Notes: generated by a model from the sequence alone, not told the origin. Shown: positions 1 to 64,000, numbered from the stretch's first letter. The stretch: DNA of 64,000 bases from Anaeromyxobacter sp. (GCA_046351695.1 JAXLYA010000004.1:171265-235264), one strand, 5' to 3'. Program-made: numbers and translations.

Positions 1-1112
1 AGCATGTACGCGGCGTCCACCCGCAGCGACGGGAGGAGCTGCCAGCCCGCGCCGCCCGAGAAGCCCCAGCTCGAGGCGTCGGAGAGGGTCGGCGAGAGGG
101 TGTCGGTCGGCGGGTTCGAGATCGAGCGCTGCGCGCCGACGCGGAGGGTGAGCGGCGGCGCCCAGGCCGGGTGCTCGTCCTCGAGCCCGAGCCGGTAGAC
201 CCAGCCGTTCTTGTAGTTGCGCGGGACGTCGACCGTGAAGCCCTTGTCCCCCACGAACTTGTCCTCCTTGTAGACGATCCACCGCTCGTGGCTCCAAGCG
301 CCGGTGAGCCGGACGCCCGGGTGGACCTTCCAGGCGAGCCCCACGAAGAGCTCGTTCGGGACCGCGGTCTCCTGCTTCGCGCCCTGGTCCTGCAGGAGCG
401 GCTGGTACGCGGGCGGGACGCCCTCGAAGTGCGCGTCGCCCTTCAGCGTGAACTTCGCCTGGTGGCGGTAGTCGACGCCGAGGGTGAGCGGGAGGTTCGG
501 GACGTCGTACTCCGCGGAGGCCGCGAACGACCAGCCGTTGCCGGCGAGCCCGACCTCGGCCGTGCCGACCGAAGAGACGAAGTTGACGTCCTGCTTCAGG
601 ACCTCGGTGATGCGGTGGAACACGAGGCCGCCGCCGAGCCTCAAGCCCGCGCCGACCTCGATGCCGCCGCCCGCGCGGGCGATGAACCAGCGCTGGTCGA
701 CCTCGCGGATGCGCGTCGAGCCGGCCCAGCCCTCGGGCCAGAAGAGCGAGCCGCCGCCGCCCACCAGCATCCCGGCGCCGACGCCGTAGCGGCGGCCGCC
801 GGGGAGCTGGCCGCCCCACGCGAGCGCGAGCGTCGGCGGGTAGGCGGGGTGCTTCACCGTCTTCGAGGAGCCGAGGGTCGGGTCCGACCACTCGGTCGAG
901 TTGTCGACGATCTCGAGCGCGGCGGTGGCGGAGGCGCCCTCGAGGCGGGACAGCGCCGCGAGGTTCGCCATCACCGCGCCCGCGCCCTCCTGCGTGGCGA
1001 CGTTCGACTGCTGCAGCGCGAGGTCGCGCGGGCTCTGGGTCGGGATGGCGTAGGCCGCCGCGAGGGCGGCGGAGGGGGCGGCGAGCAGGAGGGCGACGAG
1101 GAGGTTCTTCAT
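1..1112 (-). CDS. Outer-membrane hydrophobic-compound/long-chain fatty acid channel, FadL/OmpP1/TodX family (start in window, 3' end runs off the window edge)
   Basis: Missing from the ORF track because it is open to the window edge. My translation from the ATG at 1112-1110 reads MKNLLVALLLAAPSAALAAAYAIPTQSPRDLALQQSNVATQEGAGAVMANLAAL... It has a signal peptide, an alternating beta-strand pattern and very high GC3. It lies 17 nt downstream of the lipase gene on the same strand. Confidence 0.7.
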   Translation of the reverse strand, partial: MKNLLVALLLAAPSAALAAAYAIPTQSPRDLALQQSNVATQEGAGAVMANLAALSRLEGASATAALEIVDNSTEWSDPTLGSSKTVKHPAYPPTLALAWGGQLPGGRRYGVGAGMLVGGGGSLFWPEGWAGSTRIREVDQRWFIARAGGGIEVGAGLRLGGGLVFHRITEVLKQDVNFVSSVGTAEVGLAGNGWSFAASAEYDVPNLPLTLGVDYRHQAKFTLKGDAHFEGVPPAYQPLLQDQGAKQETAVPNELFVGLAWKVHPGVRLTGAWSHERWIVYKEDKFVGDKGFTVDVPRNYKNGWVYRLGLEDEHPAWAPPLTLRVGAQRSISNPPTDTLSPTLSDASSWGFSGGAGWQLLPSLRVDAAYM

Positions 1113-1128
1113 GGCGATCTCCCTTTCG

Positions 1129-4100
1129 CTACGGCAGGACGACGACCGACGCCGGCAGCGCGGTCGGATCGAGGAGGAACGCACCCGCGTCGGCCTGCGC
1201 CTTGCCGGTCTGGAGGACGTCGGCCCAGTTCGTGATGAAGCCGTGCTTCACGGCCCACGGCGTGAGCGGGTTCGAGCCGAAGCCGCCCGTGCAGGAGGCG
1301 AACGCCGCCGCGTCGGGCGCGGCGGCGCCGGTCATGAACACCTGGAAGTCGCCCGTGCCCTGCCCGAACGTCGGCGCGCTCGGCAGGGGCGTGTTCCCGA
1401 CCACGGAGGAGAGCAGGTACGTGAACGGGTTCGGCACGGTCTGGTCGCAGAACGCGGCCTGGGCGAGGACGGGCTTCGACGACTGGGCGATCGAGCCGTT
1501 CGGGTTCGCGAGCAGGTTCGGGAGCGGGCTCGACTTCAGGTGCCCCGCGAAGTTGATGGGGTCGGCCGGGTCGAGGATCGTCTTCGCGACCGCGAGGAAC
1601 TGCAGGTACGCCGCGGTGCCGGGCGAGATGCCGAGCCCGGTGAGGAGCTCGTCGGTCGAGGGGCCGAAGGCGGGCGAGGTCGTGAAGATGTCGACGATCG
1701 TGCCGCCGCCCACGTTGAGCGTGCCCGCCCCGAGGCGCGGGTTCACGGCGAGGTTCATCGCGCCCTGCAGGGCGCCGAGCGACTGGCCGAGGTAGCGGAC
1801 CTTCGCGGGGTCGATGACCACGCCGCCCGCCGCGAGGTGGTCGAAGACCGGGTTCGTGGTCGGGGGCGGACCGGTCGGGACGAAGGCGAGGGCGCGCACG
1901 AGCTGGGACTGGTCGATCGCGTCCTGGCGGAGCGTGTCGCGGGTGCGGAAGAAGTTCACCGACACGAGGAAGTTGCCCGAGACGATCGGGATGCCGTGCG
2001 TGCCGTCCCAGCCGCAGCCGGCAGGGTTCGTGGCGCAGGCCTCGGACACCGGCCGCACCGCGTACCCGACCGCGCCGCAGGTGCCGGGCGGCTTCGCGTC
2101 GCCCTGCGCGCCGGCGGGGAGCGGCGAGGTGCAGGCGGTGGTGTGGTCGGCGCAGATCGGGAAGCCGGAGATCGTCACGTCGCCCTTGTTGCAGAGCGAG
2201 CGGTCGCCGTGCTTCGCCGCGTCGATCGCGACGGTGATGAGCCCCTTCGCGGCGAGGCCGTTCGCGACCGTGAGCATGTCGGCCCGGCCGTCGCCGAAGC
2301 CGTGGCGGAAGACCACCATCGGCGCGCACTTCAGCGCCGACAGCGCGCCCGGGCAGGCGGCGAGGTTCGGGTTCGTCGCCTTCGGCACGGCGACGAGGAC
2401 CGGGATGCTCTCGGCGCTGCCGTTCGCCGGGTTCGCGAAGAAGGCGCCGGAGGCGGGGTCGAGCAGGTTGAAGGTCGAGATCGAGGTCTCGAGCACCTCG
2501 CCGAGGTTGTCCGATGGCACGGTCGCCGCGACGCCGTAGCGCGCGTACGCCTGGGCGGGCGTGAAGCTCGTGACGGCGCCCGGTGCGGCGGACAGCCCCG
2601 GGAGCGCGTACGGCAGCGCCGCGAGCTGCAGCGCCTGGGAGAGGATGGTCTGGGTGCGGAAGGTGTACGCCATCGCGACCTGCGCGTCGGAGAGCCCGGC
2701 CGCCGTCACGACGGGCCTCAGCTGCAGCCGCATCGCCTCCAGGCCGGCGGCGGTCTCGTCGTCGATGCCGAGGAGCGCGGAGTGGCCGCCGACCGAGACC
2801 GGGTGGGCGAAGAGCAGCACGTTGCCGACGGTGCCGCGCCCGAGCGCCTTGCCCGCCTTGTCCTTCACGCCGGTCGTGACGATCACGGCGTAGTCGGTCG
2901 CGTCCCGGAGCGGCCGCGTCCGGAAGGGTGAGGTCGCGTCGCAGGCCGAGAGGCCCGCGGGCTGGAGCACGATCGCGGTCGAGAGCCCGGAGTCGGTCAC
3001 CTCGCAGGGCTCGGTGAGGTAGGTGGAGGGGTCCACCTTCGCCGGGTTGGTGCCGGAGAGATCCCAGAGCTGCACGGTGTCGGAGGTCACGGTGGTCGCG
3101 TCGATGAGGTCGCTCGTCGCCGCGAGGATGGGCGCGGTGGTGCCGAAGCCGTCGAGGGCCTCGAAGCCCGCGGCCGCGGCGGAGGAGCAGTTGCCGGCGG
3201 CGTCGAGCGTGCCGCTCGCGAGCGAGCAGGCGGCGACCTTCGTGAGCTTGCCGGTCGGGCCGGGGTGCCGGAGGAGGTCGATCGGCAGCGGCACGAGGCC
3301 GCGGGCCGCGTCGAGCTCCACCACCGTCTTCCGGGGCGCGACCTGGAAGGTCGTCAGCATCGCGAGCTCCTGGTGCGGGAAGCGGGAGTCGGCGACGGTG
3401 AACGGCGCGGGCACGCCGGGCGCGGGGGCGGTCTTGTACCCTGCGATGAGCTGGTTGAGGGCCTGCGCGTTCGCGTACGCCGCCTCGTAGGTCCCGAGCT
3501 GGGCCTTGAGCAGCGACAGGTTGGCCTCGGTGGTGAGGTCCTGGCCCTGGGCGATGAGGTTGAAGATGGTGGAGGCGTAGACCGCCCGGCCGTCGGCGGT
3601 CCTCACGCCGTACGGACCGCCGCGCAGGAACGCGTAGTAGAGCCCCGGCTCCCAGGGGCCGTGGCCCTTCCGGTGCAGCGTGAGCGTCGAGGTCTTCGTC
3701 CCCGCGACGAGGTCGGCCGGGGTCAGGGTCTCGAGCGGGATGATCCCCGCGCCGGCGGCGGTGAGCCCCCACACGAAGACGGTGTCCTCCGTGAAGGAGG
3801 TGGCGTCGAGCGCGACCGGGCCCTCGGTGACCGCGCCGTTCGCGGCGATCGTCTGATCGACGAGGTCGAGCGTGATCGCGACCTCCTGGTCGTTCGGGAA
3901 GCCGCCCGCCGCGTTGAAGGCCTGGAGGAGCTCCTTCTGCGCGCCGTCGGGCAGGCCGCCGAGGCCGAGCGCCGAGCGGGCGAGGTCGTTCGGGAGCGGG
4001 ATCGCCCCGGCGTTCGGGTCGAACACCACCGTCGCGACCTTGTGGAGCGAGGTGGCCTGCTTGACGTCGGGGGCGCAGGCCCCGAGGCCAGAGACGGAGC

Positions 4101-4146
4101 CGGCGAGGGCGAGCGCGCCGAGGACGAGGATCCGGGTGCGGGTCAT
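1129..4146 (-). CDS. Secreted lipase/esterase-like alpha/beta-hydrolase lipoprotein (N-terminal region resembles the bacterial virulence-factor lipase N-terminal domain)
   Basis: The real start is MTRTRILVLGALALAGSVSGLGAC (lipobox) at 4146, inside the 1391-aa track ORF, preceded by a GAGGA SD. It carries a VFDPNAGAIPLPNDL motif, a GxSxG nucleophile elbow (GQSLGA) and FRHGFGDGR. Everything upstream of M4146 in that ORF is R/G-rich shadow sequence. Confidence 0.7.
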   Translation of the reverse strand: MTRTRILVLGALALAGSVSGLGACAPDVKQATSLHKVATVVFDPNAGAIPLPNDLARSALGLGGLPDGAQKELLQAFNAAGGFPNDQEVAITLDLVDQTIAANGAVTEGPVALDATSFTEDTVFVWGLTAAGAGIIPLETLTPADLVAGTKTSTLTLHRKGHGPWEPGLYYAFLRGGPYGVRTADGRAVYASTIFNLIAQGQDLTTEANLSLLKAQLGTYEAAYANAQALNQLIAGYKTAPAPGVPAPFTVADSRFPHQELAMLTTFQVAPRKTVVELDAARGLVPLPIDLLRHPGPTGKLTKVAACSLASGTLDAAGNCSSAAAAGFEALDGFGTTAPILAATSDLIDATTVTSDTVQLWDLSGTNPAKVDPSTYLTEPCEVTDSGLSTAIVLQPAGLSACDATSPFRTRPLRDATDYAVIVTTGVKDKAGKALGRGTVGNVLLFAHPVSVGGHSALLGIDDETAAGLEAMRLQLRPVVTAAGLSDAQVAMAYTFRTQTILSQALQLAALPYALPGLSAAPGAVTSFTPAQAYARYGVAATVPSDNLGEVLETSISTFNLLDPASGAFFANPANGSAESIPVLVAVPKATNPNLAACPGALSALKCAPMVVFRHGFGDGRADMLTVANGLAAKGLITVAIDAAKHGDRSLCNKGDVTISGFPICADHTTACTSPLPAGAQGDAKPPGTCGAVGYAVRPVSEACATNPAGCGWDGTHGIPIVSGNFLVSVNFFRTRDTLRQDAIDQSQLVRALAFVPTGPPPTTNPVFDHLAAGGVVIDPAKVRYLGQSLGALQGAMNLAVNPRLGAGTLNVGGGTIVDIFTTSPAFGPSTDELLTGLGISPGTAAYLQFLAVAKTILDPADPINFAGHLKSSPLPNLLANPNGSIAQSSKPVLAQAAFCDQTVPNPFTYLLSSVVGNTPLPSAPTFGQGTGDFQVFMTGAAAPDAAAFASCTGGFGSNPLTPWAVKHGFITNWADVLQTGKAQADAGAFLLDPTALPASVVVLP

Positions 4147-4154
4147 GGCGGTCC

Positions 4155-7127
4155 TCACTTGTCGAACGTCTGGGTGGCGACCGCGCCGGCCTGCGCGTGC
4201 GCGCCGTCGGCGTAGTCGAAGTAGGTGTTCTGGACCCAGTCCACGAGCAGGTCCGGCCCCGCGACGACGCCGTACGGCCCGTCGCGCTGCGGCCCGGGCA
4301 GCTGCATCCGGGTGGTCGGGCCGGCCGGATCCATGACCGAGACGTGGCGAACGTTCGCCGACGAGCCGAAGGCGAAGGAGGTGCCGCTCGCGGTGAGGCG
4401 CGGGTTGCCGACGTCGACCGTCAGCGCGCCGCCCGGGCGGGCGTACGGCCCGGCGACGTAGCCGGTCGTGACCGTGGGGAACTGGCTCGCGGCCGTGAAG
4501 GTGTGGTGCCGGCCCCAGCGCCAGTCGGTGCCCTCGGTGGCGAGGAGCGTGCGGTAGGCCGTGACGAGCGAGGTCACGACCTGCGCCGCGCAGGTGTGCG
4601 ACGCGACGGGCGCGCCGGTGTCCGGGTCGACGTCGTCGCAGAAGCTCGCCTCGTCGCCGGTGACGCCCGGCTCGAGCATGCGGAGCATGCCCTTCACGGC
4701 GCTCGACGAGCTCACCCCCAGCCCTGCCGCGCCGAGGTCGTCCGCGAAGACGCGGACGAGGAGGTCGCGCACGAAGGTGTGGAAGAGGAGGCACGCCGCC
4801 GAGTTCGCCGTGTTGGTGGTGTCGGGGTCGTTCGGCGAGAGGTCGGGGTCGATGCCGAGGAGGCCGGTCGGGCAGTCGTAGGCCTTCGTGTTCGCGCCCC
4901 AGGCGACGAGCATGGCGCGGGCCGCCTTGAAGTCGGGGCTGCCCGCCTCGGCCGCGTCGTAGCTCGCGTCCTTCAGGATCTCGGTGAAGGCCCGGCCGAG
5001 CGAGGAGACGTGGTCGGTCTGGATCGACTCGAGCTCCGCCTCGCCGATCTTGCCGCCGCCCGCCGCGAGCGCCTTCGTCATGCGCTCGGTGATGCGGGTC
5101 TGCCGGAAGCCGATCTCGTCCCAATCGAACGAGAGGTAGGGCGGGTAGGCGAAGACGTTGTTGTCCTTCGAGACGCCCACCGGGTCGGAGTTCGCCGTCA
5201 CGTAGAAGCCCCAGGTCGGGTTCTTCCCGTGCGGCACGTCGGCGTCGTCGAGGAAGCAGCTGCGCGGCGCGGCGACGCCCCCGCAGGCGGGGTCGGAGCC
5301 CCACTCCGCCGAGCCGTCGCCCGGGAGCGGGATCCAGGGCGGCTGGAGGTTGGCCGCGGCGGTCTTGCGGACGTCGGCGAAGTCACGCACCGGCAGGAGC
5401 GCGTGAGGGTCGTAGGCGATGTTCCCCGCGTCGTCGGCGAGCACGAAGTTCTGCGCGCCGGTCGCGTAGTCCTTGAGCGCCTCGATCGCCGCGTCGACGC
5501 TCGCGGCGGTCGCGAGGCCGAAGAACGCCTTCAGGTCCTGCGTCCAGCCCTCGTGGCCGGTCCAGCGCATCGAGACGGCGTGGCCACCCGCGTCTGGCGC
5601 CTGGATGATCGGGCCGTGGTGCGGGACGACGAAGACGACCGCGCCCTGGGCCGAGAGGAGCGGCGCGTTCGGCGGCCACGCGGTCGCCTCGTGGAGGAGG
5701 CCGTCGGGGCCGCGGACCTTGTACGACTGGGGCGCGGGGATGAGCGACACGGGGCCGCCCTTGAAGAGGACGCACGGGATCTGCGCGGACGGGCAGCTGC
5801 CCTGCGGCAGGAACTGCTCGCGGTAGAGATCCGTCACGTCGTAGCCGACGACGGTGACGCCCCAGCCGACGTGCTTGCCGCGCCCCACGAGCGCGCCCGG
5901 CGTGCCGGGGAACGAGCCGCCCACGATGTCCATGCCGTCGGCGGCGCGCCGGGAGGTCATCTGCGCGAGGTAGAAGTTGGGCGGGTAGGGCAGGGAGAGG
6001 TGCGGGTCGTTCGCGACCATCGCGTGACCGTTCGCGGAGTGGGCCGCGTCCACCACCCAGTTGTTGGAGCCGACCTCGCCCACCTCGGCGTGGAGCGCCT
6101 CGCGGAGCGCGCCGTGGCGGACGCCGAGCGGCCCGAGGCTCGCGCCCCAGGCGCCGAGCGCCGCGGCGTCCACCTGCGGCGCCGGCGCGGGCGCGGCGGC
6201 GGCCGGGGGTGCGACGAGCGTGTACGTGCGCGCCTGGACCGGCAGCTGCGCGCGGACCCAGGTCTTGAACTTGCCGCCGGTGCCGAAGGCGAGCACGAAC
6301 TTCCCGTAGTCGGCCTCGGCCCCGATGCTCTCGGAGAGCTGGAACTGCTGCAGGCGAGCGAGCCCGGTGACGTCGGCGAGCGTCCAGGCCGGGAGGTCCG
6401 CCGCCTTCACCGGCACGGGCAACTGCGCGTACTCGCCGGGGAGGTCGGCGTCGGTGAGCTCGCCGAGCCGCGCGTTGATGCCGTCGACGTAGGCCTGCAC
6501 CCGCGCCTTCGTGGCGGGGTCCATCGCGGTGACGAGCGCATCCTCGATGCGGGCGCCGTTGCGCATGGTGAAGAGGGTGCGGAGCTGCACGTCCTGCTCG
6601 AGCCCGAGCGGGCCCACGAGCTCGGAGAGCCGCCCGCGCGCCACGCGGCGGAGGAAGTCCATCTGGAAGAGCCGGTCGCGCGCGTGCAGGTAGCCCTGGA
6701 CGGCGAAGCAGTCGGTGTCGATCGCGCAGTCGACGTGCGGCACCTGCCAGGCGTCGTAGGTGACGGTGACCGCCGCGGAGAGCGACGCGATCTTCTTCGG
6801 GGTGAGCGCCTGGGCCGCGTAGCTGATGTGGACGGCCTGGCTGTGCTTGCCCGCGGTGGCGGTCACGGTCGCGGTCTGGCCGGCGCCCGCCACGGCGGGC
6901 GGCCGCCAGACGACGAACGGGCCCTTCGAGCCGGAGAGCGTCCCGGCGCCGGTGAGCGACCAGCTCACCTCGGCGCCGCCGGTGACCGTCGCGCTCAGGC
7001 TCACCGGCCCGGACGCGGTCACGTCGCCGGACGGCGTGACGGTGAGTGAGTCGGCGAGGTCGCCGGACTTGGCGCAGGCGAGGACGGCGGACGCGAGGGC
7101 ACACAGGACGACCAGCTTCGCGCGCAT
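4155..7127 (-). CDS. Penicillin/acyl-homoserine-lactone acylase family protein (peptidase S45, Ntn hydrolase) lipoprotein with an extra N-terminal Ig-like segment
   Basis: Signal/lipobox MRAKLVVLCALASAVLAC, a GYLHARDRLFQMDF motif, and the autoprocessing/nucleophile site GSNNWVV. A GGAGG SD precedes the ATG. The stop is 8 nt before the lipase start. Confidence 0.85.
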   Translation of the reverse strand: MRAKLVVLCALASAVLACAKSGDLADSLTVTPSGDVTASGPVSLSATVTGGAEVSWSLTGAGTLSGSKGPFVVWRPPAVAGAGQTATVTATAGKHSQAVHISYAAQALTPKKIASLSAAVTVTYDAWQVPHVDCAIDTDCFAVQGYLHARDRLFQMDFLRRVARGRLSELVGPLGLEQDVQLRTLFTMRNGARIEDALVTAMDPATKARVQAYVDGINARLGELTDADLPGEYAQLPVPVKAADLPAWTLADVTGLARLQQFQLSESIGAEADYGKFVLAFGTGGKFKTWVRAQLPVQARTYTLVAPPAAAAPAPAPQVDAAALGAWGASLGPLGVRHGALREALHAEVGEVGSNNWVVDAAHSANGHAMVANDPHLSLPYPPNFYLAQMTSRRAADGMDIVGGSFPGTPGALVGRGKHVGWGVTVVGYDVTDLYREQFLPQGSCPSAQIPCVLFKGGPVSLIPAPQSYKVRGPDGLLHEATAWPPNAPLLSAQGAVVFVVPHHGPIIQAPDAGGHAVSMRWTGHEGWTQDLKAFFGLATAASVDAAIEALKDYATGAQNFVLADDAGNIAYDPHALLPVRDFADVRKTAAANLQPPWIPLPGDGSAEWGSDPACGGVAAPRSCFLDDADVPHGKNPTWGFYVTANSDPVGVSKDNNVFAYPPYLSFDWDEIGFRQTRITERMTKALAAGGGKIGEAELESIQTDHVSSLGRAFTEILKDASYDAAEAGSPDFKAARAMLVAWGANTKAYDCPTGLLGIDPDLSPNDPDTTNTANSAACLLFHTFVRDLLVRVFADDLGAAGLGVSSSSAVKGMLRMLEPGVTGDEASFCDDVDPDTGAPVASHTCAAQVVTSLVTAYRTLLATEGTDWRWGRHHTFTAASQFPTVTTGYVAGPYARPGGALTVDVGNPRLTASGTSFAFGSSANVRHVSVMDPAGPTTRMQLPGPQRDGPYGVVAGPDLLVDWVQNTYFDYADGAHAQAGAVATQTFDK

Positions 7128-7358
7128 GTAGCCTCCGAAGGTGCGGACGTTCGACTGGCGAATCGGGGTGCGACTCTAGGCGGGGGGCGCCGCCACACCC
7201 AAGGCTCCACTCGGGTCGAACCCTCTGGCCCGTTTCACTTTTCGTCACCACCTCGACAGACCGCACGTGACGCGGTGCGGTGGCCGCCCGTGCCGCGCTG
7301 CGGCGAGGGTACCGACGTTTCACTGGGCGTGGGAGCGCCGGGGCTCTACGATGCGCGC

Positions 7359-8327
7359 ATGCCCCCTGGCCTCCCCCTCCGGTCGCTCGCGTCGCTCCTC
7401 GTCGCCTGCACGTCGTGCGCGACGGCCGTCACCTCTTCTCCCGCAGCGTCGGCCGCCGCCTCCGCCGGTGCGGGCTCCGCGGCCTCTCCCGCCGCCAGCG
7501 CGCGCGCCCCCGCCTTCTCGCTCCTGGGCACACCCGAGCTCGTCCTCCCCGGCGTCGTCTCCACCGCCGCCTCGACCGAGATCCGGCTCGCCGTGAGCCC
7601 CGACGGCGCGCGGCTCCTGTGGGGCGCGATCGGCCAGCCCGGCGCGCCGCGCGGCTGGGAGATCCTGGAGAGCCGCCGCACCGCCGCCGGCTGGTCCACC
7701 CCCGCGCCCGCCCCGTTCGACTCCGCCGCGAACGACTTCGACCCGTCCTTCGCCCCCGACGGCTCGGGCGCCTACTTCTTCTCCAACCGCCCGGGCGGCC
7801 TCGGCGGCGACGACCTCTGGTTCACGCCGCTCGGGAAGGACGGCGCCTGGGGCGAACCCGTGAACCTCGGCCCCGGCGTGAACACGAAGGGCGACGAGTG
7901 GGCGCCGTCGGTCTCCCCGGACGGCACGCAGCTCCTGTTCTGTTCCGACGCCCGCGGCGGCCCCGGTCGCCAGGACCTCTTCGTCGCGCGCCGCGGCGCC
8001 GACGGCGCCTGGTCCGACGCCCGGGCGCTGGCCGTGAACGGCCCCGACGACGACTTCGACGCGACCTTCCTGCCGGACGGCAGCCTCGTCTTCTCCTCCG
8101 GCCGCACCGACGGCGCCGTGGCGCTGTACTGGGCCCCGGCGAACGCGCCCGGCCCATCCGCCCGCGTCCGCCTCGGCCCCGAGGTGAACGGCGAGGGCGC
8201 GGAGCCCTTCACGAACGGCCCCTCCATCGCCGCGACCGAGCCCGGCTGGCTGTACTTCTCCGCCCGCCGCTCAGGCGGCGAAGGCCGCATGGACATCTGG
8301 CGGGTGCCCTACCGCGTCGAGCGCTGA
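7359..8327 (+). CDS. TolB-like PD40/WD40-like beta-propeller repeat lipoprotein
   Basis: The internal start MPPGLPLRSLASLLVAC has a lipobox. Repeated motifs are SPDG..L.F.S.R.GG.G..DL(W/F) (FAPDGSGAYFFSNRPGGLGGDDLWF, VSPDGTQLLFCSDARGGPGRQDLFV, FLPDGSLVFSS). Confidence 0.7.
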   Translation: MPPGLPLRSLASLLVACTSCATAVTSSPAASAAASAGAGSAASPAASARAPAFSLLGTPELVLPGVVSTAASTEIRLAVSPDGARLLWGAIGQPGAPRGWEILESRRTAAGWSTPAPAPFDSAANDFDPSFAPDGSGAYFFSNRPGGLGGDDLWFTPLGKDGAWGEPVNLGPGVNTKGDEWAPSVSPDGTQLLFCSDARGGPGRQDLFVARRGADGAWSDARALAVNGPDDDFDATFLPDGSLVFSSGRTDGAVALYWAPANAPGPSARVRLGPEVNGEGAEPFTNGPSIAATEPGWLYFSARRSGGEGRMDIWRVPYRVER

Positions 8328-9217
8328 GCAGGGCGTGGTGTAGAGCTCGAAGGATTCCTTCGCGAAGAGGGGGAGGGGTTCCGTGGCCGCGGCAGCGGCC
8401 GCGGACGCCTTCGCCTCCCTCCGCTCCTCGCGCTCCTGGCGCGCCTCGGCCCTCCGCCGCTCGATGCGCTCGCGCCCGTACTTGAGGAACGCCCGGTACT
8501 GGTTGTGGGCCCGGTCGTGACGGGGTCGTCGACGGTGGACGACCCCGTCTCGTTCGCCGGATCGAGGTGGTCCATCTCGAGCCGCTCCGTCTCCGTGCAC
8601 CGCTCGCCGTTGCAGATCTCGGTGCACCGGTGACCGTCGCGCGCGAGCACCGCGCGGCGAACGCCGAGGGCCACGCGCTGGCGGATGCCCGGCGTGGCCA
8701 CCTGCTCCGGGATCGCCCGCGGGTGCTTCGGCGCGATGAAGCCGAGCCGCTTGCCGTGCTTCTCGAGCGAGTCGTGGAGCATCTGCTCGAACACCTTCTG
8801 CAGGTCGCCGTCGGGGATCTTGTGGGCGAGGTAGCCCTTCAGCGTGTCGAGCTCCGCCTTCAGTTCGCGATCGAGCCCGATGCGCCACTGCCAGCGGCCC
8901 TCCGCGACCGGCTCGACGCGGCTGCGGTCGCGGGGGCGGAACAGTGGCGTGGTCGGGACGAGGGTGGGAGTCGGAGACGGGGTCAGAGTCGGCGGCGAGC
9001 CCGCCTCGTCCCGAGGAGTGAACCCGGAATCCGTAAGGTCATTCTCCGGTGATGTCCCTGCAGGCGCGTTCGCCGCAGGAAGAGGCGAGACCGTTGGCGC
9101 CGAGGCTACCTGCATTGCCGCGATCATCTCCTGCTCCGGAAGCATCGACTGACGAGGTCCCGGCGTCGGCAACTTCCGGATCCCTTCCGCCGGTACGTCC
9201 TTCGGCCGGATGGTCAC
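8271..9217 (-). pseudogene. HNH endonuclease-domain protein, reading frame broken (one base short) inside the HNH motif
   Basis: GTG start at 9217 with GGGAGGAG 6 nt upstream. Frame 1 reads ...RAVLARDGHRCTEICNGERCTETERLEMDHLDPANETGSSTVDDP and then degenerates into S/T/G/R junk. A second frame continues RHDRAHNQYRAFLKYGRERIERRRAEARQ... to the stop at 8271. The switch is at the C4 run (plus-strand gggg 8522-8525). Total length is 947 nt, i.e. 3n+2. Confidence 0.55.
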
Positions 9218-9246
9218 GACGAGCTCCTCCCGAAGAGCGATCGCGG

Positions 9247-9687
9247 CTACGGCACCCTCACCCAGGCGAGGCGGAGCTCCCTCCCGTCCACGTCCAGCGC
9301 CGCGATCGTCCCCGGCGGGAACTCCACGTTCCGCCCCGCCACCGACGCCACCGCGCCCGCGAGCTCCGGGTTGTGCCCCACCATCGCGGTCCCGGCCGCC
9401 ATCCTCACCGCGAGCATCAGGATCGCCCGCGGGTCCGAGACACCGGACCCGAGCTCGACCTCCGCGTCGGCGCGCACCCCGAGGACCGCCGCGAGGACCT
9501 GGGCCGTCTCCCGGCACCGCGTGAACGGGCTCGCGACCACGCGCGAGACCTGCAGCTCCGCCCGGACCCGCCGGACGTGGCTCTCGAAGTCGAGCTTGCC
9601 GTCCGGCGTCAACCGCCGGGCGGCGTCGCCGCCCGGGTTCGACGCCTCCGCCCGGGCGTGGCGCACGAGGTAGATCCGCTTCGACAC
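9247..9687 (-). CDS. sixA: Phosphohistidine phosphatase SixA / histidine phosphatase superfamily
   Basis: MSKRIYLVRHA (RHG/RHA catalytic motif) ...LTPDG...ASPFTRCRETA...VGHNP. GTG start with GGAGG 7 nt upstream. Confidence 0.7.
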   Translation of the reverse strand: MSKRIYLVRHARAEASNPGGDAARRLTPDGKLDFESHVRRVRAELQVSRVVASPFTRCRETAQVLAAVLGVRADAEVELGSGVSDPRAILMLAVRMAAGTAMVGHNPELAGAVASVAGRNVEFPPGTIAALDVDGRELRLAWVRVP

Positions 9688-9708
9688 GCCGTGGCCTCCG
9701 GGCCGCGC

Positions 9709-11268
9709 CTAGGCGCGCCGCCTCCCGGAGCGGGTCGCGAGCGCGGCCAGCCGCTCGCGCGAGCGGACGTCCGACCAGAGGGTGGTCAGGTCCATCGGCA
9801 TCCGGTAGGTCCAGTTCGCGTCGGTGACGGTGCCCGGCACGTTCACGCGCTCGCGCGCGCCCATCGCGTCCTGGAAGGGAAGGAGCAGGAGGTCGCTCCC
9901 CGCCCCGTAGACCATGTCGAGGAGCGCGTCGCGCACGCCCTCGTCGAAGCGCACCGGCGCGCGCTCGCGGACCGGCGCGAGCGCCGGCACCTGGAGGAGG
10001 GCCCGGCGCTCGTCGTCCTTCAGCGACTCGTACCAGTCGGCGACCGAGTCGGTGTCGTGCGTGCCGGTCGTGGCGACCGAGAGCGGGGCCCAGCCGGCGG
10101 GATCGGTGAACGGCTGGCCGGCGTCGTGCCAGGCGCGCTCCCAGCGCTGCACCTTGTAGCCGGGGATGCCGAGGCGCAGGAGCGACGCGCGCACGAAGTC
10201 CGGCACGACGCCGAGGTCCTCGGCGATGACCCGCGCGCCCTTCGCGAAGATGCCGAGCACCTGCTCGCCGTTCCGGATCTGCGCCGGCTCGCTGTCCGGC
10301 ACGAACCGCGGTGCGCTCCCGTCGTTCGGGAACGTGTAGGTGCGGTACAGCCCGACGACGTGGTCGACGCGGTAGACGTCGTAGAGGTCGGCCATCCGGT
10401 GCGCCCGGGCGGACAGCCACGGGTAGCCCTCGCGGTCCATGACGTCCCAGCGGTAGACCGGCAGGCCCCAGTCCTGGCCCGTCGCGCTGAACGCGTCGGG
10501 CGGCACGCCCACGCGCGCGTCCATGCGGAAGTCGCCGCGGCGCGACCAGACGTCGGCGGAGTCGCCGGCGACCATGAAGGGCAGGTCGCCCGCGAGGTCC
10601 ACGCCGGCCGCGTTGACGCCCTTCCTCGCCTCGCGCCACTGCAGGTCGAGCTGCCACTGCACCCAGGAGAGGAACAGGATCTTCCGGGCGTGGCGCCCGC
10701 GGGCCTCGTCGAGCGCCGCGGCCTGCCGCTCGCGCAGCGGCTCCGGCCACTCGGTCCAGGGGCGCCCGCCGAAGTCGTCGTCGTGGAGCGCGACGAAGAG
10801 CGCGTAGTCGGGCAGCCAGGCCGCGTTCTCCTTCACGAAGGCCTCGAGGGCCTTCGCGCGCGCGGTCCTCTTCTTCCACTCGTCGCGCTCGAAGCGGTCG
10901 AACGCGAGCGAGAGCGCCCGGCCCTTCAGCGCCCGGACGTCCGCCCAGCGGACCTTCGGGGAGGCGCGCACCTCGGCGAGGAGGCGCCGGTCGTAGTCGG
11001 TGAGCGCGGCCTCGCCGCCGGCCGCGTCGAGGTCGGGCAGCGCGGCGAGCGCCACGTAGACCGGGTCGAGCGCGAACGCGGAGAGCGCGCCGTAGGGCGA
11101 GTCCTGCCCGCGCGAGGCCTCGTTGACCGGCAGCACCTGCACCATGGAGAACCCGGCCGCGGCGGCCCAGCGGGCGAAGGGCACGAGGTCGGGGATCTCG
11201 CCGACGCCGGCGTCGGTCGCGGAGCGGAGGGAGAAGAGCGGGATGAGGACGCCGGCCTGACGTGGCAT
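9709..11268 (-). CDS. malQ: 4-alpha-glucanotransferase (amylomaltase, GH77)
   Basis: MPRQAGVLIPLFSLRS...GVGEIPDL...VQVLPVNE...SPYGALSAFALDPVY, then YRVDHVVGL and TGTHDTD motifs typical of MalQ. Confidence 0.9.
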   Translation of the reverse strand: MPRQAGVLIPLFSLRSATDAGVGEIPDLVPFARWAAAAGFSMVQVLPVNEASRGQDSPYGALSAFALDPVYVALAALPDLDAAGGEAALTDYDRRLLAEVRASPKVRWADVRALKGRALSLAFDRFERDEWKKRTARAKALEAFVKENAAWLPDYALFVALHDDDFGGRPWTEWPEPLRERQAAALDEARGRHARKILFLSWVQWQLDLQWREARKGVNAAGVDLAGDLPFMVAGDSADVWSRRGDFRMDARVGVPPDAFSATGQDWGLPVYRWDVMDREGYPWLSARAHRMADLYDVYRVDHVVGLYRTYTFPNDGSAPRFVPDSEPAQIRNGEQVLGIFAKGARVIAEDLGVVPDFVRASLLRLGIPGYKVQRWERAWHDAGQPFTDPAGWAPLSVATTGTHDTDSVADWYESLKDDERRALLQVPALAPVRERAPVRFDEGVRDALLDMVYGAGSDLLLLPFQDAMGARERVNVPGTVTDANWTYRMPMDLTTLWSDVRSRERLAALATRSGRRRA

Positions 11269-11374
11269 GTGACCCGGGTGCTCCTGCGGGCGGCGGCCCG
11301 GAAGCCGGGCTTGTCTCCGCCGAGGGTGCCGGCATTATCAGGCCTCCAGCCCATCCGGCACCACTCGTTCGGGT

Positions 11375-12346
11375 ATGAGCCAGACTTCACGCGGTCGTTT
11401 CGCCCCGTCGCCGACGGGCCCCCTCCACCTCGGGAACGCCCGGACGGCGCTCCTGTCCTGGCTCGACGCGCGCGCGCGGGGCGGCGCGTACGCGATGCGC
11501 GTGGAGGATCTCGACGGCCCCCGGGTGCGCCCCGGGCTCGAGGCCCGCATCCTCGCGGAGCTGCGCTGGCTCGGCCTCGACTGGGACGAAGGGCCGGACG
11601 TGGGCGGCGTCGCGGCGCCCTACCGGCAGTCGCAGCGCACCGGGCGCTACGAGGAGGCCCTCGAGCGGCTGCGGTCGGCGGGGCAGGCGTACCCGTGCTT
11701 CTGCTCGCGCGCCGAGATCGCGCTCGCGAGCCAGGCGCCGCATGGTCCCTCCGACGAGGGGCCGCGCTACCCCGGCACGTGCAGCCGGCTCGCGCCGGAG
11801 GAGGTCCGGGCCCGCGCCGCGGCGCGCCGGCCGGCGTGGCGGCTCCGCGCCCCGGAGGGCGAGATCGCGTTCGAGGACGGCGTGCACGGGCCGCAGCGCT
11901 TCGACGTCGCCGCCACCGTGGGCGACTTCGTCGTCATGCGGGCCGACGGCGTCGCCGCCTACCAGCTCGCGGTCGCGGTGGACGACGCCGCGATGGCGGT
12001 GACGGACGTCGTGCGCGGCGACGACCTCCTCTCGTCCACCGCGCGCCAGCTCCTCGTGCTCTCCGCGCTCGGGCTCCGGGCACCGCGGTACGGCCACGTG
12101 CCGCTCCTCCTCGGCGAGGACGGGCAGCGGCTCGCGAAGCGCCACGGGGCGCGGTCGCTCGGGGAGCTGCGGGAGGCCGGCGCGGATCCGCGGGCGGTGG
12201 TGGGCCTGCTCGCCGCCTCCGCCGGGCTCGCGGAGCCGGGGGCGCGCCTGTGGCCGTCCGAGCTCGTGGCCGGGTTCTCGCTGGCGCGGATCGGCCGGGC
12301 GGCCGCCGTGCTGCGGACCGCCGACGTCGAGGCGCTCGTGCGGTAG
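11375..12346 (+). CDS. gluQ: Glutamyl-Q tRNA(Asp) synthetase (GluQRS/YadB)
   Basis: GRFAPSPTGPLHLGNARTAL (HIGH-type motif), RVEDLD, YRQSQR, a C-x-C cluster (YPCFCSR) and a KLAKRHG-like LAKRHG (KMSKS equivalent). About 320 aa, with no anticodon-binding domain. Confidence 0.9.
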   Translation: MSQTSRGRFAPSPTGPLHLGNARTALLSWLDARARGGAYAMRVEDLDGPRVRPGLEARILAELRWLGLDWDEGPDVGGVAAPYRQSQRTGRYEEALERLRSAGQAYPCFCSRAEIALASQAPHGPSDEGPRYPGTCSRLAPEEVRARAAARRPAWRLRAPEGEIAFEDGVHGPQRFDVAATVGDFVVMRADGVAAYQLAVAVDDAAMAVTDVVRGDDLLSSTARQLLVLSALGLRAPRYGHVPLLLGEDGQRLAKRHGARSLGELREAGADPRAVVGLLAASAGLAEPGARLWPSELVAGFSLARIGRAAAVLRTADVEALVR

Positions 12347-12359
12347 AGTCGACGTCCCG

Positions 12360-12941
12360 ATGGCGCTCCTCCGATCGAAGACCCCGGACGGCTGGCTCGA
12401 CGTCGCGCTCGGCGCGATGGACCTCACGCTCTCCGACCACGCCCACCTCGAGAAGAAGGCCGCGGCGAGCGCGCTCAAGCTCGTCGCCGACCACCCGGAC
12501 CGGCCCGGGCTCGTGCGCCCGCTCGCGAAGCTCGCGCAGGAGGAGCTGCAGCACTTCCTCGCGGTGCTCACCGAGCTCGGCCGCCTCGGCCACCCGCTCC
12601 GGCCGGACGAGGGCGACCCCTACGCGCAAGAGCTCCGCCGGCTCGTGCGCAGCGGCGGGGTGGAGCGGCTCGTGGATCGCCTGCTCGTGGGCGCGCTCAT
12701 CGAGGCGCGCTCCTGCGAGCGGCTGTTCCTGCTCGCGGAGGGGCTCGCGCGGCCGGGCGGCGACCCCCGGCTCGCCGAGCTCTACGACCGGCTCGCGCGG
12801 AGCGAGGGCGGGCACGAGACGCTGTTCCTCGACCTCGCCCGCGAGGTCGGCGGCGCGGCGGCCGACGCGCGGGCCGACGCGATGGCGGAGGCGGAGGCGA
12901 GGATCGTGGCGGAGCTGCCGGTCCTCGCCCGGATCCACTAG
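12360..12941 (+). CDS. miaE: tRNA-(ms2io6A37)-hydroxylase MiaE (non-heme diiron)
   Basis: [12 protein letters not shown]...EELQHF...IEARSCERF-like ([10 protein letters not shown]) ...EGGHE: the duplicated E..H diiron ligands of the MiaE family. About 190 aa. Confidence 0.8.
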
Positions 12942-15553
12942 CGGCGGACTTCCAGCCCCTGCTCTCCGGCCTCCTCGAACGCGGCCGGGTGCGGAACGTC
13001 GTCGCCCGGAGCGTCGCCCTGCTGCTCGTCGCCGAGCTTGAACTCGTTGACGAGCGCCTGGAGCGTCGCCGCCTGCGAGGACAGCTCGGCGGCGGCGGAG
13101 GAGGACTCCTCGGCGGACGCGGCGTTCTGCTGGGTCACCTTGTCCATCTCGAGGATCGACTGGCCCACCCCGGCGACGCCCTTCGCCTGGTCGCCCGTCG
13201 CGGCGGCGATCTTCTCCACGAGGCCGGTCACCTCGCCCACGCCGCTCACGATGCGCCCGAGCCGCTCGCCGACGAGCTTCGAGGCGGCGTCGCCGGCGTT
13301 CGCGTGCTGCACCGACTCCTCGATGAGCTGGGAGGTGTGCCGCGCGGCGGTCTTCGCGCGCAGGGCGAGGTTCCGCACCTCCTCGGCGACGACCGCGAAG
13401 CCCCGGCCGGCCTCGCCGGCCCGGGCGGCCTCCACGGCGGCGTTGAGCGCGAGGAGGTTCGTCTGGAAGGCGATGTCGTCGATGTCGCGGATGATCCGGC
13501 GCGTGCCGTCGGCGCCGATGCGGATCTTCTCCATGACCGCCTGCATCTCGGACATCGCGGCGGCGCCCTCGGTGGCGTGCTCTCGGGCGGCGCGCGCGAG
13601 GCCGTTCGCGCTGGCGGCGCTCGCCGCGGACTCGCGGGTGGAGCGCTCGACCGTGGAGATGGTGGAGGTGGTCTCCTCGAGCGCGGCGGCCTGCTGCGAC
13701 GCGCCCGCGGCGACCGCCTGCGAGGACGAGGCGATCTGGGCGGCGGCGCCGTTCACCTGGGAGGCCGCGTCGGCGACCTTGCGGATGGCCGTCTGGAGCG
13801 CCTCGGCGGTGGAGTTCACCGCGCCGGAGAGCCGGGCGTGGTCGCCCATGAAGAACCCCTCGACGCGCGCGGTGAGGTCGTGCCTCGCGAGCCGCTCGAG
13901 CGCCTCGGTGGCCGCGGTGCTCGTGGTGGTGACGCCGTCGAGCACGCTGTTCATGCCGTCGATGATGGCCCGGTAGTCTCCGGCGTGCCGGGACGGGTCG
14001 GCGCGCTGGGAGAGCATGCCGAGCTCGGCGGCGCTTGCGAGGTTCGAGACGTCCTCGAGGAGCCGGCCGATGGCGTCGCCGCTCGCGATGAGCCCCTCCT
14101 TCAGCGGCGCGAGGTCGCCCCGGAATTCGATGTCGAGCGCGGGCGGCCGCACCCCGTGGCCGAGCGACTCGACGAAGCGGGTCGCGGCGACGGTCGGGCC
14201 CGCGAGGGCCTCGAGCGCGCCGTTGATGCCGTCGACGATGGCGCCGTAGTCGCCGGGGTGGCGCGAGGCGTCGGCGCGCACGTCGAGCCGGCCCTCGCGC
14301 GCGGCGTCGGCGAGGTGGCCCGCGTCGTCCACGAGGGCCTCGAGCGAGTCGATGCAGCGGTCGAGGTTGGCCTTCAGCCCGGCGAAGTCGCCGCGCCAGG
14401 CGGTGTTGGTGGGCGAGGGGATGCGGCCCTCGGCGAGCTCGGCGACCGCGGCGGCGGACGCCTGGATCGGCCCGACGACGGCGTCGAGCGTGTCGTTCAC
14501 GCCCTTCACGATGCGGCGGAAGTCACCCTGGTGGCGAGAGATGTCGGCCCGCTCCGAGAGGCGGCCCTCCACGCCCGCGGCGGCGAGGGTCGTCGAGTCC
14601 TCGACGAGCGCGTTCACGGCGTCGATGCAGCGGTTGAGCGAGGCCCTGAGCTCGTCGAAGTCGCCCGGGTAGGGCTCCTCGATGCGCCCGGGCACGTCGC
14701 CGCGGGAGAGCCGGTCGAGGCTGGCGCCGGCGAGGTAGAGCGGCTCGACGAACGCGTCGAGCGCGGCGTTCTGGTCCTGGATGGCGGACCTGAAGTCGGG
14801 GTGGACCTTCTCCGGGTCGGCGCGGTCGCCGAGCCGGCCGGCCGCGATGGCCTCGGCGGCGCTGCGGCTCGCCTGGGAGATGCCCTTCACGGCGTCGGAA
14901 ACGGTCCGCGAGAGCTGCCAGGCGACGAAGCCCGCGAACCCGCCGAGGAGCACGAGGCCGGCGAGCGTCAGCCACGCGCTCCCGACCAGCGTGCGGTGCG
15001 CCTCGGTCTCCATCGCGGCCGCGCGCTCCGAGAGCAGCTTCACGAGGGCGTCGGAGGCGATGCGGTGCCGGGCGTAGGCGGCCTTCGCGGCGTCGAGCGC
15101 CGCGAGCGCCTTCATCGCGTCGGAGTCGTCCATCGCCTTCGCGAGCTCGGCGCTCTTCGCGAAGACCACCGCGGCGGGCTCGTGGGCGGCCTCGAGCGCG
15201 GCGGCGAGGTCGGCGTCGAGCCCCGTGGAGCGCCAGTGCGCGACCGCGTCCTCGTGGGCCTGCCGGTGGCGGGCGATGGCCTCGACGATGACGGTGCGCT
15301 TCGCGGGGTCGTACTCCTGCGCGAGCTTGAGCAGCTCGCCGTGGGTCTCGAGCGCATAGAGCGGCGGCGGCGCCACGTCGGCGATGAACTCCTTCGAGGC
15401 GACCACGCGGCGGTAGAGCGACCCGCCGACGGCCACCTTCAGCGCGGGCACGTAGACGATGGCCGCGGCGGCGATCATCCCGCCGACCACGAGGAGCGCG
15501 AGCGCCTGGACGGCGCGGGCGAGGGAGAGGCGGTCGAGAAGGGTGAGGCGCAT
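12938..15553 (-). CDS. Methyl-accepting chemotaxis protein with a long poly-HAMP array
   Basis: Start [11 protein letters not shown] at 15553, preceded by a GGTGGAGG SD. It has two TM segments and about eight HAMP-like units of alternating flavour ([20 protein letters not shown] / [17 protein letters not shown] ...). The conserved signalling hairpin is [37 protein letters not shown]. Confidence 0.9.
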
Positions 15554-15585
15554 GGGGGGACGCGGACCTCCACCCCCCGCTGATC

Positions 15586-15600
15586 GCACGAACCCTGCCA
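15586..15600 (-). promoter_or_regulatory. Candidate sigma-54 (-24/-12) promoter for the MCP gene
   Basis: The minus strand reads TGGCAGGGTTCGTGC against the consensus TGGCACG-N4-TTGC(A/T). The GG/GC spacing is exact, and the element lies about 32 nt upstream of the ATG at 15553. Confidence 0.35.
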
Positions 15601-15685
15601 GCCCGGGCGCAGCTGAACCGTCCGTAATTCTTGCCGCTTTACTGTGTGACCGCGGGTTCGTGCAACCCCGGGGTGCCCTCCGCGC

Positions 15686-18382
15686 CTACCGGACCGGCCT
15701 CCCATCGCCGTCGAGCAGCGCCGGCGCGGGCAGCCCGGCCTTCTCGAGCTGCGGCAGGATGGCCTTGCGGTCCCCGACGAGCACGATGGTCATTCCGTCG
15801 AGTGAAAACGTGCCGTCCTTCGCGGTGGTCGCGGCCTTCGCCGCGTCGACCGCCGAGAGCGCGTCGGCATCCCGCCGGAGCGCGTCCGGCGGGTGGCCGT
15901 TCATCGCCGCGCGCGCGAGGAGCTCGCCGAGCCCCTGCGTGGTCTGCGCCTGCTCGACCATGCGGAACCGCAGGCTCTCCTTCACCTTCACGAGCTCCGC
16001 CTCGGGGAGCCCCGCCGCGAGCGCGCCGAGCTCCTTCTTGATCTCGACGAGCGCCGGCCCGGTCACCTCGGTCTGCACCGAGGTCGAGACGACGAACGTG
16101 GTCTGGACCCCGTCCTCGAGGACCCGGCTGCTCGCGCCGTAGGTGTACCCGTTCTTCTCGCGCAGGTTCTGGTTGAGGCGCGAGGTGAACGAGCCGCCGA
16201 GCGCGGTGTTGACCGCCTCGCGGGTGAGGCGCGCGACGTCGTCGGCGCGCGCGACGGGCCGGGCGACCTGGATCACCGTCTGCGGCGCGCCGGGCCGGTC
16301 CACGAGGAACCAGCGCCCGCCCTGCGCGGCCGTGATCGGGGCGGGCGGCGAGGCGGCGGCGGGGCCGCGCGCCTGCCACTTCCCGAAGCGGGCCTCGAGC
16401 GCCGCCTTCACCGCGGCGGGCTCGACGTCGCCCACCACCACGATGACCGCGCCGCGCGGGTCGAGGAGCCGCGGGGCGAGCGCGCGGACGTCGGCGGGCG
16501 TCGCCGCGGCGAGCGTGCGCGCGTAGCCGTCGGTGGGCCGGCCGCGGTAGTCCTCGGGGCCGTAGAGCGTCGCCGCCGTCGCGACCGCGGCCACCGCGCG
16601 CGGCTCCGCGGCGCGGGCCTCGGCGCGGCTCCTCGCGAGGTCGAGCTCGCGCTCGACGTCGGCCTGCGCGAGGTTGGGGCGGAGGACCGCGTCGGCGACG
16701 AGGTCGAGCGTCGGCCCGAGCTTCGCCGCGAGGCCGATGAAGGAGAGGTCGATCGCGTTGCGGGTGGCCTTCGCCTCCGCCTGCGCGCCGAGCGTGCGGA
16801 TGGCGTCGGCCCACTCCGGAGCGCTCTTCCCGCCGGCGCCGGAGACGAGGAGCGCGGCCACCACCGAGGCGAGGCCGGACCTCTCGGCCGGCACGAGCCG
16901 CTCGCCGCCCGCCGCGAGGACGTGGCCGGAGACGAGCCCGCTCCCGGGCTGCCGGACGATCCGGAGCTCGACGCCGTTCGAGAGCTTCGCGACCTCCGGC
17001 GCCGGGGCGCTGAACTTCCCGGGCGCGAGGTCGGCCGGGCGCTGGTCGGGGATCGCCGCCACCACGTCGGAGGCCGGGTACACGCGCAGGTCGAGGCGCC
17101 CCTCGCCGAGCGAGCGGGCCGCGTCCTTCACGCCCGCGGCGGTCGCCCCGGTGTAGCGGGCGAGGTCGCGGTCGAACGCGTCCGGCTCGCCGAAGAAGGC
17201 CAGGTACTGGTTCATCCGGTCCGCGCGGCGGAGCAGCTGCTCCTTCTCCACGCGGAAGCGGGTCTCCATGCCCGCCTTCACGCGCGTCAGCTCGGCGGGC
17301 GTCGGGCCCTTCGCCGCGAGGTCGGCCACGACCGCGAGCGTCTCGCGCTTCACGCGCTCGAGGTCCGCGCCCGGCACGCCCGTCACGTCGATGCGGAACC
17401 GCGACTGCAGCAGGTTCTCCTCGAAGGTGGCGCTGACCTCGGTCGCGAGCCGGAGCTCCTGCACGAGCCGGCGGTCGAGCCGGGAGGACGGCCCCTCGGA
17501 GAGGATGAGCGAGAGGAGATCCCGCTCGGCGGCGCCCGGCGCGAACTGCGGGGGGCCGTGCCAGACGAGGGTCAGGCGGGGGAGCTCCACCTTGTCGGAG
17601 ACCACCCGGCGGATCTCGTGGTCGAGCGTCACGGGCGCCGGGCGCGGGTGCGTCGGGGCGCCCCGGTTCGGGACCGCGCCGAACATCGCCTCGACCATCG
17701 GGCGCACCTTCTCCGGATCGAAGTCACCGGCCACGACGAGCGTCGCGTTGCCGGGCACGTAGTGCTGGCGGAAGAACGCGGTGACGTCGTCGACGGAGGC
17801 CGCCTGGAGGTCGGCGTGCGAGCCGATGACCGGGTGGTGGTACGGGTGGCCCTCCGGGTACATCACGTCCGGGATGACGAGCTCGGAGGCGCCGTACGGC
17901 GTGTTCTCGTACGACTGGCGCCGCTCGTTCCGCACGACGTCGCGCTGCAGGTCGACCTTCTCCTTCGTCATCGCCTGGTCGAGCGTGGCGAAGCGGTCCG
18001 CGTCCAGCCAGAGGAGGGTGGGCAGGAGCGACGAGGGACCGAACGAGTAGTAGTTCGTCCGGTCCTCGGTCGTGGAGGCGTTGTTGGCGCCGCCGCCGCC
18101 CTCCATGATCACGTCGAACTGGTTCCCGGGCACCCGCTTCGTGCCCATGAACATGAGGTGCTCGAAGAGGTGCGCGAAGCCCGTGCGCCCGGGCACCTCG
18201 TCCTTCGAGCCGACGTGGAACCACGTGTTCACGACGACCTGGGGCAGCCGGTGGTCGGGGTGGAGCACGACCGTCAGGCCGTTCGGCAGCGTGAAGGTGT
18301 GGAGCTCGAGCCTTGCCGGGGCGGGTGCGCTGGACGGCGCAGGGGCGAGCAGCGTGACGGCGAGTGCGAGCGGTGCGAGCAC
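15686..18382 (-). CDS. Secreted zinc metallopeptidase, M16 (pitrilysin/insulinase) family, two fused M16 modules
   Basis: Inverted zinc motif HLFEHLMFMGT (HxxEH). The likely start is the GTG at 18382 (VLAPLALAVTLLAPAPS signal peptide, GGAGG 4 nt upstream). The 60 codons further upstream in the track ORF are G/E/R-rich. Confidence 0.85.
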   Translation of the reverse strand: MLAPLALAVTLLAPAPSSAPAPARLELHTFTLPNGLTVVLHPDHRLPQVVVNTWFHVGSKDEVPGRTGFAHLFEHLMFMGTKRVPGNQFDVIMEGGGGANNASTTEDRTNYYSFGPSSLLPTLLWLDADRFATLDQAMTKEKVDLQRDVVRNERRQSYENTPYGASELVIPDVMYPEGHPYHHPVIGSHADLQAASVDDVTAFFRQHYVPGNATLVVAGDFDPEKVRPMVEAMFGAVPNRGAPTHPRPAPVTLDHEIRRVVSDKVELPRLTLVWHGPPQFAPGAAERDLLSLILSEGPSSRLDRRLVQELRLATEVSATFEENLLQSRFRIDVTGVPGADLERVKRETLAVVADLAAKGPTPAELTRVKAGMETRFRVEKEQLLRRADRMNQYLAFFGEPDAFDRDLARYTGATAAGVKDAARSLGEGRLDLRVYPASDVVAAIPDQRPADLAPGKFSAPAPEVAKLSNGVELRIVRQPGSGLVSGHVLAAGGERLVPAERSGLASVVAALLVSGAGGKSAPEWADAIRTLGAQAEAKATRNAIDLSFIGLAAKLGPTLDLVADAVLRPNLAQADVERELDLARSRAEARAAEPRAVAAVATAATLYGPEDYRGRPTDGYARTLAAATPADVRALAPRLLDPRGAVIVVVGDVEPAAVKAALEARFGKWQARGPAAASPPAPITAAQGGRWFLVDRPGAPQTVIQVARPVARADDVARLTREAVNTALGGSFTSRLNQNLREKNGYTYGASSRVLEDGVQTTFVVSTSVQTEVTGPALVEIKKELGALAAGLPEAELVKVKESLRFRMVEQAQTTQGLGELLARAAMNGHPPDALRRDADALSAVDAAKAATTAKDGTFSLDGMTIVLVGDRKAILPQLEKAGLPAPALLDGDGRPVR

Positions 18383-18567
18383 ATGACCTCCGGACGGGGG
18401 GCGGGGCGGGGCGCCGCTACAGGGAGTACGGCCCGCCCGCGACGTGACATGGTAAAGGACCTCGTGCGCCAGCGCCTCGCATTCCTCGCCGCCGCCGCCG
18501 TGGGGCTCTTCCTCCTCGTGGCCGCCGCGCTCTTCGCCCTCTCCCGGGCCCTGGGGCCTCACCAGCC

Positions 18568-19926
18568 GTGACGCAGCCGACGAAGCCCCACATCACCGTC
18601 GAGGCCCGCGACTTCACCCGCTCCGCCCTGTGGGTCGCGCTCTACGTCCTCCTGGCGCTCTACCCGCTCCTGTGGCTCGCGGCGGTGCCGGTGCCGCGCG
18701 GCGCCACCTTCCGCGACGACCTCGGCGGCGCGCTCGGCTTCCTCGCCCTCTCGATGATGGCGATGCAGTTCCTCCTCACGGCGCGGTTCACCTGGCTCGC
18801 GCCCCCGTTCGGGACCGACCTCGTCTACGCGTTCCACCGGCACATCACCGCCGCGATGGTCGCGTTCGCGGTGCTCCACCCGCTCGTGCTCCTCGGCGGC
18901 GAGTTCTGGACCTGGTGGGAGATGCTCCTGCCGTGGGAGGCGCCCTGGGAGATCGGCGCGGGGGTGATCTCGCTCTACGCCCTCCTCGTCGTCTCGCTCA
19001 CGAGCTGGTTCCGCAAGCGCTGGAAGCTCCCGTACGACGGCTGGCGCAAGGTGCACGGCATCCTCGCGACCGTGGCGGTGGTGCTGGGGCTCTGGCACGG
19101 CCTCGCGGCGCAGCGGCTCCTCGAGGCGCCGGTGCTGCGCTGGCTCTGGCTCCTCTGGACGCTGGGCTGGGCGGCGCTCATCCTCCGCGTGCGCATGGCG
19201 AAGCCGCTCACGCTGCTGCGCCGGCCTTACGTCGTGCACGAGGTCCGGCAGGAGCCGGGCGACGCCGTCACCCTCGTGCTCGACCCGCACGGCCACCCCG
19301 GCTTCCGCTTCCGCTCGGGCCAGTTCGCCTGGCTCTCGGTCGGGAGCTCGCCGTTCGCCGCCGCCGAGCACCCGTTCTCGATCGCCTCGTCGAGCCAGCG
19401 CGCGCCGCGCGTCGAGATGCTCATCAAGGCCGCCGGCGACTTCACGCGCGGCCTCGCCGAGCGCGTGAAGGAGGGCGACCGGGCCTACGTCGACGGGCCC
19501 TTCGGCACGATGAGCATCGACGCGGTGCCGGACGAGGACGGGTACTGCTTCATCGCCGGGGGCGTCGGCCTCGCGCCGTGCCTCTCGATGATCCGCACGC
19601 TCGCCGACCGCGGCGACCGCCGCCAGCACGCGCTCGTCTACGCGACCGTCGAGTGGGACAAGACCCCACACATCGAGACGCTGAAGGCGCTCCAGGAGCG
19701 GCTCGCGCTGAAGGTCGTCCACGTCGTGGAGAAGCCCCCGCAGGGTTGGAGCGGCGAGTCGGGCTTCATCACGCAGGCGATGCTCGAGCGCGTCCTCCCG
19801 CTCGACGGCCGCCGCTCGTTCTTCATCTGCGGTCCGCCGCGCATGATGGACGTGGTGGAAAATGCGCTTGCACGGATGGGCGTCCCGCTCGGGCAGATCC
19901 ACTCGGAGCGGTTCGATCTGGTGTAG
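18568..19926 (+). CDS. Ferric-reductase-domain flavocytochrome (bacterial NOX/FRE homologue: 6-TM bis-heme domain fused to an FAD/NAD(P)H dehydrogenase domain)
   Basis: Two His pairs, each 14 residues apart in predicted TM helices (FHRHITAAMVAFAVLH; VHGILATVAVVLGLWH). FAD motif HPFSI, NAD(P)H motif AGGVGLAP, and C-terminal ICGPP. Confidence 0.8.
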   Translation: MTQPTKPHITVEARDFTRSALWVALYVLLALYPLLWLAAVPVPRGATFRDDLGGALGFLALSMMAMQFLLTARFTWLAPPFGTDLVYAFHRHITAAMVAFAVLHPLVLLGGEFWTWWEMLLPWEAPWEIGAGVISLYALLVVSLTSWFRKRWKLPYDGWRKVHGILATVAVVLGLWHGLAAQRLLEAPVLRWLWLLWTLGWAALILRVRMAKPLTLLRRPYVVHEVRQEPGDAVTLVLDPHGHPGFRFRSGQFAWLSVGSSPFAAAEHPFSIASSSQRAPRVEMLIKAAGDFTRGLAERVKEGDRAYVDGPFGTMSIDAVPDEDGYCFIAGGVGLAPCLSMIRTLADRGDRRQHALVYATVEWDKTPHIETLKALQERLALKVVHVVEKPPQGWSGESGFITQAMLERVLPLDGRRSFFICGPPRMMDVVENALARMGVPLGQIHSERFDLV

Positions 19927-20110
19927 CTGACGCACTGCACCGGCGGTGTACCCTCTCCGTGTCCACGGGCGACGGGACCCGGCGCTCCGTTGAAACACGC
20001 AACAGACCGTCTAGTGTCGGGCGCTCGCGCATGGAGACGCCCTCCCGCCCACCTCACCCGTTCGAAGCGGCCGGCTCTCGTACCTGCAGCTGCCGGCCGC
20101 CGACCTCGCC

Positions 20111-20416
20111 GTGTCGGCGCGGTTCTACGCGGGCGTGTTCGGGTGGCGCTGCAAGGGCGACGGCGCGCGGCACCGCGCGTTCACCGACGCGACCGGGCAC
20201 ATGATCGGCGCGTTCATCACCGGGCGGCTGCCCACCGGCGCGCCCGGGATCCTGCCGTACGTGTACGTGCACGGGATCGACGCGGCGCTGGCGCGCGTCG
20301 TCGCGTACGGCGGCGAGGTGGTGCGCAGCCCGTATCCGGAGGGCGACCTCTGGGTCGGGACGTTCCGGGATCCGGCCGGCAACGTGCTCGGCGTCTGGCA
20401 GCACGGGCCGCGGTAG
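20111..20416 (+). CDS. VOC/glyoxalase-bleomycin-resistance family protein; N-terminus unresolved (probable frame break upstream)
   Basis: ARFYAGVFGW...GILPYVYV...GGEVV...GTFRDPAGNVLGVWQ. The same frame is open back to 20015 and encodes the first strand, GRLSYLQLPAADLAV, but has no ATG/GTG/TTG there. An ATG at 20031 sits in another frame (20031-20416 = 386 nt, 3n+2). Confidence 0.6.
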   Translation: MSARFYAGVFGWRCKGDGARHRAFTDATGHMIGAFITGRLPTGAPGILPYVYVHGIDAALARVVAYGGEVVRSPYPEGDLWVGTFRDPAGNVLGVWQHGPR

Positions 20417-20447
20417 CGCGGCCCCGCGTCCGGGCCGGCGCGCCTGC

Positions 20448-21062
20448 TCAGATCTTCCGGCCCGGGATGCCGAGCGGCTCCGCCGCGAGCTCCTTGCCGG
20501 TCTTCGCGTCGAGCAGGCGGATCGCGAAGAAGTTCGCGGCGAGGCCGCGCTGGTCGCCGAGCGTCCAGGCCTTCTTCGGCGTGAAGACGAGCTCCACGTC
20601 GACGGCGCCGCCGCGGAGCGCGGCCTCGAGCGCGGCGCGATCGGCCGCGGCGGTGTCGGGCGGGAAGTAGACCTGCGTCTCGAGGTTGCGCGTCGCGGGC
20701 TCCCCGCCCTCCTCGATCGCCTCGGGCGTGCCGTGGGTCAGCGAGGCCGGCCCGGCCGGCAGGCGCGAGGCCACGAGCAGGAAGAGCGCGTCGCCGCGGG
20801 GCACGATCCGGACGAGGCCCGCGCCGGGCACGCGCACGACCTTCTGGTGGTCGTAGGAGGACGCGAGGAGCTTCGCGACCTCCTTCTGGCAGCGGCCCTT
20901 CGTGGCGGCGCTGCCGGTGCACGGCGTCGTCGTGCGCGCGACGTACGCGGCGAGGTCCGGCACGCGGGTGGCCTTCCCGAAGAAGGACGCGAGGTCCCCG
21001 CCGCGGGCGGCGGCGGGCAGGGAGAGGGCGGCGGCGAGGAGCGGCGCGGCGAGACGGGACAT
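20448..21062 (-). CDS. Hypothetical secreted protein
   Basis: Start MSRLAAPLLAAALSLPAAARG at 21062 with GGAGG 4 nt upstream. Normal amino-acid composition and high GC3. I recognise no domain. Confidence 0.55.
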   Translation of the reverse strand: MSRLAAPLLAAALSLPAAARGGDLASFFGKATRVPDLAAYVARTTTPCTGSAATKGRCQKEVAKLLASSYDHQKVVRVPGAGLVRIVPRGDALFLLVASRLPAGPASLTHGTPEAIEEGGEPATRNLETQVYFPPDTAAADRAALEAALRGGAVDVELVFTPKKAWTLGDQRGLAANFFAIRLLDAKTGKELAAEPLGIPGRKI

Positions 21063-21142
21063 GCGGCCTCCGGGTGGAGATCGGTGCATAGCGGGCGAGC
21101 GCCCGGCATGCCAGCCGCTCGCTCGGAGCGCCGGGAGGAGGC

Positions 21143-21403
21143 CTACCGCCGCCGGTCCTCTCTGAGGAGGTCGAGGCTGTTCACGGAGAGACCGAGCGGA
21201 GGCAGCTCCCGGAGCCGTCGCTTCGCTTCGGAGAACGGCCGGAGCGCAGGGCGGACCACGAGGCCTCGCTCAGCATCACCGGGAGGCACGACGCGAGCGA
21301 TCGGCAGGCCGCGCTCGGTGACGAGCAGGGAGTCACCGCGGCTCACGCCGCGAAGGTGGCCGGAGAGGTGGGCCCCGAGGTCCGCGACATCGACGCGCTT
21401 CAT
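21143..21403 (-). CDS. Phd/YefM (prevent-host-death) family type II antitoxin, no adjacent toxin gene
   Basis: MKRVDVADLGAHLSGHLRGVSRGDSLLVTERGLPIARVVPP is a typical Phd N-terminal fold. The C-terminal tail ...LDLLREDRRR resembles VapB-type antitoxins. Start taken at the internal ATG 21403. Confidence 0.6.
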   Translation of the reverse strand: MKRVDVADLGAHLSGHLRGVSRGDSLLVTERGLPIARVVPPGDAERGLVVRPALRPFSEAKRRLRELPPLGLSVNSLDLLREDRRR

Positions 21404-21460
21404 GAGCGCATCGTCCTTCTGCCTTCCGCTCGGAGTCAAGCCGGGGAGGACGCCCCTGGC

Positions 21461-22498
21461 CTACCCCAGCGCCGCCTTCAGCATCGCGTCGTTCTCGGCC
21501 GGCGTGCCGATCGAGATCCGGATGCAGCCCTCGAGCCCCGCGTAGTGATCCTGCCGGCGCACGAGGATGCCGGCGGCGAGGAACTTCTGGTACGCGGCCG
21601 CGGCGTCGGGCGTCCGCACGAGGAGGAAGTTGCCGGCGGACGGGTAGGGCTTCCACGTCGGGTGCCGCTCGAGCGCCGCGAGCACGCGGGCGCGTTCCGC
21701 GCGGATGCGCTCGACGAGCGGCTGGACGTAGCCGGGCGCCTCTAGCGCGGAGAGCAGGATCGCGGTCGTGTGCACCGGGATGCAGAACGGCGGGATGCAC
21801 GCCCGCACGACGGACGCCACGCGCTTCGAGCCGAGCAGGTAGCCCGCGCGGATGCCGCCGAGCGACCAGGACTTCGAGAAGGTCCGGAGGATCGCGACGT
21901 GCTCGTTCGCGCGCGCGAGCGGGCGAAAGTCGGTGCCGGCGAAGGCCTGGTACGCCTCGTCGACGACGAGGAGCCAGCCCCGCTCGGCGGCGCGCGCCGC
22001 GAGCCGCTCCACGTCGGCGGCGGCGAACATCGCGCCGGTGGGCGCGTGCGGGACCGGGAGGAAGCAGACGCCGGGCGGGCCGCCCATCTCCGCGAGGAGC
22101 CCCTCGAGCGGGAGCGTGAAGCCCGGGCCGAGCGGGAGGCCCTTCCACGGCGTGCCCGCCGCGGCGGCGCCGCCCTTGTAGTACGGGAACGCCGGCACCG
22201 TATCGAGCACGCTCCGCGCCGCCATCGCGAGCGCGAGGCAGAGCAGGTTCGAGCCGGGCGCGAGCACCACGCCCTCCTCCGGCCAGCCCTCGTGCTTCGC
22301 GAGCGCGGCGCGCACGTCCTCGGCGTGCAGCTCCGGGTAGCGGTTCCAGTCGAGGTGTCCGAGCCGCTCGAGCGCCTTCGCCTTCACGGCGGGCGGGAGG
22401 TCCTCGGGGCTCTCGTTCTGGTCGAGCTTGATGCGCGCGTCGCTCTTCGCGTACGGGTAGTCCGCGACGTTCGCGAGGTGGGGCTTGAAGGCGTCCAT
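21461..22498 (-). CDS. hisC: Histidinol-phosphate aminotransferase-like class II PLP aminotransferase
   Basis: Start MDAFKPHLANV at 22498. Motifs are KLDQNESP, VVDEAYQAF and the PLP-lysine motif TFSKSWSLGGIRAGY. The upstream 78 codons of the track ORF have poor GC3 and R/G-rich composition. Confidence 0.85.
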   Translation of the reverse strand: MDAFKPHLANVADYPYAKSDARIKLDQNESPEDLPPAVKAKALERLGHLDWNRYPELHAEDVRAALAKHEGWPEEGVVLAPGSNLLCLALAMAARSVLDTVPAFPYYKGGAAAAGTPWKGLPLGPGFTLPLEGLLAEMGGPPGVCFLPVPHAPTGAMFAAADVERLAARAAERGWLLVVDEAYQAFAGTDFRPLARANEHVAILRTFSKSWSLGGIRAGYLLGSKRVASVVRACIPPFCIPVHTTAILLSALEAPGYVQPLVERIRAERARVLAALERHPTWKPYPSAGNFLLVRTPDAAAAYQKFLAAGILVRRQDHYAGLEGCIRISIGTPAENDAMLKAALG

Positions 22499-22527
22499 CT
22501 TCGAGTCCTGCGTTCCCTGCCGTGTCG

Positions 22528-22710
22528 CTACGGCTCCAGCACCGCGTTCACCACCACCGCCGCGAGCAGCCCGACGACCGCCGGGCCCGAGCCGCCTCAG
22601 GCCCCGCAGCCGAGGGCGGGCACCGCGAAGGTGATCCCGGCCCCGGCGAGCCCGGCCGCGGCGGCCATCCAGCCGCGATGCCGCATGAGCCACTCGCGCA
22701 ACGGCGTCAT
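22528..22710 (-). CDS. Candidate small (60-codon) two-TM membrane protein with in-frame TGA in a C-x-x-U context (possible selenoprotein); as a plain ORF it would stop after 37 aa
   Basis: Not in the ORF track (under 60 aa to the TGA). It reads MTPLREWLMRHRGWMAAAAGLAGAGITFAVPALGCGA-TGA-GGSGPAVVGLLAAVVVNAVLEP-TAG. 58 of 59 sense codons end in G/C, including all 22 after the TGA. It lies immediately upstream of hisC on the same strand. Confidence 0.4.
22568..22587 (-). promoter_or_regulatory. SECIS-like hairpin downstream of the in-frame TGA
   Basis: mRNA positions +10 to +29 after the UGA read GGCCCGGC-GGUC-GUCGGGCU. That is an 8-bp stem (2 G.U pairs) with a GGUC tetraloop at +18..+21. The E. 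coli fdhF SECIS apical loop is GGUC at about +19..+22. Confidence 0.35.
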
Positions 22711-22730
22711 GTCCGGTACCTATCACCTCC

Positions 22731-23171
22731 ATGGCTTACCTGCTCGTCCTCTTCGCCCTCCTCGCCGGCGTCAGCCTGCCGGTGCAGGCCGGCGTCAACG
22801 CCGCCCTCGCGCGCGGCGTCGGCCGCCCGGAGTGGGCCGGCGTCGTCTCGTTCGCGGTGGGGCTCGTCGGCATCGCCGCCTACGCGCTCGTCTCCCGCGC
22901 GCGCGTCCCGACCACCGCCGAGCTCGCCGGCATCCCGGGGTGGGCCTGGACCGGCGGCCTCATCGGCGCGTTCTACGTGACGAGCGTCATCCTGCTCACG
23001 CCGCGGCTCGGGCTCGCGCTCACGATGGGCTTCGCGGTCGCCGGCCAGCTCGTCGGGGCGCTCGTGCTCGACCAGATCGGCGCGTTCGGCCTCGACGCGC
23101 GGCCGGTCACCCTGTCGCGCGCGGTCGGCGTGGTGCTGCTCGTCGTCTCCGTGCTGCTCATCCGCCGGTAG
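22731..23171 (+). CDS. DMT-superfamily small membrane transporter (YdcZ/DUF606-like)
   Basis: MAYLLVLFALLAGVSLPVQAGVNAAL...; five hydrophobic helices in about 146 aa, the typical DUF606 layout. Confidence 0.7.
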   Translation: MAYLLVLFALLAGVSLPVQAGVNAALARGVGRPEWAGVVSFAVGLVGIAAYALVSRARVPTTAELAGIPGWAWTGGLIGAFYVTSVILLTPRLGLALTMGFAVAGQLVGALVLDQIGAFGLDARPVTLSRAVGVVLLVVSVLLIRR

Positions 23172-23187
23172 CCGGCCCGAGCCGCCC

Positions 23188-23580
23188 GTGAGCCCCGTCC
23201 GCATCGCCGCCGTCGCGACCGTCACCGCCGCGCTCGTCCTCTATGGCATCGGCACGTGGCGGGAGCGTCGCGCCGGCCGCGCGACCGCCGGCGTGCGCGG
23301 GTTCCTCTCCGCCGGCCTCGCGTGCGACGTGCTCGCGACGCTGTTCATGATCGTGGCGACCGGCGGCCTCTCCCTCACGCTGCACGGCGTCCTCGGCTAC
23401 TCCGCGCTCGCGCTCATGACGGTGGACGTCGTCCTCCTCTGGCGGCACGCGCGCGCCCACGGCGACGCGCCGCTGCCCCAGGGGAAGCGCCGGTATGCGA
23501 CGCTCGCTTACGCGTACTGGGTCTTCGCCTACGTGGCGGGGGCGGCGCTGGTCGCGTCGCGGCACGCGGCGACCCGCTGA
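23188..23580 (+). CDS. Small integral membrane protein (HsmA/TIGR03987-like)
   Basis: GTG start; AALVLYGIGTWRER...GLACDVLATLFM...LHGVLGYSALALM; four predicted TM helices. Confidence 0.5.
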   Translation: MSPVRIAAVATVTAALVLYGIGTWRERRAGRATAGVRGFLSAGLACDVLATLFMIVATGGLSLTLHGVLGYSALALMTVDVVLLWRHARAHGDAPLPQGKRRYATLAYAYWVFAYVAGAALVASRHAATR

Positions 23581-23632
23581 GCCGGCGTTTCCGGAGGCCG
23601 GAGGTGCACCGGTCGTGAGAGACTCCGGGTGC

Positions 23633-24589
23633 ATGCGCTCCGTACTTTCTCGCCTCGGCGCCTGGCTGCGCCGCGCGCCCGCGGCAGCAGACGCACCTCC
23701 CGATGGCCCATCGGCGGCGGCGGTCGAGGCGAACGACCGCGGGCACGCGGCGCGCGATGCGGACGACGTCGAGGCCGCCGTCGTGGCCTATTCCGAGGCC
23801 GCGCGGCTCGCACCGGAGTGGCACGCGCCCTGGTTCAACCTGGGGGTGGTCACGAAGCAGTCCGGCCGCTGGGACGCGTGCCGCGACGCCTGCCGCCGCA
23901 CCCTCGCGCTCGAGCCGAGCGAGGGTGCGTGGTGGAACCTCGCCGTCGCCTGTACCGCGCTCGGCGACTGGGCCGGCGCCCGCGAAGGCTGGCGCGCGTG
24001 CGGCATCGAGGTGCCGGACGGTGACGGACCGCTCGAGATGCGGCTCGGGCTCGTGCCCATCCGCCTTGCGACGAACCGGGGGGAAGTGGTCTGGTGCGAT
24101 CGCATCGATCCCGCGCGCGCCGTCGTCCGCAACGTCCCGCTGCCGGAGAGCGGGCGACGGTACGGAGACCTCCTCCTGCACGACGGCGCACCCCACGGCT
24201 CCCGCATGCTGGGGGACCGCGAGGTCCCGGTCTTCGATGAGCTGACCCTGCTCGCCGCCTCGGGCCGTTCCACGTTCGTCGTGACGACGGAGCAGCCCAC
24301 GGCGGAGGATTCGGCCGCACTCGCAGCCGCGTTCGAGGCCGCCCAGCTCCCCGCGGAGGACTGGACCACCCAGCTCCGCTTCCTCTGCAAGGCGTGCAGC
24401 GAGGGGCGACAGCACGCGGAGGGGGAGCGCCACGAGCCGGACCCAGAATGGAAGACGAGCCACGATCTGGGCGTCGCGGCCGTGAGCGTGGAGCCCGTGC
24501 TCGCGGTGCTCTCGGCGTGGGCGGAGGGCGGGGCCGGACGCGGGTACGGGCCGGTCGAGCTCGCGCTCGAGGGCGGCGCGTCGGCCTGA
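23633..24589 (+). CDS. Hypothetical protein with N-terminal TPR-like repeats
   Basis: Start MRSVLSRLGAW at 23633. TPR-like AVVAYSEAARLAPEWHAPWFNLGVV...ACRRTLALEPSEGAWWNLAVA. I do not recognise the C-terminal domain. Confidence 0.55.
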   Translation: MRSVLSRLGAWLRRAPAAADAPPDGPSAAAVEANDRGHAARDADDVEAAVVAYSEAARLAPEWHAPWFNLGVVTKQSGRWDACRDACRRTLALEPSEGAWWNLAVACTALGDWAGAREGWRACGIEVPDGDGPLEMRLGLVPIRLATNRGEVVWCDRIDPARAVVRNVPLPESGRRYGDLLLHDGAPHGSRMLGDREVPVFDELTLLAASGRSTFVVTTEQPTAEDSAALAAAFEAAQLPAEDWTTQLRFLCKACSEGRQHAEGERHEPDPEWKTSHDLGVAAVSVEPVLAVLSAWAEGGAGRGYGPVELALEGGASA

Positions 24590-24600
24590 ACTCCGCGCCC

Positions 24601-24639
24601 CGCACGCCCCGAAAGTTACGCCACTGGTGGAGCGCATGG
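24601..24639 (+). repeat. Intergenic repeat family 2, copy 1 (35/39 identical to 44929-44967); followed by a tandem 12-mer TGGTGGAGCGCA x2 (24625-24648)
   Basis: cgcacgccccgaaAgtTacGccacTggtggagcgcatgg versus cgcacgccccgaaGgtGacTccacCggtggagcgcatgg. Both copies start 10-12 nt after the stop codon of a plus-strand gene. Confidence 0.7.
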
Positions 24640-24694
24640 TGGAGCGCACGCCAGAGCCGGTCCGGTCATGCTCCGCCACCGATGGGTCCATGGC

Positions 24695-24726
24695 TTGACG
24701 GACATATGCCTGCATAGGCATATAAG
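24695..24726 (+). promoter_or_regulatory. AT-rich promoter/operator island upstream of arsR-family gene: TTGACG (-35-like) plus an 8-4-8 inverted repeat ATATGCCT-gcat-AGGCATAT, with TATAAG at its 3' edge
   Basis: Palindrome at 24704-24723, 8 nt upstream of the ATG at 24731. This is the only strongly AT-rich patch for kilobases. ArsR/SmtB repressors typically bind such inverted repeats overlapping their own promoter. Confidence 0.45.
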
Positions 24727-24730
24727 CCCC

Positions 24731-25078
24731 ATGGAATCCTCCTTCGCGATCGTCGCGGAGCCGAACCGGCGGGCGATCCTGGGCATGCTCGCCACCTCCG
24801 AGCGCTCGGTCGGTGAGCTCGAGAAGAAGCTCCGGCTCACCCAGACCTCGGTCTCGAAGCACCTGCGCGTGCTGCGCGAGGCGGGGTTCGTCGAGGTGCG
24901 GATCGACGCGCAGCGCCGCGTGTACCGGATCCGGCCGGAACCGCTCCGGGAGATCGACGACTGGCTCCAGCCCTTCCGGAAGTACTGGTCGTCCCATGTC
25001 GACGCGCTGGAGCGGCACCTCGACCGGATGGAGGCGAGGAAGGCGCAGGCGAAGGGCCAGGGAAAGGGCGGGCGATGA
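24731..25078 (+). CDS. ArsR/SmtB family winged-helix transcriptional regulator
   Basis: MESSFAIVAEPNRRAILGMLATSERSVGELEKKLRLTQTSVSKHLRVLREAGFVEVR..RRVY. ATGA overlap with the next gene. Confidence 0.85.
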   Translation: MESSFAIVAEPNRRAILGMLATSERSVGELEKKLRLTQTSVSKHLRVLREAGFVEVRIDAQRRVYRIRPEPLREIDDWLQPFRKYWSSHVDALERHLDRMEARKAQAKGQGKGGR

Positions 25079-25617
25079 CGGCGAAGGATCGAGGCGGCTA
25101 CGCGCCGGGGCCGGCCCGGGGCGCGCGCGTGGAGAAGGACGGGGACGCCTGGACGCTCGTGCTCGTCCGGGATCTCCGCCACCCGCCGGCGCTGGTCTGG
25201 GAGGCGCTGACCGATCCCACGGAGCTCGTGGAGTGGGCGCCGTTCGACGCCGACCGGAACCTCGCCGCGCCCGGGCCGGTGACCCTCTCGACGGTCGGCG
25301 CGCCGCAGCAGCAGGTCCAGGCCTGCGAGGTCACGCGGGCCGAGGCGCACCGGCTGCTCGAGTTCAACTGGGGCGGCAACGTGCTCCGGTGGGAGCTCGA
25401 GGTGCAGGGCGGCGGCACGCGGCTCACGCTCTGGCACGCGATCGACCGCCGCTTCATCGCCTGGGGCGCCGCGGGCTGGCACCTGTGCCTCGACGTGCTC
25501 GACCGGTTCCTGTCGGGCGCGCCGATCGGCCGGATCGTGGGCGCGGATGCGCTGCAGTTCGAGGGCTGGCAGCGGCTGACCACCGAGTACGCGAAGCAGT
25601 TCGAGGGCGCTCCCTGA
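25075..25617 (+). CDS. SRPBCC/AHSA1 (activator of Hsp90 ATPase homologue 1-like) family protein
   Basis: R.L.HPPALVWEALTDPTELVEWAPF...; the usual partner of ArsR-type regulators. Confidence 0.75.
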   Translation: MTAKDRGGYAPGPARGARVEKDGDAWTLVLVRDLRHPPALVWEALTDPTELVEWAPFDADRNLAAPGPVTLSTVGAPQQQVQACEVTRAEAHRLLEFNWGGNVLRWELEVQGGGTRLTLWHAIDRRFIAWGAAGWHLCLDVLDRFLSGAPIGRIVGADALQFEGWQRLTTEYAKQFEGAP

Positions 25618-25638
25618 GCGCCGGAGAGAGGTGACGCC

Positions 25639-26019
25639 ATGGACGTGTTCCTGAAGGTCGTGCAGGTCCTCCTCGCGCTCCACACGGCCATGGGCGCCGC
25701 GTGGAAGTTCACGACGCCCGTGACGGCGGTCCCGTCGCTGGCGGCGCTGACGCAGGGCGGGTGGGTCGGGCTCGGCGTCGTCGAGCTCCTCCTCGCGGTC
25801 GGCCTCGTGCTGCCCGGGCGATCGCCGGCGCTCGCCCGCGCCGCCCCGCTCGCCGCGGCCGGCGTCGCCGCGGAGATGCTGCTCTTCGTGGCGGTGAGCG
25901 TGGCCTCGGGCGCCGCCCACGCGGGGGAGCTCGGCTACTGGCTCGTCGTGGCGGCGATCTGCGGCTTCGTCGCGTGGGGCCGCGTCCACCGGGCCCCGGC
26001 GGCGGCCTCCGCGCCGTGA
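25639..26019 (+). CDS. DoxX-like small membrane protein
   Basis: Four hydrophobic helices in 126 aa: MDVFLKVVQVLLALHTAMGAAWKF...; follows the ArsR-SRPBCC pair. Confidence 0.5.
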   Translation: MDVFLKVVQVLLALHTAMGAAWKFTTPVTAVPSLAALTQGGWVGLGVVELLLAVGLVLPGRSPALARAAPLAAAGVAAEMLLFVAVSVASGAAHAGELGYWLVVAAICGFVAWGRVHRAPAAASAP

Positions 26020-26123
26020 CGCACCCGGCCAGCGTCACCTGTTCACGGTACGCGTACTTCGCGTGAGAGGCGGGCCCGGCGGGCCGCCCGGCGCTACGCG
26101 ACCCGGACACCCGGAGGCTGGCC

Positions 26124-27929
26124 ATGCAGAGGAATCCGTTCCTGGCGCTCCTGCTCGTCCCGCTGATCGCGTGCAGTGGCGGTGGTGGCGGGGACGACGG
26201 CGGAGGTGGCGGAGGCGGCGGAGGGACGCCGGACCCCGGCCCCTCGAGCGGCGGCGGCGGCGCGAGCACCCAGGTCGGCTCGCTCGTCGCCAAGGCTGGC
26301 CCGAGCCAGGGCGCGGGCATGGCGGGCGCCGGCGGCGGGAGGGTGAACCTCTGGTCGATCGACGCGAGCCCGATCGTGCTGAAGACGGCGCCCGGCCTGC
26401 CCGCGAAGCCGGTGTGGAACCGGCCGGCCATCGCGCTCGGGGCGAACCCGCGGACGTTCGCCGGGACCTCGACGTACACGGCGAGCGGCAACGTGAAGGG
26501 AGACGACGGCACGAACCTGGCGACCGCGCTCTGGGTGAAGCCCGGCGCCACGTTGAAGGTGGAGCCTCCGTCCGCGCTCGGCGCCCTCCTCGTGAACGGG
26601 CCGATCGTCATCGAGGGGACGCTCTCGCTCGGCCGCGCCGCCGACGGCGCCCTGGACTCCGCCTCGCTCTTCGTCGGGGGCACGGTCGTCGCCCTCGCCC
26701 CGGCCGGGAAGATCCTCGCGGCCGGCGACGACGGCGGGGCCGGGGCGGGCGGGAACGGCGGCAGCGTGGCGCTCGGGGCGACCCAGGGCGTGTTCGTCTT
26801 CGGCACCGTCGACGCGAGCGGCGGGACCGGCGGCACGGCGGGGGGCAGCGGCGGGGTCGTGGTGGCAGGCGTCGGCCTCGTGCCGGTCACCGGGATCCCG
26901 GCGCCGACGGGCGGGACGGCGGTCTTCACCGGGCAGGTGACCGTCGCGGGCGGCGCGGGAGGCACCGGGCCGGGCGGAGCCGCGGGAGAGTTCCTGCTCG
27001 GGTTCGGCGGCGGGGGCGGCGGAGGCGGCGGCGTGTTCCGGGCGGAGCGCGGCGGAGGCGCCGCGCGGGCCGCGCGGGCGAGCTTTCCGGATGATCTCGA
27101 GGCCCACGTCTACGGCACCGTGCGCGCGAACGGCGGCTCCGGCAGCGCGGGCGGCAGCGGGGGCCTGATCCAGGCGTCCGGCGTGAAATGGACGGTCGCC
27201 GCCGGCACGCTCGACGTGTCGGGCGGGACGGGCAGCGGGTTCGGCCAGGGCGGGCCGGGCGGCGACATCGCCCTCGGCGGCTCCGGCGGCGAGGTCTGGG
27301 TGGAGGGGACCTGCCTGGCGCGCGGCGGCGACTCCGGCGTGAGCCAGGGCGCCCGCGGCGGCTCGGTCACCGTGGTTTGGGACGACAGCACCTCCCTGGC
27401 CGTAGGGCCCATCCACGTGTCGGCGAGCGTCGACGCGCGGGGCGGCGGCGGGGACCGCGGCGGGCCGGGCGGCGCCGTGAACCTCGAGGCGACCGGCGCC
27501 GTGACCGCCGTCGTGGACGGCGTGGAGCTCGGCGGCGCCCCCGGGGTGGGCGTGGGGCCGGGCGGGCCGGGCGGCGAGCTCGACCTCTACACGACGGACG
27601 GCGAAGCCTACGGGCCGATCACCGTCGGCGTCCCGATCCTCAACAGCGGCGGGAGCAGCACCGGCGGGAACGGCGGCGCGGGAGGTGGGGTCACCGTCGA
27701 GGGCAAGGCCATCTCGCTCGCCGCGATCACCGCGAACGGCGGCAACGCGGCGGTCGAGCTCGCGGGAGGCCCGGGCGGCCACGTCCGAGCCACGGGCCAC
27801 GGCGGGACCACCACCGCCACCGCCCCGATCTCGGTGAAGGGCGGCACGGGGACCCCGGCTGGCGTCGTCGGCACCGTGATCCTCGACGGGGTGGCGAAGC
27901 CGCTCGTGAACGGCGTCTACACGCCCTGA
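26124..27929 (+). CDS. Glycine-rich repetitive lipoprotein (predicted beta-helix/solenoid)
   Basis: Lipobox LIAC with a GGAGG SD, then a poly-G/D linker. At least 11 units follow, each a G-rich turn plus a short strand (GGTGGTAGGSGGVVV; GGSGSAGGSGGLIQA; GGPGGAVNLE; GGNGGAGGGVTVE; GGPGGHVRA ...). Confidence 0.6.
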   Translation: MQRNPFLALLLVPLIACSGGGGGDDGGGGGGGGGTPDPGPSSGGGGASTQVGSLVAKAGPSQGAGMAGAGGGRVNLWSIDASPIVLKTAPGLPAKPVWNRPAIALGANPRTFAGTSTYTASGNVKGDDGTNLATALWVKPGATLKVEPPSALGALLVNGPIVIEGTLSLGRAADGALDSASLFVGGTVVALAPAGKILAAGDDGGAGAGGNGGSVALGATQGVFVFGTVDASGGTGGTAGGSGGVVVAGVGLVPVTGIPAPTGGTAVFTGQVTVAGGAGGTGPGGAAGEFLLGFGGGGGGGGGVFRAERGGGAARAARASFPDDLEAHVYGTVRANGGSGSAGGSGGLIQASGVKWTVAAGTLDVSGGTGSGFGQGGPGGDIALGGSGGEVWVEGTCLARGGDSGVSQGARGGSVTVVWDDSTSLAVGPIHVSASVDARGGGGDRGGPGGAVNLEATGAVTAVVDGVELGGAPGVGVGPGGPGGELDLYTTDGEAYGPITVGVPILNSGGSSTGGNGGAGGGVTVEGKAISLAAITANGGNAAVELAGGPGGHVRATGHGGTTTATAPISVKGGTGTPAGVVGTVILDGVAKPLVNGVYTP

Positions 27930-29026
27930 CCCATCGCCGCGTCGATCGTCTCGGCGAGGTAGCGCGCGGCGAGGCCGACGGTGCGCTCGTTCCCGGCCGC
28001 GTCGCGCCCGAGGCCCGGCGCGACCTCCATCACGTCGCCGCCGCAGAGGCCCACCTCGCGGCCGAGGCGGCGGATGAGCTCCGAGACGAAGTCCGGGGTG
28101 AGGCCGCCGGGCTCCGGCGTGCCGGTCGCGTCGGCCCAGCGCTCGTCGGTGCCGTCGATGTCGTTCGAGAGGTAGACCGCGCGCACCCCGCTCGCCTTCA
28201 CGTGGCGGACGATCGCGTCCACGGCGGCGGCCGGGTCGCGGTTCACATCCTCCGCCCAGAACTGCCGCACGCCGAGGGTCGACTCCCAGTGCTCGCGGGT
28301 GCGGCGCGTGGCGCGGATGCCGACCTGCACCATCCGGCCGCCGCGGCCGACGAGGTCGTTCGCGTGGAACGACCACGTGCCGAAGCAGTAGCGGACGCCG
28401 AGCCGCTCCTCGAGGAGGTCGGTGTGCGCGTCGAGCTGCACGATGCCGAGGCCGGGCACGTGCGGGGCGAGCGCCTTCACCACCGGCCAGGCGCAGGAGT
28501 GATCGCCCCCGAGCGCGAAGATCCTGGCGTCCGGGTTCACCGAGAGCGCGAGCCCGAGCGCCCGCTCCGCGATGGAGAGCGGCGAGACCGGGAGCACGCC
28601 CGCGTCCGCCGCGCCCGGGTAGAGCGCCGCCCGGGAGGCGGCGAGCTGCGCGGCCGAGAGCATGTCGTCGTGGAGGAGCTGCGGGACCACGAACACGTCG
28701 CCGAGGTCGACGAGGCCCGCGGCGCGCGCCCGCTCCGCGCGGCGTGGGTCGTCCGCGAGGAGCCGCGCACGAATGGCGCCCGGCCCGAGGTTCGCGCCGC
28801 GGCGGAAGCCGGCGCCCACGTCGGACGGGATCCCGAGCAGGAAGCCGCGCGCGGTCGCGAGGCGGGCGAGGTCCTCCTTCCAGCGGGCCTGCACGCCGGC
28901 CTCGTCGGCCGCGCCGTAGAGCGAGCGCTGGAGCGCCTCCTGCTCGGCCTTGCCGGTCGAGACGAGGTGGATGCCGCCGCCCGCGGGGCGGAGCAGGCGG
29001 GCGAGGGTGTCGGCGGGCGTCGTCAC
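27917..29026 (-). CDS. Arginase/agmatinase/formiminoglutamase (ureohydrolase) family protein
   Basis: Mn-binding motifs GGDHS, DAHTD and SNDIDGTD. GTG start with an AAGGA SD. Confidence 0.8.
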   Translation of the reverse strand: MTTPADTLARLLRPAGGGIHLVSTGKAEQEALQRSLYGAADEAGVQARWKEDLARLATARGFLLGIPSDVGAGFRRGANLGPGAIRARLLADDPRRAERARAAGLVDLGDVFVVPQLLHDDMLSAAQLAASRAALYPGAADAGVLPVSPLSIAERALGLALSVNPDARIFALGGDHSCAWPVVKALAPHVPGLGIVQLDAHTDLLEERLGVRYCFGTWSFHANDLVGRGGRMVQVGIRATRRTREHWESTLGVRQFWAEDVNRDPAAAVDAIVRHVKASGVRAVYLSNDIDGTDERWADATGTPEPGGLTPDFVSELIRRLGREVGLCGGDVMEVAPGLGRDAAGNERTVGLAARYLAETIDAAMGQGV

Positions 29027-29040
29027 GCCCGTCCTTTACC

Positions 29041-30585
29041 TCACGCCTTCCAGGCGCGCACGAACTCCACGAGGGTGCGCACCCCGAAGCCGGTGCCGGC
29101 CTTCGGCGTGTAGCCCTTCTCCCGGCCGGAGTGCGACGGACCCGCGATGTCGAGGTGGGCCCAGGGCGTGTCCTTCGCGAAGGCGTGCAGGAAGTGGCCG
29201 GCGCTGATGGCGCCGCCGAGGCGGTCGCCGGTGTTCTTGAGGTCGGCGCGGTCGCTCTTGAGCGAGTCCTTGAGGGACTCGGTGAGGGGGAGCCGCCAGA
29301 CCTCCTCGCCGGCGGTGCGCGCCGCGGCGAGGACGCCGTCGACGACCGGGCCGTCCGGCCCCATGAGGCCGGCGGTGGTGGGCCCGAGCGCCACCATGCA
29401 GGCGCCGGTGAGCGTCGCGACGTCGATCATCGCGGCGGGCTTCATCGTCGCGGCGGCCCAGGCGAGGACGTCGCCGAGGACGAGGCGTCCCTCGGCGTCG
29501 GTGTTCGTGATCTCGACCGTCTTCCCGGCGTAGGACGTGAGGACGTCGGTCACCTTGTACGCGCGCCCGCCCGGCATGTTCTCGCAGGCGCCGAGCACGG
29601 CGTGCACCGGGAACTCCGGCTTCACCATCGCCACCACGCGGATGGCGGCGAGCACCGCGGCGGAGCCCGCCATGTCGGTGTGCATGTGCTGCATGTTCTC
29701 GTTCGACTTGAGCGAGAGGCCGCCGGAGTCGAAGGTGATGGCCTTGCCCACGAGCACGACCGGCGGCCGCTTCGCGCCGGCGCCCTTCGGGACCCAGCTC
29801 ACCTTCACGAGCCGGGGCTGCTCGGCCGAGCCGCGCGTCACGCCGAGGAACATCCCCATGCCGAGCTTCGCGATCTCCGCGGGGCCCTGCACCTCGACGG
29901 CGAGCCCGGCCTTCTTCGCGAGCCCCCGTGCCTCCTCGGCGAGCCGGGCCGGCGTGAGGTCGGCGGGGCCGAGGTTCACCATGTCGCGCGCCCACGCGGT
30001 CGCGTCGGCGAGCTCGCGGGCGAGGGCCACCGCCTCCTTCACGGCGGCGGTGCGCGCGACGAGGGCGGGAACGACGACGGTGAGGCCGTTCAGCTTCGTC
30101 TTCTTCGAGGGCTCGGTCTTGTAGCGCTCGAAGACGTACGCGCCGAGGAGCACGCCCTCGGTCGCGGCGCGGGCGGCGCCTGCCGCCTCGTTGCCCTCCG
30201 CGCCCTCCGGCAGCGTGATCACGAGCTTCGCGGCGCCCGCGCGCGCGGCGGCCCGCGCGGCCTGGCCGCCGGCTTGCCGGAGCGCCTCGCGCGCGTCCTG
30301 CGGCCACGGCGCCGCGGCCGCCTTCTTCCCGCCGAGCCCGAGCACGACCACCCGCGCCGCCTTGAGCTTCCCGAGCGTCTGGATCGTGAGCTCCTGCCCG
30401 GCCTTCGCCTCGAACCGCTCGGCCTCGGCGGCGGCGTAGAGCGCGCCCGAGAGCGCACGGTCGACGGCGGCGACGCGCGCGCCGCGGAAGTCCTCGGCGT
30501 GCACCGGGAGGGCGAGGACGTCGGTGACGAGGGTCAGCGGATCCACGCCGGCGGTCTGGACGGCGATCTGGCTGGGATGGGGCAT
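29041..30585 (-). CDS. pepA: Leucyl aminopeptidase (M17)
   Basis: VGKAITFDSGG, MHTDMAGSA and the signature NTDAEGRLVLGD. Confidence 0.9.
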   Translation of the reverse strand: MPHPSQIAVQTAGVDPLTLVTDVLALPVHAEDFRGARVAAVDRALSGALYAAAEAERFEAKAGQELTIQTLGKLKAARVVVLGLGGKKAAAAPWPQDAREALRQAGGQAARAAARAGAAKLVITLPEGAEGNEAAGAARAATEGVLLGAYVFERYKTEPSKKTKLNGLTVVVPALVARTAAVKEAVALARELADATAWARDMVNLGPADLTPARLAEEARGLAKKAGLAVEVQGPAEIAKLGMGMFLGVTRGSAEQPRLVKVSWVPKGAGAKRPPVVLVGKAITFDSGGLSLKSNENMQHMHTDMAGSAAVLAAIRVVAMVKPEFPVHAVLGACENMPGGRAYKVTDVLTSYAGKTVEITNTDAEGRLVLGDVLAWAAATMKPAAMIDVATLTGACMVALGPTTAGLMGPDGPVVDGVLAAARTAGEEVWRLPLTESLKDSLKSDRADLKNTGDRLGGAISAGHFLHAFAKDTPWAHLDIAGPSHSGREKGYTPKAGTGFGVRTLVEFVRAWKA

Positions 30586-30610
30586 CGGGGTCTCCGTCGG
30601 AGGGGGTCCG

Positions 30611-32143
<1,533 letters not shown>

Positions 32144-32228
32144 GCGCCGGCGATTCTACCCCGGCCGCGCGGAGGCCGAACCTTCCCGGCCCCGAACCCG
32201 CCGGGAGTGGGTCGGGCGGGGCCGGCGG

Positions 32229-32609
32229 TCAGGCCTTCTCGGGCACCGACGCCGGCCGCTCGCCGTGGCGCGCGGTCACGACCGTCCGGATGCCGCCGCG
32301 GACCGCGAAGTCGCCGACGACCTCGATCCAGCGCGGCTGGATGGCGGCGACGATGTCGTCGCAGATCTTGTTCGTGACCGCCTCGTGGAAGGCGCCCTCG
32401 TCCCGGTAGGACCAGAGGTAGAGCTTCAGGCTCTTCAGCTCGACGCAGCGCTCGGCCGGGACGTACCGGAGCCGGATGGTCGCGAAGTCCGGCTGCCCGG
32501 TCATCGGACAGACGCACGTGAACTCCGGGCAGTCCATGGCGATCTCGAACGGACGATCGGGCTTCGGGTTCGGGAAGGTCTGCAGGTCTCGGGAGGGCTT
32601 CGAGGGCAT
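32229..32609 (-). CDS. queF: NADPH-dependent 7-cyano-7-deazaguanine (preQ0) reductase, unimodular type
   Basis: Start [15 protein letters not shown] at 32609. Motifs are [15 protein letters not shown] (catalytic Cys) and [17 protein letters not shown] (QueF motif). Confidence 0.9.
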
Positions 32610-32817
32610 GGCGTTGGTCGGTGCGCGCGAGGGGTGGAATCCGTTCGGGGCGAGGGGCGACGGGATTTCGAGCCCGTTCGGATTTCCACGATGGAAAACC
32701 GCGCGCCCCGGTCCCGGCCACGCGCGCAAGTCCCTGTAACCTCGGCGAAGGTCGGGAGGCAAGCCGTTTGCTAAGGGGAGGGTCAAGAGCTGTCGCACGG
32801 TTCAGGAGGAGGTACCG
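32610..32817 (-). promoter_or_regulatory. Structured 208-nt region between queF and a divergent small ORF; contains competing helices (candidate cis-regulatory leader)
   Basis: mRNA segment UGGAAAUCCG (plus 32679-32688) can pair with upstream GGUUUUCCA (32692-32700) or with downstream CGGAUUCCA (32635-32643). An inner hairpin ACGGG-N8-CCCGU lies at 32660-32677. GCGCGC blocks flank the region. Confidence 0.3.
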
Positions 32818-33006
32818 ATGAAGCGCAATCAGCGTCGCAGGATCCCCAGCCCGCGCCGGATCGTCACCACCCTCGGCGAGCTCGTCTCGGCCGCGTACGA
32901 GGCAGTCCCCGGCCTCGGGCGCGACCGGCGTGAGCGCGCGCTCTTCCTCCTCACCCGCTCGCCGCTCGCGCGGCAGCTCGTCCCCCACGTGGAGTTCGTT
33001 CGCTAG
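32818..33006 (+). CDS. Small (62 aa) hypothetical protein with strongly basic N-terminus
   Basis: Strong SD (AGGAGGAGG, 6 nt spacer) before the ATG, high GC3, MKRNQRRRIPSPRRIVTTLGELVSAAYEAV.... A perfect hairpin terminator follows. Confidence 0.55.
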   Translation: MKRNQRRRIPSPRRIVTTLGELVSAAYEAVPGLGRDRRERALFLLTRSPLARQLVPHVEFVR

Positions 33007-33081
33007 GACGCGCTTCTCCCCTGCTGGAGGCGTCGTCCCCTCGACGTCTCCGCGTCACTACAGCTGGACGAGATCCACATT

Positions 33082-33114
33082 CATCGGGCCTGGCGACCGC
33101 CGCCAGGCCCGATG
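33082..33114 (+). terminator. Rho-independent-type terminator hairpin
   Basis: Perfect 14-bp stem CATCGGGCCTGGCG-accgc-CGCCAGGCCCGATG followed by TCTTTGTTG. Confidence 0.5.
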
Positions 33115-33133
33115 TCTTTGTTGCTGCGGGGGG

Positions 33134-33182
33134 CCGTCCCTCGACTCCGGCCCGCTTCGCGGGCCTACGCTCGGGATCGCGG
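33134..33182 (+). repeat. Intergenic repeat family 1, copy 1 (matches 43443-43495)
   Basis: cgtccctcgactccgg-cccgct-tcgcggg-cctacgctcgggat versus cgtccctcgactccgggcccgctggcgcgggccctacgctcgggat. The core is a GC hairpin (GGCCCGC-ttc-GCGGGCC) flanked by TCCC...GGGA. Confidence 0.7.
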
Positions 33183-34166
33183 CTAGAACGTCAGCACGAT
33201 CTTGCCGAAGCTGGAGTTCTTCTCCATGCGCTCGTGCGCCTCGCGGGCGCGCTCGGCGGGCAGGACGAGGTCCACCACCGGCTTCACCTTGCCGGCGGCG
33301 ACGAGCGGCAGGGCGTCGCGCGCGAAGGCCTGCGACGCGGCGATCTTCTCCTCGAGCGGCCGGGGGCGGAGCACCGTGCCGACGACGGCGCCGCGGGCCC
33401 GCATGAGGAGCGGGAGGTCGAGCGGGCCCTCGCGGCCGCCCATGGTGCCGATGACCACGATGCGGCCGCCGGTCGCGAGCGCGGCGAGGTCGTCGGTGAG
33501 GTACGCGCCGCCCACGAGCTCGAGGACGATCGCGACGCCGCGGCCGCCGGTGGCCGCGCGGACCTCGCCGGCGAACCGGGCCGGGTTGCCGACCACGATG
33601 CCGTGATCGAGGCCGAGCGCCTTCGCGCGCTCGAGCTTGTCGGGCGTGCGCGAGGTGCCGATGACCGTCGCTCCCGCGGCGCGCGCGAGCTGGATGGCCA
33701 TCGTGGCGATGCCGGAGCCGGCCGCGTGCACGAGCACGGTCGCGCCGGGCCGGAGGCCGCCCAGCGTGAACAGCGCGTCGTGGGAGGTGACGCCCGCCTC
33801 GGGCAGCGCCGCCGCCTCCTCGAAGGAGAGGTTCGGCGGCACCCGCAGCAGCATGCGCTCGTGCGCGACGGCGAGCTCGGCCTGTGCCTCGCCCGAGGCG
33901 ATGGCCATGACCCGGTCGCCGACCTTCCACGCCTCCACGCCCGCGCCGCACCAGACCACCTCGCCGGCGAGCTCGAGGCCCGGCACGTCCTCGCGGTAGC
34001 CGGCGGGCGGCGGGTAGAGGCCGCGCCGCTGCAGGAGGTCGGCGCGGTTGAGGGCCGCGGCCTTCACCTGCACCAGGACCTCACCCCGCCCGGGCTCCGG
34101 GTCCGGGAGCTCGGCGAGCTCCACGACCTCGGGCCCCCCCTTCCCGTTGAACCTGACGGCCTTCAT
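33183..34166 (-). CDS. NAD(P)H:quinone oxidoreductase, zeta-crystallin/MDR family
   Basis: MKAVRF...EVLVQVKAAALNRADLLQRRGLYPPP...VLVHAAGSGIATMAIQLA. Confidence 0.85.
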   Translation of the reverse strand: MKAVRFNGKGGPEVVELAELPDPEPGRGEVLVQVKAAALNRADLLQRRGLYPPPAGYREDVPGLELAGEVVWCGAGVEAWKVGDRVMAIASGEAQAELAVAHERMLLRVPPNLSFEEAAALPEAGVTSHDALFTLGGLRPGATVLVHAAGSGIATMAIQLARAAGATVIGTSRTPDKLERAKALGLDHGIVVGNPARFAGEVRAATGGRGVAIVLELVGGAYLTDDLAALATGGRIVVIGTMGGREGPLDLPLLMRARGAVVGTVLRPRPLEEKIAASQAFARDALPLVAAGKVKPVVDLVLPAERAREAHERMEKNSSFGKIVLTF

Positions 34167-34302
34167 CCGCTCGCCTCCTCGCTCCCCTGCCGGATGGTGT
34201 CGTCCATCCGCGCACAGGGTGCCAGGTCATCGGGGCCGCCGTCCACCCGGGGCCGCCCCGGGCCCCTTCACTCCGAGTCCGCGCGATGCTAAACACCCGG
34301 AC

Positions 34303-35682
34303 GTGCCCGCGCCCGGTCTCCTGCTCGCGTCGCTCGCCTGGGCGGCCGCTGCCGCCGCGGCGCCGGGGCAGGCGTCGCGGTGCGAGCGCGGCGCGGCGGA
34401 CGGGTGCCGCGAAGCCGGCCGGGAGCTGCTCTCCTCCGCAGACCCCCGGGACGCCCGGCTCGGGACGGCCTACGTCGCCCTGGCCTGCGAGATGGGCGAT
34501 CCCCCCGCGTGCGCGCACCTCGGCGCGCTGCACGCGCTGGGACGCGGGGTCTCATTCGACGCCGTCCGCGCGACCGCGCTCTCGCGCCGGGCGTGCGAGG
34601 CGGGCGTCGCGTTCGCCTGCGCGAACTGGGCGGCGCTCGTGGCGGAGGACGCCGGCGGGCCGGCCCGGCTCGCCGGGGCGCAGGCGGTGGACGTGGTGCG
34701 CAAGCTGCGGGCCGCGTGCGAGGCGGGCGCGCCGGAGGGGTGCCTCGACCTCGCGGTCGCGCTCGAGGCGGGGACCGCGGGGAAGCCGGACCAGGACGGC
34801 GCCTCGGTGGCGCTCGTGCGCGCGTGCGACGCGGGGCTCGCCATCGCCTGCCACCGGCTCGCGCTCGTCTGGTCGGACGAGGACACCGCCCGCCCGCTGC
34901 GGGCCCGCGCCTGCCGCGCGGCGATCGCGCCGGCGTGCGCGGTGGCCGGCCTGCCGGTGCCGCCGGCCGGGCCGTCGACGCCGTCGCCGCGCCTCGCCGA
35001 GGACCCCGGCAGCCTCGCGCTCGCCGTGCCGGGCACGGGCGGGGTGCACCCCGCCGACCTCGCCGGACGCGCGGTGGGCACGGTCGTCTCCGGGTCGCAG
35101 GCCGAAGGCGACGCCGCCGTGGCCCTGCTCCTCCCCGCCCGCAAGCTCGAGCTCGCACCCTGCCTCGACGCGGCCCGCGCGGCCCCGGCCCGGCCGGTCC
35201 GGCTCGAGCTCGCGTTCGTGGTGGAGGCCGACGGCCGCGCGGGCGAGGTGCGCGCCTCGACGGACCCGCCGGAGCCCGCGCTCGAGGCGTGCGCCTCCGA
35301 GGTCGCCCTCGACTGGAGCTTCCCGGCCGGGCCCGCGCGGGCGGGGCCGTTCGCCGTGCGGCTGGACGTCGACCCCTTCCCGGGCGGCGTCGCGCCCCTC
35401 TACCCGGGCGCGACCGGCGCGAGGCCGGCCCCGCGCGAGCCGGGCTGCGTCGCCGCCGCGCTCCGCGCCCCCGCGGACACCGTCGCGCGGACGCTCACCT
35501 TCAAGCTCGCCGTCGACCCCGAGGGCCGGGCCTCGCTCGTCGCTCCGCTCACGGCCGCGCCGGAGCCGCTCCTCGAGGCCGCGTCCCGCGCGATCCGCTC
35601 GTGCCGCTTCACCCCGGGTTCGGCCGCCGGGCGGCCCGCCCCGGTCTGGACGACGATGACGCTGCGGATCGGGGGCGGCTGA
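34303..35682 (+). CDS. Secreted Cys-rich Sel1-like repeat protein with C-terminal TonB-C/AgmX-PglI-like domains
   Basis: GTG start giving the signal peptide VPAPGLLLASLAWAAAAAAAPG. Repeated C..G....C...G motifs (ACEMGDPPACAHLGALHALGRG; ACEAGVAFACANWA; ACEAGAPEGCLDLA; ACDAGLAIACHRLA). C-terminal LELAFVVEADGRAGEVR... and LTFKLAVDPEGRASLV... Confidence 0.55.
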   Translation: MPAPGLLLASLAWAAAAAAAPGQASRCERGAADGCREAGRELLSSADPRDARLGTAYVALACEMGDPPACAHLGALHALGRGVSFDAVRATALSRRACEAGVAFACANWAALVAEDAGGPARLAGAQAVDVVRKLRAACEAGAPEGCLDLAVALEAGTAGKPDQDGASVALVRACDAGLAIACHRLALVWSDEDTARPLRARACRAAIAPACAVAGLPVPPAGPSTPSPRLAEDPGSLALAVPGTGGVHPADLAGRAVGTVVSGSQAEGDAAVALLLPARKLELAPCLDAARAAPARPVRLELAFVVEADGRAGEVRASTDPPEPALEACASEVALDWSFPAGPARAGPFAVRLDVDPFPGGVAPLYPGATGARPAPREPGCVAAALRAPADTVARTLTFKLAVDPEGRASLVAPLTAAPEPLLEAASRAIRSCRFTPGSAAGRPAPVWTTMTLRIGGG

Positions 35683-35771
35683 GCGTCGACCCGGGGCCTG
35701 GGTCAGCCGAAAACTGGCCGCACGACCCGTGGCGCGGTAGCGATCGGAATCGCTATCGTTCGGCTCGACCG

Positions 35772-36692
35772 GTGACCGCCACGGACCCCATCAACCTCGA
35801 GGAGGTCGTGCGCGCCGGCCGCGTGCTCTTCGGGCCGGGCTTCGCCGCCGACCAGGCGTGGTGGCGCGACGCGCTCCGCTCGACGTACCGGCGCCGCTCG
35901 TTCGAGACGCACCCCGACCGCGCGCGCAGCCTCGGCCGCTCCGAGACCGACCTCGCGCGCGAGTTCCAGTCGGTCACCGAGGCGTACCGGATCCTCTCGC
36001 AGATGCGCGCCGGCCCGCTGCCCGCGCCCAGCACCGTCGCCGATCCGCCGCGCGGCCGGCCGAAGGAGCCGCCGCGGGCTCACCGGACCGCGCATCGCGC
36101 CGCCACGAACACCGGCTCCGCCGGCCCGCGCCCGACGCCCCGGCCACGCCCGCCGCCGCCTCCGCCGCGCCAGGCCCCGCCGCGCGCCCCCGAGGCGCCG
36201 CCGCCCTCGCAGCGCTCCGCCTCGGCGCGCGCCGGCGCCCGCGCCTGGCCGCCCGGCTCCTTCGGCGCGCCGCGCGTGCGCCACTCCGTGCGGCCCGAGG
36301 ACCTGCCGCGGCGCCGGCTGCGCTTCGCCGAGTTCCTCTACTACTCGGGCCGCGTGCCGTGGACGGTGTTCGTGGACGCGCTGGTCTGGCAGCGCGCGCA
36401 GCGGCCGGCGCTGGGCCGCATCGCCGTCGAGTTCGGGTTCCTCACGCCCGAGGAGGTCATGGCCATCCTCGAGCGCCGCCGCCTCGCGGCCGCGCAGCAG
36501 ACGCCGTTCGGCGAGTACGCGCTCGCGCTCGGGTACGTGACCCCGTTCCAGCTCCTCGTGATGCTCGGCCAGCAGCTCCGGCTGCAGCGCCGCATCGGCG
36601 AGTTCTTCGTGGAGCGCGGGCACATCGAGGAGGGCGACGTGGACGAGCTCCGCGCCCGCCTCATGAAGCACAACCTCCACTTCACGCACTGA
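35772..36692 (+). CDS. J-domain (DnaJ-like) protein with a Pro-rich linker and a C-terminal T2SS-E-N/MshEN-like domain
   Basis: GTG start. LRSTYRRRSFETHPDRA (HPD motif) ...EFQSVTEAYRIL, then a PRPRPPPPPP linker and C-terminal FGEYALALGYVTPFQLLVMLGQQ. Confidence 0.7.
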   Translation: MTATDPINLEEVVRAGRVLFGPGFAADQAWWRDALRSTYRRRSFETHPDRARSLGRSETDLAREFQSVTEAYRILSQMRAGPLPAPSTVADPPRGRPKEPPRAHRTAHRAATNTGSAGPRPTPRPRPPPPPPRQAPPRAPEAPPPSQRSASARAGARAWPPGSFGAPRVRHSVRPEDLPRRRLRFAEFLYYSGRVPWTVFVDALVWQRAQRPALGRIAVEFGFLTPEEVMAILERRRLAAAQQTPFGEYALALGYVTPFQLLVMLGQQLRLQRRIGEFFVERGHIEEGDVDELRARLMKHNLHFTH

Positions 36693-36867
36693 GTTGCACG
36701 GGGCCGCTGCGAAGCGCCCGGCGGAGCGGAGCTCATGGAGCCCCACCCCTGGATCTGCTCCGCTTCGCTTCGCCCCCCTCCGAAAGTCAGGAGCCGGTCA
36801 CCGCCAGGGGAAGCGGGACCGGCTCGATGGGGGACCGCGGGCTCTCGGTTCCGCGGGGGGTGCGACG

Positions 36868-37089
36868 CTACGCGACGACCTCGATGGTGGAGCCCTGCTT
36901 CGGCAGCACCTGCACCGGCGCCGGCGGGGGGGTGTTGCCGGCGGGTGCGGTGGCGAGCTTCGAGCCGGCGTTCGCGGTGCTCGCGGCCGTCTCGATGAGC
37001 TTCAGGGCCTGCTGCCCCTGCACGTCCTCGTTCGAGCGGACGATGTTGAGGGTCGCGGCCTGGAGCTCTGCGCCGATGGCGTTCTTCAT
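36868..37089 (-). CDS. YjfB-like putative motility protein (73 aa)
   Basis: Internal ATG 37089 with a GGAGGA SD. MKNAIGAELQAATLNIVRSNEDVQGQQALKLIETAAS resembles the YjfB family pattern (...V..L.K..D.Q.QQAL.L...). Confidence 0.55.
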   Translation of the reverse strand: MKNAIGAELQAATLNIVRSNEDVQGQQALKLIETAASTANAGSKLATAPAGNTPPPAPVQVLPKQGSTIEVVA

Positions 37090-37125
37090 GCGGGTCCTCC
37101 GTCTCGGTGTTGCAGGCCGGGGATG

Positions 37126-37140
37126 AGCAAGGACCGGGCC
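37126..37140 (-). promoter_or_regulatory. Candidate sigma-54 (-24/-12) promoter for the yjfB-like gene
   Basis: The minus strand reads GGCCCGGTCCTTGCT against the consensus (T)GGCACG-N4-TTGC(A/T). The GG-N10-GC spacing is exact. It lies 36 nt upstream of the ATG at 37089. Confidence 0.35.
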
Positions 37141-37240
37141 CGCCGGCCGATCCGCCAAGTGGGCAGGATCGGCCGGGTTCGAGGGCGGTCACGGTGGTCG
37201 GCGGGCGCCCCTGGGTCAGGGCGCGGGGGGTCGGCCGGCT

Positions 37241-38404
37241 TCAGGTGTGGGTGCCGGACTCACGGCTCCCGACGGGGAGCCGCAGCCGGAACGTCGTTCC
37301 GGCCGCGGAGGTCGTGAAGTCCACCCGGCCGCCCAGCATCCGCTCCCCGAAGAGCTGCATGGCGAACGTGCCGAGGCCGCGCCCGGTGCCGGGCTTGGTC
37401 GAGAAGTGCCGCTGGAACACCCGCGCCCGGATCGCCTCCGGGACGGTGCGGGGGTTCGTGACCTCGAGCAGGAGGTCGCCGCCCTCGAGCCGCGCCGAGA
37501 GCGTCACCTCGTCGCCCTCGCCGCTCGCCTCGCAGGCGTTGAGCAGCATGTTCACGAGGACGTGCTGGACGAGGAGCGGGTCGGTCGGGAGCGCCACGAC
37601 CGGCGCGGGGTGCACCCGGATGTTCCTCCCCCGTGCCGCGGGGCTGTGGGCGAGCGCCGCGTGCGCCCGGACGAGGAGGTCCTGCGCGCGGGTGATGACG
37701 CGCGAGGGCCGGTAGCCGGCCGGGTCGTCGGACACGAGGGCCCGGTGGAGGCCGATCTCCTTGAGGAGCTGGGCCGACAGCATGCGCGCGTCGCTCACCA
37801 CCTCCGCGTCGGGAGGCTGGCCCGGGGCGAGCTCGGCCACCACGCCCGAGAGCCCGTGCGCGAGGTTGGCGAGGTCGTGGGTGAAGGCGCGCTCGACCTC
37901 CGCGTGCCGTTGCTCGCCCGTGACGTCGGTGAGCGCGATCACGACGAACCGCACGCCCTCGAGCTCGAGCGGGGCCGCGCGCACCTTCAGCATGCGGGAT
38001 CCGCCGGCGGCGAGCTTGAGCGCGCAGCTGCGCTCGGTGTCCCCGTGCCGGCTCGCGGCGACGATCCCCGCGGCGAGGCCGCAGCTCGCGCACGGCACGC
38101 AGGTGCCGCAGCCGTCGGGGCCGCTGGCGGGGAACGCGCACCCGAGCACCTCGCCCGGGCGCGCGCCGAGGACCGACTCGGGCGCCGCGTCGCCGACCAG
38201 CGCGAGCCAGGCGGGGTTGTAGGCGACGATGACCCGCTGCGCGTCCACCACCGCCGCGGCCGCGGCCGTGCTCCGCAGGAGCGCGGTCACGATGGGGCTG
38301 TCCGTGACGCGGGCGATCTCCTCCCGCAGCGCTTCGGGCGACGGGCGCCCCGCGGGAAGGTGGTGCGTGTCCTGCGACCTCCCGGCTCCGGGTCCGTCGG
38401 TCAT
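37241..38404 (-). CDS. Soluble PAS-type sensor histidine kinase with a Cys cluster in the sensor domain
   Basis: Start MTDGPGAG at 38404. PAS-like VVDAQRVIVAYNPAW, cluster C-x9-C-x2-C-x2-C-x2-C (GCAFPASGPDGCGTCVPCASCG), H-box FTHDLANLA, and an ATPase N/G boxes region NMLLNACEA...GTGRGLG. Confidence 0.8.
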   Translation of the reverse strand: MTDGPGAGRSQDTHHLPAGRPSPEALREEIARVTDSPIVTALLRSTAAAAAVVDAQRVIVAYNPAWLALVGDAAPESVLGARPGEVLGCAFPASGPDGCGTCVPCASCGLAAGIVAASRHGDTERSCALKLAAGGSRMLKVRAAPLELEGVRFVVIALTDVTGEQRHAEVERAFTHDLANLAHGLSGVVAELAPGQPPDAEVVSDARMLSAQLLKEIGLHRALVSDDPAGYRPSRVITRAQDLLVRAHAALAHSPAARGRNIRVHPAPVVALPTDPLLVQHVLVNMLLNACEASGEGDEVTLSARLEGGDLLLEVTNPRTVPEAIRARVFQRHFSTKPGTGRGLGTFAMQLFGERMLGGRVDFTTSAAGTTFRLRLPVGSRESGTHT

Positions 38405-38455
38405 GGCGACCCCCCGGAGGCGAGGATGGTCCGTTTCACCACCCGTTGGCAATCC

Positions 38456-40027
38456 TCAGCCGTGGGACTCCCCCGGCTCCGTCACCCAGGGCGCGAGGAA
38501 GAAGAGGAGCGCCACCGCGCCGTAGCCGGCGGCCCACGGCCAGGCGGGCCCCAGGGCGAGGGTGGTGTCCGCGCCGACGTAGGCGAAGCCGTGCATGAGG
38601 CCGGCGAGCGAGAGGACCGCGGCCGCGAGCATCCAGAGCCCCCCGCGCACGAAGCGCCGCTCGATGACCGCGACCGTCGCGGCGGCGAGGATCATCGAGG
38701 TGAAGATGAAGCCCTGCTCGAGGGCGAACGCGCCCTTGATCCAGGTGTCGGAGCGGAGGAACGCGTCCTCGACGCCCGCGGTGAACGGCGCCGGGCCCGC
38801 CGCTGCGGCGCGCACGCCTGCCTTCGCGAGCGTCGCGCCCCAGGCGCCGAGCGCCGGCAGGAGGCCCACCACCACCGCCGGCGCGTGCTCCTTCGGCACC
38901 GCCTGGAACGCCTGCGCCGCGATGACGAGGCCGATCCAGAGGACGATGGCCATGCCCGCGTCGATCGGGACCGCCCACGCGATGGTGCCCACCGTGCCGG
39001 TGAGCGCGATGACGGTCACGAAGGCGCCGTTCAGCACCGAGTAGCCGGAGCGCGCCCCGAGCGCCTTCCAGCCCGGGTGGCCGATGTAGATCGTGGTCGG
39101 GAAGGGCGAGCCGAAGAGCGCCGCCGCGAGGGAGCCCACGCCGTTCACGAAGAGCGACGGCGCCGTCTCGTAGGCGTCGCCCGCCGCCTCCGCCGACTCG
39201 ATGTTCTGGAGCGAGCCGACGACGTTGAAGAGCCCCATCGGCACGATCACCGACGCGTAGGTCGCGACGAGCCGCGGGTCGAGCGACGCGAGGAGGTCCC
39301 CGAGCACGGGGACGGGCAGCGCGAGCGCGGGCGGCGCGGGCGCGGCGCCGGAGGGGGCGAGCCCCGTGAGCCAGGCGAGCAGCGTGCCGAGCGCGACCGC
39401 GACGAGGCCACCGGGCACGCGCCCGCGGAAGCGCACGTGGCCGAAGTAGGTGAGGAGCACCACGCCGAGCGTGACGAGGCCGACCACCGGCCGCGCGAAG
39501 GTGCGGAACAGGAAGCCGAGCGAGATGAACCCGAGCGCGATGCCGGCGAGCGTGGAGAGGAGCGCCGCCCGCGGTGTCGCGCGGCGGATGCGCTCGGCCA
39601 CGAAGGCGCCGCCGCCCTCGATGACCGCGGAGCCCAGGCAGGCGAGGAGCCCGGCCTGCCACGCCGCGGTCGCCGGGTCCGGGTGCCCGGCGGCCTCGGC
39701 CGCGAGCTTCGCCGGGAGCATCACGAGGAAGACGTGGCCGAAGAGCGAGACGGTGTTGATGCCGTACGGCAGCGCGCAGACGTCCGCGCGCCCGGTGCGC
39801 GCCGCGAGCCGCCGCGCCTGCCACGCGTAGAAGAGGTTGCCGAGCAGGATCGACACCGCCGCGCCCGGCAGGATCCGCCCGTACACGAGCGCGGCCGGGA
39901 AGCCCAGCACGCCGCGGCAGAGCGCGTCGACGAGGAGGAGCTGGACGAGGTTGTCGAGGGCGAGCCCGAAGAAGCCGTCGAGGTCGCCCCGCACGAGGAG
40001 GGGGGGCCGGGTGGTGGTCGCGGACAC
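38456..40027 (-). CDS. NCS2/AzgA-type purine (adenine/guanine/hypoxanthine) permease
   Basis: DLDGFFGLALDNLVQLL..., about 13 hydrophobic segments, and PYGINTVSLF and TTIYIGHPGWKALGARSGYS motifs typical of the family. Confidence 0.75.
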   Translation of the reverse strand: MSATTTRPPLLVRGDLDGFFGLALDNLVQLLLVDALCRGVLGFPAALVYGRILPGAAVSILLGNLFYAWQARRLAARTGRADVCALPYGINTVSLFGHVFLVMLPAKLAAEAAGHPDPATAAWQAGLLACLGSAVIEGGGAFVAERIRRATPRAALLSTLAGIALGFISLGFLFRTFARPVVGLVTLGVVLLTYFGHVRFRGRVPGGLVAVALGTLLAWLTGLAPSGAAPAPPALALPVPVLGDLLASLDPRLVATYASVIVPMGLFNVVGSLQNIESAEAAGDAYETAPSLFVNGVGSLAAALFGSPFPTTIYIGHPGWKALGARSGYSVLNGAFVTVIALTGTVGTIAWAVPIDAGMAIVLWIGLVIAAQAFQAVPKEHAPAVVVGLLPALGAWGATLAKAGVRAAAAGPAPFTAGVEDAFLRSDTWIKGAFALEQGFIFTSMILAAATVAVIERRFVRGGLWMLAAAVLSLAGLMHGFAYVGADTTLALGPAWPWAAGYGAVALLFFLAPWVTEPGESHG

Positions 40028-40039
40028 GATGCCCCGATG

Positions 40040-40651
40040 TTACCCGAGCGCGCCGTCCGTCCGGCGGAACACCAGCAGCCGGTCGCCCTCCTCCGGCATC
40101 GGGACGTCGGCGGCGAGCACGAGCCCGCGCCGGGCGGCGGCGGCCACGAGGGCGTCGCCGTCGCGCACGCCGAGCGCGGGGTCGTGGGCGCGGAGCTTCC
40201 CGTCGATGCGCCTCAGGCGCTCGCCCATCGGCGCGCCGCCGCGGGTGAACGGGCCGTACACGGCGAGCGGCCCGCCCAGGGGCAGCACGCGGGCGGCGCC
40301 GGCCCAGAGCGCCTCCGCGCAGGCGGGCGGCGCGGCGTGGAGGACGTTGAGGCAGAGGAGCGCGTCGGCGCTGCGGGCGGTCCAGGCGGGTGCGAGGAGA
40401 TCGAGGTCGAGGGGCGCGAGCAGGTTCGGGAGGCGCGCCTCGGCGGACCACGCCCGGATCGAGGCGCGCGCCTCGGGGTCCGGATCGGAGGGCTGGAAGG
40501 TGAGGCGCGGGAAGGTCGCGGCGAGGTGCAGCGCGTGCTCGCCGGTGCCGCTGCCGAGCTCGAGCACGAGCCCGGTCCGGGGCAGGTGGTCCCGGAGCGC
40601 GGCGGCGATGGGCGCGCGGTTCGCGAGGGCGGCGGCGGCGGTGCGCTTCAC
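40040..40651 (-). CDS. DUF938-type SAM-dependent methyltransferase
   Basis: GTG start at 40651 (MKRTAAAALANRAPIAAAL). LELGSGTGEHALHLA (SAM motif I), LCLNVLHAAP. Sequence upstream in the 551-aa track ORF is shadow. Confidence 0.7.
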   Translation of the reverse strand: MKRTAAAALANRAPIAAALRDHLPRTGLVLELGSGTGEHALHLAATFPRLTFQPSDPDPEARASIRAWSAEARLPNLLAPLDLDLLAPAWTARSADALLCLNVLHAAPPACAEALWAGAARVLPLGGPLAVYGPFTRGGAPMGERLRRIDGKLRAHDPALGVRDGDALVAAAARRGLVLAADVPMPEEGDRLLVFRRTDGALG

Positions 40652-40678
40652 GGTGGGAAGGGCTACGCTGAACGAACC

Positions 40679-41779
40679 ATGCCCTCCGCCGCCCGCCTCG
40701 TCCACCGCGCCGCGCTCGTCGCCGCGCTCGCCGCCGCCCCGCTCGCGACGCGGGGCGCCCCGGACGTGGCGGGCGTCCGCCGCACCTTCCCGGTGGCCGA
40801 GGCCGGTGCGCTCTCGGTCGAGGTGCCGAGGGGCTGGAGGGTCCGCTCGGCCACGCTCGGGCCCGGCGCCCCGCCGTCGATCCGCCTCGACGCGCCGGGC
40901 GGCGGCGCGCTCTTCCTCGCCCCGGCCCCGGACCCGGAGGGCGAGGGGCTCGACGCGGCCCGGCTGTACGCGGACCTCGCCCGTCACGAGGCGATCGCCT
41001 CCGCGGGCGGCGAGCCCGACCTCGAGACCCTCACCGGTCCGGACGGCGCCGCGCTCGGGTACCTGTTCAGCGCCACGGATCGCGGCTACCGCCGGCCCGC
41101 GAAGGGCGAGGAACGCTGGCGGAACCTCGTCCGGGGGGCGGTCGTCGCGGGCCGCCTGGTCGTGAAGTTCACCTGGTTCGACGACGCGCCGGGCCCGGGC
41201 CGGGCGCGGGCGCTCGCGATCGTGCGGGGCGCGCGCCACGAGCCGGAGGCGGCGGCGCCGGCCCCGGCGCCGCCCGAAGGCGAGGGGAAGTTCGAGCTCA
41301 CCCCGGATCCCCGCGCGAGCACGGTGCCGCTCGCCGTGCAGGAGCCCGGCGGCGCGTTCACCGTCCTCGTCGACCTGCCCGGCTTCAAGCTCTACGCGCC
41401 GCGCGCCTCGCCGGACGGCGCCGGCACGCTCGTGCTCGGCGAGGATCCCGGGAGCGGCATCGTGGCGTCGGTCACCATCGGCCCCGCCGACGGCGCCGCC
41501 GACGCGCGCGCGTGCCGCGAGGCGAAGCTCGCGCGCCTCCGGAAGGCCGCGCCCGACCTCGGCGAGGTGCGCACCGCCGAGGCCGGGGAGACGGCGCGCC
41601 TCAGCTATGCGCTCCGGGAGCTCCGCGGCCGCGAGGTCCGCCAGGAGCACGCGCACACCTTCCTCCTCCGCGCCGGGCGGTGCGTCGACGTGCACGCCTC
41701 GAAGGCGGACCCCGCGCCGGGGGATGGGGCGACGCTCCAGAAGATCCTCGCGACCGCGCGTTTCGCGACCACGCTCTAG
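40679..41779 (+). CDS. Hypothetical secreted protein
   Basis: The ATG at 40679 gives the signal peptide MPSAARLVHRAALVAALAAAPLATRG. Normal composition and high GC3. It is the real tail of the 1510-aa shadow ORF. Confidence 0.55.
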   Translation: MPSAARLVHRAALVAALAAAPLATRGAPDVAGVRRTFPVAEAGALSVEVPRGWRVRSATLGPGAPPSIRLDAPGGGALFLAPAPDPEGEGLDAARLYADLARHEAIASAGGEPDLETLTGPDGAALGYLFSATDRGYRRPAKGEERWRNLVRGAVVAGRLVVKFTWFDDAPGPGRARALAIVRGARHEPEAAAPAPAPPEGEGKFELTPDPRASTVPLAVQEPGGAFTVLVDLPGFKLYAPRASPDGAGTLVLGEDPGSGIVASVTIGPADGAADARACREAKLARLRKAAPDLGEVRTAEAGETARLSYALRELRGREVRQEHAHTFLLRAGRCVDVHASKADPAPGDGATLQKILATARFATTL

Positions 41780-41796
41780 CGATAGAGTGGCGGGCC

Positions 41797-43442
<1,646 letters not shown>

Positions 43443-43443
<1 letters not shown>

Positions 43444-43495
43444 CGTCCCTCGACTCCGGGCCCGCTGGCGCGGGCCCTACGCTCGGGATGGACGG
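43443..43495 (+). repeat. Intergenic repeat family 1, copy 2
   Basis: Starts directly after the amylase TAG. GC hairpin GGGCCCGC-tggc-GCGGGCCC. See 33134-33182. Confidence 0.7.
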
Positions 43496-43506
43496 ACCGA
43501 GAACAC

Positions 43507-44271
43507 ATGGAATCTACCCGGCTCGAGCACCGCGCGTCGTTCACCGTCCACACCTTCGAGGTCGACGCCTTCGGCGCGCTGGAGGTCCCGGCGCTCTCCG
43601 GCTTCCTGGGCGAGATCGCGGGGCGCCACGCCCAGGAGCTCGGCGTCGGCATGGAGGCGATGTTCTCGCGCGGGATCACCTGGGTGCTCGGGCGCCAGCG
43701 CATCGAGGTGCCGGCCGAGGTGCGGCTCGGCGACGTGCTCGAGGTCGTCACCTGGCCGGCCGGGATCGAGAAGCTCGTCGCGATGCGGCACTTCCGGGTG
43801 CTGCGGGGCGAGGAGGTCGTCGCGCAGGCGACCTCGCACTGGCTCGTGCTCGACCTCGCGACGCGCCGGCCGCGGCCGCCCGCCGAGGTGGTCGACCCGC
43901 GCCTCCCGCGCGCGGTGCTCCCGCCCGTCGTGCCGCCGCCCTCGAAGCTCCCCGCCCTCGAGGCCTGGGACGAGGACCGCAGGTTCACGGTCCGTTACTC
44001 GGACATCGACATGAACCTCCACGTCACGAACACGAGCTACGTGGCGTGGGCGGTCGAGGCCGTGCCGAAGGAGGTGTGGAAGGCCCGCCGGCTCGCCTCG
44101 GTGGACGTCTCCTTCCTCGCCGAGTGCCACCACGGCGCCGCGATCCGCTCCCGCGTGAAGCAGACCGGCGAGGGGACCTTCGCGCACGCCATCGTGCGCG
44201 AGGAGGACGGGAAGGAGCTCGCCCGCCTCGCGACCGGGTGGGTGCCGCGCGTGGGCACGCGGGTTGCGTAG
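43507..44271 (+). CDS. Acyl-ACP thioesterase family protein (double hotdog)
   Basis: FTVHTFEVDAFG.., ITWVL.R..IEV, and a second half VRYSDIDMNLHVTNTSYVAW. Confidence 0.75.
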   Translation: MESTRLEHRASFTVHTFEVDAFGALEVPALSGFLGEIAGRHAQELGVGMEAMFSRGITWVLGRQRIEVPAEVRLGDVLEVVTWPAGIEKLVAMRHFRVLRGEEVVAQATSHWLVLDLATRRPRPPAEVVDPRLPRAVLPPVVPPPSKLPALEAWDEDRRFTVRYSDIDMNLHVTNTSYVAWAVEAVPKEVWKARRLASVDVSFLAECHHGAAIRSRVKQTGEGTFAHAIVREEDGKELARLATGWVPRVGTRVA

Positions 44272-44301
44272 CCCGCCTCCGGATCCCTTCCGGAGGCCCG
44301 C

Positions 44302-44919
44302 ATGCCCTCGTCTCGCCTCGCGGCGTGTCTCGCCGCCCTCACCCTGTCCGTGTCCGCCCCGACGCACGCCGCGGCCGCGGCGCCGCTCCCGGCCGTCGCG
44401 CTCCAGCCGGGGGACCTCGTGTTCCAGGCCTCGCGGAGCCGGCAGGCTGCCGGCATCCGGCTCGCGACCGGCAGCCGCTGGTCGCACGTCGCGATCGTCG
44501 AGCGTGCCGGGCACGGCGCGACGGTGCTCGAGGCGATCGAGCCCGTCTCGCGGACCTCCTGGGAGCGCTGGCGGCGGCGCGGGATCGGCGAGGTCCTGGT
44601 GCTGCGCGTGCGCGGCCTCGACCCCGCCGCGAAGGCCCGCGCGGTCGCCGAGGCGCGCCGCTTCCTCGGCAAGCCCTACGACGCACGCTTCGGCTGGGGT
44701 GACGACCGGCTCTACTGCTCGGAGCTCGTCGTGAAGGCCTACGAGCGCGGCGCGGGCCTCGTGCTCGGCCGGCGGCAGAAGCTCGGCGAGCTCGCCATCG
44801 CGCCGGTGAAGGGCGCCATCCGCGAGCGGTGGGGGAAGGTGCCGGACGACCTCGAGCTCGTCACGCCCGCGTCCATCGCGGACGATCCGCGGCTCGAGGT
44901 CGTGTACCGCGGGCCGTGA
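44302..44919 (+). CDS. YiiX/DUF830 permuted papain-like (NlpC/P60 superfamily) secreted protein
   Basis: Signal peptide, then LQPGDLVFQ, SRWSHVAIV, GKPYDARFGWGDDRLYCSELV (catalytic Cys). Confidence 0.7.
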   Translation: MPSSRLAACLAALTLSVSAPTHAAAAAPLPAVALQPGDLVFQASRSRQAAGIRLATGSRWSHVAIVERAGHGATVLEAIEPVSRTSWERWRRRGIGEVLVLRVRGLDPAAKARAVAEARRFLGKPYDARFGWGDDRLYCSELVVKAYERGAGLVLGRRQKLGELAIAPVKGAIRERWGKVPDDLELVTPASIADDPRLEVVYRGP

Positions 44920-44928
44920 GCGGTCCCG

Positions 44929-44967
44929 CGCACGCCCCGAAGGTGACTCCACCGGTGGAGCGCATGG
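44929..44967 (+). repeat. Intergenic repeat family 2, copy 2
   Basis: See 24601-24639. It contains the perfect 14-nt palindrome CTCCACCGGTGGAG and lies between convergent genes. Confidence 0.7.
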
Positions 44968-44991
44968 CGCATCCAGGGGTCAGGCGGTTGC

Positions 44992-45351
44992 TCAGCCGTC
45001 GAGCCAGCTGTTCCCTGCGCCGGTGCAGGAGGACTTCACGAGCTGGAGCTCGTCGGCGGTCAGCCCGTAGTAGGCGTAGATGACCTGCATCGCCCCGGCG
45101 CCCGCCACGCACCGGCCCGAGCGCCCGGCCTCGGGGCAAGACGCGGTGGAGAACGTCCCGCCGGTGGAGGCGCAGCTCGTCTGGAGCTGCTGCAGCTGGA
45201 ACTGATCGATCCCGCGGTGCTCATGACAGATCGCCGGCGACTCGATGCACGAGCCCGCCAGCCCGCCGCCCGCCGGGCCACCGTCGCTGGAGCCGCCGCC
45301 GCACGCCGAGAGGGCGAGGCCGAGCCCCGCCGCCATCCAGAGCCGTGTCAT
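44992..45351 (-). CDS. Small Cys-rich lipoprotein (119 aa), divergent from the ECF sigma operon
   Basis: ATG 45351 with a GGAGGG SD. Lipobox LALSAC, a G/S linker, and 7 further Cys (SCIESPAICHEH...TSCAS...ASCPE...GRCV...SSCTG). Confidence 0.6.
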   Translation of the reverse strand: MTRLWMAAGLGLALSACGGGSSDGGPAGGGLAGSCIESPAICHEHRGIDQFQLQQLQTSCASTGGTFSTASCPEAGRSGRCVAGAGAMQVIYAYYGLTADELQLVKSSCTGAGNSWLDG

Positions 45352-45604
45352 GCTGTTCACCCTCCGTGCTGAAAGAGGCGTGGAGAGAACGGGCCGTCTC
45401 CCCCGTTTCGGATGGTGAAAGCGTTCCACGCACCCGACGGCCCGGCAACGGCTGGGATGACGCACCCTGCCAATCGCCTTCAACCCTGCGTCCTGTCTCG
45501 GCTACCGGCGCACCCTCCCATTTCGAGGGCTGCGCGGTCGCGCGCGCCCGGCCACCTTCGAGGCCTTCAACGAACCGCTGGCCGGGGTGTTCCTCGGAGC
45601 GTCC

Positions 45605-46207
45605 ATGTCCGGCAGACCGGCGACCGTCGTTCCGCTCACGCCGCCCGCTTCGCTCGCGGAGCGGGACGACGACGCGCTCATGGAGCTCGCCGCGGCGGAC
45701 CACCCGGCCGCGTTCGAGGTGCTGGCGCACCGCCACGCCGCGCGGCTCGCGCGCTACTGCGCGAAGTTCCTCGGCGACGTGCGCGCCGGCGAGGACGTCG
45801 CGCAGGACGTGCTCGTGGAGGTCTGGCGCGCGCGCCACCGCTACCAGGGGCGCGGGCGCTTCCAGGTGTTCCTCCTCACCCTCGCGCGCAACCGCTGCCG
45901 CAACGCGATCCGCGACGAGGGCCGCCGCTGGACGGCGGCCGACGGGGCGGCGGCGACGCCCGCGCTGCGGCCCGACGACCCAGGCCAGCTCGAGGAGCTG
46001 CTGCGGCTCGAGCGCGAGCGGAAGGTCCGCGCCGCGCTGGGCCTCCTCCCGGAGAAGCTCCGCGAGGCGGTCCTCCTCCGGTTCGACCAGGGGCTCGCGT
46101 ACGCCGACATCGCGCGCCTGGTCCACCGGCCGGAGGTGACGGTGCGGTCGCGGGTGTTCCACGGGCTGAAGCGCCTCCGGCAGGCGCTGGGAGAGAAGGC
46201 ACCATGA
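45605..46207 (+). CDS. ECF-type RNA polymerase sigma-70 family factor
   Basis: Region 2: FEVLAHRHAARLARYCAKFLGD...EDVAQDVLVEVW. Region 4: LPEKLREAVLLRFDQGLAYADIARLVHRPEVTVRSRVFHGLKRL. The start could also be the GTG at 45587. Confidence 0.85.
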   Translation: MSGRPATVVPLTPPASLAERDDDALMELAAADHPAAFEVLAHRHAARLARYCAKFLGDVRAGEDVAQDVLVEVWRARHRYQGRGRFQVFLLTLARNRCRNAIRDEGRRWTAADGAAATPALRPDDPGQLEELLRLERERKVRAALGLLPEKLREAVLLRFDQGLAYADIARLVHRPEVTVRSRVFHGLKRLRQALGEKAP

Positions 46208-47019
46208 GCGCGGCGACGACCCCCTGCGCGCGCCCCGACGAGTGGCTGCGCCTCGTGGACGGGGAGCTCACCGAGAACCGGGCGGCGGACCTGCGCGCGC
46301 ACGCCGCCGGCTGCACCGCCTGCACGCGCGAGCTCGCCGGGGCGGAGGCGCTCGTGTCCCGGCTCGCCGCGCCGGACCCGGAGGTCTTCGCGGCGCGCGT
46401 GGTCGCGGGTGCGATGGCGCGGCTCGGGGCAGCGCCGGAGCGGGAGCGCCGGCGCCCGTGGCTCGGCTGGGCGCTCGCGGGCGCCGCGACGTTCGCGGTC
46501 GTGCTCGCCCTCCCGGTCGCGCTGCGCCGGGGGCCGACCGAGGACTTCACCGCCCGCGGCGGCCCCGCCGCGGCCTGGGCGGCGCGCGTCGGCGTCGAGC
46601 TCTCCGCGCTCGAGAAGCCGGTCCGCAGGCTCGGGCCCGGCGCGTCGCTCGTGTCCGGCACCGCGGTCGTCGCGAGCTACGGGAACCCGGAGCCCGAACC
46701 GGCGTACCTCCTCGCCTTCGCGCTCGACGGCGCGAACGAGGTGCACTGGCTCTACCCCGCGTTCCTCGAACCCGGCTCCGACCCCGCCGCCGTCCGGCTC
46801 GAGCCGGCGACGGTCTACCGCGCGCTCCCCGATGCCGCGGTCCTCGAGGGGCTCCTGCCCGGTCCGCTGCGGCTCGTGACCGTCGTCTCGCGCGAGCCGA
46901 TCCGGGTCTCCGCCGTCGAGCGGCTCGCGCCCGCCGAGCGGGACCCGGAGGCGCTCCGGCGCCGCCTCCCGGCGGCCCGCGTCGACGCCATCCCGGTCGT
47001 GCTGGGGCCCGCGCGGTGA
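46204..47019 (+). CDS. Anti-sigma factor (zf-HC2, single TM, periplasmic domain resembling the caspase-associated DUF4384 type)
   Basis: ATGA overlap with the sigma gene. H-x3-C-x2-C motif (HAAGCTAC), TM WLGWALAGAATFAVVLALPVAL, and a periplasmic part ...PAYLLAFALDGANEVHWLYPAF... Confidence 0.75.
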   Translation: MSAATTPCARPDEWLRLVDGELTENRAADLRAHAAGCTACTRELAGAEALVSRLAAPDPEVFAARVVAGAMARLGAAPERERRRPWLGWALAGAATFAVVLALPVALRRGPTEDFTARGGPAAAWAARVGVELSALEKPVRRLGPGASLVSGTAVVASYGNPEPEPAYLLAFALDGANEVHWLYPAFLEPGSDPAAVRLEPATVYRALPDAAVLEGLLPGPLRLVTVVSREPIRVSAVERLAPAERDPEALRRRLPAARVDAIPVVLGPAR

Positions 47020-48874
47020 TCGCGGTCGCCGCCGCCCTCGCGCTCGCGGCCGGCGCCGCGGCCGCCCCGCCGGCCGAGCCCGCCACGCTCGCGCTCATCG
47101 TGGCCTCGAACCGCGGCGCTCGGCCCGGCCGCGCGCCGCTCCGCTACGCGGACGACGACGGCGCGAAGTACCACCACGTCTTCGCCGCCCTCGCCGGCGA
47201 GGAGCGCACGATCCTCCTCACCGAGCTCGACCGCGACACGGCGCGCCTGTTCCCCGAGCTCGAGGGGCGCACCGGCGCGCCCACGCGCGCGTGCTCGCGG
47301 CGGGCGAGGCGCTCGCGCGGCGGGCGCGGAAGCTGCGCGACGCCGGCCAGGCGGTGCGGTTCTACTTCGTCTTCGCAGGGCACGGCGACGTGGAGGACGG
47401 GCAGGGGTTCGTGGAGCTCCCCGACGGCCGGCTCGGGGCCGACGACCTCCTCGCGCTCGTCCGCGCGGTCGGCGCCGCCGAGGCGCACGTCATCCTCGAC
47501 AGCTGCAACTCGTTCTTCGTCGTGAACCCGCGCAAGGCCGGCGGCCGCCGGGTGACCACGCCGCAGGACGCCGCCGAGGCGCTCGCGCGCCGGCTGCCCG
47601 ACGTCGGCGTGTTCCTCTCCACCTCCTCGCAGGCCGAGGTCTACGAGTGGTCGGAGCTGCAGTCGGGCGTCTTCAGCCACGCGGTGCGCTCGGGCCTCCT
47701 CGGCGGCGCCGACACCGACGGCGACGGGCGCGTCACCTACGAGGAGCTCGCCGGCTTCGTGGAGACCGCGTCAGCCGAGATCCGGAACCCGCTCTACCGG
47801 CCGCGTGTGTTCGCGCGCGGCCCGAACGGCGAGGGCGGGCGCGCCATCGTGGTGCGGCCGGCGGCGGCGCGCGCGCGGCTCGAGGTCGACGAGGCCGACC
47901 CGGTGCGCCTCGCCATCCGCGACGAGGACGGGCTCCGCTGGGCGGACGTCCACAAGGAGGCCGGCGCGCGGCTCGAGCTCTGGTACCCGCCCGCGCGCGC
48001 GGGCGCCATCGAGATCGAGCGGCTCGCGCCCGGCGCGGCCGGCATGGAGCGGGTGTCGGTGCACCGGTTACCCGCGGAGCCGGGCCCGGTGCGGCTCGCC
48101 ACGGTAGAGGGCCGGGCGGCGGGCGTCGCGGAGCGGGGGACGGGGGAGATCTTCCGCTCGCTGTTCGCGTTGCCGTTCGGGCCGGCGGCGCTCGGGCGGT
48201 TCGTCGAGGGCGGCGGCATGGCGCGGGTCGGGGAGTGTCCGGCGGAGCCGGAGGAGGCGAATCCGTGGAGGCCGCAGGCGGCGCTCCACCTGGGGTTCGC
48301 CCGCCCGCGGCTGCCGGTCACCGCGAGCGGCAACCCGGACCCCGCGATGGGCCTCGGCCTCGACGTGGCGGGGGAGGTCGTCCTCCCCGTCGGCACCGCC
48401 GCCGGGGTCATGCTCGGGGTGGGCTGGCTCGGCGCGCGCTCCGGGCCCACCTGGCGGTCGCGGGCGTTCTGGGACGGGGTGCTTGGCCCCGGCTGGCTCG
48501 GGCCGCGGGAGCCGCCCTCGGCCGCCATCCGCGCGAGCGTCGTGCCGGTGCTCGCGGGGATCACGGTGGGCTGGCGCCTCGCCGGGCCCGTCCACGCGCG
48601 GGTGCACGCCTCGGCGGGCGCGGCCCGGGTCTGGCTCGAGGTGGCGCCGGCGGAGGCGTTCACGGCGGCCGTCCAGCGCGGCGCGGGCTGGGTCCCCGCG
48701 GTCGAGGTGGGCGGCGCGCTCGAGCTCCCGCTCGCGCGCGGGCTCACGGCCGGCTTCCGTGCGGACTACCTCGCCGGCGTGGCGGGCGTCCCGGGCCTCC
48801 CGGTGGAGGTCGGGCTGCGTGCCCTGCGGGTCTCGACCGTGATGGCGTGGTCACCGCGGGGGGGGGCGCCGTGA
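47016..48874 (+). CDS. Secreted caspase-fold (peptidase C14) protein with a canonical EF-hand loop and a C-terminal barrel-like region; reading frame interrupted near 47286-47291
   Basis: GTGA overlap with the anti-sigma stop. Signal VIAVAAALALAAGAAAAP, then LALIVASNRGARPGRAPLRYADDDGAKY. A frame break follows, then FYFVFAGHGD (His, 47381), HVILDSCNSF (Cys, 47504) and DTDGDGRVTYEE (47711-47746). The C-terminal alternating hydrophobic pattern ends ...LRVSTVMAW. Length 1859 nt = 3n+2. Confidence 0.7.
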
Positions 48875-50016
48875 GGTGCGCCGATCTGGCCGCGCTGGCG
48901 GCGTGCGGCATCGCGGCATGCGCGACGCGGAGCGAGCCCACCGTGCTCGTCCGCGAGGAGACGACCCCATTTCCGCGGGAGGGCGTGCACCTCCTCGCAC
49001 CCTCCTTCCTCGCGGCGGGAGGCGTGGAGACGACCACCACCCTCGGGCTCCTGCGGGATGGCCGGCTCACGGTGGGCGAGTTCGATACCCGCCTCCGGCT
49101 GGAGGACCGGCCGCGCGTCATGGTCCGAGCTCACTACGTGGTCGTCGCCGCCGACGGGGCTCGGGAGGCCACCTTCGTCACGGGAGCGACGGGGGGTGGC
49201 GTGGTCGGCTCGGCGGTGGCGCTCGAGGGCACACCGCTCGCGACGGACGGCCGATGGCTCCTCGGGGTGCAGGAGGGGAGCGGCGGCTCCACCCTGCGCG
49301 TCGTCGAGCTCGGCGTGCCGGAGCGGCGCGCCGAGTACGCGACGGTCCGGCACCCCACGAGGGCGGTCGCCGTGGAGGGCGGGTTCCTCGTGTTCGCGTC
49401 CGATCCGGGAGGTGGCCCTCCAGGCTGGATCGCCGTCCGTCCCGAAGCGACCGCGGTGCCGGAGTTCGAGGAGGTCAGCGAGCCTGGCCTCGGGGTGGTG
49501 TTCGACGCCTTCGCGGAGCCGGGCGCCGTCGTCGTCGGGGCGTGGACTTGGACGGACGGTGCGGGCGCGCAGCGCGGGGTGCAGGTGCTCCGGCTCGCAG
49601 TCGAGGGCGGAGCCCCGGGCTGGCCTGCCCGCGCACGGCTCGAGCTGCCCGAGATCGATGCGAGGGAGGGCGCAGCGTTCCTCGCGTGGAGCGACGGGCT
49701 CGGGGTCGTGGAGCAGCTCGAGACCGTCTACGCGTTCGAGGCGCAGGGATGCCCGTGGTGGGAGACGAGCTTCCACGCCCCCCAGCCCTCGCCGTGCAGC
49801 GCGAGGTCCTCCGGAAGGGCGTACCTGGTGCGCGAACAGCACGGAACGCTGGCCGCCACACCGATCCTGCTCCCGTACGTGGAGCTCGCCTTCCCGATCT
49901 TTGACCGCGGCGATCGCGCGGGCTCTCGGCTCGCGGTTTCGGCCGGCCGGATCGGGCTCGTCGAGGGCCCACCGTACGCGGTCTCCTGGTACGGCGTCCG
50001 GGAGCCCGCGCCGTGA
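48871..50016 (+). CDS. Orphan lipoprotein, paralogue A of a tandem pair
   Basis: GTGA overlap with the upstream stop. LAACGIAAC lipobox-like N-terminus. I recognise no domain. It shares long identical blocks with the next gene. Confidence 0.65.
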   Translation: MRCADLAALAACGIAACATRSEPTVLVREETTPFPREGVHLLAPSFLAAGGVETTTTLGLLRDGRLTVGEFDTRLRLEDRPRVMVRAHYVVVAADGAREATFVTGATGGGVVGSAVALEGTPLATDGRWLLGVQEGSGGSTLRVVELGVPERRAEYATVRHPTRAVAVEGGFLVFASDPGGGPPGWIAVRPEATAVPEFEEVSEPGLGVVFDAFAEPGAVVVGAWTWTDGAGAQRGVQVLRLAVEGGAPGWPARARLELPEIDAREGAAFLAWSDGLGVVEQLETVYAFEAQGCPWWETSFHAPQPSPCSARSSGRAYLVREQHGTLAATPILLPYVELAFPIFDRGDRAGSRLAVSAGRIGLVEGPPYAVSWYGVREPAP

Positions 50017-51164
50017 CGCGCGCGTGGATCGTCGGGCTCGCGGCGTGCGGTGTCGCAGCATGCTCCGCGCGGAGCGAGCCGACACTGCTCGTCCGCGAGG
50101 AGACGACACCGTACCCCGGCGCCTTCGGAGACACGACGTTCGTGGCGCCGTCGTTCCTCGTGACGGGGGGCGTGAGGCAGTACGCGCTCGGCGAGCTGTG
50201 GGACGGTTCACTCCGGGTGGTCGGGTGGGAGCCGCAAGGCGGGTTCCCGTCGCTTCCACGGAATACACACCTCGCGACCTCGACGCCCTACGCGCTCATC
50301 GCAGCGCGCGGGGAGGCCTGGCTGGTCAGGCCGAAGAACGAGGCCTCGTGGGGATCGGTCTACATGGAGCGCGTCGCCCTCGACGGCACGCCGCTCGCGA
50401 CGGACGGCCGCTGGGTCGTCGGCGTGCGCTACGAGGCGGCCGCCTCCACGCTTCAGGTCGTCGAGGTCGGCGCGGCTGAGTTGCACGCCGAGTACACGAC
50501 CGCCCGGTATCCCAGGAGGGCGGTGCCCGTCGACGGTGGGTTCCTCGTCTTCGCCTCCGACCCGGGGGGTGGGCCGCCCGGCTGGATCGCCATCCGTCCC
50601 GGGGCCACCGCCGGGCCTGAGTTCGAGGAGGTGAGCGAGCCTGGCCTCGGCGTCGTGTTCGACGCCTACGCGGAGCCGGGTGAGGTCGTCGTCGGAGCCT
50701 GGACGTGGGCTGAAGGTGATGGCGCGCAGCGCGGTGCGCAGGTCCTCCGCCTCGCCGTCGCCGGCGTGGCACCCGTCTGGCCGGCCCATGCACGGCTCGA
50801 GTTGCCCGACCTCGACGCGCGCGAAGGCGCGGCGTTCCTCGCCTGGCAGGGCGGACTCGGCGTCGTCGAGCAGCTCGAGACCGACTACGCGTACGACCCC
50901 GCGAGGTGCCCTGGCGGGTACTGGGCCGAGCACGCCTGGCCGTGGCCGTGCCGCGCGCGGTCCGCGGGGAGGGCCTACGTGGTGCGCGACGCGGGCGGCG
51001 AGCTGACCGCCACGCCTGTCCTGCTCCCCTACGTCGAGCTCGAGTTCCCGATCTTCGAGCACTGGGATCGCGCGGGCGCGCGGGTCGCGGTGTCGGCCGG
51101 GCGGATCGGTCTCATCGAGGGGCCGCCCTACGCGGTGTCCTGGTACCGCCTCGTGGAGCCCTGA
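50013..51164 (+). CDS. Orphan lipoprotein, paralogue B of a tandem pair
   Basis: GTGA overlap. MTRAWIVGLAACGVAAC. Blocks shared with paralogue A: GTPLATDGRW, GGFLVFASDPGGGPPGWIA, PEFEEVSEPGLGVVFDA, ARLELP..DAREGAAFLAW, LLPYVEL.FPIF, GPPYAVSWY. Confidence 0.65.
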   Translation: MTRAWIVGLAACGVAACSARSEPTLLVREETTPYPGAFGDTTFVAPSFLVTGGVRQYALGELWDGSLRVVGWEPQGGFPSLPRNTHLATSTPYALIAARGEAWLVRPKNEASWGSVYMERVALDGTPLATDGRWVVGVRYEAAASTLQVVEVGAAELHAEYTTARYPRRAVPVDGGFLVFASDPGGGPPGWIAIRPGATAGPEFEEVSEPGLGVVFDAYAEPGEVVVGAWTWAEGDGAQRGAQVLRLAVAGVAPVWPAHARLELPDLDAREGAAFLAWQGGLGVVEQLETDYAYDPARCPGGYWAEHAWPWPCRARSAGRAYVVRDAGGELTATPVLLPYVELEFPIFEHWDRAGARVAVSAGRIGLIEGPPYAVSWYRLVEP

Positions 51165-51279
51165 CGAGCGAGCGCGCGGCGCGCTGATGCGTGCGCAGCG
51201 TGCGCGCCCCTCAACGACCGGCGACCGGCGGTGTTCCTCCTGCGGCCGCGACTGCGCGGTCCAGAACCGGGGGAACGAA

Positions 51280-52737
51280 ATGAAGACCGTGGCGAGTAGG
51301 TGGCCGTGGGTGGCGCTGGCGGGGGCGCTCGTGGCCGCGGCGCAGGGCTGCGACGAGGACGAGCCCCCGAAGTACCGGATCGGTGGCACCGTGATCGGCC
51401 TCACGGGCAAGCTGCTCGTGCTGTCGACCGAGGGCCGCCCGCCCGTCTCGCTGGACGCGGGTGCGACGCACTTCACGTTCGACGGCGAGGTGCGCGACGG
51501 GACGCGCTACGACGTGAAGGTGCAGGACCAGCCGACGGTTGGCACGTGCACGGTCTCGCAGGGGAAGGGCACCGTGAGCGGGGCGGACGTCACGGTGTCG
51601 GTGACCTGTCAGGGGACGTCGGGGTGGACCTCCGCGGGACCGCTGAAGCATGCGCGTGGGTACCTCCCAGCGTCCGCGACGCTCGAGTCGGGCAAGGTGC
51701 TCGTGGCGGGCGGGCACACCGATCCCACGGATCCAGGCTGGTTCAGCGAGATCACGAACTCGGCGGAGGTCTTCGATCCGTCCGTCGGCGGGTGGAGCCC
51801 GACGGGATCCATGACCGTGCCTCGTCGGAGCGCGTGCGGGGTGCGGCTCGCGTCGGGCAAGGTGCTCGTGGCGGGCGGGTGGCGGGAGGGTCCCCCGGGG
51901 GTCTTCACCAGCGAGCGCACGGCGGAGCTCTACGACCCGGTCGGTGGGACCTGGACCCGCACCGGGGACATGACCGCCACCCGTCCCATCACGACCTGCG
52001 TGCTCCTCGACAGCGGCGAGGTCCTCGTGACGGGCCTCGCCGACGAGCAGGAGGCCAAGGGTTCGGTGGATCTCTTCGACCCCGCCACCGGGACCTTCGC
52101 GAGGACGGGGGCCTACGCCCACCCCCGCTGGAATCCCACCCTGACGAAGCTCGCGAACGGCAAGGTGCTCGCGGCCGGAGGCCGCCTGGACGTCGCCCCC
52201 TTCGACGAGACCGCGACGGCGGAGCTCTACGATCCGCAGAGCGGGACCTGGTCGCCCGCGGGCGCCCTTCCGGCCGGCGTGCTCTGCGCCGCGGCGGTGC
52301 TCCTCCCCTCCGGCAAGGTGCTGGTCACCGGTGGCTGCTCCAACGATTCCACCTGCGGCGCGGGCCAGGTCGGCTCCCCCTCCGGTCTCGATGCCGAGCG
52401 GTGGGCGCGCCTCTATGACCCGGCGACCAACGGCTGGAGCGACGCCGGCACGATGGCCGTGGGCCGCACCGGCCACGCGCTCCTCCCGCTGCCCTCCGGG
52501 AGGGTCCTTGCGGCAGGGGGAGGCTTCCGCGCGGGTACGCGGCGTGCGAGCGAGCTCTACGACCCCGCCACGAACACGTGGAGCCCCGCGCCCTCGTCTC
52601 CGTCGATGCACGTCTTCGGCTTCGCCGCGCGCCTGAACGACGGCCGCTGGCTCGTGGCGGGTGGGCTGGGGGAGCATGCGTTTCGTCAGGGGTCGCAGGA
52701 CAACGTCCTCGAGGATACGGAGATCTTCGAGGAGTGA
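51280..52737 (+). CDS. Kelch-repeat beta-propeller lipoprotein
   Basis: ATG 51280 gives MKTVASRWPWVALAGALVAAAQGC. Six repeats of the form SGKVLVAGG...AE(L/V)(Y/F)DP..G.W...G.M...R. Confidence 0.75.
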   Translation: MKTVASRWPWVALAGALVAAAQGCDEDEPPKYRIGGTVIGLTGKLLVLSTEGRPPVSLDAGATHFTFDGEVRDGTRYDVKVQDQPTVGTCTVSQGKGTVSGADVTVSVTCQGTSGWTSAGPLKHARGYLPASATLESGKVLVAGGHTDPTDPGWFSEITNSAEVFDPSVGGWSPTGSMTVPRRSACGVRLASGKVLVAGGWREGPPGVFTSERTAELYDPVGGTWTRTGDMTATRPITTCVLLDSGEVLVTGLADEQEAKGSVDLFDPATGTFARTGAYAHPRWNPTLTKLANGKVLAAGGRLDVAPFDETATAELYDPQSGTWSPAGALPAGVLCAAAVLLPSGKVLVTGGCSNDSTCGAGQVGSPSGLDAERWARLYDPATNGWSDAGTMAVGRTGHALLPLPSGRVLAAGGGFRAGTRRASELYDPATNTWSPAPSSPSMHVFGFAARLNDGRWLVAGGLGEHAFRQGSQDNVLEDTEIFEE

Positions 52738-52885
52738 CAGGCGGCCTGGAGCCGGTCAAGCTCGACGCGAGCGCGACCGGCTTCGCCTTGCCGCGCGGAG
52801 ACGTGATCGTAGCGGGCGGCGCGCTCGCGGACGCTGGCCGCGCGCCGAGCGGTTCACGACGCGAGGTGACGCGCCGATGCGGTCG

Positions 52886-53422
52886 TCACCGCCCGAACAT
52901 CCACGTCACGACGACGACCGCCGCCGCGAAGCCGGCGAGGTCCGCGAGCAGCGCCGCGGGCAACGCCTGCCGGTACCGCGAGACGCCGATGGCGCCGAGG
53001 TAGACCGCGAGCACGTAGAAGGTCGTCTCGGTGGAGCCCGCCATCACCGAGGCGAGCCGGCCGGCGTAGGAGTCCGGGCCGTCGGAGCGCAGCACGTCGG
53101 CGACGACGCCGTTCGCGGCGCTGCCGGAGAGCGGCCGCACGAGCACGAGCGGGAGCACGCTCGCCGGGATGCCGAGCCGGTCGGTGAGCGGCGCGACGAG
53201 CGCGGCGAAGGCGTCCATCGCGCCCGACGCGCGCAGCATGCCGAGCGCGACGAACACCGCCACGAGCGGCGGGATGATCCGCACGGCGGTCTCGAAGCCG
53301 CCCTTCGCGCCCTCGAGGAACGCCGGGTAGACCTTCACCTTGCGGAAGGTCGCGAGCAGCGGGATGCCCGCGAGGAGCAGCGGGATCGCCCAGGTCGAGA
53401 CGGCGTCGACGGCCTCGCGCAT
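52886..53422 (-). CDS. spmB: Nucleoside-recognition (Gate) domain membrane protein, SpmB-like
   Basis: MREAVDAVSTWAIPLLLAGIPL...FLEGAKGGFETAVRIIPPLVA...RPLSGSAA; starts 3 nt after the spmA-like stop. Confidence 0.7.
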   Translation of the reverse strand: MREAVDAVSTWAIPLLLAGIPLLATFRKVKVYPAFLEGAKGGFETAVRIIPPLVAVFVALGMLRASGAMDAFAALVAPLTDRLGIPASVLPLVLVRPLSGSAANGVVADVLRSDGPDSYAGRLASVMAGSTETTFYVLAVYLGAIGVSRYRQALPAALLADLAGFAAAVVVVTWMFGR

Positions 53423-53424
53423 CG

Positions 53425-54027
53425 CTAGGGGCTCCCGGCTGGCGCGGCGGGCGGCGGGAAGAGCGGAGCGAGGAGCCGCGAAGCGACGGCCGCGACGACG
53501 ACGCCGCAGGCCGAGGCGACGAGCGTCGGCCCGAGGATCTCGGCGGGCGCGTGCGAGCCGGCCGCGGTGCGGAGCGCGATGACGGTCGCCGGGACGAGCT
53601 GGATCGAGGCCGTGTTGAGCGCGACGAGCGTCGCCTGCGCGTCGGTCGCGGTGCCCCGGTGCGGGTTCAGGGTCTCGAGCTCGGCCATTGCCTTCATGCC
53701 GAACGGGGTCGCGGCGTTCGCGAGCCCGAGCATGTTCGCGCCGACGTTCATGACGATGGCGCCCATGGCCGGATGGTCGGCGGGGACGGAGGGGAAGAGG
53801 AGGCGCAGGAGCGGCCGGAAGGCGCGGGCGATCGCGCGGACGACGCCCGCCTCCTCGGCGACCTTCATGAGCCCGAGCCAGAGCGCGAGCACGCCGGCGA
53901 GCCCGATCGAGAAGGTGACCGCCCTCCCCGCCGACTCGACCGCCGCGGCGGTGAGCGCGGCCATGCGGCCGTTCCAGGCGGCGAACGCGACCGCGATCGT
54001 GACGAGCGCCGTGAAGAGCAGGCCCAC
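53425..54027 (-). CDS. spmA: Nucleoside-recognition (Gate) domain membrane protein, SpmA-like
   Basis: The likely GTG start at 54027 gives MGLLFTALVTIAVAFAAWNGRMAALTAAAVESAGRAVTFSIGLAGVLALWLGLMKVAEEAG, which aligns with SpmA N-termini. The start is uncertain. Confidence 0.65.
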   Translation of the reverse strand: MGLLFTALVTIAVAFAAWNGRMAALTAAAVESAGRAVTFSIGLAGVLALWLGLMKVAEEAGVVRAIARAFRPLLRLLFPSVPADHPAMGAIVMNVGANMLGLANAATPFGMKAMAELETLNPHRGTATDAQATLVALNTASIQLVPATVIALRTAAGSHAPAEILGPTLVASACGVVVAAVASRLLAPLFPPPAAPAGSP

Positions 54028-54081
54028 GGCGGGATGGTCGCACGACGGGTGCCGAGGTCCATTTCTTGATAGAACCCGGGC

Positions 54082-55629
54082 GTGAACCGCCCCACCCGCG
54101 CCGCCGCACTCCTGGTCGCCGTCGCCGCGCTGCTCTCCGCCTGCCCCGAGCGGCGCGAGTCGCTGCAGCCGCCCGCGAAGAAGCCGCCGCAGGCCGCGCT
54201 CCAGCCCGCCCCGCAGGGCGGCCCCGACGTGCTCTCGGTGCCGCGGCCCGACGGGCCGGAGTGGTTCGGGCTCTACCTGCTCGGCAAGAAGGCCGGCTGG
54301 ACGAAGCTCTCGTTCACGCGCGAGATGCGCCGCGGGCAGGCGGTCCTCGTGGGCCGCAGCGAGACCGTGCTCTCCGCGACCGTGGGCACGAAGACCGTGG
54401 AGCGGAAGGTCGTCGAGGAGCGCGTCTACGAGGCGCGGCCGGCGGGCCCGCTCGTCGAGTTCTCCGGCGAGTGGTCGGGAGACGGCGGCGACCGGAAGGT
54501 GTCCGGCACCTGCGCCGCCGCGCTCTGCCAGCTCACCGAGACCACCGCGGGCGGCACGCAGAAGAAGACGCTCGAGGGCGTCGCCGAGACCGCCGACCAG
54601 GCCGACGCGGTCCGGCTCGCGGCCGCGCGCCGGGCGACCCAGCGCGGGCGGCAGCTCGACCTCGAGAAGCTGCGCGTGAAGGACGTGGAGACGGCGTTCC
54701 TCCGGCGCGACCGCATGGCCGGCGGCGGCGTGGAGACCCCGGTGTCGGTGGTCGCCGAAGCCGAGGTGGGCGATCGCATGGCGGTCGAGTACCGCATCGC
54801 CGACGACGGCCGCATGCTCGAGATGCGCCTCGGCGAGGCGCTCGTCGCGCGCCCCGAGACGGAGGACACGGCGAAGAAGCTCGACAAGCTCGACCTCTTC
54901 GAGCTCGCCCGCGTGCAGGTCCCGTCGCCGCTCCCGCGGGACGTGCCCGCGACGGTGAAGTACCGGCTCTCCGGCCTGCCGGCCTCGTTCCAGGTGGCCG
55001 ACGCGCGGCAGCGGTACGAGCGGGTCCCGGGCGGCGGCGAGTCCGACGTGGTGCTCACGGTGTCCGCGAAGGTGCCGGCCGCGGCCGACCCCTCGAAGGA
55101 CACGCCGCTCGCGCGCGCGAGGGCCGGCGTCGATCCGGACGAGCTCGCCTCCGGGCCGCAGGCCGACTCCGACGATCCCGGGATCCAGGCGCTCGCGCGG
55201 CAGGTGGTGGGCGACACGAAGACGGCCTACGCCGCCGCGCTCAAGCTCTCCGACCACGTGTTCCACCGGCTCGAGAAGGCCTACGGCGCGAGCCACGACC
55301 GCGCGAGCGACGTGCTCCGCGCCGGGAAGGGCGACTGCACCGAGCACTCGGTGCTGATGGTCGCGCTCGCCCGCGCCGCCGGCATCCCGGCGCGCGGCGT
55401 CCACGGCCTCGTGTATGCGCGCTACGACGACAAGGTCGACGCGCTCTACTGGCACGCCTGGGTGGAGGTGCGGAGCGGCGGCGAGTGGATCGCCGTCGAC
55501 CCGACCTTCGGCCAGGCCGTCGCCGACGCCACCCACATCGCGCTCGGCCGCGGCACGCAGGTCGACGCGGTCGGGCTCCTCGGCGCCCTGAAGGTGAAGT
55601 CCGTCGACGTCAGCGTCGGCAAGAAGTGA
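54082..55629 (+). CDS. Transglutaminase-like cysteine protease-fold lipoprotein
   Basis: Lipobox LLSAC. C-terminal transglutaminase core GKGDCTEHSVLMVALARAAGIPAR...WHAWVEV...DPT (Cys-His-Asp). Confidence 0.75.
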   Translation: MNRPTRAAALLVAVAALLSACPERRESLQPPAKKPPQAALQPAPQGGPDVLSVPRPDGPEWFGLYLLGKKAGWTKLSFTREMRRGQAVLVGRSETVLSATVGTKTVERKVVEERVYEARPAGPLVEFSGEWSGDGGDRKVSGTCAAALCQLTETTAGGTQKKTLEGVAETADQADAVRLAAARRATQRGRQLDLEKLRVKDVETAFLRRDRMAGGGVETPVSVVAEAEVGDRMAVEYRIADDGRMLEMRLGEALVARPETEDTAKKLDKLDLFELARVQVPSPLPRDVPATVKYRLSGLPASFQVADARQRYERVPGGGESDVVLTVSAKVPAAADPSKDTPLARARAGVDPDELASGPQADSDDPGIQALARQVVGDTKTAYAAALKLSDHVFHRLEKAYGASHDRASDVLRAGKGDCTEHSVLMVALARAAGIPARGVHGLVYARYDDKVDALYWHAWVEVRSGGEWIAVDPTFGQAVADATHIALGRGTQVDAVGLLGALKVKSVDVSVGKK

Positions 55630-55677
55630 ACCCCGTCGGCGCCGGCGAGGAGCCGGCGCGCGCAAGGAGAAGAACCC

Positions 55678-56085
55678 GTGAGAGGTCTCGACCACGTCGC
55701 CATCCTCGTCTCCGATCTCGACGCCGCGGTGAAGCTCTACCGCGACGTGTACGGCCTCGAGCTCGCCGAGATCGAGGAGGTCCCCACCGAGAAGGTGCGG
55801 GTCGCCATCTTCGGCCACGGCACCGGCCGCATCGAGCTCGTCTCGCCCTCCGGGCCGGACAGCCCCATGGCGAAGGCGCTCGAGAAGCGCGGCGAGGGGC
55901 TCCACCACGTGTGCGTCGAGGTCCCGGACATCGAGAAGGCGATGGCGGCCCTGAAGGAGCAGGGGGCGCCGCTCCTCGACGAGAAGCCGCGCCCCGGCGC
56001 CGGCGGCGCGCGGGTCGCGTTCGTGCACCCGAAGGGCAGCCGCGGAGTGCTGGTGGAGCTGCGCCAGGGTCCGCCGCGGAAGTGA
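55678..56085 (+). CDS. mce: Methylmalonyl-CoA epimerase (VOC family)
   Basis: LDHVAILVSDLDAAVKLY...G.IELV.P...SPMAKALEKRGEGLHHVCVEV.DIE..., preceded by an AAGGAG SD. Confidence 0.8.
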   Translation: MRGLDHVAILVSDLDAAVKLYRDVYGLELAEIEEVPTEKVRVAIFGHGTGRIELVSPSGPDSPMAKALEKRGEGLHHVCVEVPDIEKAMAALKEQGAPLLDEKPRPGAGGARVAFVHPKGSRGVLVELRQGPPRK

Positions 56086-56196
56086 TCAAACGCGCGCGGC
56101 GGCGGGGCATTCCCGGCGCGAGGGACGGCTTGACCGGCCCCCGGCTTCGTGTTTTGGAGAGCGGTCCACGTCCCACCGTCCGATCGGGGAACGCTC

Positions 56197-58161
56197 ATGA
56201 TCCGCCTCGCCGCCGCCCTCGCGGCCTCCCTCTTCCTCGCGCCCGCCGCGCTCGCCCAGGCGAAGCCGGACGCGAAGCCCGAAGCGACGAAGCCTGAGGC
56301 CGCAAAGCCCGAGGCGACCAAGCCCGAGGCCGCCAAGCCGGCCGCGCCGCTCGACCTCGACGCGAAGACGCAGGAGGCGATCCGGCGCGCGGTCGAGAAG
56401 GCGAAGGAGGAGATCCGCGACGAGGTCCGCGCCGAGCTGCAGGGCGCGCAGTCCGCGGCGGAGTTCCTCGGCACCGCCGCCGAGGGCCCGAAGCTCGAGT
56501 TCTTCGAGCTCGACGGCTACTTCCGCACCCGCGGCCAGCTCTACGACCAGCTCGGCCTGGGGGTCAACTCCGACGCCGCCGGCTTCCCTTTCTTCCCGAA
56601 GCCGCTCTTCAGCCCCGACCGCCGCTCGACGAACGCGACGAGCAACATGCGGCTCCGCCTCGAGCCCACGCTCAACGTCTCGGACAACGTGCGGGTGAAG
56701 GCGCAGATCGACGTGCTCGACAACTACGTCCTCGGCTCGTCGGCCAACCTCTCGATGGACTCGGCGTGGAACCCGTACTTCGCCTCGGGCTTCTACGGCT
56801 CGTCCCGCGTCGCCTACGACGGCGACAACCGCAACGACCGCCCGGCGATCTCGCCGAAGCGCGCGTGGGCCGAGGCGCAGACCCCGGTCGGCCTCCTCTC
56901 CTTCGGCCGCATGCCGTCGTCCTGGGGTCTCGGCATCCTCACGAACGCGGGCACCGGCCTCGACCAGGACTACGGCGACACCGTCGACCGCATCCAGTTC
57001 GCCCTGCCGCCCGTCGCCACGCCGGTCGGCCAGCTCACCTTCATCCCGATCCTCGACTTCGACTCGGAGGGCGCGCTGCAGCTCGACCGCGCCTGGGGCA
57101 GCGGCGTGGGCCAGCCGTTCGACGTCGACTCGGCGGACGACGCGCGCACCTACGCCCTCAAGGCGGTCCGGATCGACACCCCCGACGAGCTGCGCCGCAA
57201 GCTCGACCGCGGCGAGTCCTCCTTCAACTTCGGCGCGTACTACAACTACCGCACCCAGCGGAACGTCTTCCCCGACTGGCTCGTGAGCGGCTACAACGCG
57301 AACCTCGTCGCCGGCATCGGCAACGCCGGCGCCGAGACCTTCGCGAACCGCCGCGCCTACGGCCACGTCATCGACGGCTGGGCGCGCTGGGTCAGCCCGC
57401 GGTGGCGCCTCGAGTTCGAGGGCGCCGGCGCGTTCGGCCACATCGGCAACGCCTTCGTGGTCGCGAACGCCAACATCGGGACGGGCACCGACCCGGCCAT
57501 CACGAGCATGGGCAAGGTGCTGGTGCGCCAGTGGGGCGCCGTGCTGCAGGCCGAGTTCAAGGCGATCCCGAACAAGGTCAGCCTCGGCCTCGAGCTCGGC
57601 CTCGCCTCGGGCGACAACGCGCCGGGCATGGGCAACTCGACCCGCGGCGCGAGCTACGACGCCGCCAACGACGCCTTCACCTACCAGCCGTACGGCTCGC
57701 TCGAGGGCCCGCAGTTCGGCGACTTCGCGGCGCTCTCCGGCGCGGGCGGCATCCACCACGACCGCGACATCCGCAACTTCCGCTTCAACCCGGCCTACCG
57801 GATCGACGAGGTGCTCTTCCGCACCATCCTCGGCGGCATCACCGACACGCTCTACGTCCGCCCGAGCCTGCACTGGGACATGTTCCCGGGCCTCGCCTTC
57901 GACACGGCGATCATCTACTCGCAGGCGATGTACGGTGAGTCCACCCCCAGCGCCGCGCAGCAGGGCGACGTGAACACCCAGGTCGTCTACGACCACGGCA
58001 ACAAGGCGCTCGGCCTCGAGCTCGACACGAAGCTGACCTACACGGGCGTGGACGGCTTCTCGGGCTGGTTCTCCTACGGCCTGCTCCAGCCGCTCGGCGC
58101 GTTCGGCACCGGGCTCTCTCGCGGCCACGCCCTGCAGTTCGGCTTCGCGGCGAAGTTCTGA
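56197..58161 (+). CDS. Outer-membrane beta-barrel (porin-like) protein with an N-terminal KPEA repeat and coiled coil; resembles the myxobacterial TIGR04551 family
   Basis: ATG 56197 gives the signal peptide MIRLAAALAASLFLAPAALAQA. FFELDGYFRTRGQLY, long alternating strands, and a C-terminal aromatic residue (...FGFAAKF). Confidence 0.65.
   Translation: MIRLAAALAASLFLAPAALAQAKPDAKPEATKPEAAKPEATKPEAAKPAAPLDLDAKTQEAIRRAVEKAKEEIRDEVRAELQGAQSAAEFLGTAAEGPKLEFFELDGYFRTRGQLYDQLGLGVNSDAAGFPFFPKPLFSPDRRSTNATSNMRLRLEPTLNVSDNVRVKAQIDVLDNYVLGSSANLSMDSAWNPYFASGFYGSSRVAYDGDNRNDRPAISPKRAWAEAQTPVGLLSFGRMPSSWGLGILTNAGTGLDQDYGDTVDRIQFALPPVATPVGQLTFIPILDFDSEGALQLDRAWGSGVGQPFDVDSADDARTYALKAVRIDTPDELRRKLDRGESSFNFGAYYNYRTQRNVFPDWLVSGYNANLVAGIGNAGAETFANRRAYGHVIDGWARWVSPRWRLEFEGAGAFGHIGNAFVVANANIGTGTDPAITSMGKVLVRQWGAVLQAEFKAIPNKVSLGLELGLASGDNAPGMGNSTRGASYDAANDAFTYQPYGSLEGPQFGDFAALSGAGGIHHDRDIRNFRFNPAYRIDEVLFRTILGGITDTLYVRPSLHWDMFPGLAFDTAIIYSQAMYGESTPSAAQQGDVNTQVVYDHGNKALGLELDTKLTYTGVDGFSGWFSYGLLQPLGAFGTGLSRGHALQFGFAAKF
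56260..56349 (+). repeat. In-frame 15-nt tandem repeat (about 6 units) encoding AKPDA-KPEAT-KPEAA-KPEAT-KPEAA-KPAAP
   Basis: Read directly from gcgaagccggac gcgaagcccgaagcgacg aagcctgaggccgca aagcccgaggcgacc aagcccgaggccgcc aagccggccgcgccg. Confidence 0.8.
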
Positions 58162-58194
58162 TCCGATCGGATCCTTGATAACGTCGCGCTCCTC

Positions 58195-59637
58195 ATGGCC
58201 AAGAGGAGCACGCCGCCCGACGCGAAGTCGGGGAAGCAGCCGCCGGGCAGGAAGCCCGCGCCCATCTCGCGCGCCGCGCTCGCCGGGGACGCCGATCCCC
58301 GGCTCGTGGCGCTCTCCGTCTCCATCCAGGACGACGGCGCGCTCTACGCGGAGGACATCCGCGGCAGCCAGGCCCACGTGGGCATGCTCGCGGCCCGGGG
58401 CATCGTCCCGCAGGCCGTGGCGCGCCGCGTGACCGCCGCGCTCGACCAGGTCCGGGCCGAGTTCGCCGCAGGCAAGATCCGCTTCGATCCCGCGCTCGAG
58501 GACGTGCACACCCACGTCGAGCGGCGCCTCGGCGAGCTCGTCGGCAAGGACGCCGGCTACCTCCACGCCGGCCGCAGCCGCAACGACCAGGTCGCCCTGG
58601 ACGAGCGGCTCTTCATCGTGGCCGCCTGCGACCGCTGCGACGCGGCCCTCGCCGGGCTGCAGCGCGCGCTCGTCGGCCAGGCCCGCCGCCACGAGGGCAC
58701 CATCCTCCCCGGCTACACGCACCTCCAGCGCGCGCAGCCGGTCTCGCTCGCCCACCACTTCCTCGCCCACGTGGAGGCGCTCGGCCGCGACCGCGACCGG
58801 CTCGCCGACGTGCGCCGCCGCGCGGCGATCTCGCCGCTCGGGTCGGGCGCGCTCGCCGGCTCGACGCTCCCGCTCGATCGCGAGGCCGTGGCGGCCCGGC
58901 TCGGCCTCTCGGGCGTGACGCGGAACTCCCTCGACGCGGTCTCGGATCGCGACTCGGCGGCGGAGCTGCTCTTCGCGGTCGCGCTCGCGGCGGTGCACCT
59001 CTCCCGCCTCGGCGAGGAGATCGTGCTCTGGACGACGAAGGAGTTCGGCTTCATGACGCTCGCCGACGCCTTCGCGACCGGCTCGTCGCTCATGCCGCAG
59101 AAGAAGAACCCGGACGTGGGCGAGCTCGCCCGCGGCCGCGCCGGGCGCGCCATCGGGGATCTCGTGTCGCTGCTCGCGATCCTGAAGGGCCTGCCGCTCT
59201 CGTACAACCGCGACCTCCAGGAGGACAAGCGGCCGCTGCTCGGCGGCCCGGAGGCCCTCGCGCTCACCGCCGCGGCGCTCGACGGCGCGGTCGAGACCGC
59301 GACCTTCCACGCCGACCGCATGGAGGAGGCGCTCGGCTCCGGCGAGGCGCTCGCGACCGATGCCGCCGAGTACCTGGTCGAGCGCGGCGTCCCGTTCCGC
59401 GAGGCGCACGAGGCCGTCGGGAAGGCCGCGGCGCTGTCGGCGCGGTCGGGCCGGCCCATCGCGAAGCTGACCGCCGCGGAGTGGGCGAGCTTCCACCCGA
59501 GGTTCGAGAGGGACGTGCTGAAGGTGTTCGACGCGCGGAAGAGCCTCAGGCGGAGGGACCTCCCCGGCGCGCCCGGGCCGAGGCAGGTGCGGGCCGAGCT
59601 CCGGCGGTGGGAGAAGGCGCTGGGGAGGAAGCGGTGA
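58195..59637 (+). CDS. argH: Argininosuccinate lyase
   Basis: [20 protein letters not shown], and the fumarate-lyase signature [12 protein letters not shown]. Confidence 0.9.
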
Positions 59638-59756
59638 GGGTTCTCCTCCTCGCCCTCGCGCTCGCCGCCTGCGGCGTGAAGGCCCCGCCCCGGCCGCCGA
59701 AGGCGCCCGCGGCGCCGGTGCAGCCCGCCCCGAACTCCAGCCCGGACGGCAAGTGA
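59634..59756 (+). CDS. Small (40 aa) lipoprotein upstream of lysA, LptM/YifL/LppL-like
   Basis: GTGA overlap with the argH stop. [22 protein letters not shown] (lipobox plus CG.K.P motif). The same position relative to lysA as lppL/yifL in proteobacteria. The track ORF 59481-59756 is its 5'-extended shadow. Confidence 0.5.
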
Positions 59757-61051
59757 ACCACTTCCAGCGCAAGCGCGGCGTGCTCCACGCCGAGGGGATC
59801 ACGCTCGAGGCCCTCGCGGCCGGGCACGGGACCCCGCTCTACGTCTACTCGACCGCGACGCTCACCCGGCACTGGCGGGTGCTGCACCGCTCGCTCGCCG
59901 GCGTGCGGCACACCGTCTGCTACGCGGTGAAGGCGAACTCGAACCTGGCGGTGCTCTCGCTCTTCGCGAAGCTCGGATCGGGCTTCGACATCGTCTCGGG
60001 CGGCGAGCTGTACCGCGTGCTGCAGGCGGGCGGGGACCCCTCGAAGGTGGTGTTCAGCGGCGTCGGCAAGCGCGACGACGAGATCGCCTTCGCGCTCTCG
60101 GCCGGCGTGCGGGTCATCGACGTCGAGAGCGCGCCGGAGCTCGCCCGGATCTCGATCGTGGCGCGCCGGCTGGGCGTGCGCGCGCCCATCGCGCTGCGCG
60201 TGAACCCGGACGTCGATCCCCGGACGCACCCGTACATCGCGACCGGCCTGCGCGAGTCGAAGTTCGGCGTGGACGTCGCGGAGGCGCGGCGGCTGTACGC
60301 GCTCGCCGCGAAGGACGAGGCCCTCGCGGTGAAGGGCATCGCCTGCCACATCGGCTCGCAGATCACGACCATGCGGCCGTTCCTCGACGCGGTGGGCCGC
60401 GTGCTCGCGCTCGCGGAGGAGCTGCGCGGGCAGGGCATCGCCATCCGCCACCTCGACGTCGGCGGCGGCCTCGGCATCCGCTACAAGGACGAGGACCCGC
60501 CGCACCCGGACGCGTACGGCGAGGCCATCAGGAAGGCGCTCGGCAAGTTCGACGGCGAGGTGCTGCTCGAGCCGGGCCGGGTGCTCGTCGGCAACGCCGG
60601 CGTGCTCGTCACCCGGGTGCTGTACGTGAAGCGGAGCGGGAGGAAGGTGTTCGTGGTGGTGGACGCCGCCATGAACGACCTCGTCCGCCCCGCGTTCTAC
60701 GACGCCCACCACGAGCTCGAGCTCGCCGGCCCGCCGAGGCAGGGCGCCCGCGAGATCGTCGCCGACGTGGTCGGGCCGATCTGCGAGTCGTCGGACTTCC
60801 TGGCGAGGAAGCGCCGGATGCAGGAGCCGGAGCCCGGCGACCTCCTCGCCGTGCGCTCGGCCGGTGCGTACGGGTTCACGATGTCCTCGAACTACAACGC
60901 CCGTCCGCGCGCGGCGGAGGTGCTCGTCGACGGCACGAAGGCCTTCGTGGGCCGCCGGCGCGAGACCTACGCCGACCTCGTCCGGGGCGAGCGGCCGCTG
61001 CCCGGGGTGGGCCCGAAGTCGAAGGTCCCGAAGCGGACCCGGATCGGTTAA
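59753..61051 (+). CDS. lysA: Diaminopimelate decarboxylase
   Basis: TPLYVY, YAVKANSN (PLP Lys), HIGSQ, LDVGGGLGI, GPICESSD, GAYG. Confidence 0.9.
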   Translation: MNHFQRKRGVLHAEGITLEALAAGHGTPLYVYSTATLTRHWRVLHRSLAGVRHTVCYAVKANSNLAVLSLFAKLGSGFDIVSGGELYRVLQAGGDPSKVVFSGVGKRDDEIAFALSAGVRVIDVESAPELARISIVARRLGVRAPIALRVNPDVDPRTHPYIATGLRESKFGVDVAEARRLYALAAKDEALAVKGIACHIGSQITTMRPFLDAVGRVLALAEELRGQGIAIRHLDVGGGLGIRYKDEDPPHPDAYGEAIRKALGKFDGEVLLEPGRVLVGNAGVLVTRVLYVKRSGRKVFVVVDAAMNDLVRPAFYDAHHELELAGPPRQGAREIVADVVGPICESSDFLARKRRMQEPEPGDLLAVRSAGAYGFTMSSNYNARPRAAEVLVDGTKAFVGRRRETYADLVRGERPLPGVGPKSKVPKRTRIG

Positions 61052-61086
61052 GTTCCCCGCCTCAGTCTCCCCCGGAGGAACCGTCG

Positions 61087-61977
61087 ATGGCCAGGCTGGA
61101 AGGCTCCATGGTGGCGATCGTCACGCCCATGAAGGACGGGCGCGTCGACACGAAGGCGCTCGCCGACCTCGTGGCGTGGCAGATCTCGGAGGGCACCGAC
61201 GGCATCGTGCCCTGCGGGACGACCGGCGAGGGCGCGACCCTCACCGCCGCCGAGGCCGCCGAGGTGGTGAAGACCACCGTCGAGGTCTGCCGCGGGAAGG
61301 CGCTCGTCGTCGCCGGCGCGGGCTCGAACGCGACCCACGTGGCGATCGAGAGCGTGAAGTCGGCGAAGGCGCTCGGCGCCGACGCCGCGCTCGTCGTGAC
61401 GCCCTACTACAACAAGCCCACGCAGGAGGGGCTCTACCGGCACTACCTCGCGATCTGGGAGGCGACCCGCTTCCCCGTGGTCGCCTACAACGTGCCGGGC
61501 CGCACCTCGGTCGACATGCTGCCCGAGACCGTCGCGCGGCTCTCGAAGGCGGGCGCCATCGTCGGCATCAAGGAGGCGACGGCGAGCATGGACCGCCAGG
61601 TCCAGCTCATCGAGAAGGTCGGGAAGGACGCGCTCTCCTACCTGTCCGGCGACGACTTCACGACGCTCCCGTACATCGCCTGCGGCGGCCACGGCACCAT
61701 CTCGGTGACCGCCAACATCGCGCCCCGCGCCGTGAAGGAGCTCGTCGTCGCGGCGCGGAAGCCGGACCTCGCGACCGCGCTCCGGCTCCAGGCGGCGATG
61801 GGCGAGCTCAACCGCGCCATGTTCCTCGAGACGAACCCGGGCCCGGTGAAGGCGGGCGTGAACCTGCTCGGCCGCTGCGGCCCGGAGCTGCGCCTGCCGC
61901 TCGCGCCCGTGTCCGACGCGAACCTCGCGAAGGTGCGCGAGGCGATGGTGAAGTTCGGCCTCCCGGTGAAGGGGTAG
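61087..61977 (+). CDS. dapA: 4-hydroxy-tetrahydrodipicolinate synthase
   Basis: [38 protein letters not shown] (Schiff-base Lys). Confidence 0.9.
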
Positions 61978-61981
61978 CGAC

Positions 61982-62779
61982 ATGACGAAGGTGGTGGTCA
62001 CCGGCGCCGCGGGCCGGATGGGCGGGACGATCATCCGCCTGCTCGCGGGCGCGGAGGGGCTCTCGCTCCACGCCGCCGTCGAGCGCCCGGGCGGTCCGGG
62101 CGGCGACGCCGGGGTCGCGGCGGGGCTCCCGGCGAACGGCGTCACGATCGGCCACGACCTCGCGGCCGCGCTCGCGGGCGCCGCGGTGGTCATCGACTTC
62201 ACGAGCCACGAGGCCTCCGCCCGGCACGCGGCGCTCTGCGCGGAGCGCGGCGTCGCGCTCGTCGTCGGCTCCACCGGCTTCACGCCGGAGTCGCGCGCGA
62301 AGGTGGCCGAGGCGGCGAAGCGGATCCCGGTCGTCCTCTCGCCCAACATGAGCGTGGGCGTGAACGTGCTCTTCGACCTCGTCCGGCGCGCCGCCGGCAC
62401 CCTCGGCGACGCGTACGACGTGGAGATCGTCGAGCTCCACCACAAGAAGAAGAAGGACGCGCCCTCCGGCACCGCGGAGAAGCTCGCCGAGGTCGCGGTC
62501 GAGGCGCTGGGCAGGTCGCGCGACGTCCTCGCCTACGAGCGCCACGGCCTGATCGGCGAGCGGCCCGCGAAGGAGATCGGCGTGCAGACGCTGCGCGGCG
62601 GCGACGTCGTGGGCGAGCACACGGTCTACTTCTGCGGCGAGGGCGAGCGGATCGAGCTCACCCACCGCGCCACCTCGCGCGAGCAGTTCGCGCGCGGCGC
62701 CCTGCGCGCCGCGGGCTGGCTCGCCGGGAAGCCGGCGGGGCTCTACGACATGGCCGACGTGCTGGGGTTGAAGCCGTGA
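61982..62779 (+). CDS. dapB: 4-hydroxy-tetrahydrodipicolinate reductase
   Basis: [33 protein letters not shown](L/I)[13 protein letters not shown]. Confidence 0.9.
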
Positions 62780-63528
62780 GGGTCTGCCGCTACCGCCTCC
62801 GCGGCCACGACCGCTACGGTCTCGTCGAGGGCGACCGCGTGAAGCCGCTCACCGCGGCGCCGTGGTCGGGCGGCACGCCGGAGGGACCGGCGGTCCCCCT
62901 CGCGGACGTGCGCCTGCTCGCGCCGGTCGAGCCGTCGAAGGTGGCCTGCGTCGGGCGGAACTACCGCGCCCACGCGAAGGAGCTCGGCAACGAGGTCCCC
63001 GTCGAGCCGATGTTCTTCCTGAAGCCCTCCACCGCGGTCGTCGGCCCCGGCGACGAGATCCGCTGCCCGCCCCAGTCGAAGGAGGTCCACTTCGAGGCGG
63101 AGCTCGCCGTGGTCATCGGCCGCACGCTCACCCGCGCGACGCCGGTCGAGGCGCGGATGGGCATCTTCGGGTACGCCTGCCTGAACGACGTCACGGCCCG
63201 CGACATCCAGCGCGCCGAGAAGCAGTTCACGCGCGCGAAGGGCTTCGACACCTTCTGCCCGATCGGCCCGGTGGTGGAGACCTCCGTCGACCCGCTCGAC
63301 CTCGGCGTGATCTGCCGGCTCAACGGCCAGGAGCGCCAGCGCGGCTCGACCCGCGACATGGTCCACGACGTCTTCGCGCTCGTCGCCTACGTCTCGCAGG
63401 TGATGACGCTGCTCCCGGGCGACGTCGTCTCCACCGGCACGCCCGAGGGTGTCGGCCAGATGCAGCGCGGCGACTGGGTCGAGGTGGAGATCCCCGGGAT
63501 CGGGTTGCTCAGGAACCCGGTGGTGTAG
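62776..63528 (+). CDS. Fumarylacetoacetate hydrolase (FAH) family protein
   Basis: [65 protein letters not shown] overlap with the dapB stop. Confidence 0.85.
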
Positions 63529-64000
63529 CGGCCGGGGCTCCGCGTCCGAAGAGGTTGAACCTCAGCCCCACCTCGAACGTCACCCCGCCGATCCAGGCCG
63601 GGTTGAACGCGAAGAAGGTCGCGTAGGCGCCGTCGTAGCTCACGCCCGCGAGGACGTCGAGGCGGTCGCCGAGCGGGACGGCGGCGCCGAGCCCGACGTG
63701 CAGGCCCATGCGCCGCTGGGTGCTCCAGCCGATCGCCTGGCTCGTCGCGTCGTTGGTGGAGCGGTGGGCCGACGATCGGGAGACCCCGAGGCCCACGGAG
63801 CCCTCGGTGCGGACCGGGCCGAGGCTGCCGAAGATGCGGAGCGCGGGGACCGCCACGAACTGCCTGATGCGGTCGAGCTTGCCCCCGTCGGCCGGGTCCC
63901 GCGAGGTCGCCGAGCGGCGCGCCTCGAGCTCGAGGGCGTAGCTCGAGCCGAAGCGCCAGCCGATGCGTCCGCCGAAGGCGTACCCGAGCGGCAGGGACCC
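63509..64000 (-). CDS. Outer-membrane beta-barrel protein (3' end in window, 5' end beyond the window edge)
   Basis: The frame stays open from 63856 up to 64000 (…GSLPLGYAFGGRIGWRFGSSYALELEARR…); the M in the track is an internal GTG. Alternating strand pattern, and the C-terminal beta-signal-like VGLRFNLF is followed by a 12-aa tail. Confidence 0.6.
   Translation of the reverse strand, partial: GSLPLGYAFGGRIGWRFGSSYALELEARRSATSRDPADGGKLDRIRQFVAVPALRIFGSLGPVRTEGSVGLGVSRSSAHRSTNDATSQAIGWSTQRRMGLHVGLGAAVPLGDRLDVLAGVSYDGAYATFFAFNPAWIGGVTFEVGLRFNLFGRGAPAATPPGS

What the first reader, a model, noticed from the sequence alone, without database searches (positions are those of the whole stretch)
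22528..22710. Hidden 60-codon membrane ORF with in-frame TGA in a C-G-A-U context and a fdhF-like GGUC hairpin: candidate small selenoprotein
An ORF lies on the minus strand between the hisC-like gene and the divergent ydcZ-like gene. It reads MTPLREWLMRHRGWMAAAAGLAGAGITFAVPALGCGA, then TGA (22599-22597), then continues in the same frame for 22 more codons (GGSGPAVVGLLAAVVVNAVLEP) to TAG. All 22 post-TGA codons end in G or C, and 58 of 59 sense codons overall do. That is the coding signature of this genome and is unlikely for non-coding DNA here, so translation probably continues through the TGA. The TGA sits two residues after a Cys, giving a CxxU redox-type motif between two hydrophobic helices. 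Ten nt downstream of it the mRNA folds into an 8-bp stem with a GGUC tetraloop at +18..+21. This is close to the E. coli fdhF SECIS apical hairpin GGUUGCAGGUCUGCACC, whose GGUC loop is at about +19..+22. The other two frames on this strand have poor GC3 and R/G-rich translations.
Basis: partly seen in the sequence, partly recalled or inferred. Interest (0 to 1): 0.7.

Follow-up and report, generated by a model that had tools for sequence, protein, structure and literature searches.

The report
Small membrane selenoprotein gene, unannotated
A 60-codon gene for a tiny two-helix membrane protein, which gene finders cut short at an internal TGA, most likely reads that TGA as selenocysteine; it would be a new, very narrowly distributed selenoprotein family with no cysteine-containing relatives.

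Summary
The interpretation gained independent support from related sequences.

- **Organism.** The window comes from an Anaeromyxobacteraceae genome. Anaeromyxobacter dehalogenans is reported to have 11 selenoproteins, including SelD.
- **Sister lineage.** It differs at about 30% of synonymous sites in the flanking genes and 36-39% within the ORF. It keeps the same arrangement: ydcZ, a 20-nt spacer, the small ORF, then hisC.
- **TGA and frame.** The sister lineage has TGA at the same codon 38 and the same frame open behind it. The residues after the TGA are better conserved (17/22, pN/pS 0.34, like YdcZ) than those before it.
- **Substitutions.** All nine third-position changes after the TGA are G<->C. 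There are no indels.
- **Hairpin.** The 8-bp hairpin and its GGUC loop are kept, with a G-C to C-G swap. The loop sits one nucleotide from its position in the E. coli fdhF SECIS.

A decaying pseudogene and a chance frame are therefore excluded.

Still open:
- The sel genes of this genome could not be inspected.
- No Cys homologue or other relative exists among billions of predicted proteins.
- Close relatives lack the ORF altogether.
- Only two lineages carry the comparison.

Best reading: a new orphan CxxU membrane selenoprotein (confidence about 0.72).

The parts
22528..22710 (-). Whole small gene: ATG, 37 codons, UGA (Sec38), 22 codons, TAG. It predicts a 60-residue protein, MTPLREWLMRHRGWMAAAAGLAGAGITFAVPALGCGAUGGSGPAVVGLLAAVVVNAVLEP.
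   Evidence: Gene callers report only the first 37 codons (P0001). A homologue with the same layout occurs in a sister lineage.
22600..22710 (-). N-terminal part: a basic N-terminus (conserved LREWL..HRG), hydrophobic helix 1, then LGCG ending at Cys35 (22608-22606).
   Evidence: Within the window's own lineage there are 8 synonymous third-position changes and 1 A->V change. Between lineages, 21/37 residues are identical, the changes are mostly hydrophobic swaps, and pN/pS is 0.74.
22597..22599 (-). In-frame UGA, the proposed selenocysteine codon 38 of a C-x-x-U motif.
   Evidence: TGA is present in every haplotype of both lineages: 13 contigs of the window type, 10 of the L094 type, and L112.
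22531..22596 (-). C-terminal part read after the UGA: a GGSGP turn and hydrophobic helix 2 (AVVGLLAAVVVNAVLEP).
   Evidence: Compared with L094: 17/22 residues identical, pS 0.39, pN 0.13, differences by codon position 3:2:9, all nine third-position changes G<->C, no indel. GC3 is 22/22 here and 36/38 in L094.
22568..22587 (-). SECIS-like hairpin: 8-bp stem (two G-U pairs) with tetraloop GGUC (22579-22576). The loop starts 17 nt after the UGA.
   Evidence: for the fold. The hairpin energy is -13.9 kcal/mol, in the top 2% of hairpins behind TGAs in the window. The loop is invariant, and the third pair from the loop is G-C in the window type and C-G in the L094 type. It is the only such hairpin behind any of 837 TGAs.
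22588..22606 (-). Small 6-bp helix that holds the UGA in its loop and directly abuts the SECIS-like hairpin.
   Evidence: It appears in the consensus fold. One pair changes on both sides, G-C to C-G, between codons 36 and 40. This is weaker evidence than for the main hairpin.
22711..22730 (.). 20-nt spacer between the start codons of the small gene and the divergent ydcZ. It holds the only A/T-rich island (GTGATAGGTACC) and a GGAGG 15 nt before the ATG.
   Evidence: It is conserved in both lineages and also in relatives that lack the small gene. A role as promoter is inferred only. The consensus promoter scan found nothing.
21461..22498 (-). hisC-like histidinol-phosphate aminotransferase, 29 nt downstream of the small gene's TAG and probably co-transcribed.
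   Evidence: TIGR01141 E 4e-71 and PF00155. The same order is found in all related loci.
22731..23171 (+). Divergent ydcZ-like gene for a DMT-family membrane protein.
   Evidence: PF04657 E 1e-38. It is always the divergent neighbour, with the same 20-nt spacing.

Best explanation
The locus encodes a 60-residue membrane protein whose codon 38, UGA, is decoded as selenocysteine.

Mechanism, inferred from the established bacterial pathway: while the ribosome approaches the UGA, the hairpin 10-29 nt downstream presents its GGUC loop to the elongation factor SelB. SelB carries Sec-tRNA(Sec) and delivers it to the UGA, so translation continues for 22 more codons.

Predicted product: a helical hairpin with a basic N-terminus in the cytoplasm, helix 1 (about residues 14-33), a short outward-facing turn G-C-G-A-U-G-G-S-G-P, and helix 2 (about residues 44-58). 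The Cys35/Sec38 pair at the outer membrane face would form a selenenyl-sulfide redox centre or a binding site for a soft metal or metalloid. It may work with the neighbouring YdcZ transporter.

Shown here: the ORF, the conserved TGA, coding constraint on both sides of it, and the conserved hairpin.
Inferred: Sec rather than another amino acid at the UGA, the membrane topology, and the chemistry.
For: (a) Conserved TGA. TGA sits at the same codon in two lineages, while synonymous sites have diverged by about 0.27-0.31 in the flanking genes and 0.36-0.39 in the ORF.

(b) In-frame coding behind the TGA:
- 17/22 residues are identical, against 10-11/21 in the other frames.
- pN/pS is 0.34, equal to YdcZ (0.35).
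- Random placement of the 14 differences gives P = 0.016.
- 9 of the 14 differences are at third positions, and all nine are G<->C. The five differences at first and second positions are all transitions.
- There is no indel, whereas the true intergenic stretch after the TAG is unalignable even in the 96%-identical L004.

(c) No restart. No start codon lies just behind the TGA, and conservation begins at codon 40. Translation must therefore arrive from upstream.

(d) The hairpin meets all four criteria of the published bSECIS model (PMC13188914): a 4-nt loop, an 8-bp stem, GG at the start of the loop, 17 nt spacing, and -13.9 kcal/mol.

(e) Its loop GGUC is the loop of the E. coli fdhF SECIS, which carries the SelB contacts G23 and U24 (PMC8659212; sequence verified). 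It is offset by one nucleotide. Such a hairpin is unique among 837 TGAs in the window.

(f) All six differences between the lineages across the two helices either fall in unpaired positions or form two compensatory G-C/C-G swaps.

(g) The segment LGCGxUxGSGPAVVGLLAAVV is the best conserved part of the protein.

(h) The genus Anaeromyxobacter is selenoprotein-rich: 11 selenoproteins including SelD in A. dehalogenans (PMC1794560).
Against: - selA, selB, selC and selD could not be looked for in this genome. The window has none.
- No Cys-containing homologue and no other relative exists. [quoted passage not shown]
- The gene is missing in close relatives. L108 (HisC 86.5%) and L106 have only 60-82 nt between hisC and ydcZ. 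It is therefore dispensable or young.
- Only two independent lineages support the comparison. A codon-aware null makes the covariation only modestly significant (about 0.03-0.07), because the stem pairs third positions with third positions and third-position changes here are almost always G<->C.
- Beyond the hairpin (codons 48-60) the protein-level test gives only P = 0.09.
- The E. coli bulged U17 is absent.
- There is no well-spaced Shine-Dalgarno sequence; the GGAGG lies 15 nt from the ATG.
- One haplotype has V54E in helix 2 (L086).
- There is no match to any Rfam family.
Confidence: 0.72

Rival explanations
1. The gene is only the 37-codon ORF, encoding a single-helix membrane or secreted peptide that ends at UGA. 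The conserved 66 nt behind it are a non-coding RNA or DNA element, for example a stabilising or regulatory hairpin in the leader of hisC, or the hisC promoter.
For: - Gene callers report a 37-residue product.
- The first 37 codons show purifying selection within the lineage: 8 synonymous changes against 1 conservative change.
- Within the window's lineage the 66 nt show no synonymous change at all. This fits nucleotide-level rather than codon-level constraint, but is not significant (expected about 2.5 changes, P about 0.08).
- Part of the amino-acid conservation (codons 39-47) coincides with the hairpin.
- The test beyond the hairpin gives only P = 0.09.
Against: - Behind the TGA, A/T bases sit only at codon positions 1 and 2 (0 of 13 at position 3).
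- Third-position changes are exclusively G<->C, while other positions change by transitions.
- pN/pS equals that of YdcZ.
- The frame stays open in both lineages, and no indel occurs although the adjacent true intergenic DNA has them.
- No promoter-like or terminator-like site was found.
- A hydrophobic helix is kept at protein level.
Confidence: 0.15
2. The UGA is read through, but not as selenocysteine. A near-cognate tRNA (Trp, Cys or Arg) would occasionally insert an ordinary amino acid. The result would be a short major product and a longer minor one.
For: The evidence for translation past the UGA does not itself say which amino acid is inserted. The Sec machinery was not verified in this genome.
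Against: - The hairpin has the position and the GGUC loop of a SelB-binding element, and it is conserved with a compensatory change.
- The UGA lies in a CxxU arrangement, typical of selenoproteins.
- Relatives in the genus use Sec.
- From general knowledge, programmed near-cognate readthrough is rare in bacteria.
Confidence: 0.06
3. The ORF is a dying remnant: a once longer gene (for instance a lipoprotein precursor, since ALGC resembles a lipobox) that acquired a nonsense TGA. The downstream frame would merely not yet have decayed.
For: - The ORF is absent from close relatives.
- It has no homologues.
- The N-terminal part evolves fast between lineages (pN/pS 0.74).
- The sequence n-region, hydrophobic region, then A-L-G-C, followed by a G/S-rich stretch, looks like a lipoprotein signal peptide (read from the sequence, not tested with a tool).
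Against: - The TGA predates the split of two lineages that differ at about 30% of synonymous sites in the flanking genes (36-39% in the ORF).
- Since that split the downstream 22 codons kept their frame, acquired no stop or indel, and stayed under pN/pS 0.34, tighter than the part before the TGA.
- Proline at position -4 breaks the usual lipobox rule.
Confidence: 0.04
4. The ORF is a classical his leader peptide with transcription attenuation that controls hisC.
For: It lies directly upstream of hisC on the same strand, and a stable hairpin follows it.
Against: - There is a single His codon and no His run.
- There is no terminator-like hairpin with a U tract.
- Relatives express hisC from a 60-82 nt leader without it.
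Confidence: 0.01

Closest known systems
Bacterial selenoprotein genes with an intragenic SECIS; reference case E. coli fdhF
   Same: - An in-frame UGA is followed by a hairpin inside the coding region.
- The apical loop GGUC is identical to the fdhF loop, which carries the SelB contacts G23 and U24.
- The loop lies 17 nt after the UGA here and 18 nt in fdhF.
- Coding sequence is conserved on both sides of the UGA.
   Different: - The loop is a tight tetraloop closed by C-G, rather than the 6-nt loop AGGUCU.
- There is no bulged U17.
- The stem starts 9 nt after the UGA instead of 11 nt.
- The protein is a 60-residue membrane hairpin, not a molybdoenzyme.
[quoted passage not shown]
   Same: It is a short and/or membrane-embedded protein. 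Sec is paired with Cys (CxxU) at a position suited to bind soft metals or exchange electrons at the membrane (list in PMC13188914).
   Different: There is no sequence match to any Pfam or NCBIfam model at E up to 1-10 for either lineage's protein. It is not a member of those families.
Selenoproteins truncated by gene callers at the Sec codon (the route by which Haft and colleagues found new families)
   Same: Database entries end exactly at the UGA: 37-residue P0001, P0002 and P0003. Homology continues in frame behind it (bioRxiv 10.1101/2022.07.06.499078).
   Different: Those families were recognised through full-length Cys-containing homologues. Here none exists, and the family comprises two close lineages only.

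Membership tests
Bacterial selenoprotein gene (Sec-UGA recoding) | An in-frame UGA conserved at the same codon in homologues | tested here: met
   TGA is at codon 38 in all window-type contigs, all L094-type contigs and L112.
Bacterial selenoprotein gene (Sec-UGA recoding) | Protein-coding conservation continues in the same frame downstream of the UGA | tested here: met
   17/22 residues identical, pN/pS 0.34, differences by codon position 3:2:9, no stop or indel, simulation P = 0.016. Only two lineages are available.
Bacterial selenoprotein gene (Sec-UGA recoding) | bSECIS model: apical loop of 3-9 nt, stem of 4-16 bp, G in the first two loop positions, 16-37 nt from the UGA to the loop, MFE <= -7.5 kcal/mol | tested here: met
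   Loop GGUC, 8 bp, 17 nt, -13.9 kcal/mol (criteria from PMC13188914). The model alone is passed by 22% of TGAs in the window.
Bacterial selenoprotein gene (Sec-UGA recoding) | The SECIS structure is conserved, with covariation among homologues | tested here: met
   100% of cells are paired in both lineages. There is one compensatory G-C/C-G swap in each of two helices, and the loop is invariant. The statistical weight is modest, with two lineages only.
Bacterial selenoprotein gene (Sec-UGA recoding) | selA, selB, selC (tRNA-Sec) and selD are present in the same genome | not testable with these tools
A. dehalogenans has the trait (PMC1794560).
Bacterial selenoprotein gene (Sec-UGA recoding) | Homologues exist with Cys aligned to the UGA | tested here: not met
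   No Cys form was found in 5.8 billion clustered proteins, 1.84 billion representatives, or a pattern scan of metagenome contigs that allowed TGN at the position. This feature is usual for selenoproteins but is not a strict requirement.
Bacterial selenoprotein gene (Sec-UGA recoding) | Selenium is incorporated into the product (75Se labelling or mass spectrometry) | not testable with these tools
   This needs an experiment.
E. coli fdhF-type SECIS | G and U (G23, U24) in the apical loop | tested here: met
   The loop is G21 G22 U23 C24, counting the U of UGA as 1, against G22 G23 U24 C25 in fdhF.
E. coli fdhF-type SECIS | Bulged U17 on the 5' side of the upper stem, and a mini-hairpin exactly 11 nt from the UGA | tested here: not met
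   The 8-bp stem is continuous, without a bulge, and starts 9 nt after the UGA. It resembles the fdhF element but is not a strict copy.
Known Pfam/NCBIfam selenoprotein families (e.g. PF02411 MerT, NF041239, NF041197, NF041211) | A match to the family profile above its threshold | tested here: not met
   There is no relevant hit at E up to 1-10 for the 60-residue or the 76-residue protein with U written as C.
his operon leader peptide / attenuator | A run of His codons, and a terminator hairpin with a U tract | tested here: not met
   There is one His codon and no terminator-like site.

The most novel reading that the evidence does not exclude
The gene may be a young, lineage-specific ('orphan') selenoprotein that never had a cysteine ancestor. 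It is present in one small clade of Anaeromyxobacteraceae and absent from the short hisC leader of its nearest relatives. In that case a Sec codon and its SECIS arose together with the coding sequence. Because the ORF ends 14-29 nt before the hisC start codon, selenium-dependent reading of the UGA could also couple hisC translation to selenium supply.
Probability: 0.12. Interest if true: 0.8.

Novelty: new member of a known kind. Interest (0 to 1): 0.6.

Why it matters
If confirmed, this adds a selenoprotein family that every annotation pipeline misses. Databases hold only a 37-residue stump.

It would be one of the smallest membrane selenoproteins, with a Cys-x-x-Sec pair placed at the outer face of the membrane.

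It has no Cys homologues and is restricted to a few close lineages. It is therefore a rare test case for two questions:
- how a Sec codon and its SECIS originate;
- whether homology-based (Cys/Sec pair) searches systematically overlook small, young selenoproteins.

It also shows that the composition of the frame behind a stop codon can flag recoding in high-GC genomes.

Tried and rejected
- **Family scans.** Pfam and NCBIfam scans of both proteins found nothing.
- **RNA scans.** Rfam was run at gathering threshold on the window and at E up to 10 on the locus, and found nothing. ARAGORN found no tRNA-Sec in the window or in 27 loci.
- **Synteny through HisC.** One scan of one genome per species returned only L004 (same species group) with the ORF. 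Relatives with HisC 58-75% identical have other genes or nothing upstream.
- **Word-indexed protein searches.** The 60-residue sequence and a 4-sequence profile returned only the two 37-residue stumps.
- **Metagenome contigs.** The peptide scan gave no relative. A degenerate DNA pattern for C-G-x-(TGN)-x-G-x-G-P-A-V-V-G gave two chance matches in 60% GC DNA.
- **Representative search.** It was run with the 37-residue stump instead, and this found the decisive homologue P0003.
- **Hairpin stability.** It is not better than shuffles (z = +0.6), so stability was dropped as an argument.
- **Loose bSECIS pass.** It is uninformative, since 22% of TGAs pass.
- **Other candidates.** A search for in-frame TGAs with coding signature on both sides gave only shadow frames or adjacent genes sharing a frame. 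Other GGUC hairpins in the window and in relatives' loci have no suitably spaced TGA, apart from one antisense chance match at 57787.
- **Paralogue or parent gene.** None was found in the window.
- **Opposite-strand frame.** The long + strand frame sharing third positions (21770..23191) overlaps both hisC and ydcZ over their full lengths. I judged it a shadow ORF.
- **Promoter and terminator scan.** It returned nothing.

Full report
**1. The observation**

On the minus strand, 22710..22528 reads ATG, 37 sense codons, TGA (22599-22597), 22 further sense codons and TAG. The translation is MTPLREWLMRHRGWMAAAAGLAGAGITFAVPALGCGA*GGSGPAVVGLLAAVVVNAVLEP*.

- 58 of 59 sense codons end in G or C, including all 22 behind the TGA.
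- Genes predicted in this window have third-position GC of 0.9-1.0 against about 0.5 at second positions. The ORF shows the same pattern on both sides of the TGA.
- Behind the TGA, the 13 A/T bases fall 11 at codon position 2, 2 at position 1 and none at position 3.
- The ORF lies between a hisC-like aminotransferase (22498..21461, TIGR01141, PF00155) and a divergent ydcZ-like DMT membrane protein (22731..23171, PF04657).
- Its ATG is only 20 nt from the ydcZ ATG.

The hairpin is real. RNAfold and RNAalifold both give an 8-bp stem (22587-22580 with 22575-22568) closed by the loop GGUC at +18..+21 after the TGA.

**2. Is it more than chance?**

- Stability is not an argument. Shuffled sequence of this composition folds equally well (z = +0.6).
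- The loose published bSECIS model is not an argument either. 22% of all 837 TGA triplets and 13 of 32 genuine stop TGAs in the window pass it.
- The specific feature is rare. GGUC tetraloops on stems of at least 7 bp occur five times in 128 kb. This is the only TGA with one at +15..+23.
- The hairpin energy (-13.9 kcal/mol) is in the top 2% of hairpins behind TGAs.
- For 22 of 22 G/C-ending codons, a binomial estimate at 74% GC gives about 0.001. An upper bound of 3.5% comes from my crude 'intergenic' set, which still contains some coding sequence.

**3. Organism and first searches**

HisC-based retrieval places the window in Anaeromyxobacteraceae. The closest genome record is the MAG JASGHJ010000001.1, with HisC 96% identical.

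- The 60-residue protein (Sec written as Cys) matches no Pfam or NCBIfam model.
- The word-indexed search of 5.8 billion proteins found only the 37-residue stump that gene callers produce (P0001).
- Fourteen contigs of the same species group all keep the TGA.
- Their few differences are eight synonymous third-position changes plus one A->V before the TGA, and one V->E behind it.
- In L004 the 30 nt between the TAG and the hisC start are diverged and carry an indel, while the 66 nt behind the TGA are identical.
- More distant family members (HisC 58-75%) have no such ORF.

**4. The decisive comparison**

An exhaustive phmmer search with the 37-residue stump found P0003 (58% identical, also 37 residues, E 1e-5). 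Its contigs (L094-L103, and L112 found through YdcZ) have the same arrangement: ydcZ, 20 nt, small ORF, aminotransferase. HisC is 89% and YdcZ 83% identical to the window's.

There the stop is again TGA at codon 38 and the frame runs on...ILGCGT*SGSGPAVVGLLAAVVTNAAFDPGPSRAEAPEGRTDEGA*. The nucleotide alignment is gap-free from the ATG to codon 60.

| Region (window vs L094) | pS | pN | pN/pS |
|---|---|---|---|
| Small ORF, behind the TGA | 0.39 | 0.13 | 0.34 |
| Small ORF, before the TGA | 0.36 | 0.26 | 0.74 |
| ydcZ | 0.31 | 0.11 | 0.35 |
| hisC | 0.27 | 0.07 | 0.25 |

Behind the TGA:
- 17 of 22 residues are identical. Over the 21 codons compared in every frame, the coding frame scores 16 and the other two 10-11.
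- 9 of 14 nucleotide differences are at third positions.
- All nine of those are G<->C, whereas the five at positions 1 and 2 are transitions.
- Random placement of the 14 differences reaches the observed protein identity in 1.6% of trials. For the 13 codons beyond the hairpin alone the figure is 8.7%.

The region behind the TGA has therefore been maintained as coding sequence, in frame with the upstream ORF, since before the two lineages split. No start codon is available at its beginning. A chance frame and a decaying nonsense allele are both excluded.

**5. The hairpin in the comparison**

Both lineages keep the 8-bp stem and the GGUC loop.
- The third pair from the loop is G-C in the window and C-G in the sister lineage (codons 43 and 46, both synonymous).
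- A second small helix holds the UGA in its loop and also has one G-C/C-G swap (codons 36 and 40).
- All six differences in the 39 nt spanning the two helices are either unpaired or compensatory.

I temper this. The stems pair third positions with third positions, and third-position changes here are nearly always G<->C. A codon-aware estimate of the covariation is only about 0.03-0.07, and there are just two lineages.

**6. Fit to known SECIS elements**

The published bacterial model requires:
- a 3-9 nt loop;
- a 4-16 bp stem;
- G in the first two loop positions;
- 16-37 nt between the UGA and the loop;
- MFE <= -7.5 kcal/mol (PMC13188914).

All are met. The E. coli element is defined by a mini-hairpin 11 nt after the UGA, a bulged U17, and G23/U24 in the loop (PMC8659212). 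Here the G-U of the loop is present one nucleotide closer to the UGA. There is no bulged U, and the stem starts after 9 nt. It works like a SECIS and resembles fdhF, but it is not a strict copy.

**7. Sec machinery**

The window and fetched loci contain no sel gene or tRNA-Sec. The rest of the genome could not be reached. Anaeromyxobacter dehalogenans is listed with 11 selenoproteins: FdhA x3, SelD, peroxiredoxin x3, proline reductase, thioredoxin x2 and DsbA-like (PMC1794560). The trait therefore exists in the genus. Its presence in this lineage is inferred.

**8. The product**

Hydropathy shows two hydrophobic segments in both lineages flanking the turn G-C-G-x-U-x-G-S-G-P. The basic N-terminus (R5, R10, H11, R12) suggests an N-in topology, which would put the Cys35/Sec38 pair at the outer membrane face. 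That is inference from the positive-inside rule.

The best conserved stretch of the protein is LGCGxUxGSGPAVVGLLAAVV. The sister lineage carries a further 16-residue acidic tail that varies within the lineage. CxxU is a common redox motif of selenoproteins. A redox or metal(loid)-binding role, possibly with YdcZ, is a hypothesis only.

**9. Distribution and origin**

- No further member and no Cys form was found.
- Two close relatives keep the divergent hisC/ydcZ pair and the conserved spacer motif but have only 60-82 nt between the genes (L108, HisC 86.5%; L106).
- L108 reads like the first six codons of the ORF joined to its last three. This suggests a deletion between GAG repeats, or conversely the site of an insertion.
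- A. oryzae and L008 have an unrelated 100-residue membrane gene there.

The gene is thus young or easily lost. Which of the two remains unresolved.

**10. Weaknesses**

- Only two lineages.
- No Cys homologue.
- Machinery untested.
- No well-spaced Shine-Dalgarno sequence. The GGAGG lies 15 nt upstream; a leaderless transcript from the conserved TAGGTA motif is conceivable but untested, and the consensus scan found no promoter.
- One V54E variant.
- No Rfam support.

**11. Verdict**

It is the best explanation (about 0.72).

| Rival | Confidence |
|---|---|
| 37-residue peptide plus a non-coding conserved element | 0.15 |
| Non-Sec readthrough | 0.06 |
| Pseudogene remnant | 0.04 |
| his leader peptide | 0.01 |

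It is a new member of a known kind: a new, tiny, orphan selenoprotein family using ordinary bacterial Sec recoding.

Noticed in passing
L108:1441-1500 and L106:1137-1218 (relatives); corresponds to window 22499-22730: Close relatives keep the divergent hisC/ydcZ pair and the spacer motif but have only 60-82 nt between the genes. L108 looks like codons 1-6 of the small ORF fused to codons 59-61, with GAG at both junctions. This is either a deletion or the empty site of an insertion.
   Followed up: partly
window 22711-22730: The 20-nt spacer between the two divergent start codons holds the only A/T-rich island of the region (GTGATAGGTACC). It is conserved in all lineages, including those without the small ORF. 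TAGGTA ends 6 nt before the ATG, so the small gene (and hisC in the short forms) might be transcribed as a leaderless or near-leaderless mRNA. The consensus promoter scan found nothing.
   Followed up: partly
L112:9754-10000 (JGI 3300003888 contig, 36 kb): This is a third haplotype of the sister lineage. The gene caller reported no gene at all in the 247-nt gap, yet the full 76-codon TGA-containing ORF and the hairpin are intact. The family is therefore under-represented even as 37-residue stumps.
   Followed up: yes
window 23188-24589 versus L001:1095-1259 / L084: A haplotype with identical hisC, small ORF and ydcZ lacks most of the HsmA-family gene (TIGR03987) and the TPR gene. In the window these lie between ydcZ and the ArsR/AHSA1 pair. 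This is a strain-level indel of roughly 1.3 kb.
   Followed up: partly
window 57763-57787, minus strand: This is the second TGA in the window with a GGUC hairpin (6 bp) at SECIS-like spacing (21 nt). It lies antisense inside the gene 56197-58161 (+), so I judged it a chance match.
   Followed up: partly
window 40040-41695, minus strand: This predicted 551-residue ORF has unusual composition (GC at codon position 1 0.91, position 3 only 0.88). It may be a low-complexity Gly/Ala/Pro-rich protein or a miscalled frame. I did not scan it.
   Followed up: no
window 21143-21439, minus strand: A 98-residue ORF directly downstream of hisC has lower third-position GC (0.82) than its neighbours and no Pfam hit. 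An 86-residue gene is called at the same place in related contigs.
   Followed up: no
window 1129-4158, 38456-40027, 56197-58161, 26319-27929: Four large, well-supported ORFs (1009, 523, 654 and 536 residues) have no Pfam match. The first three were scanned at E <= 1e-5 and 26319-27929 at E <= 1e-3.
   Followed up: no
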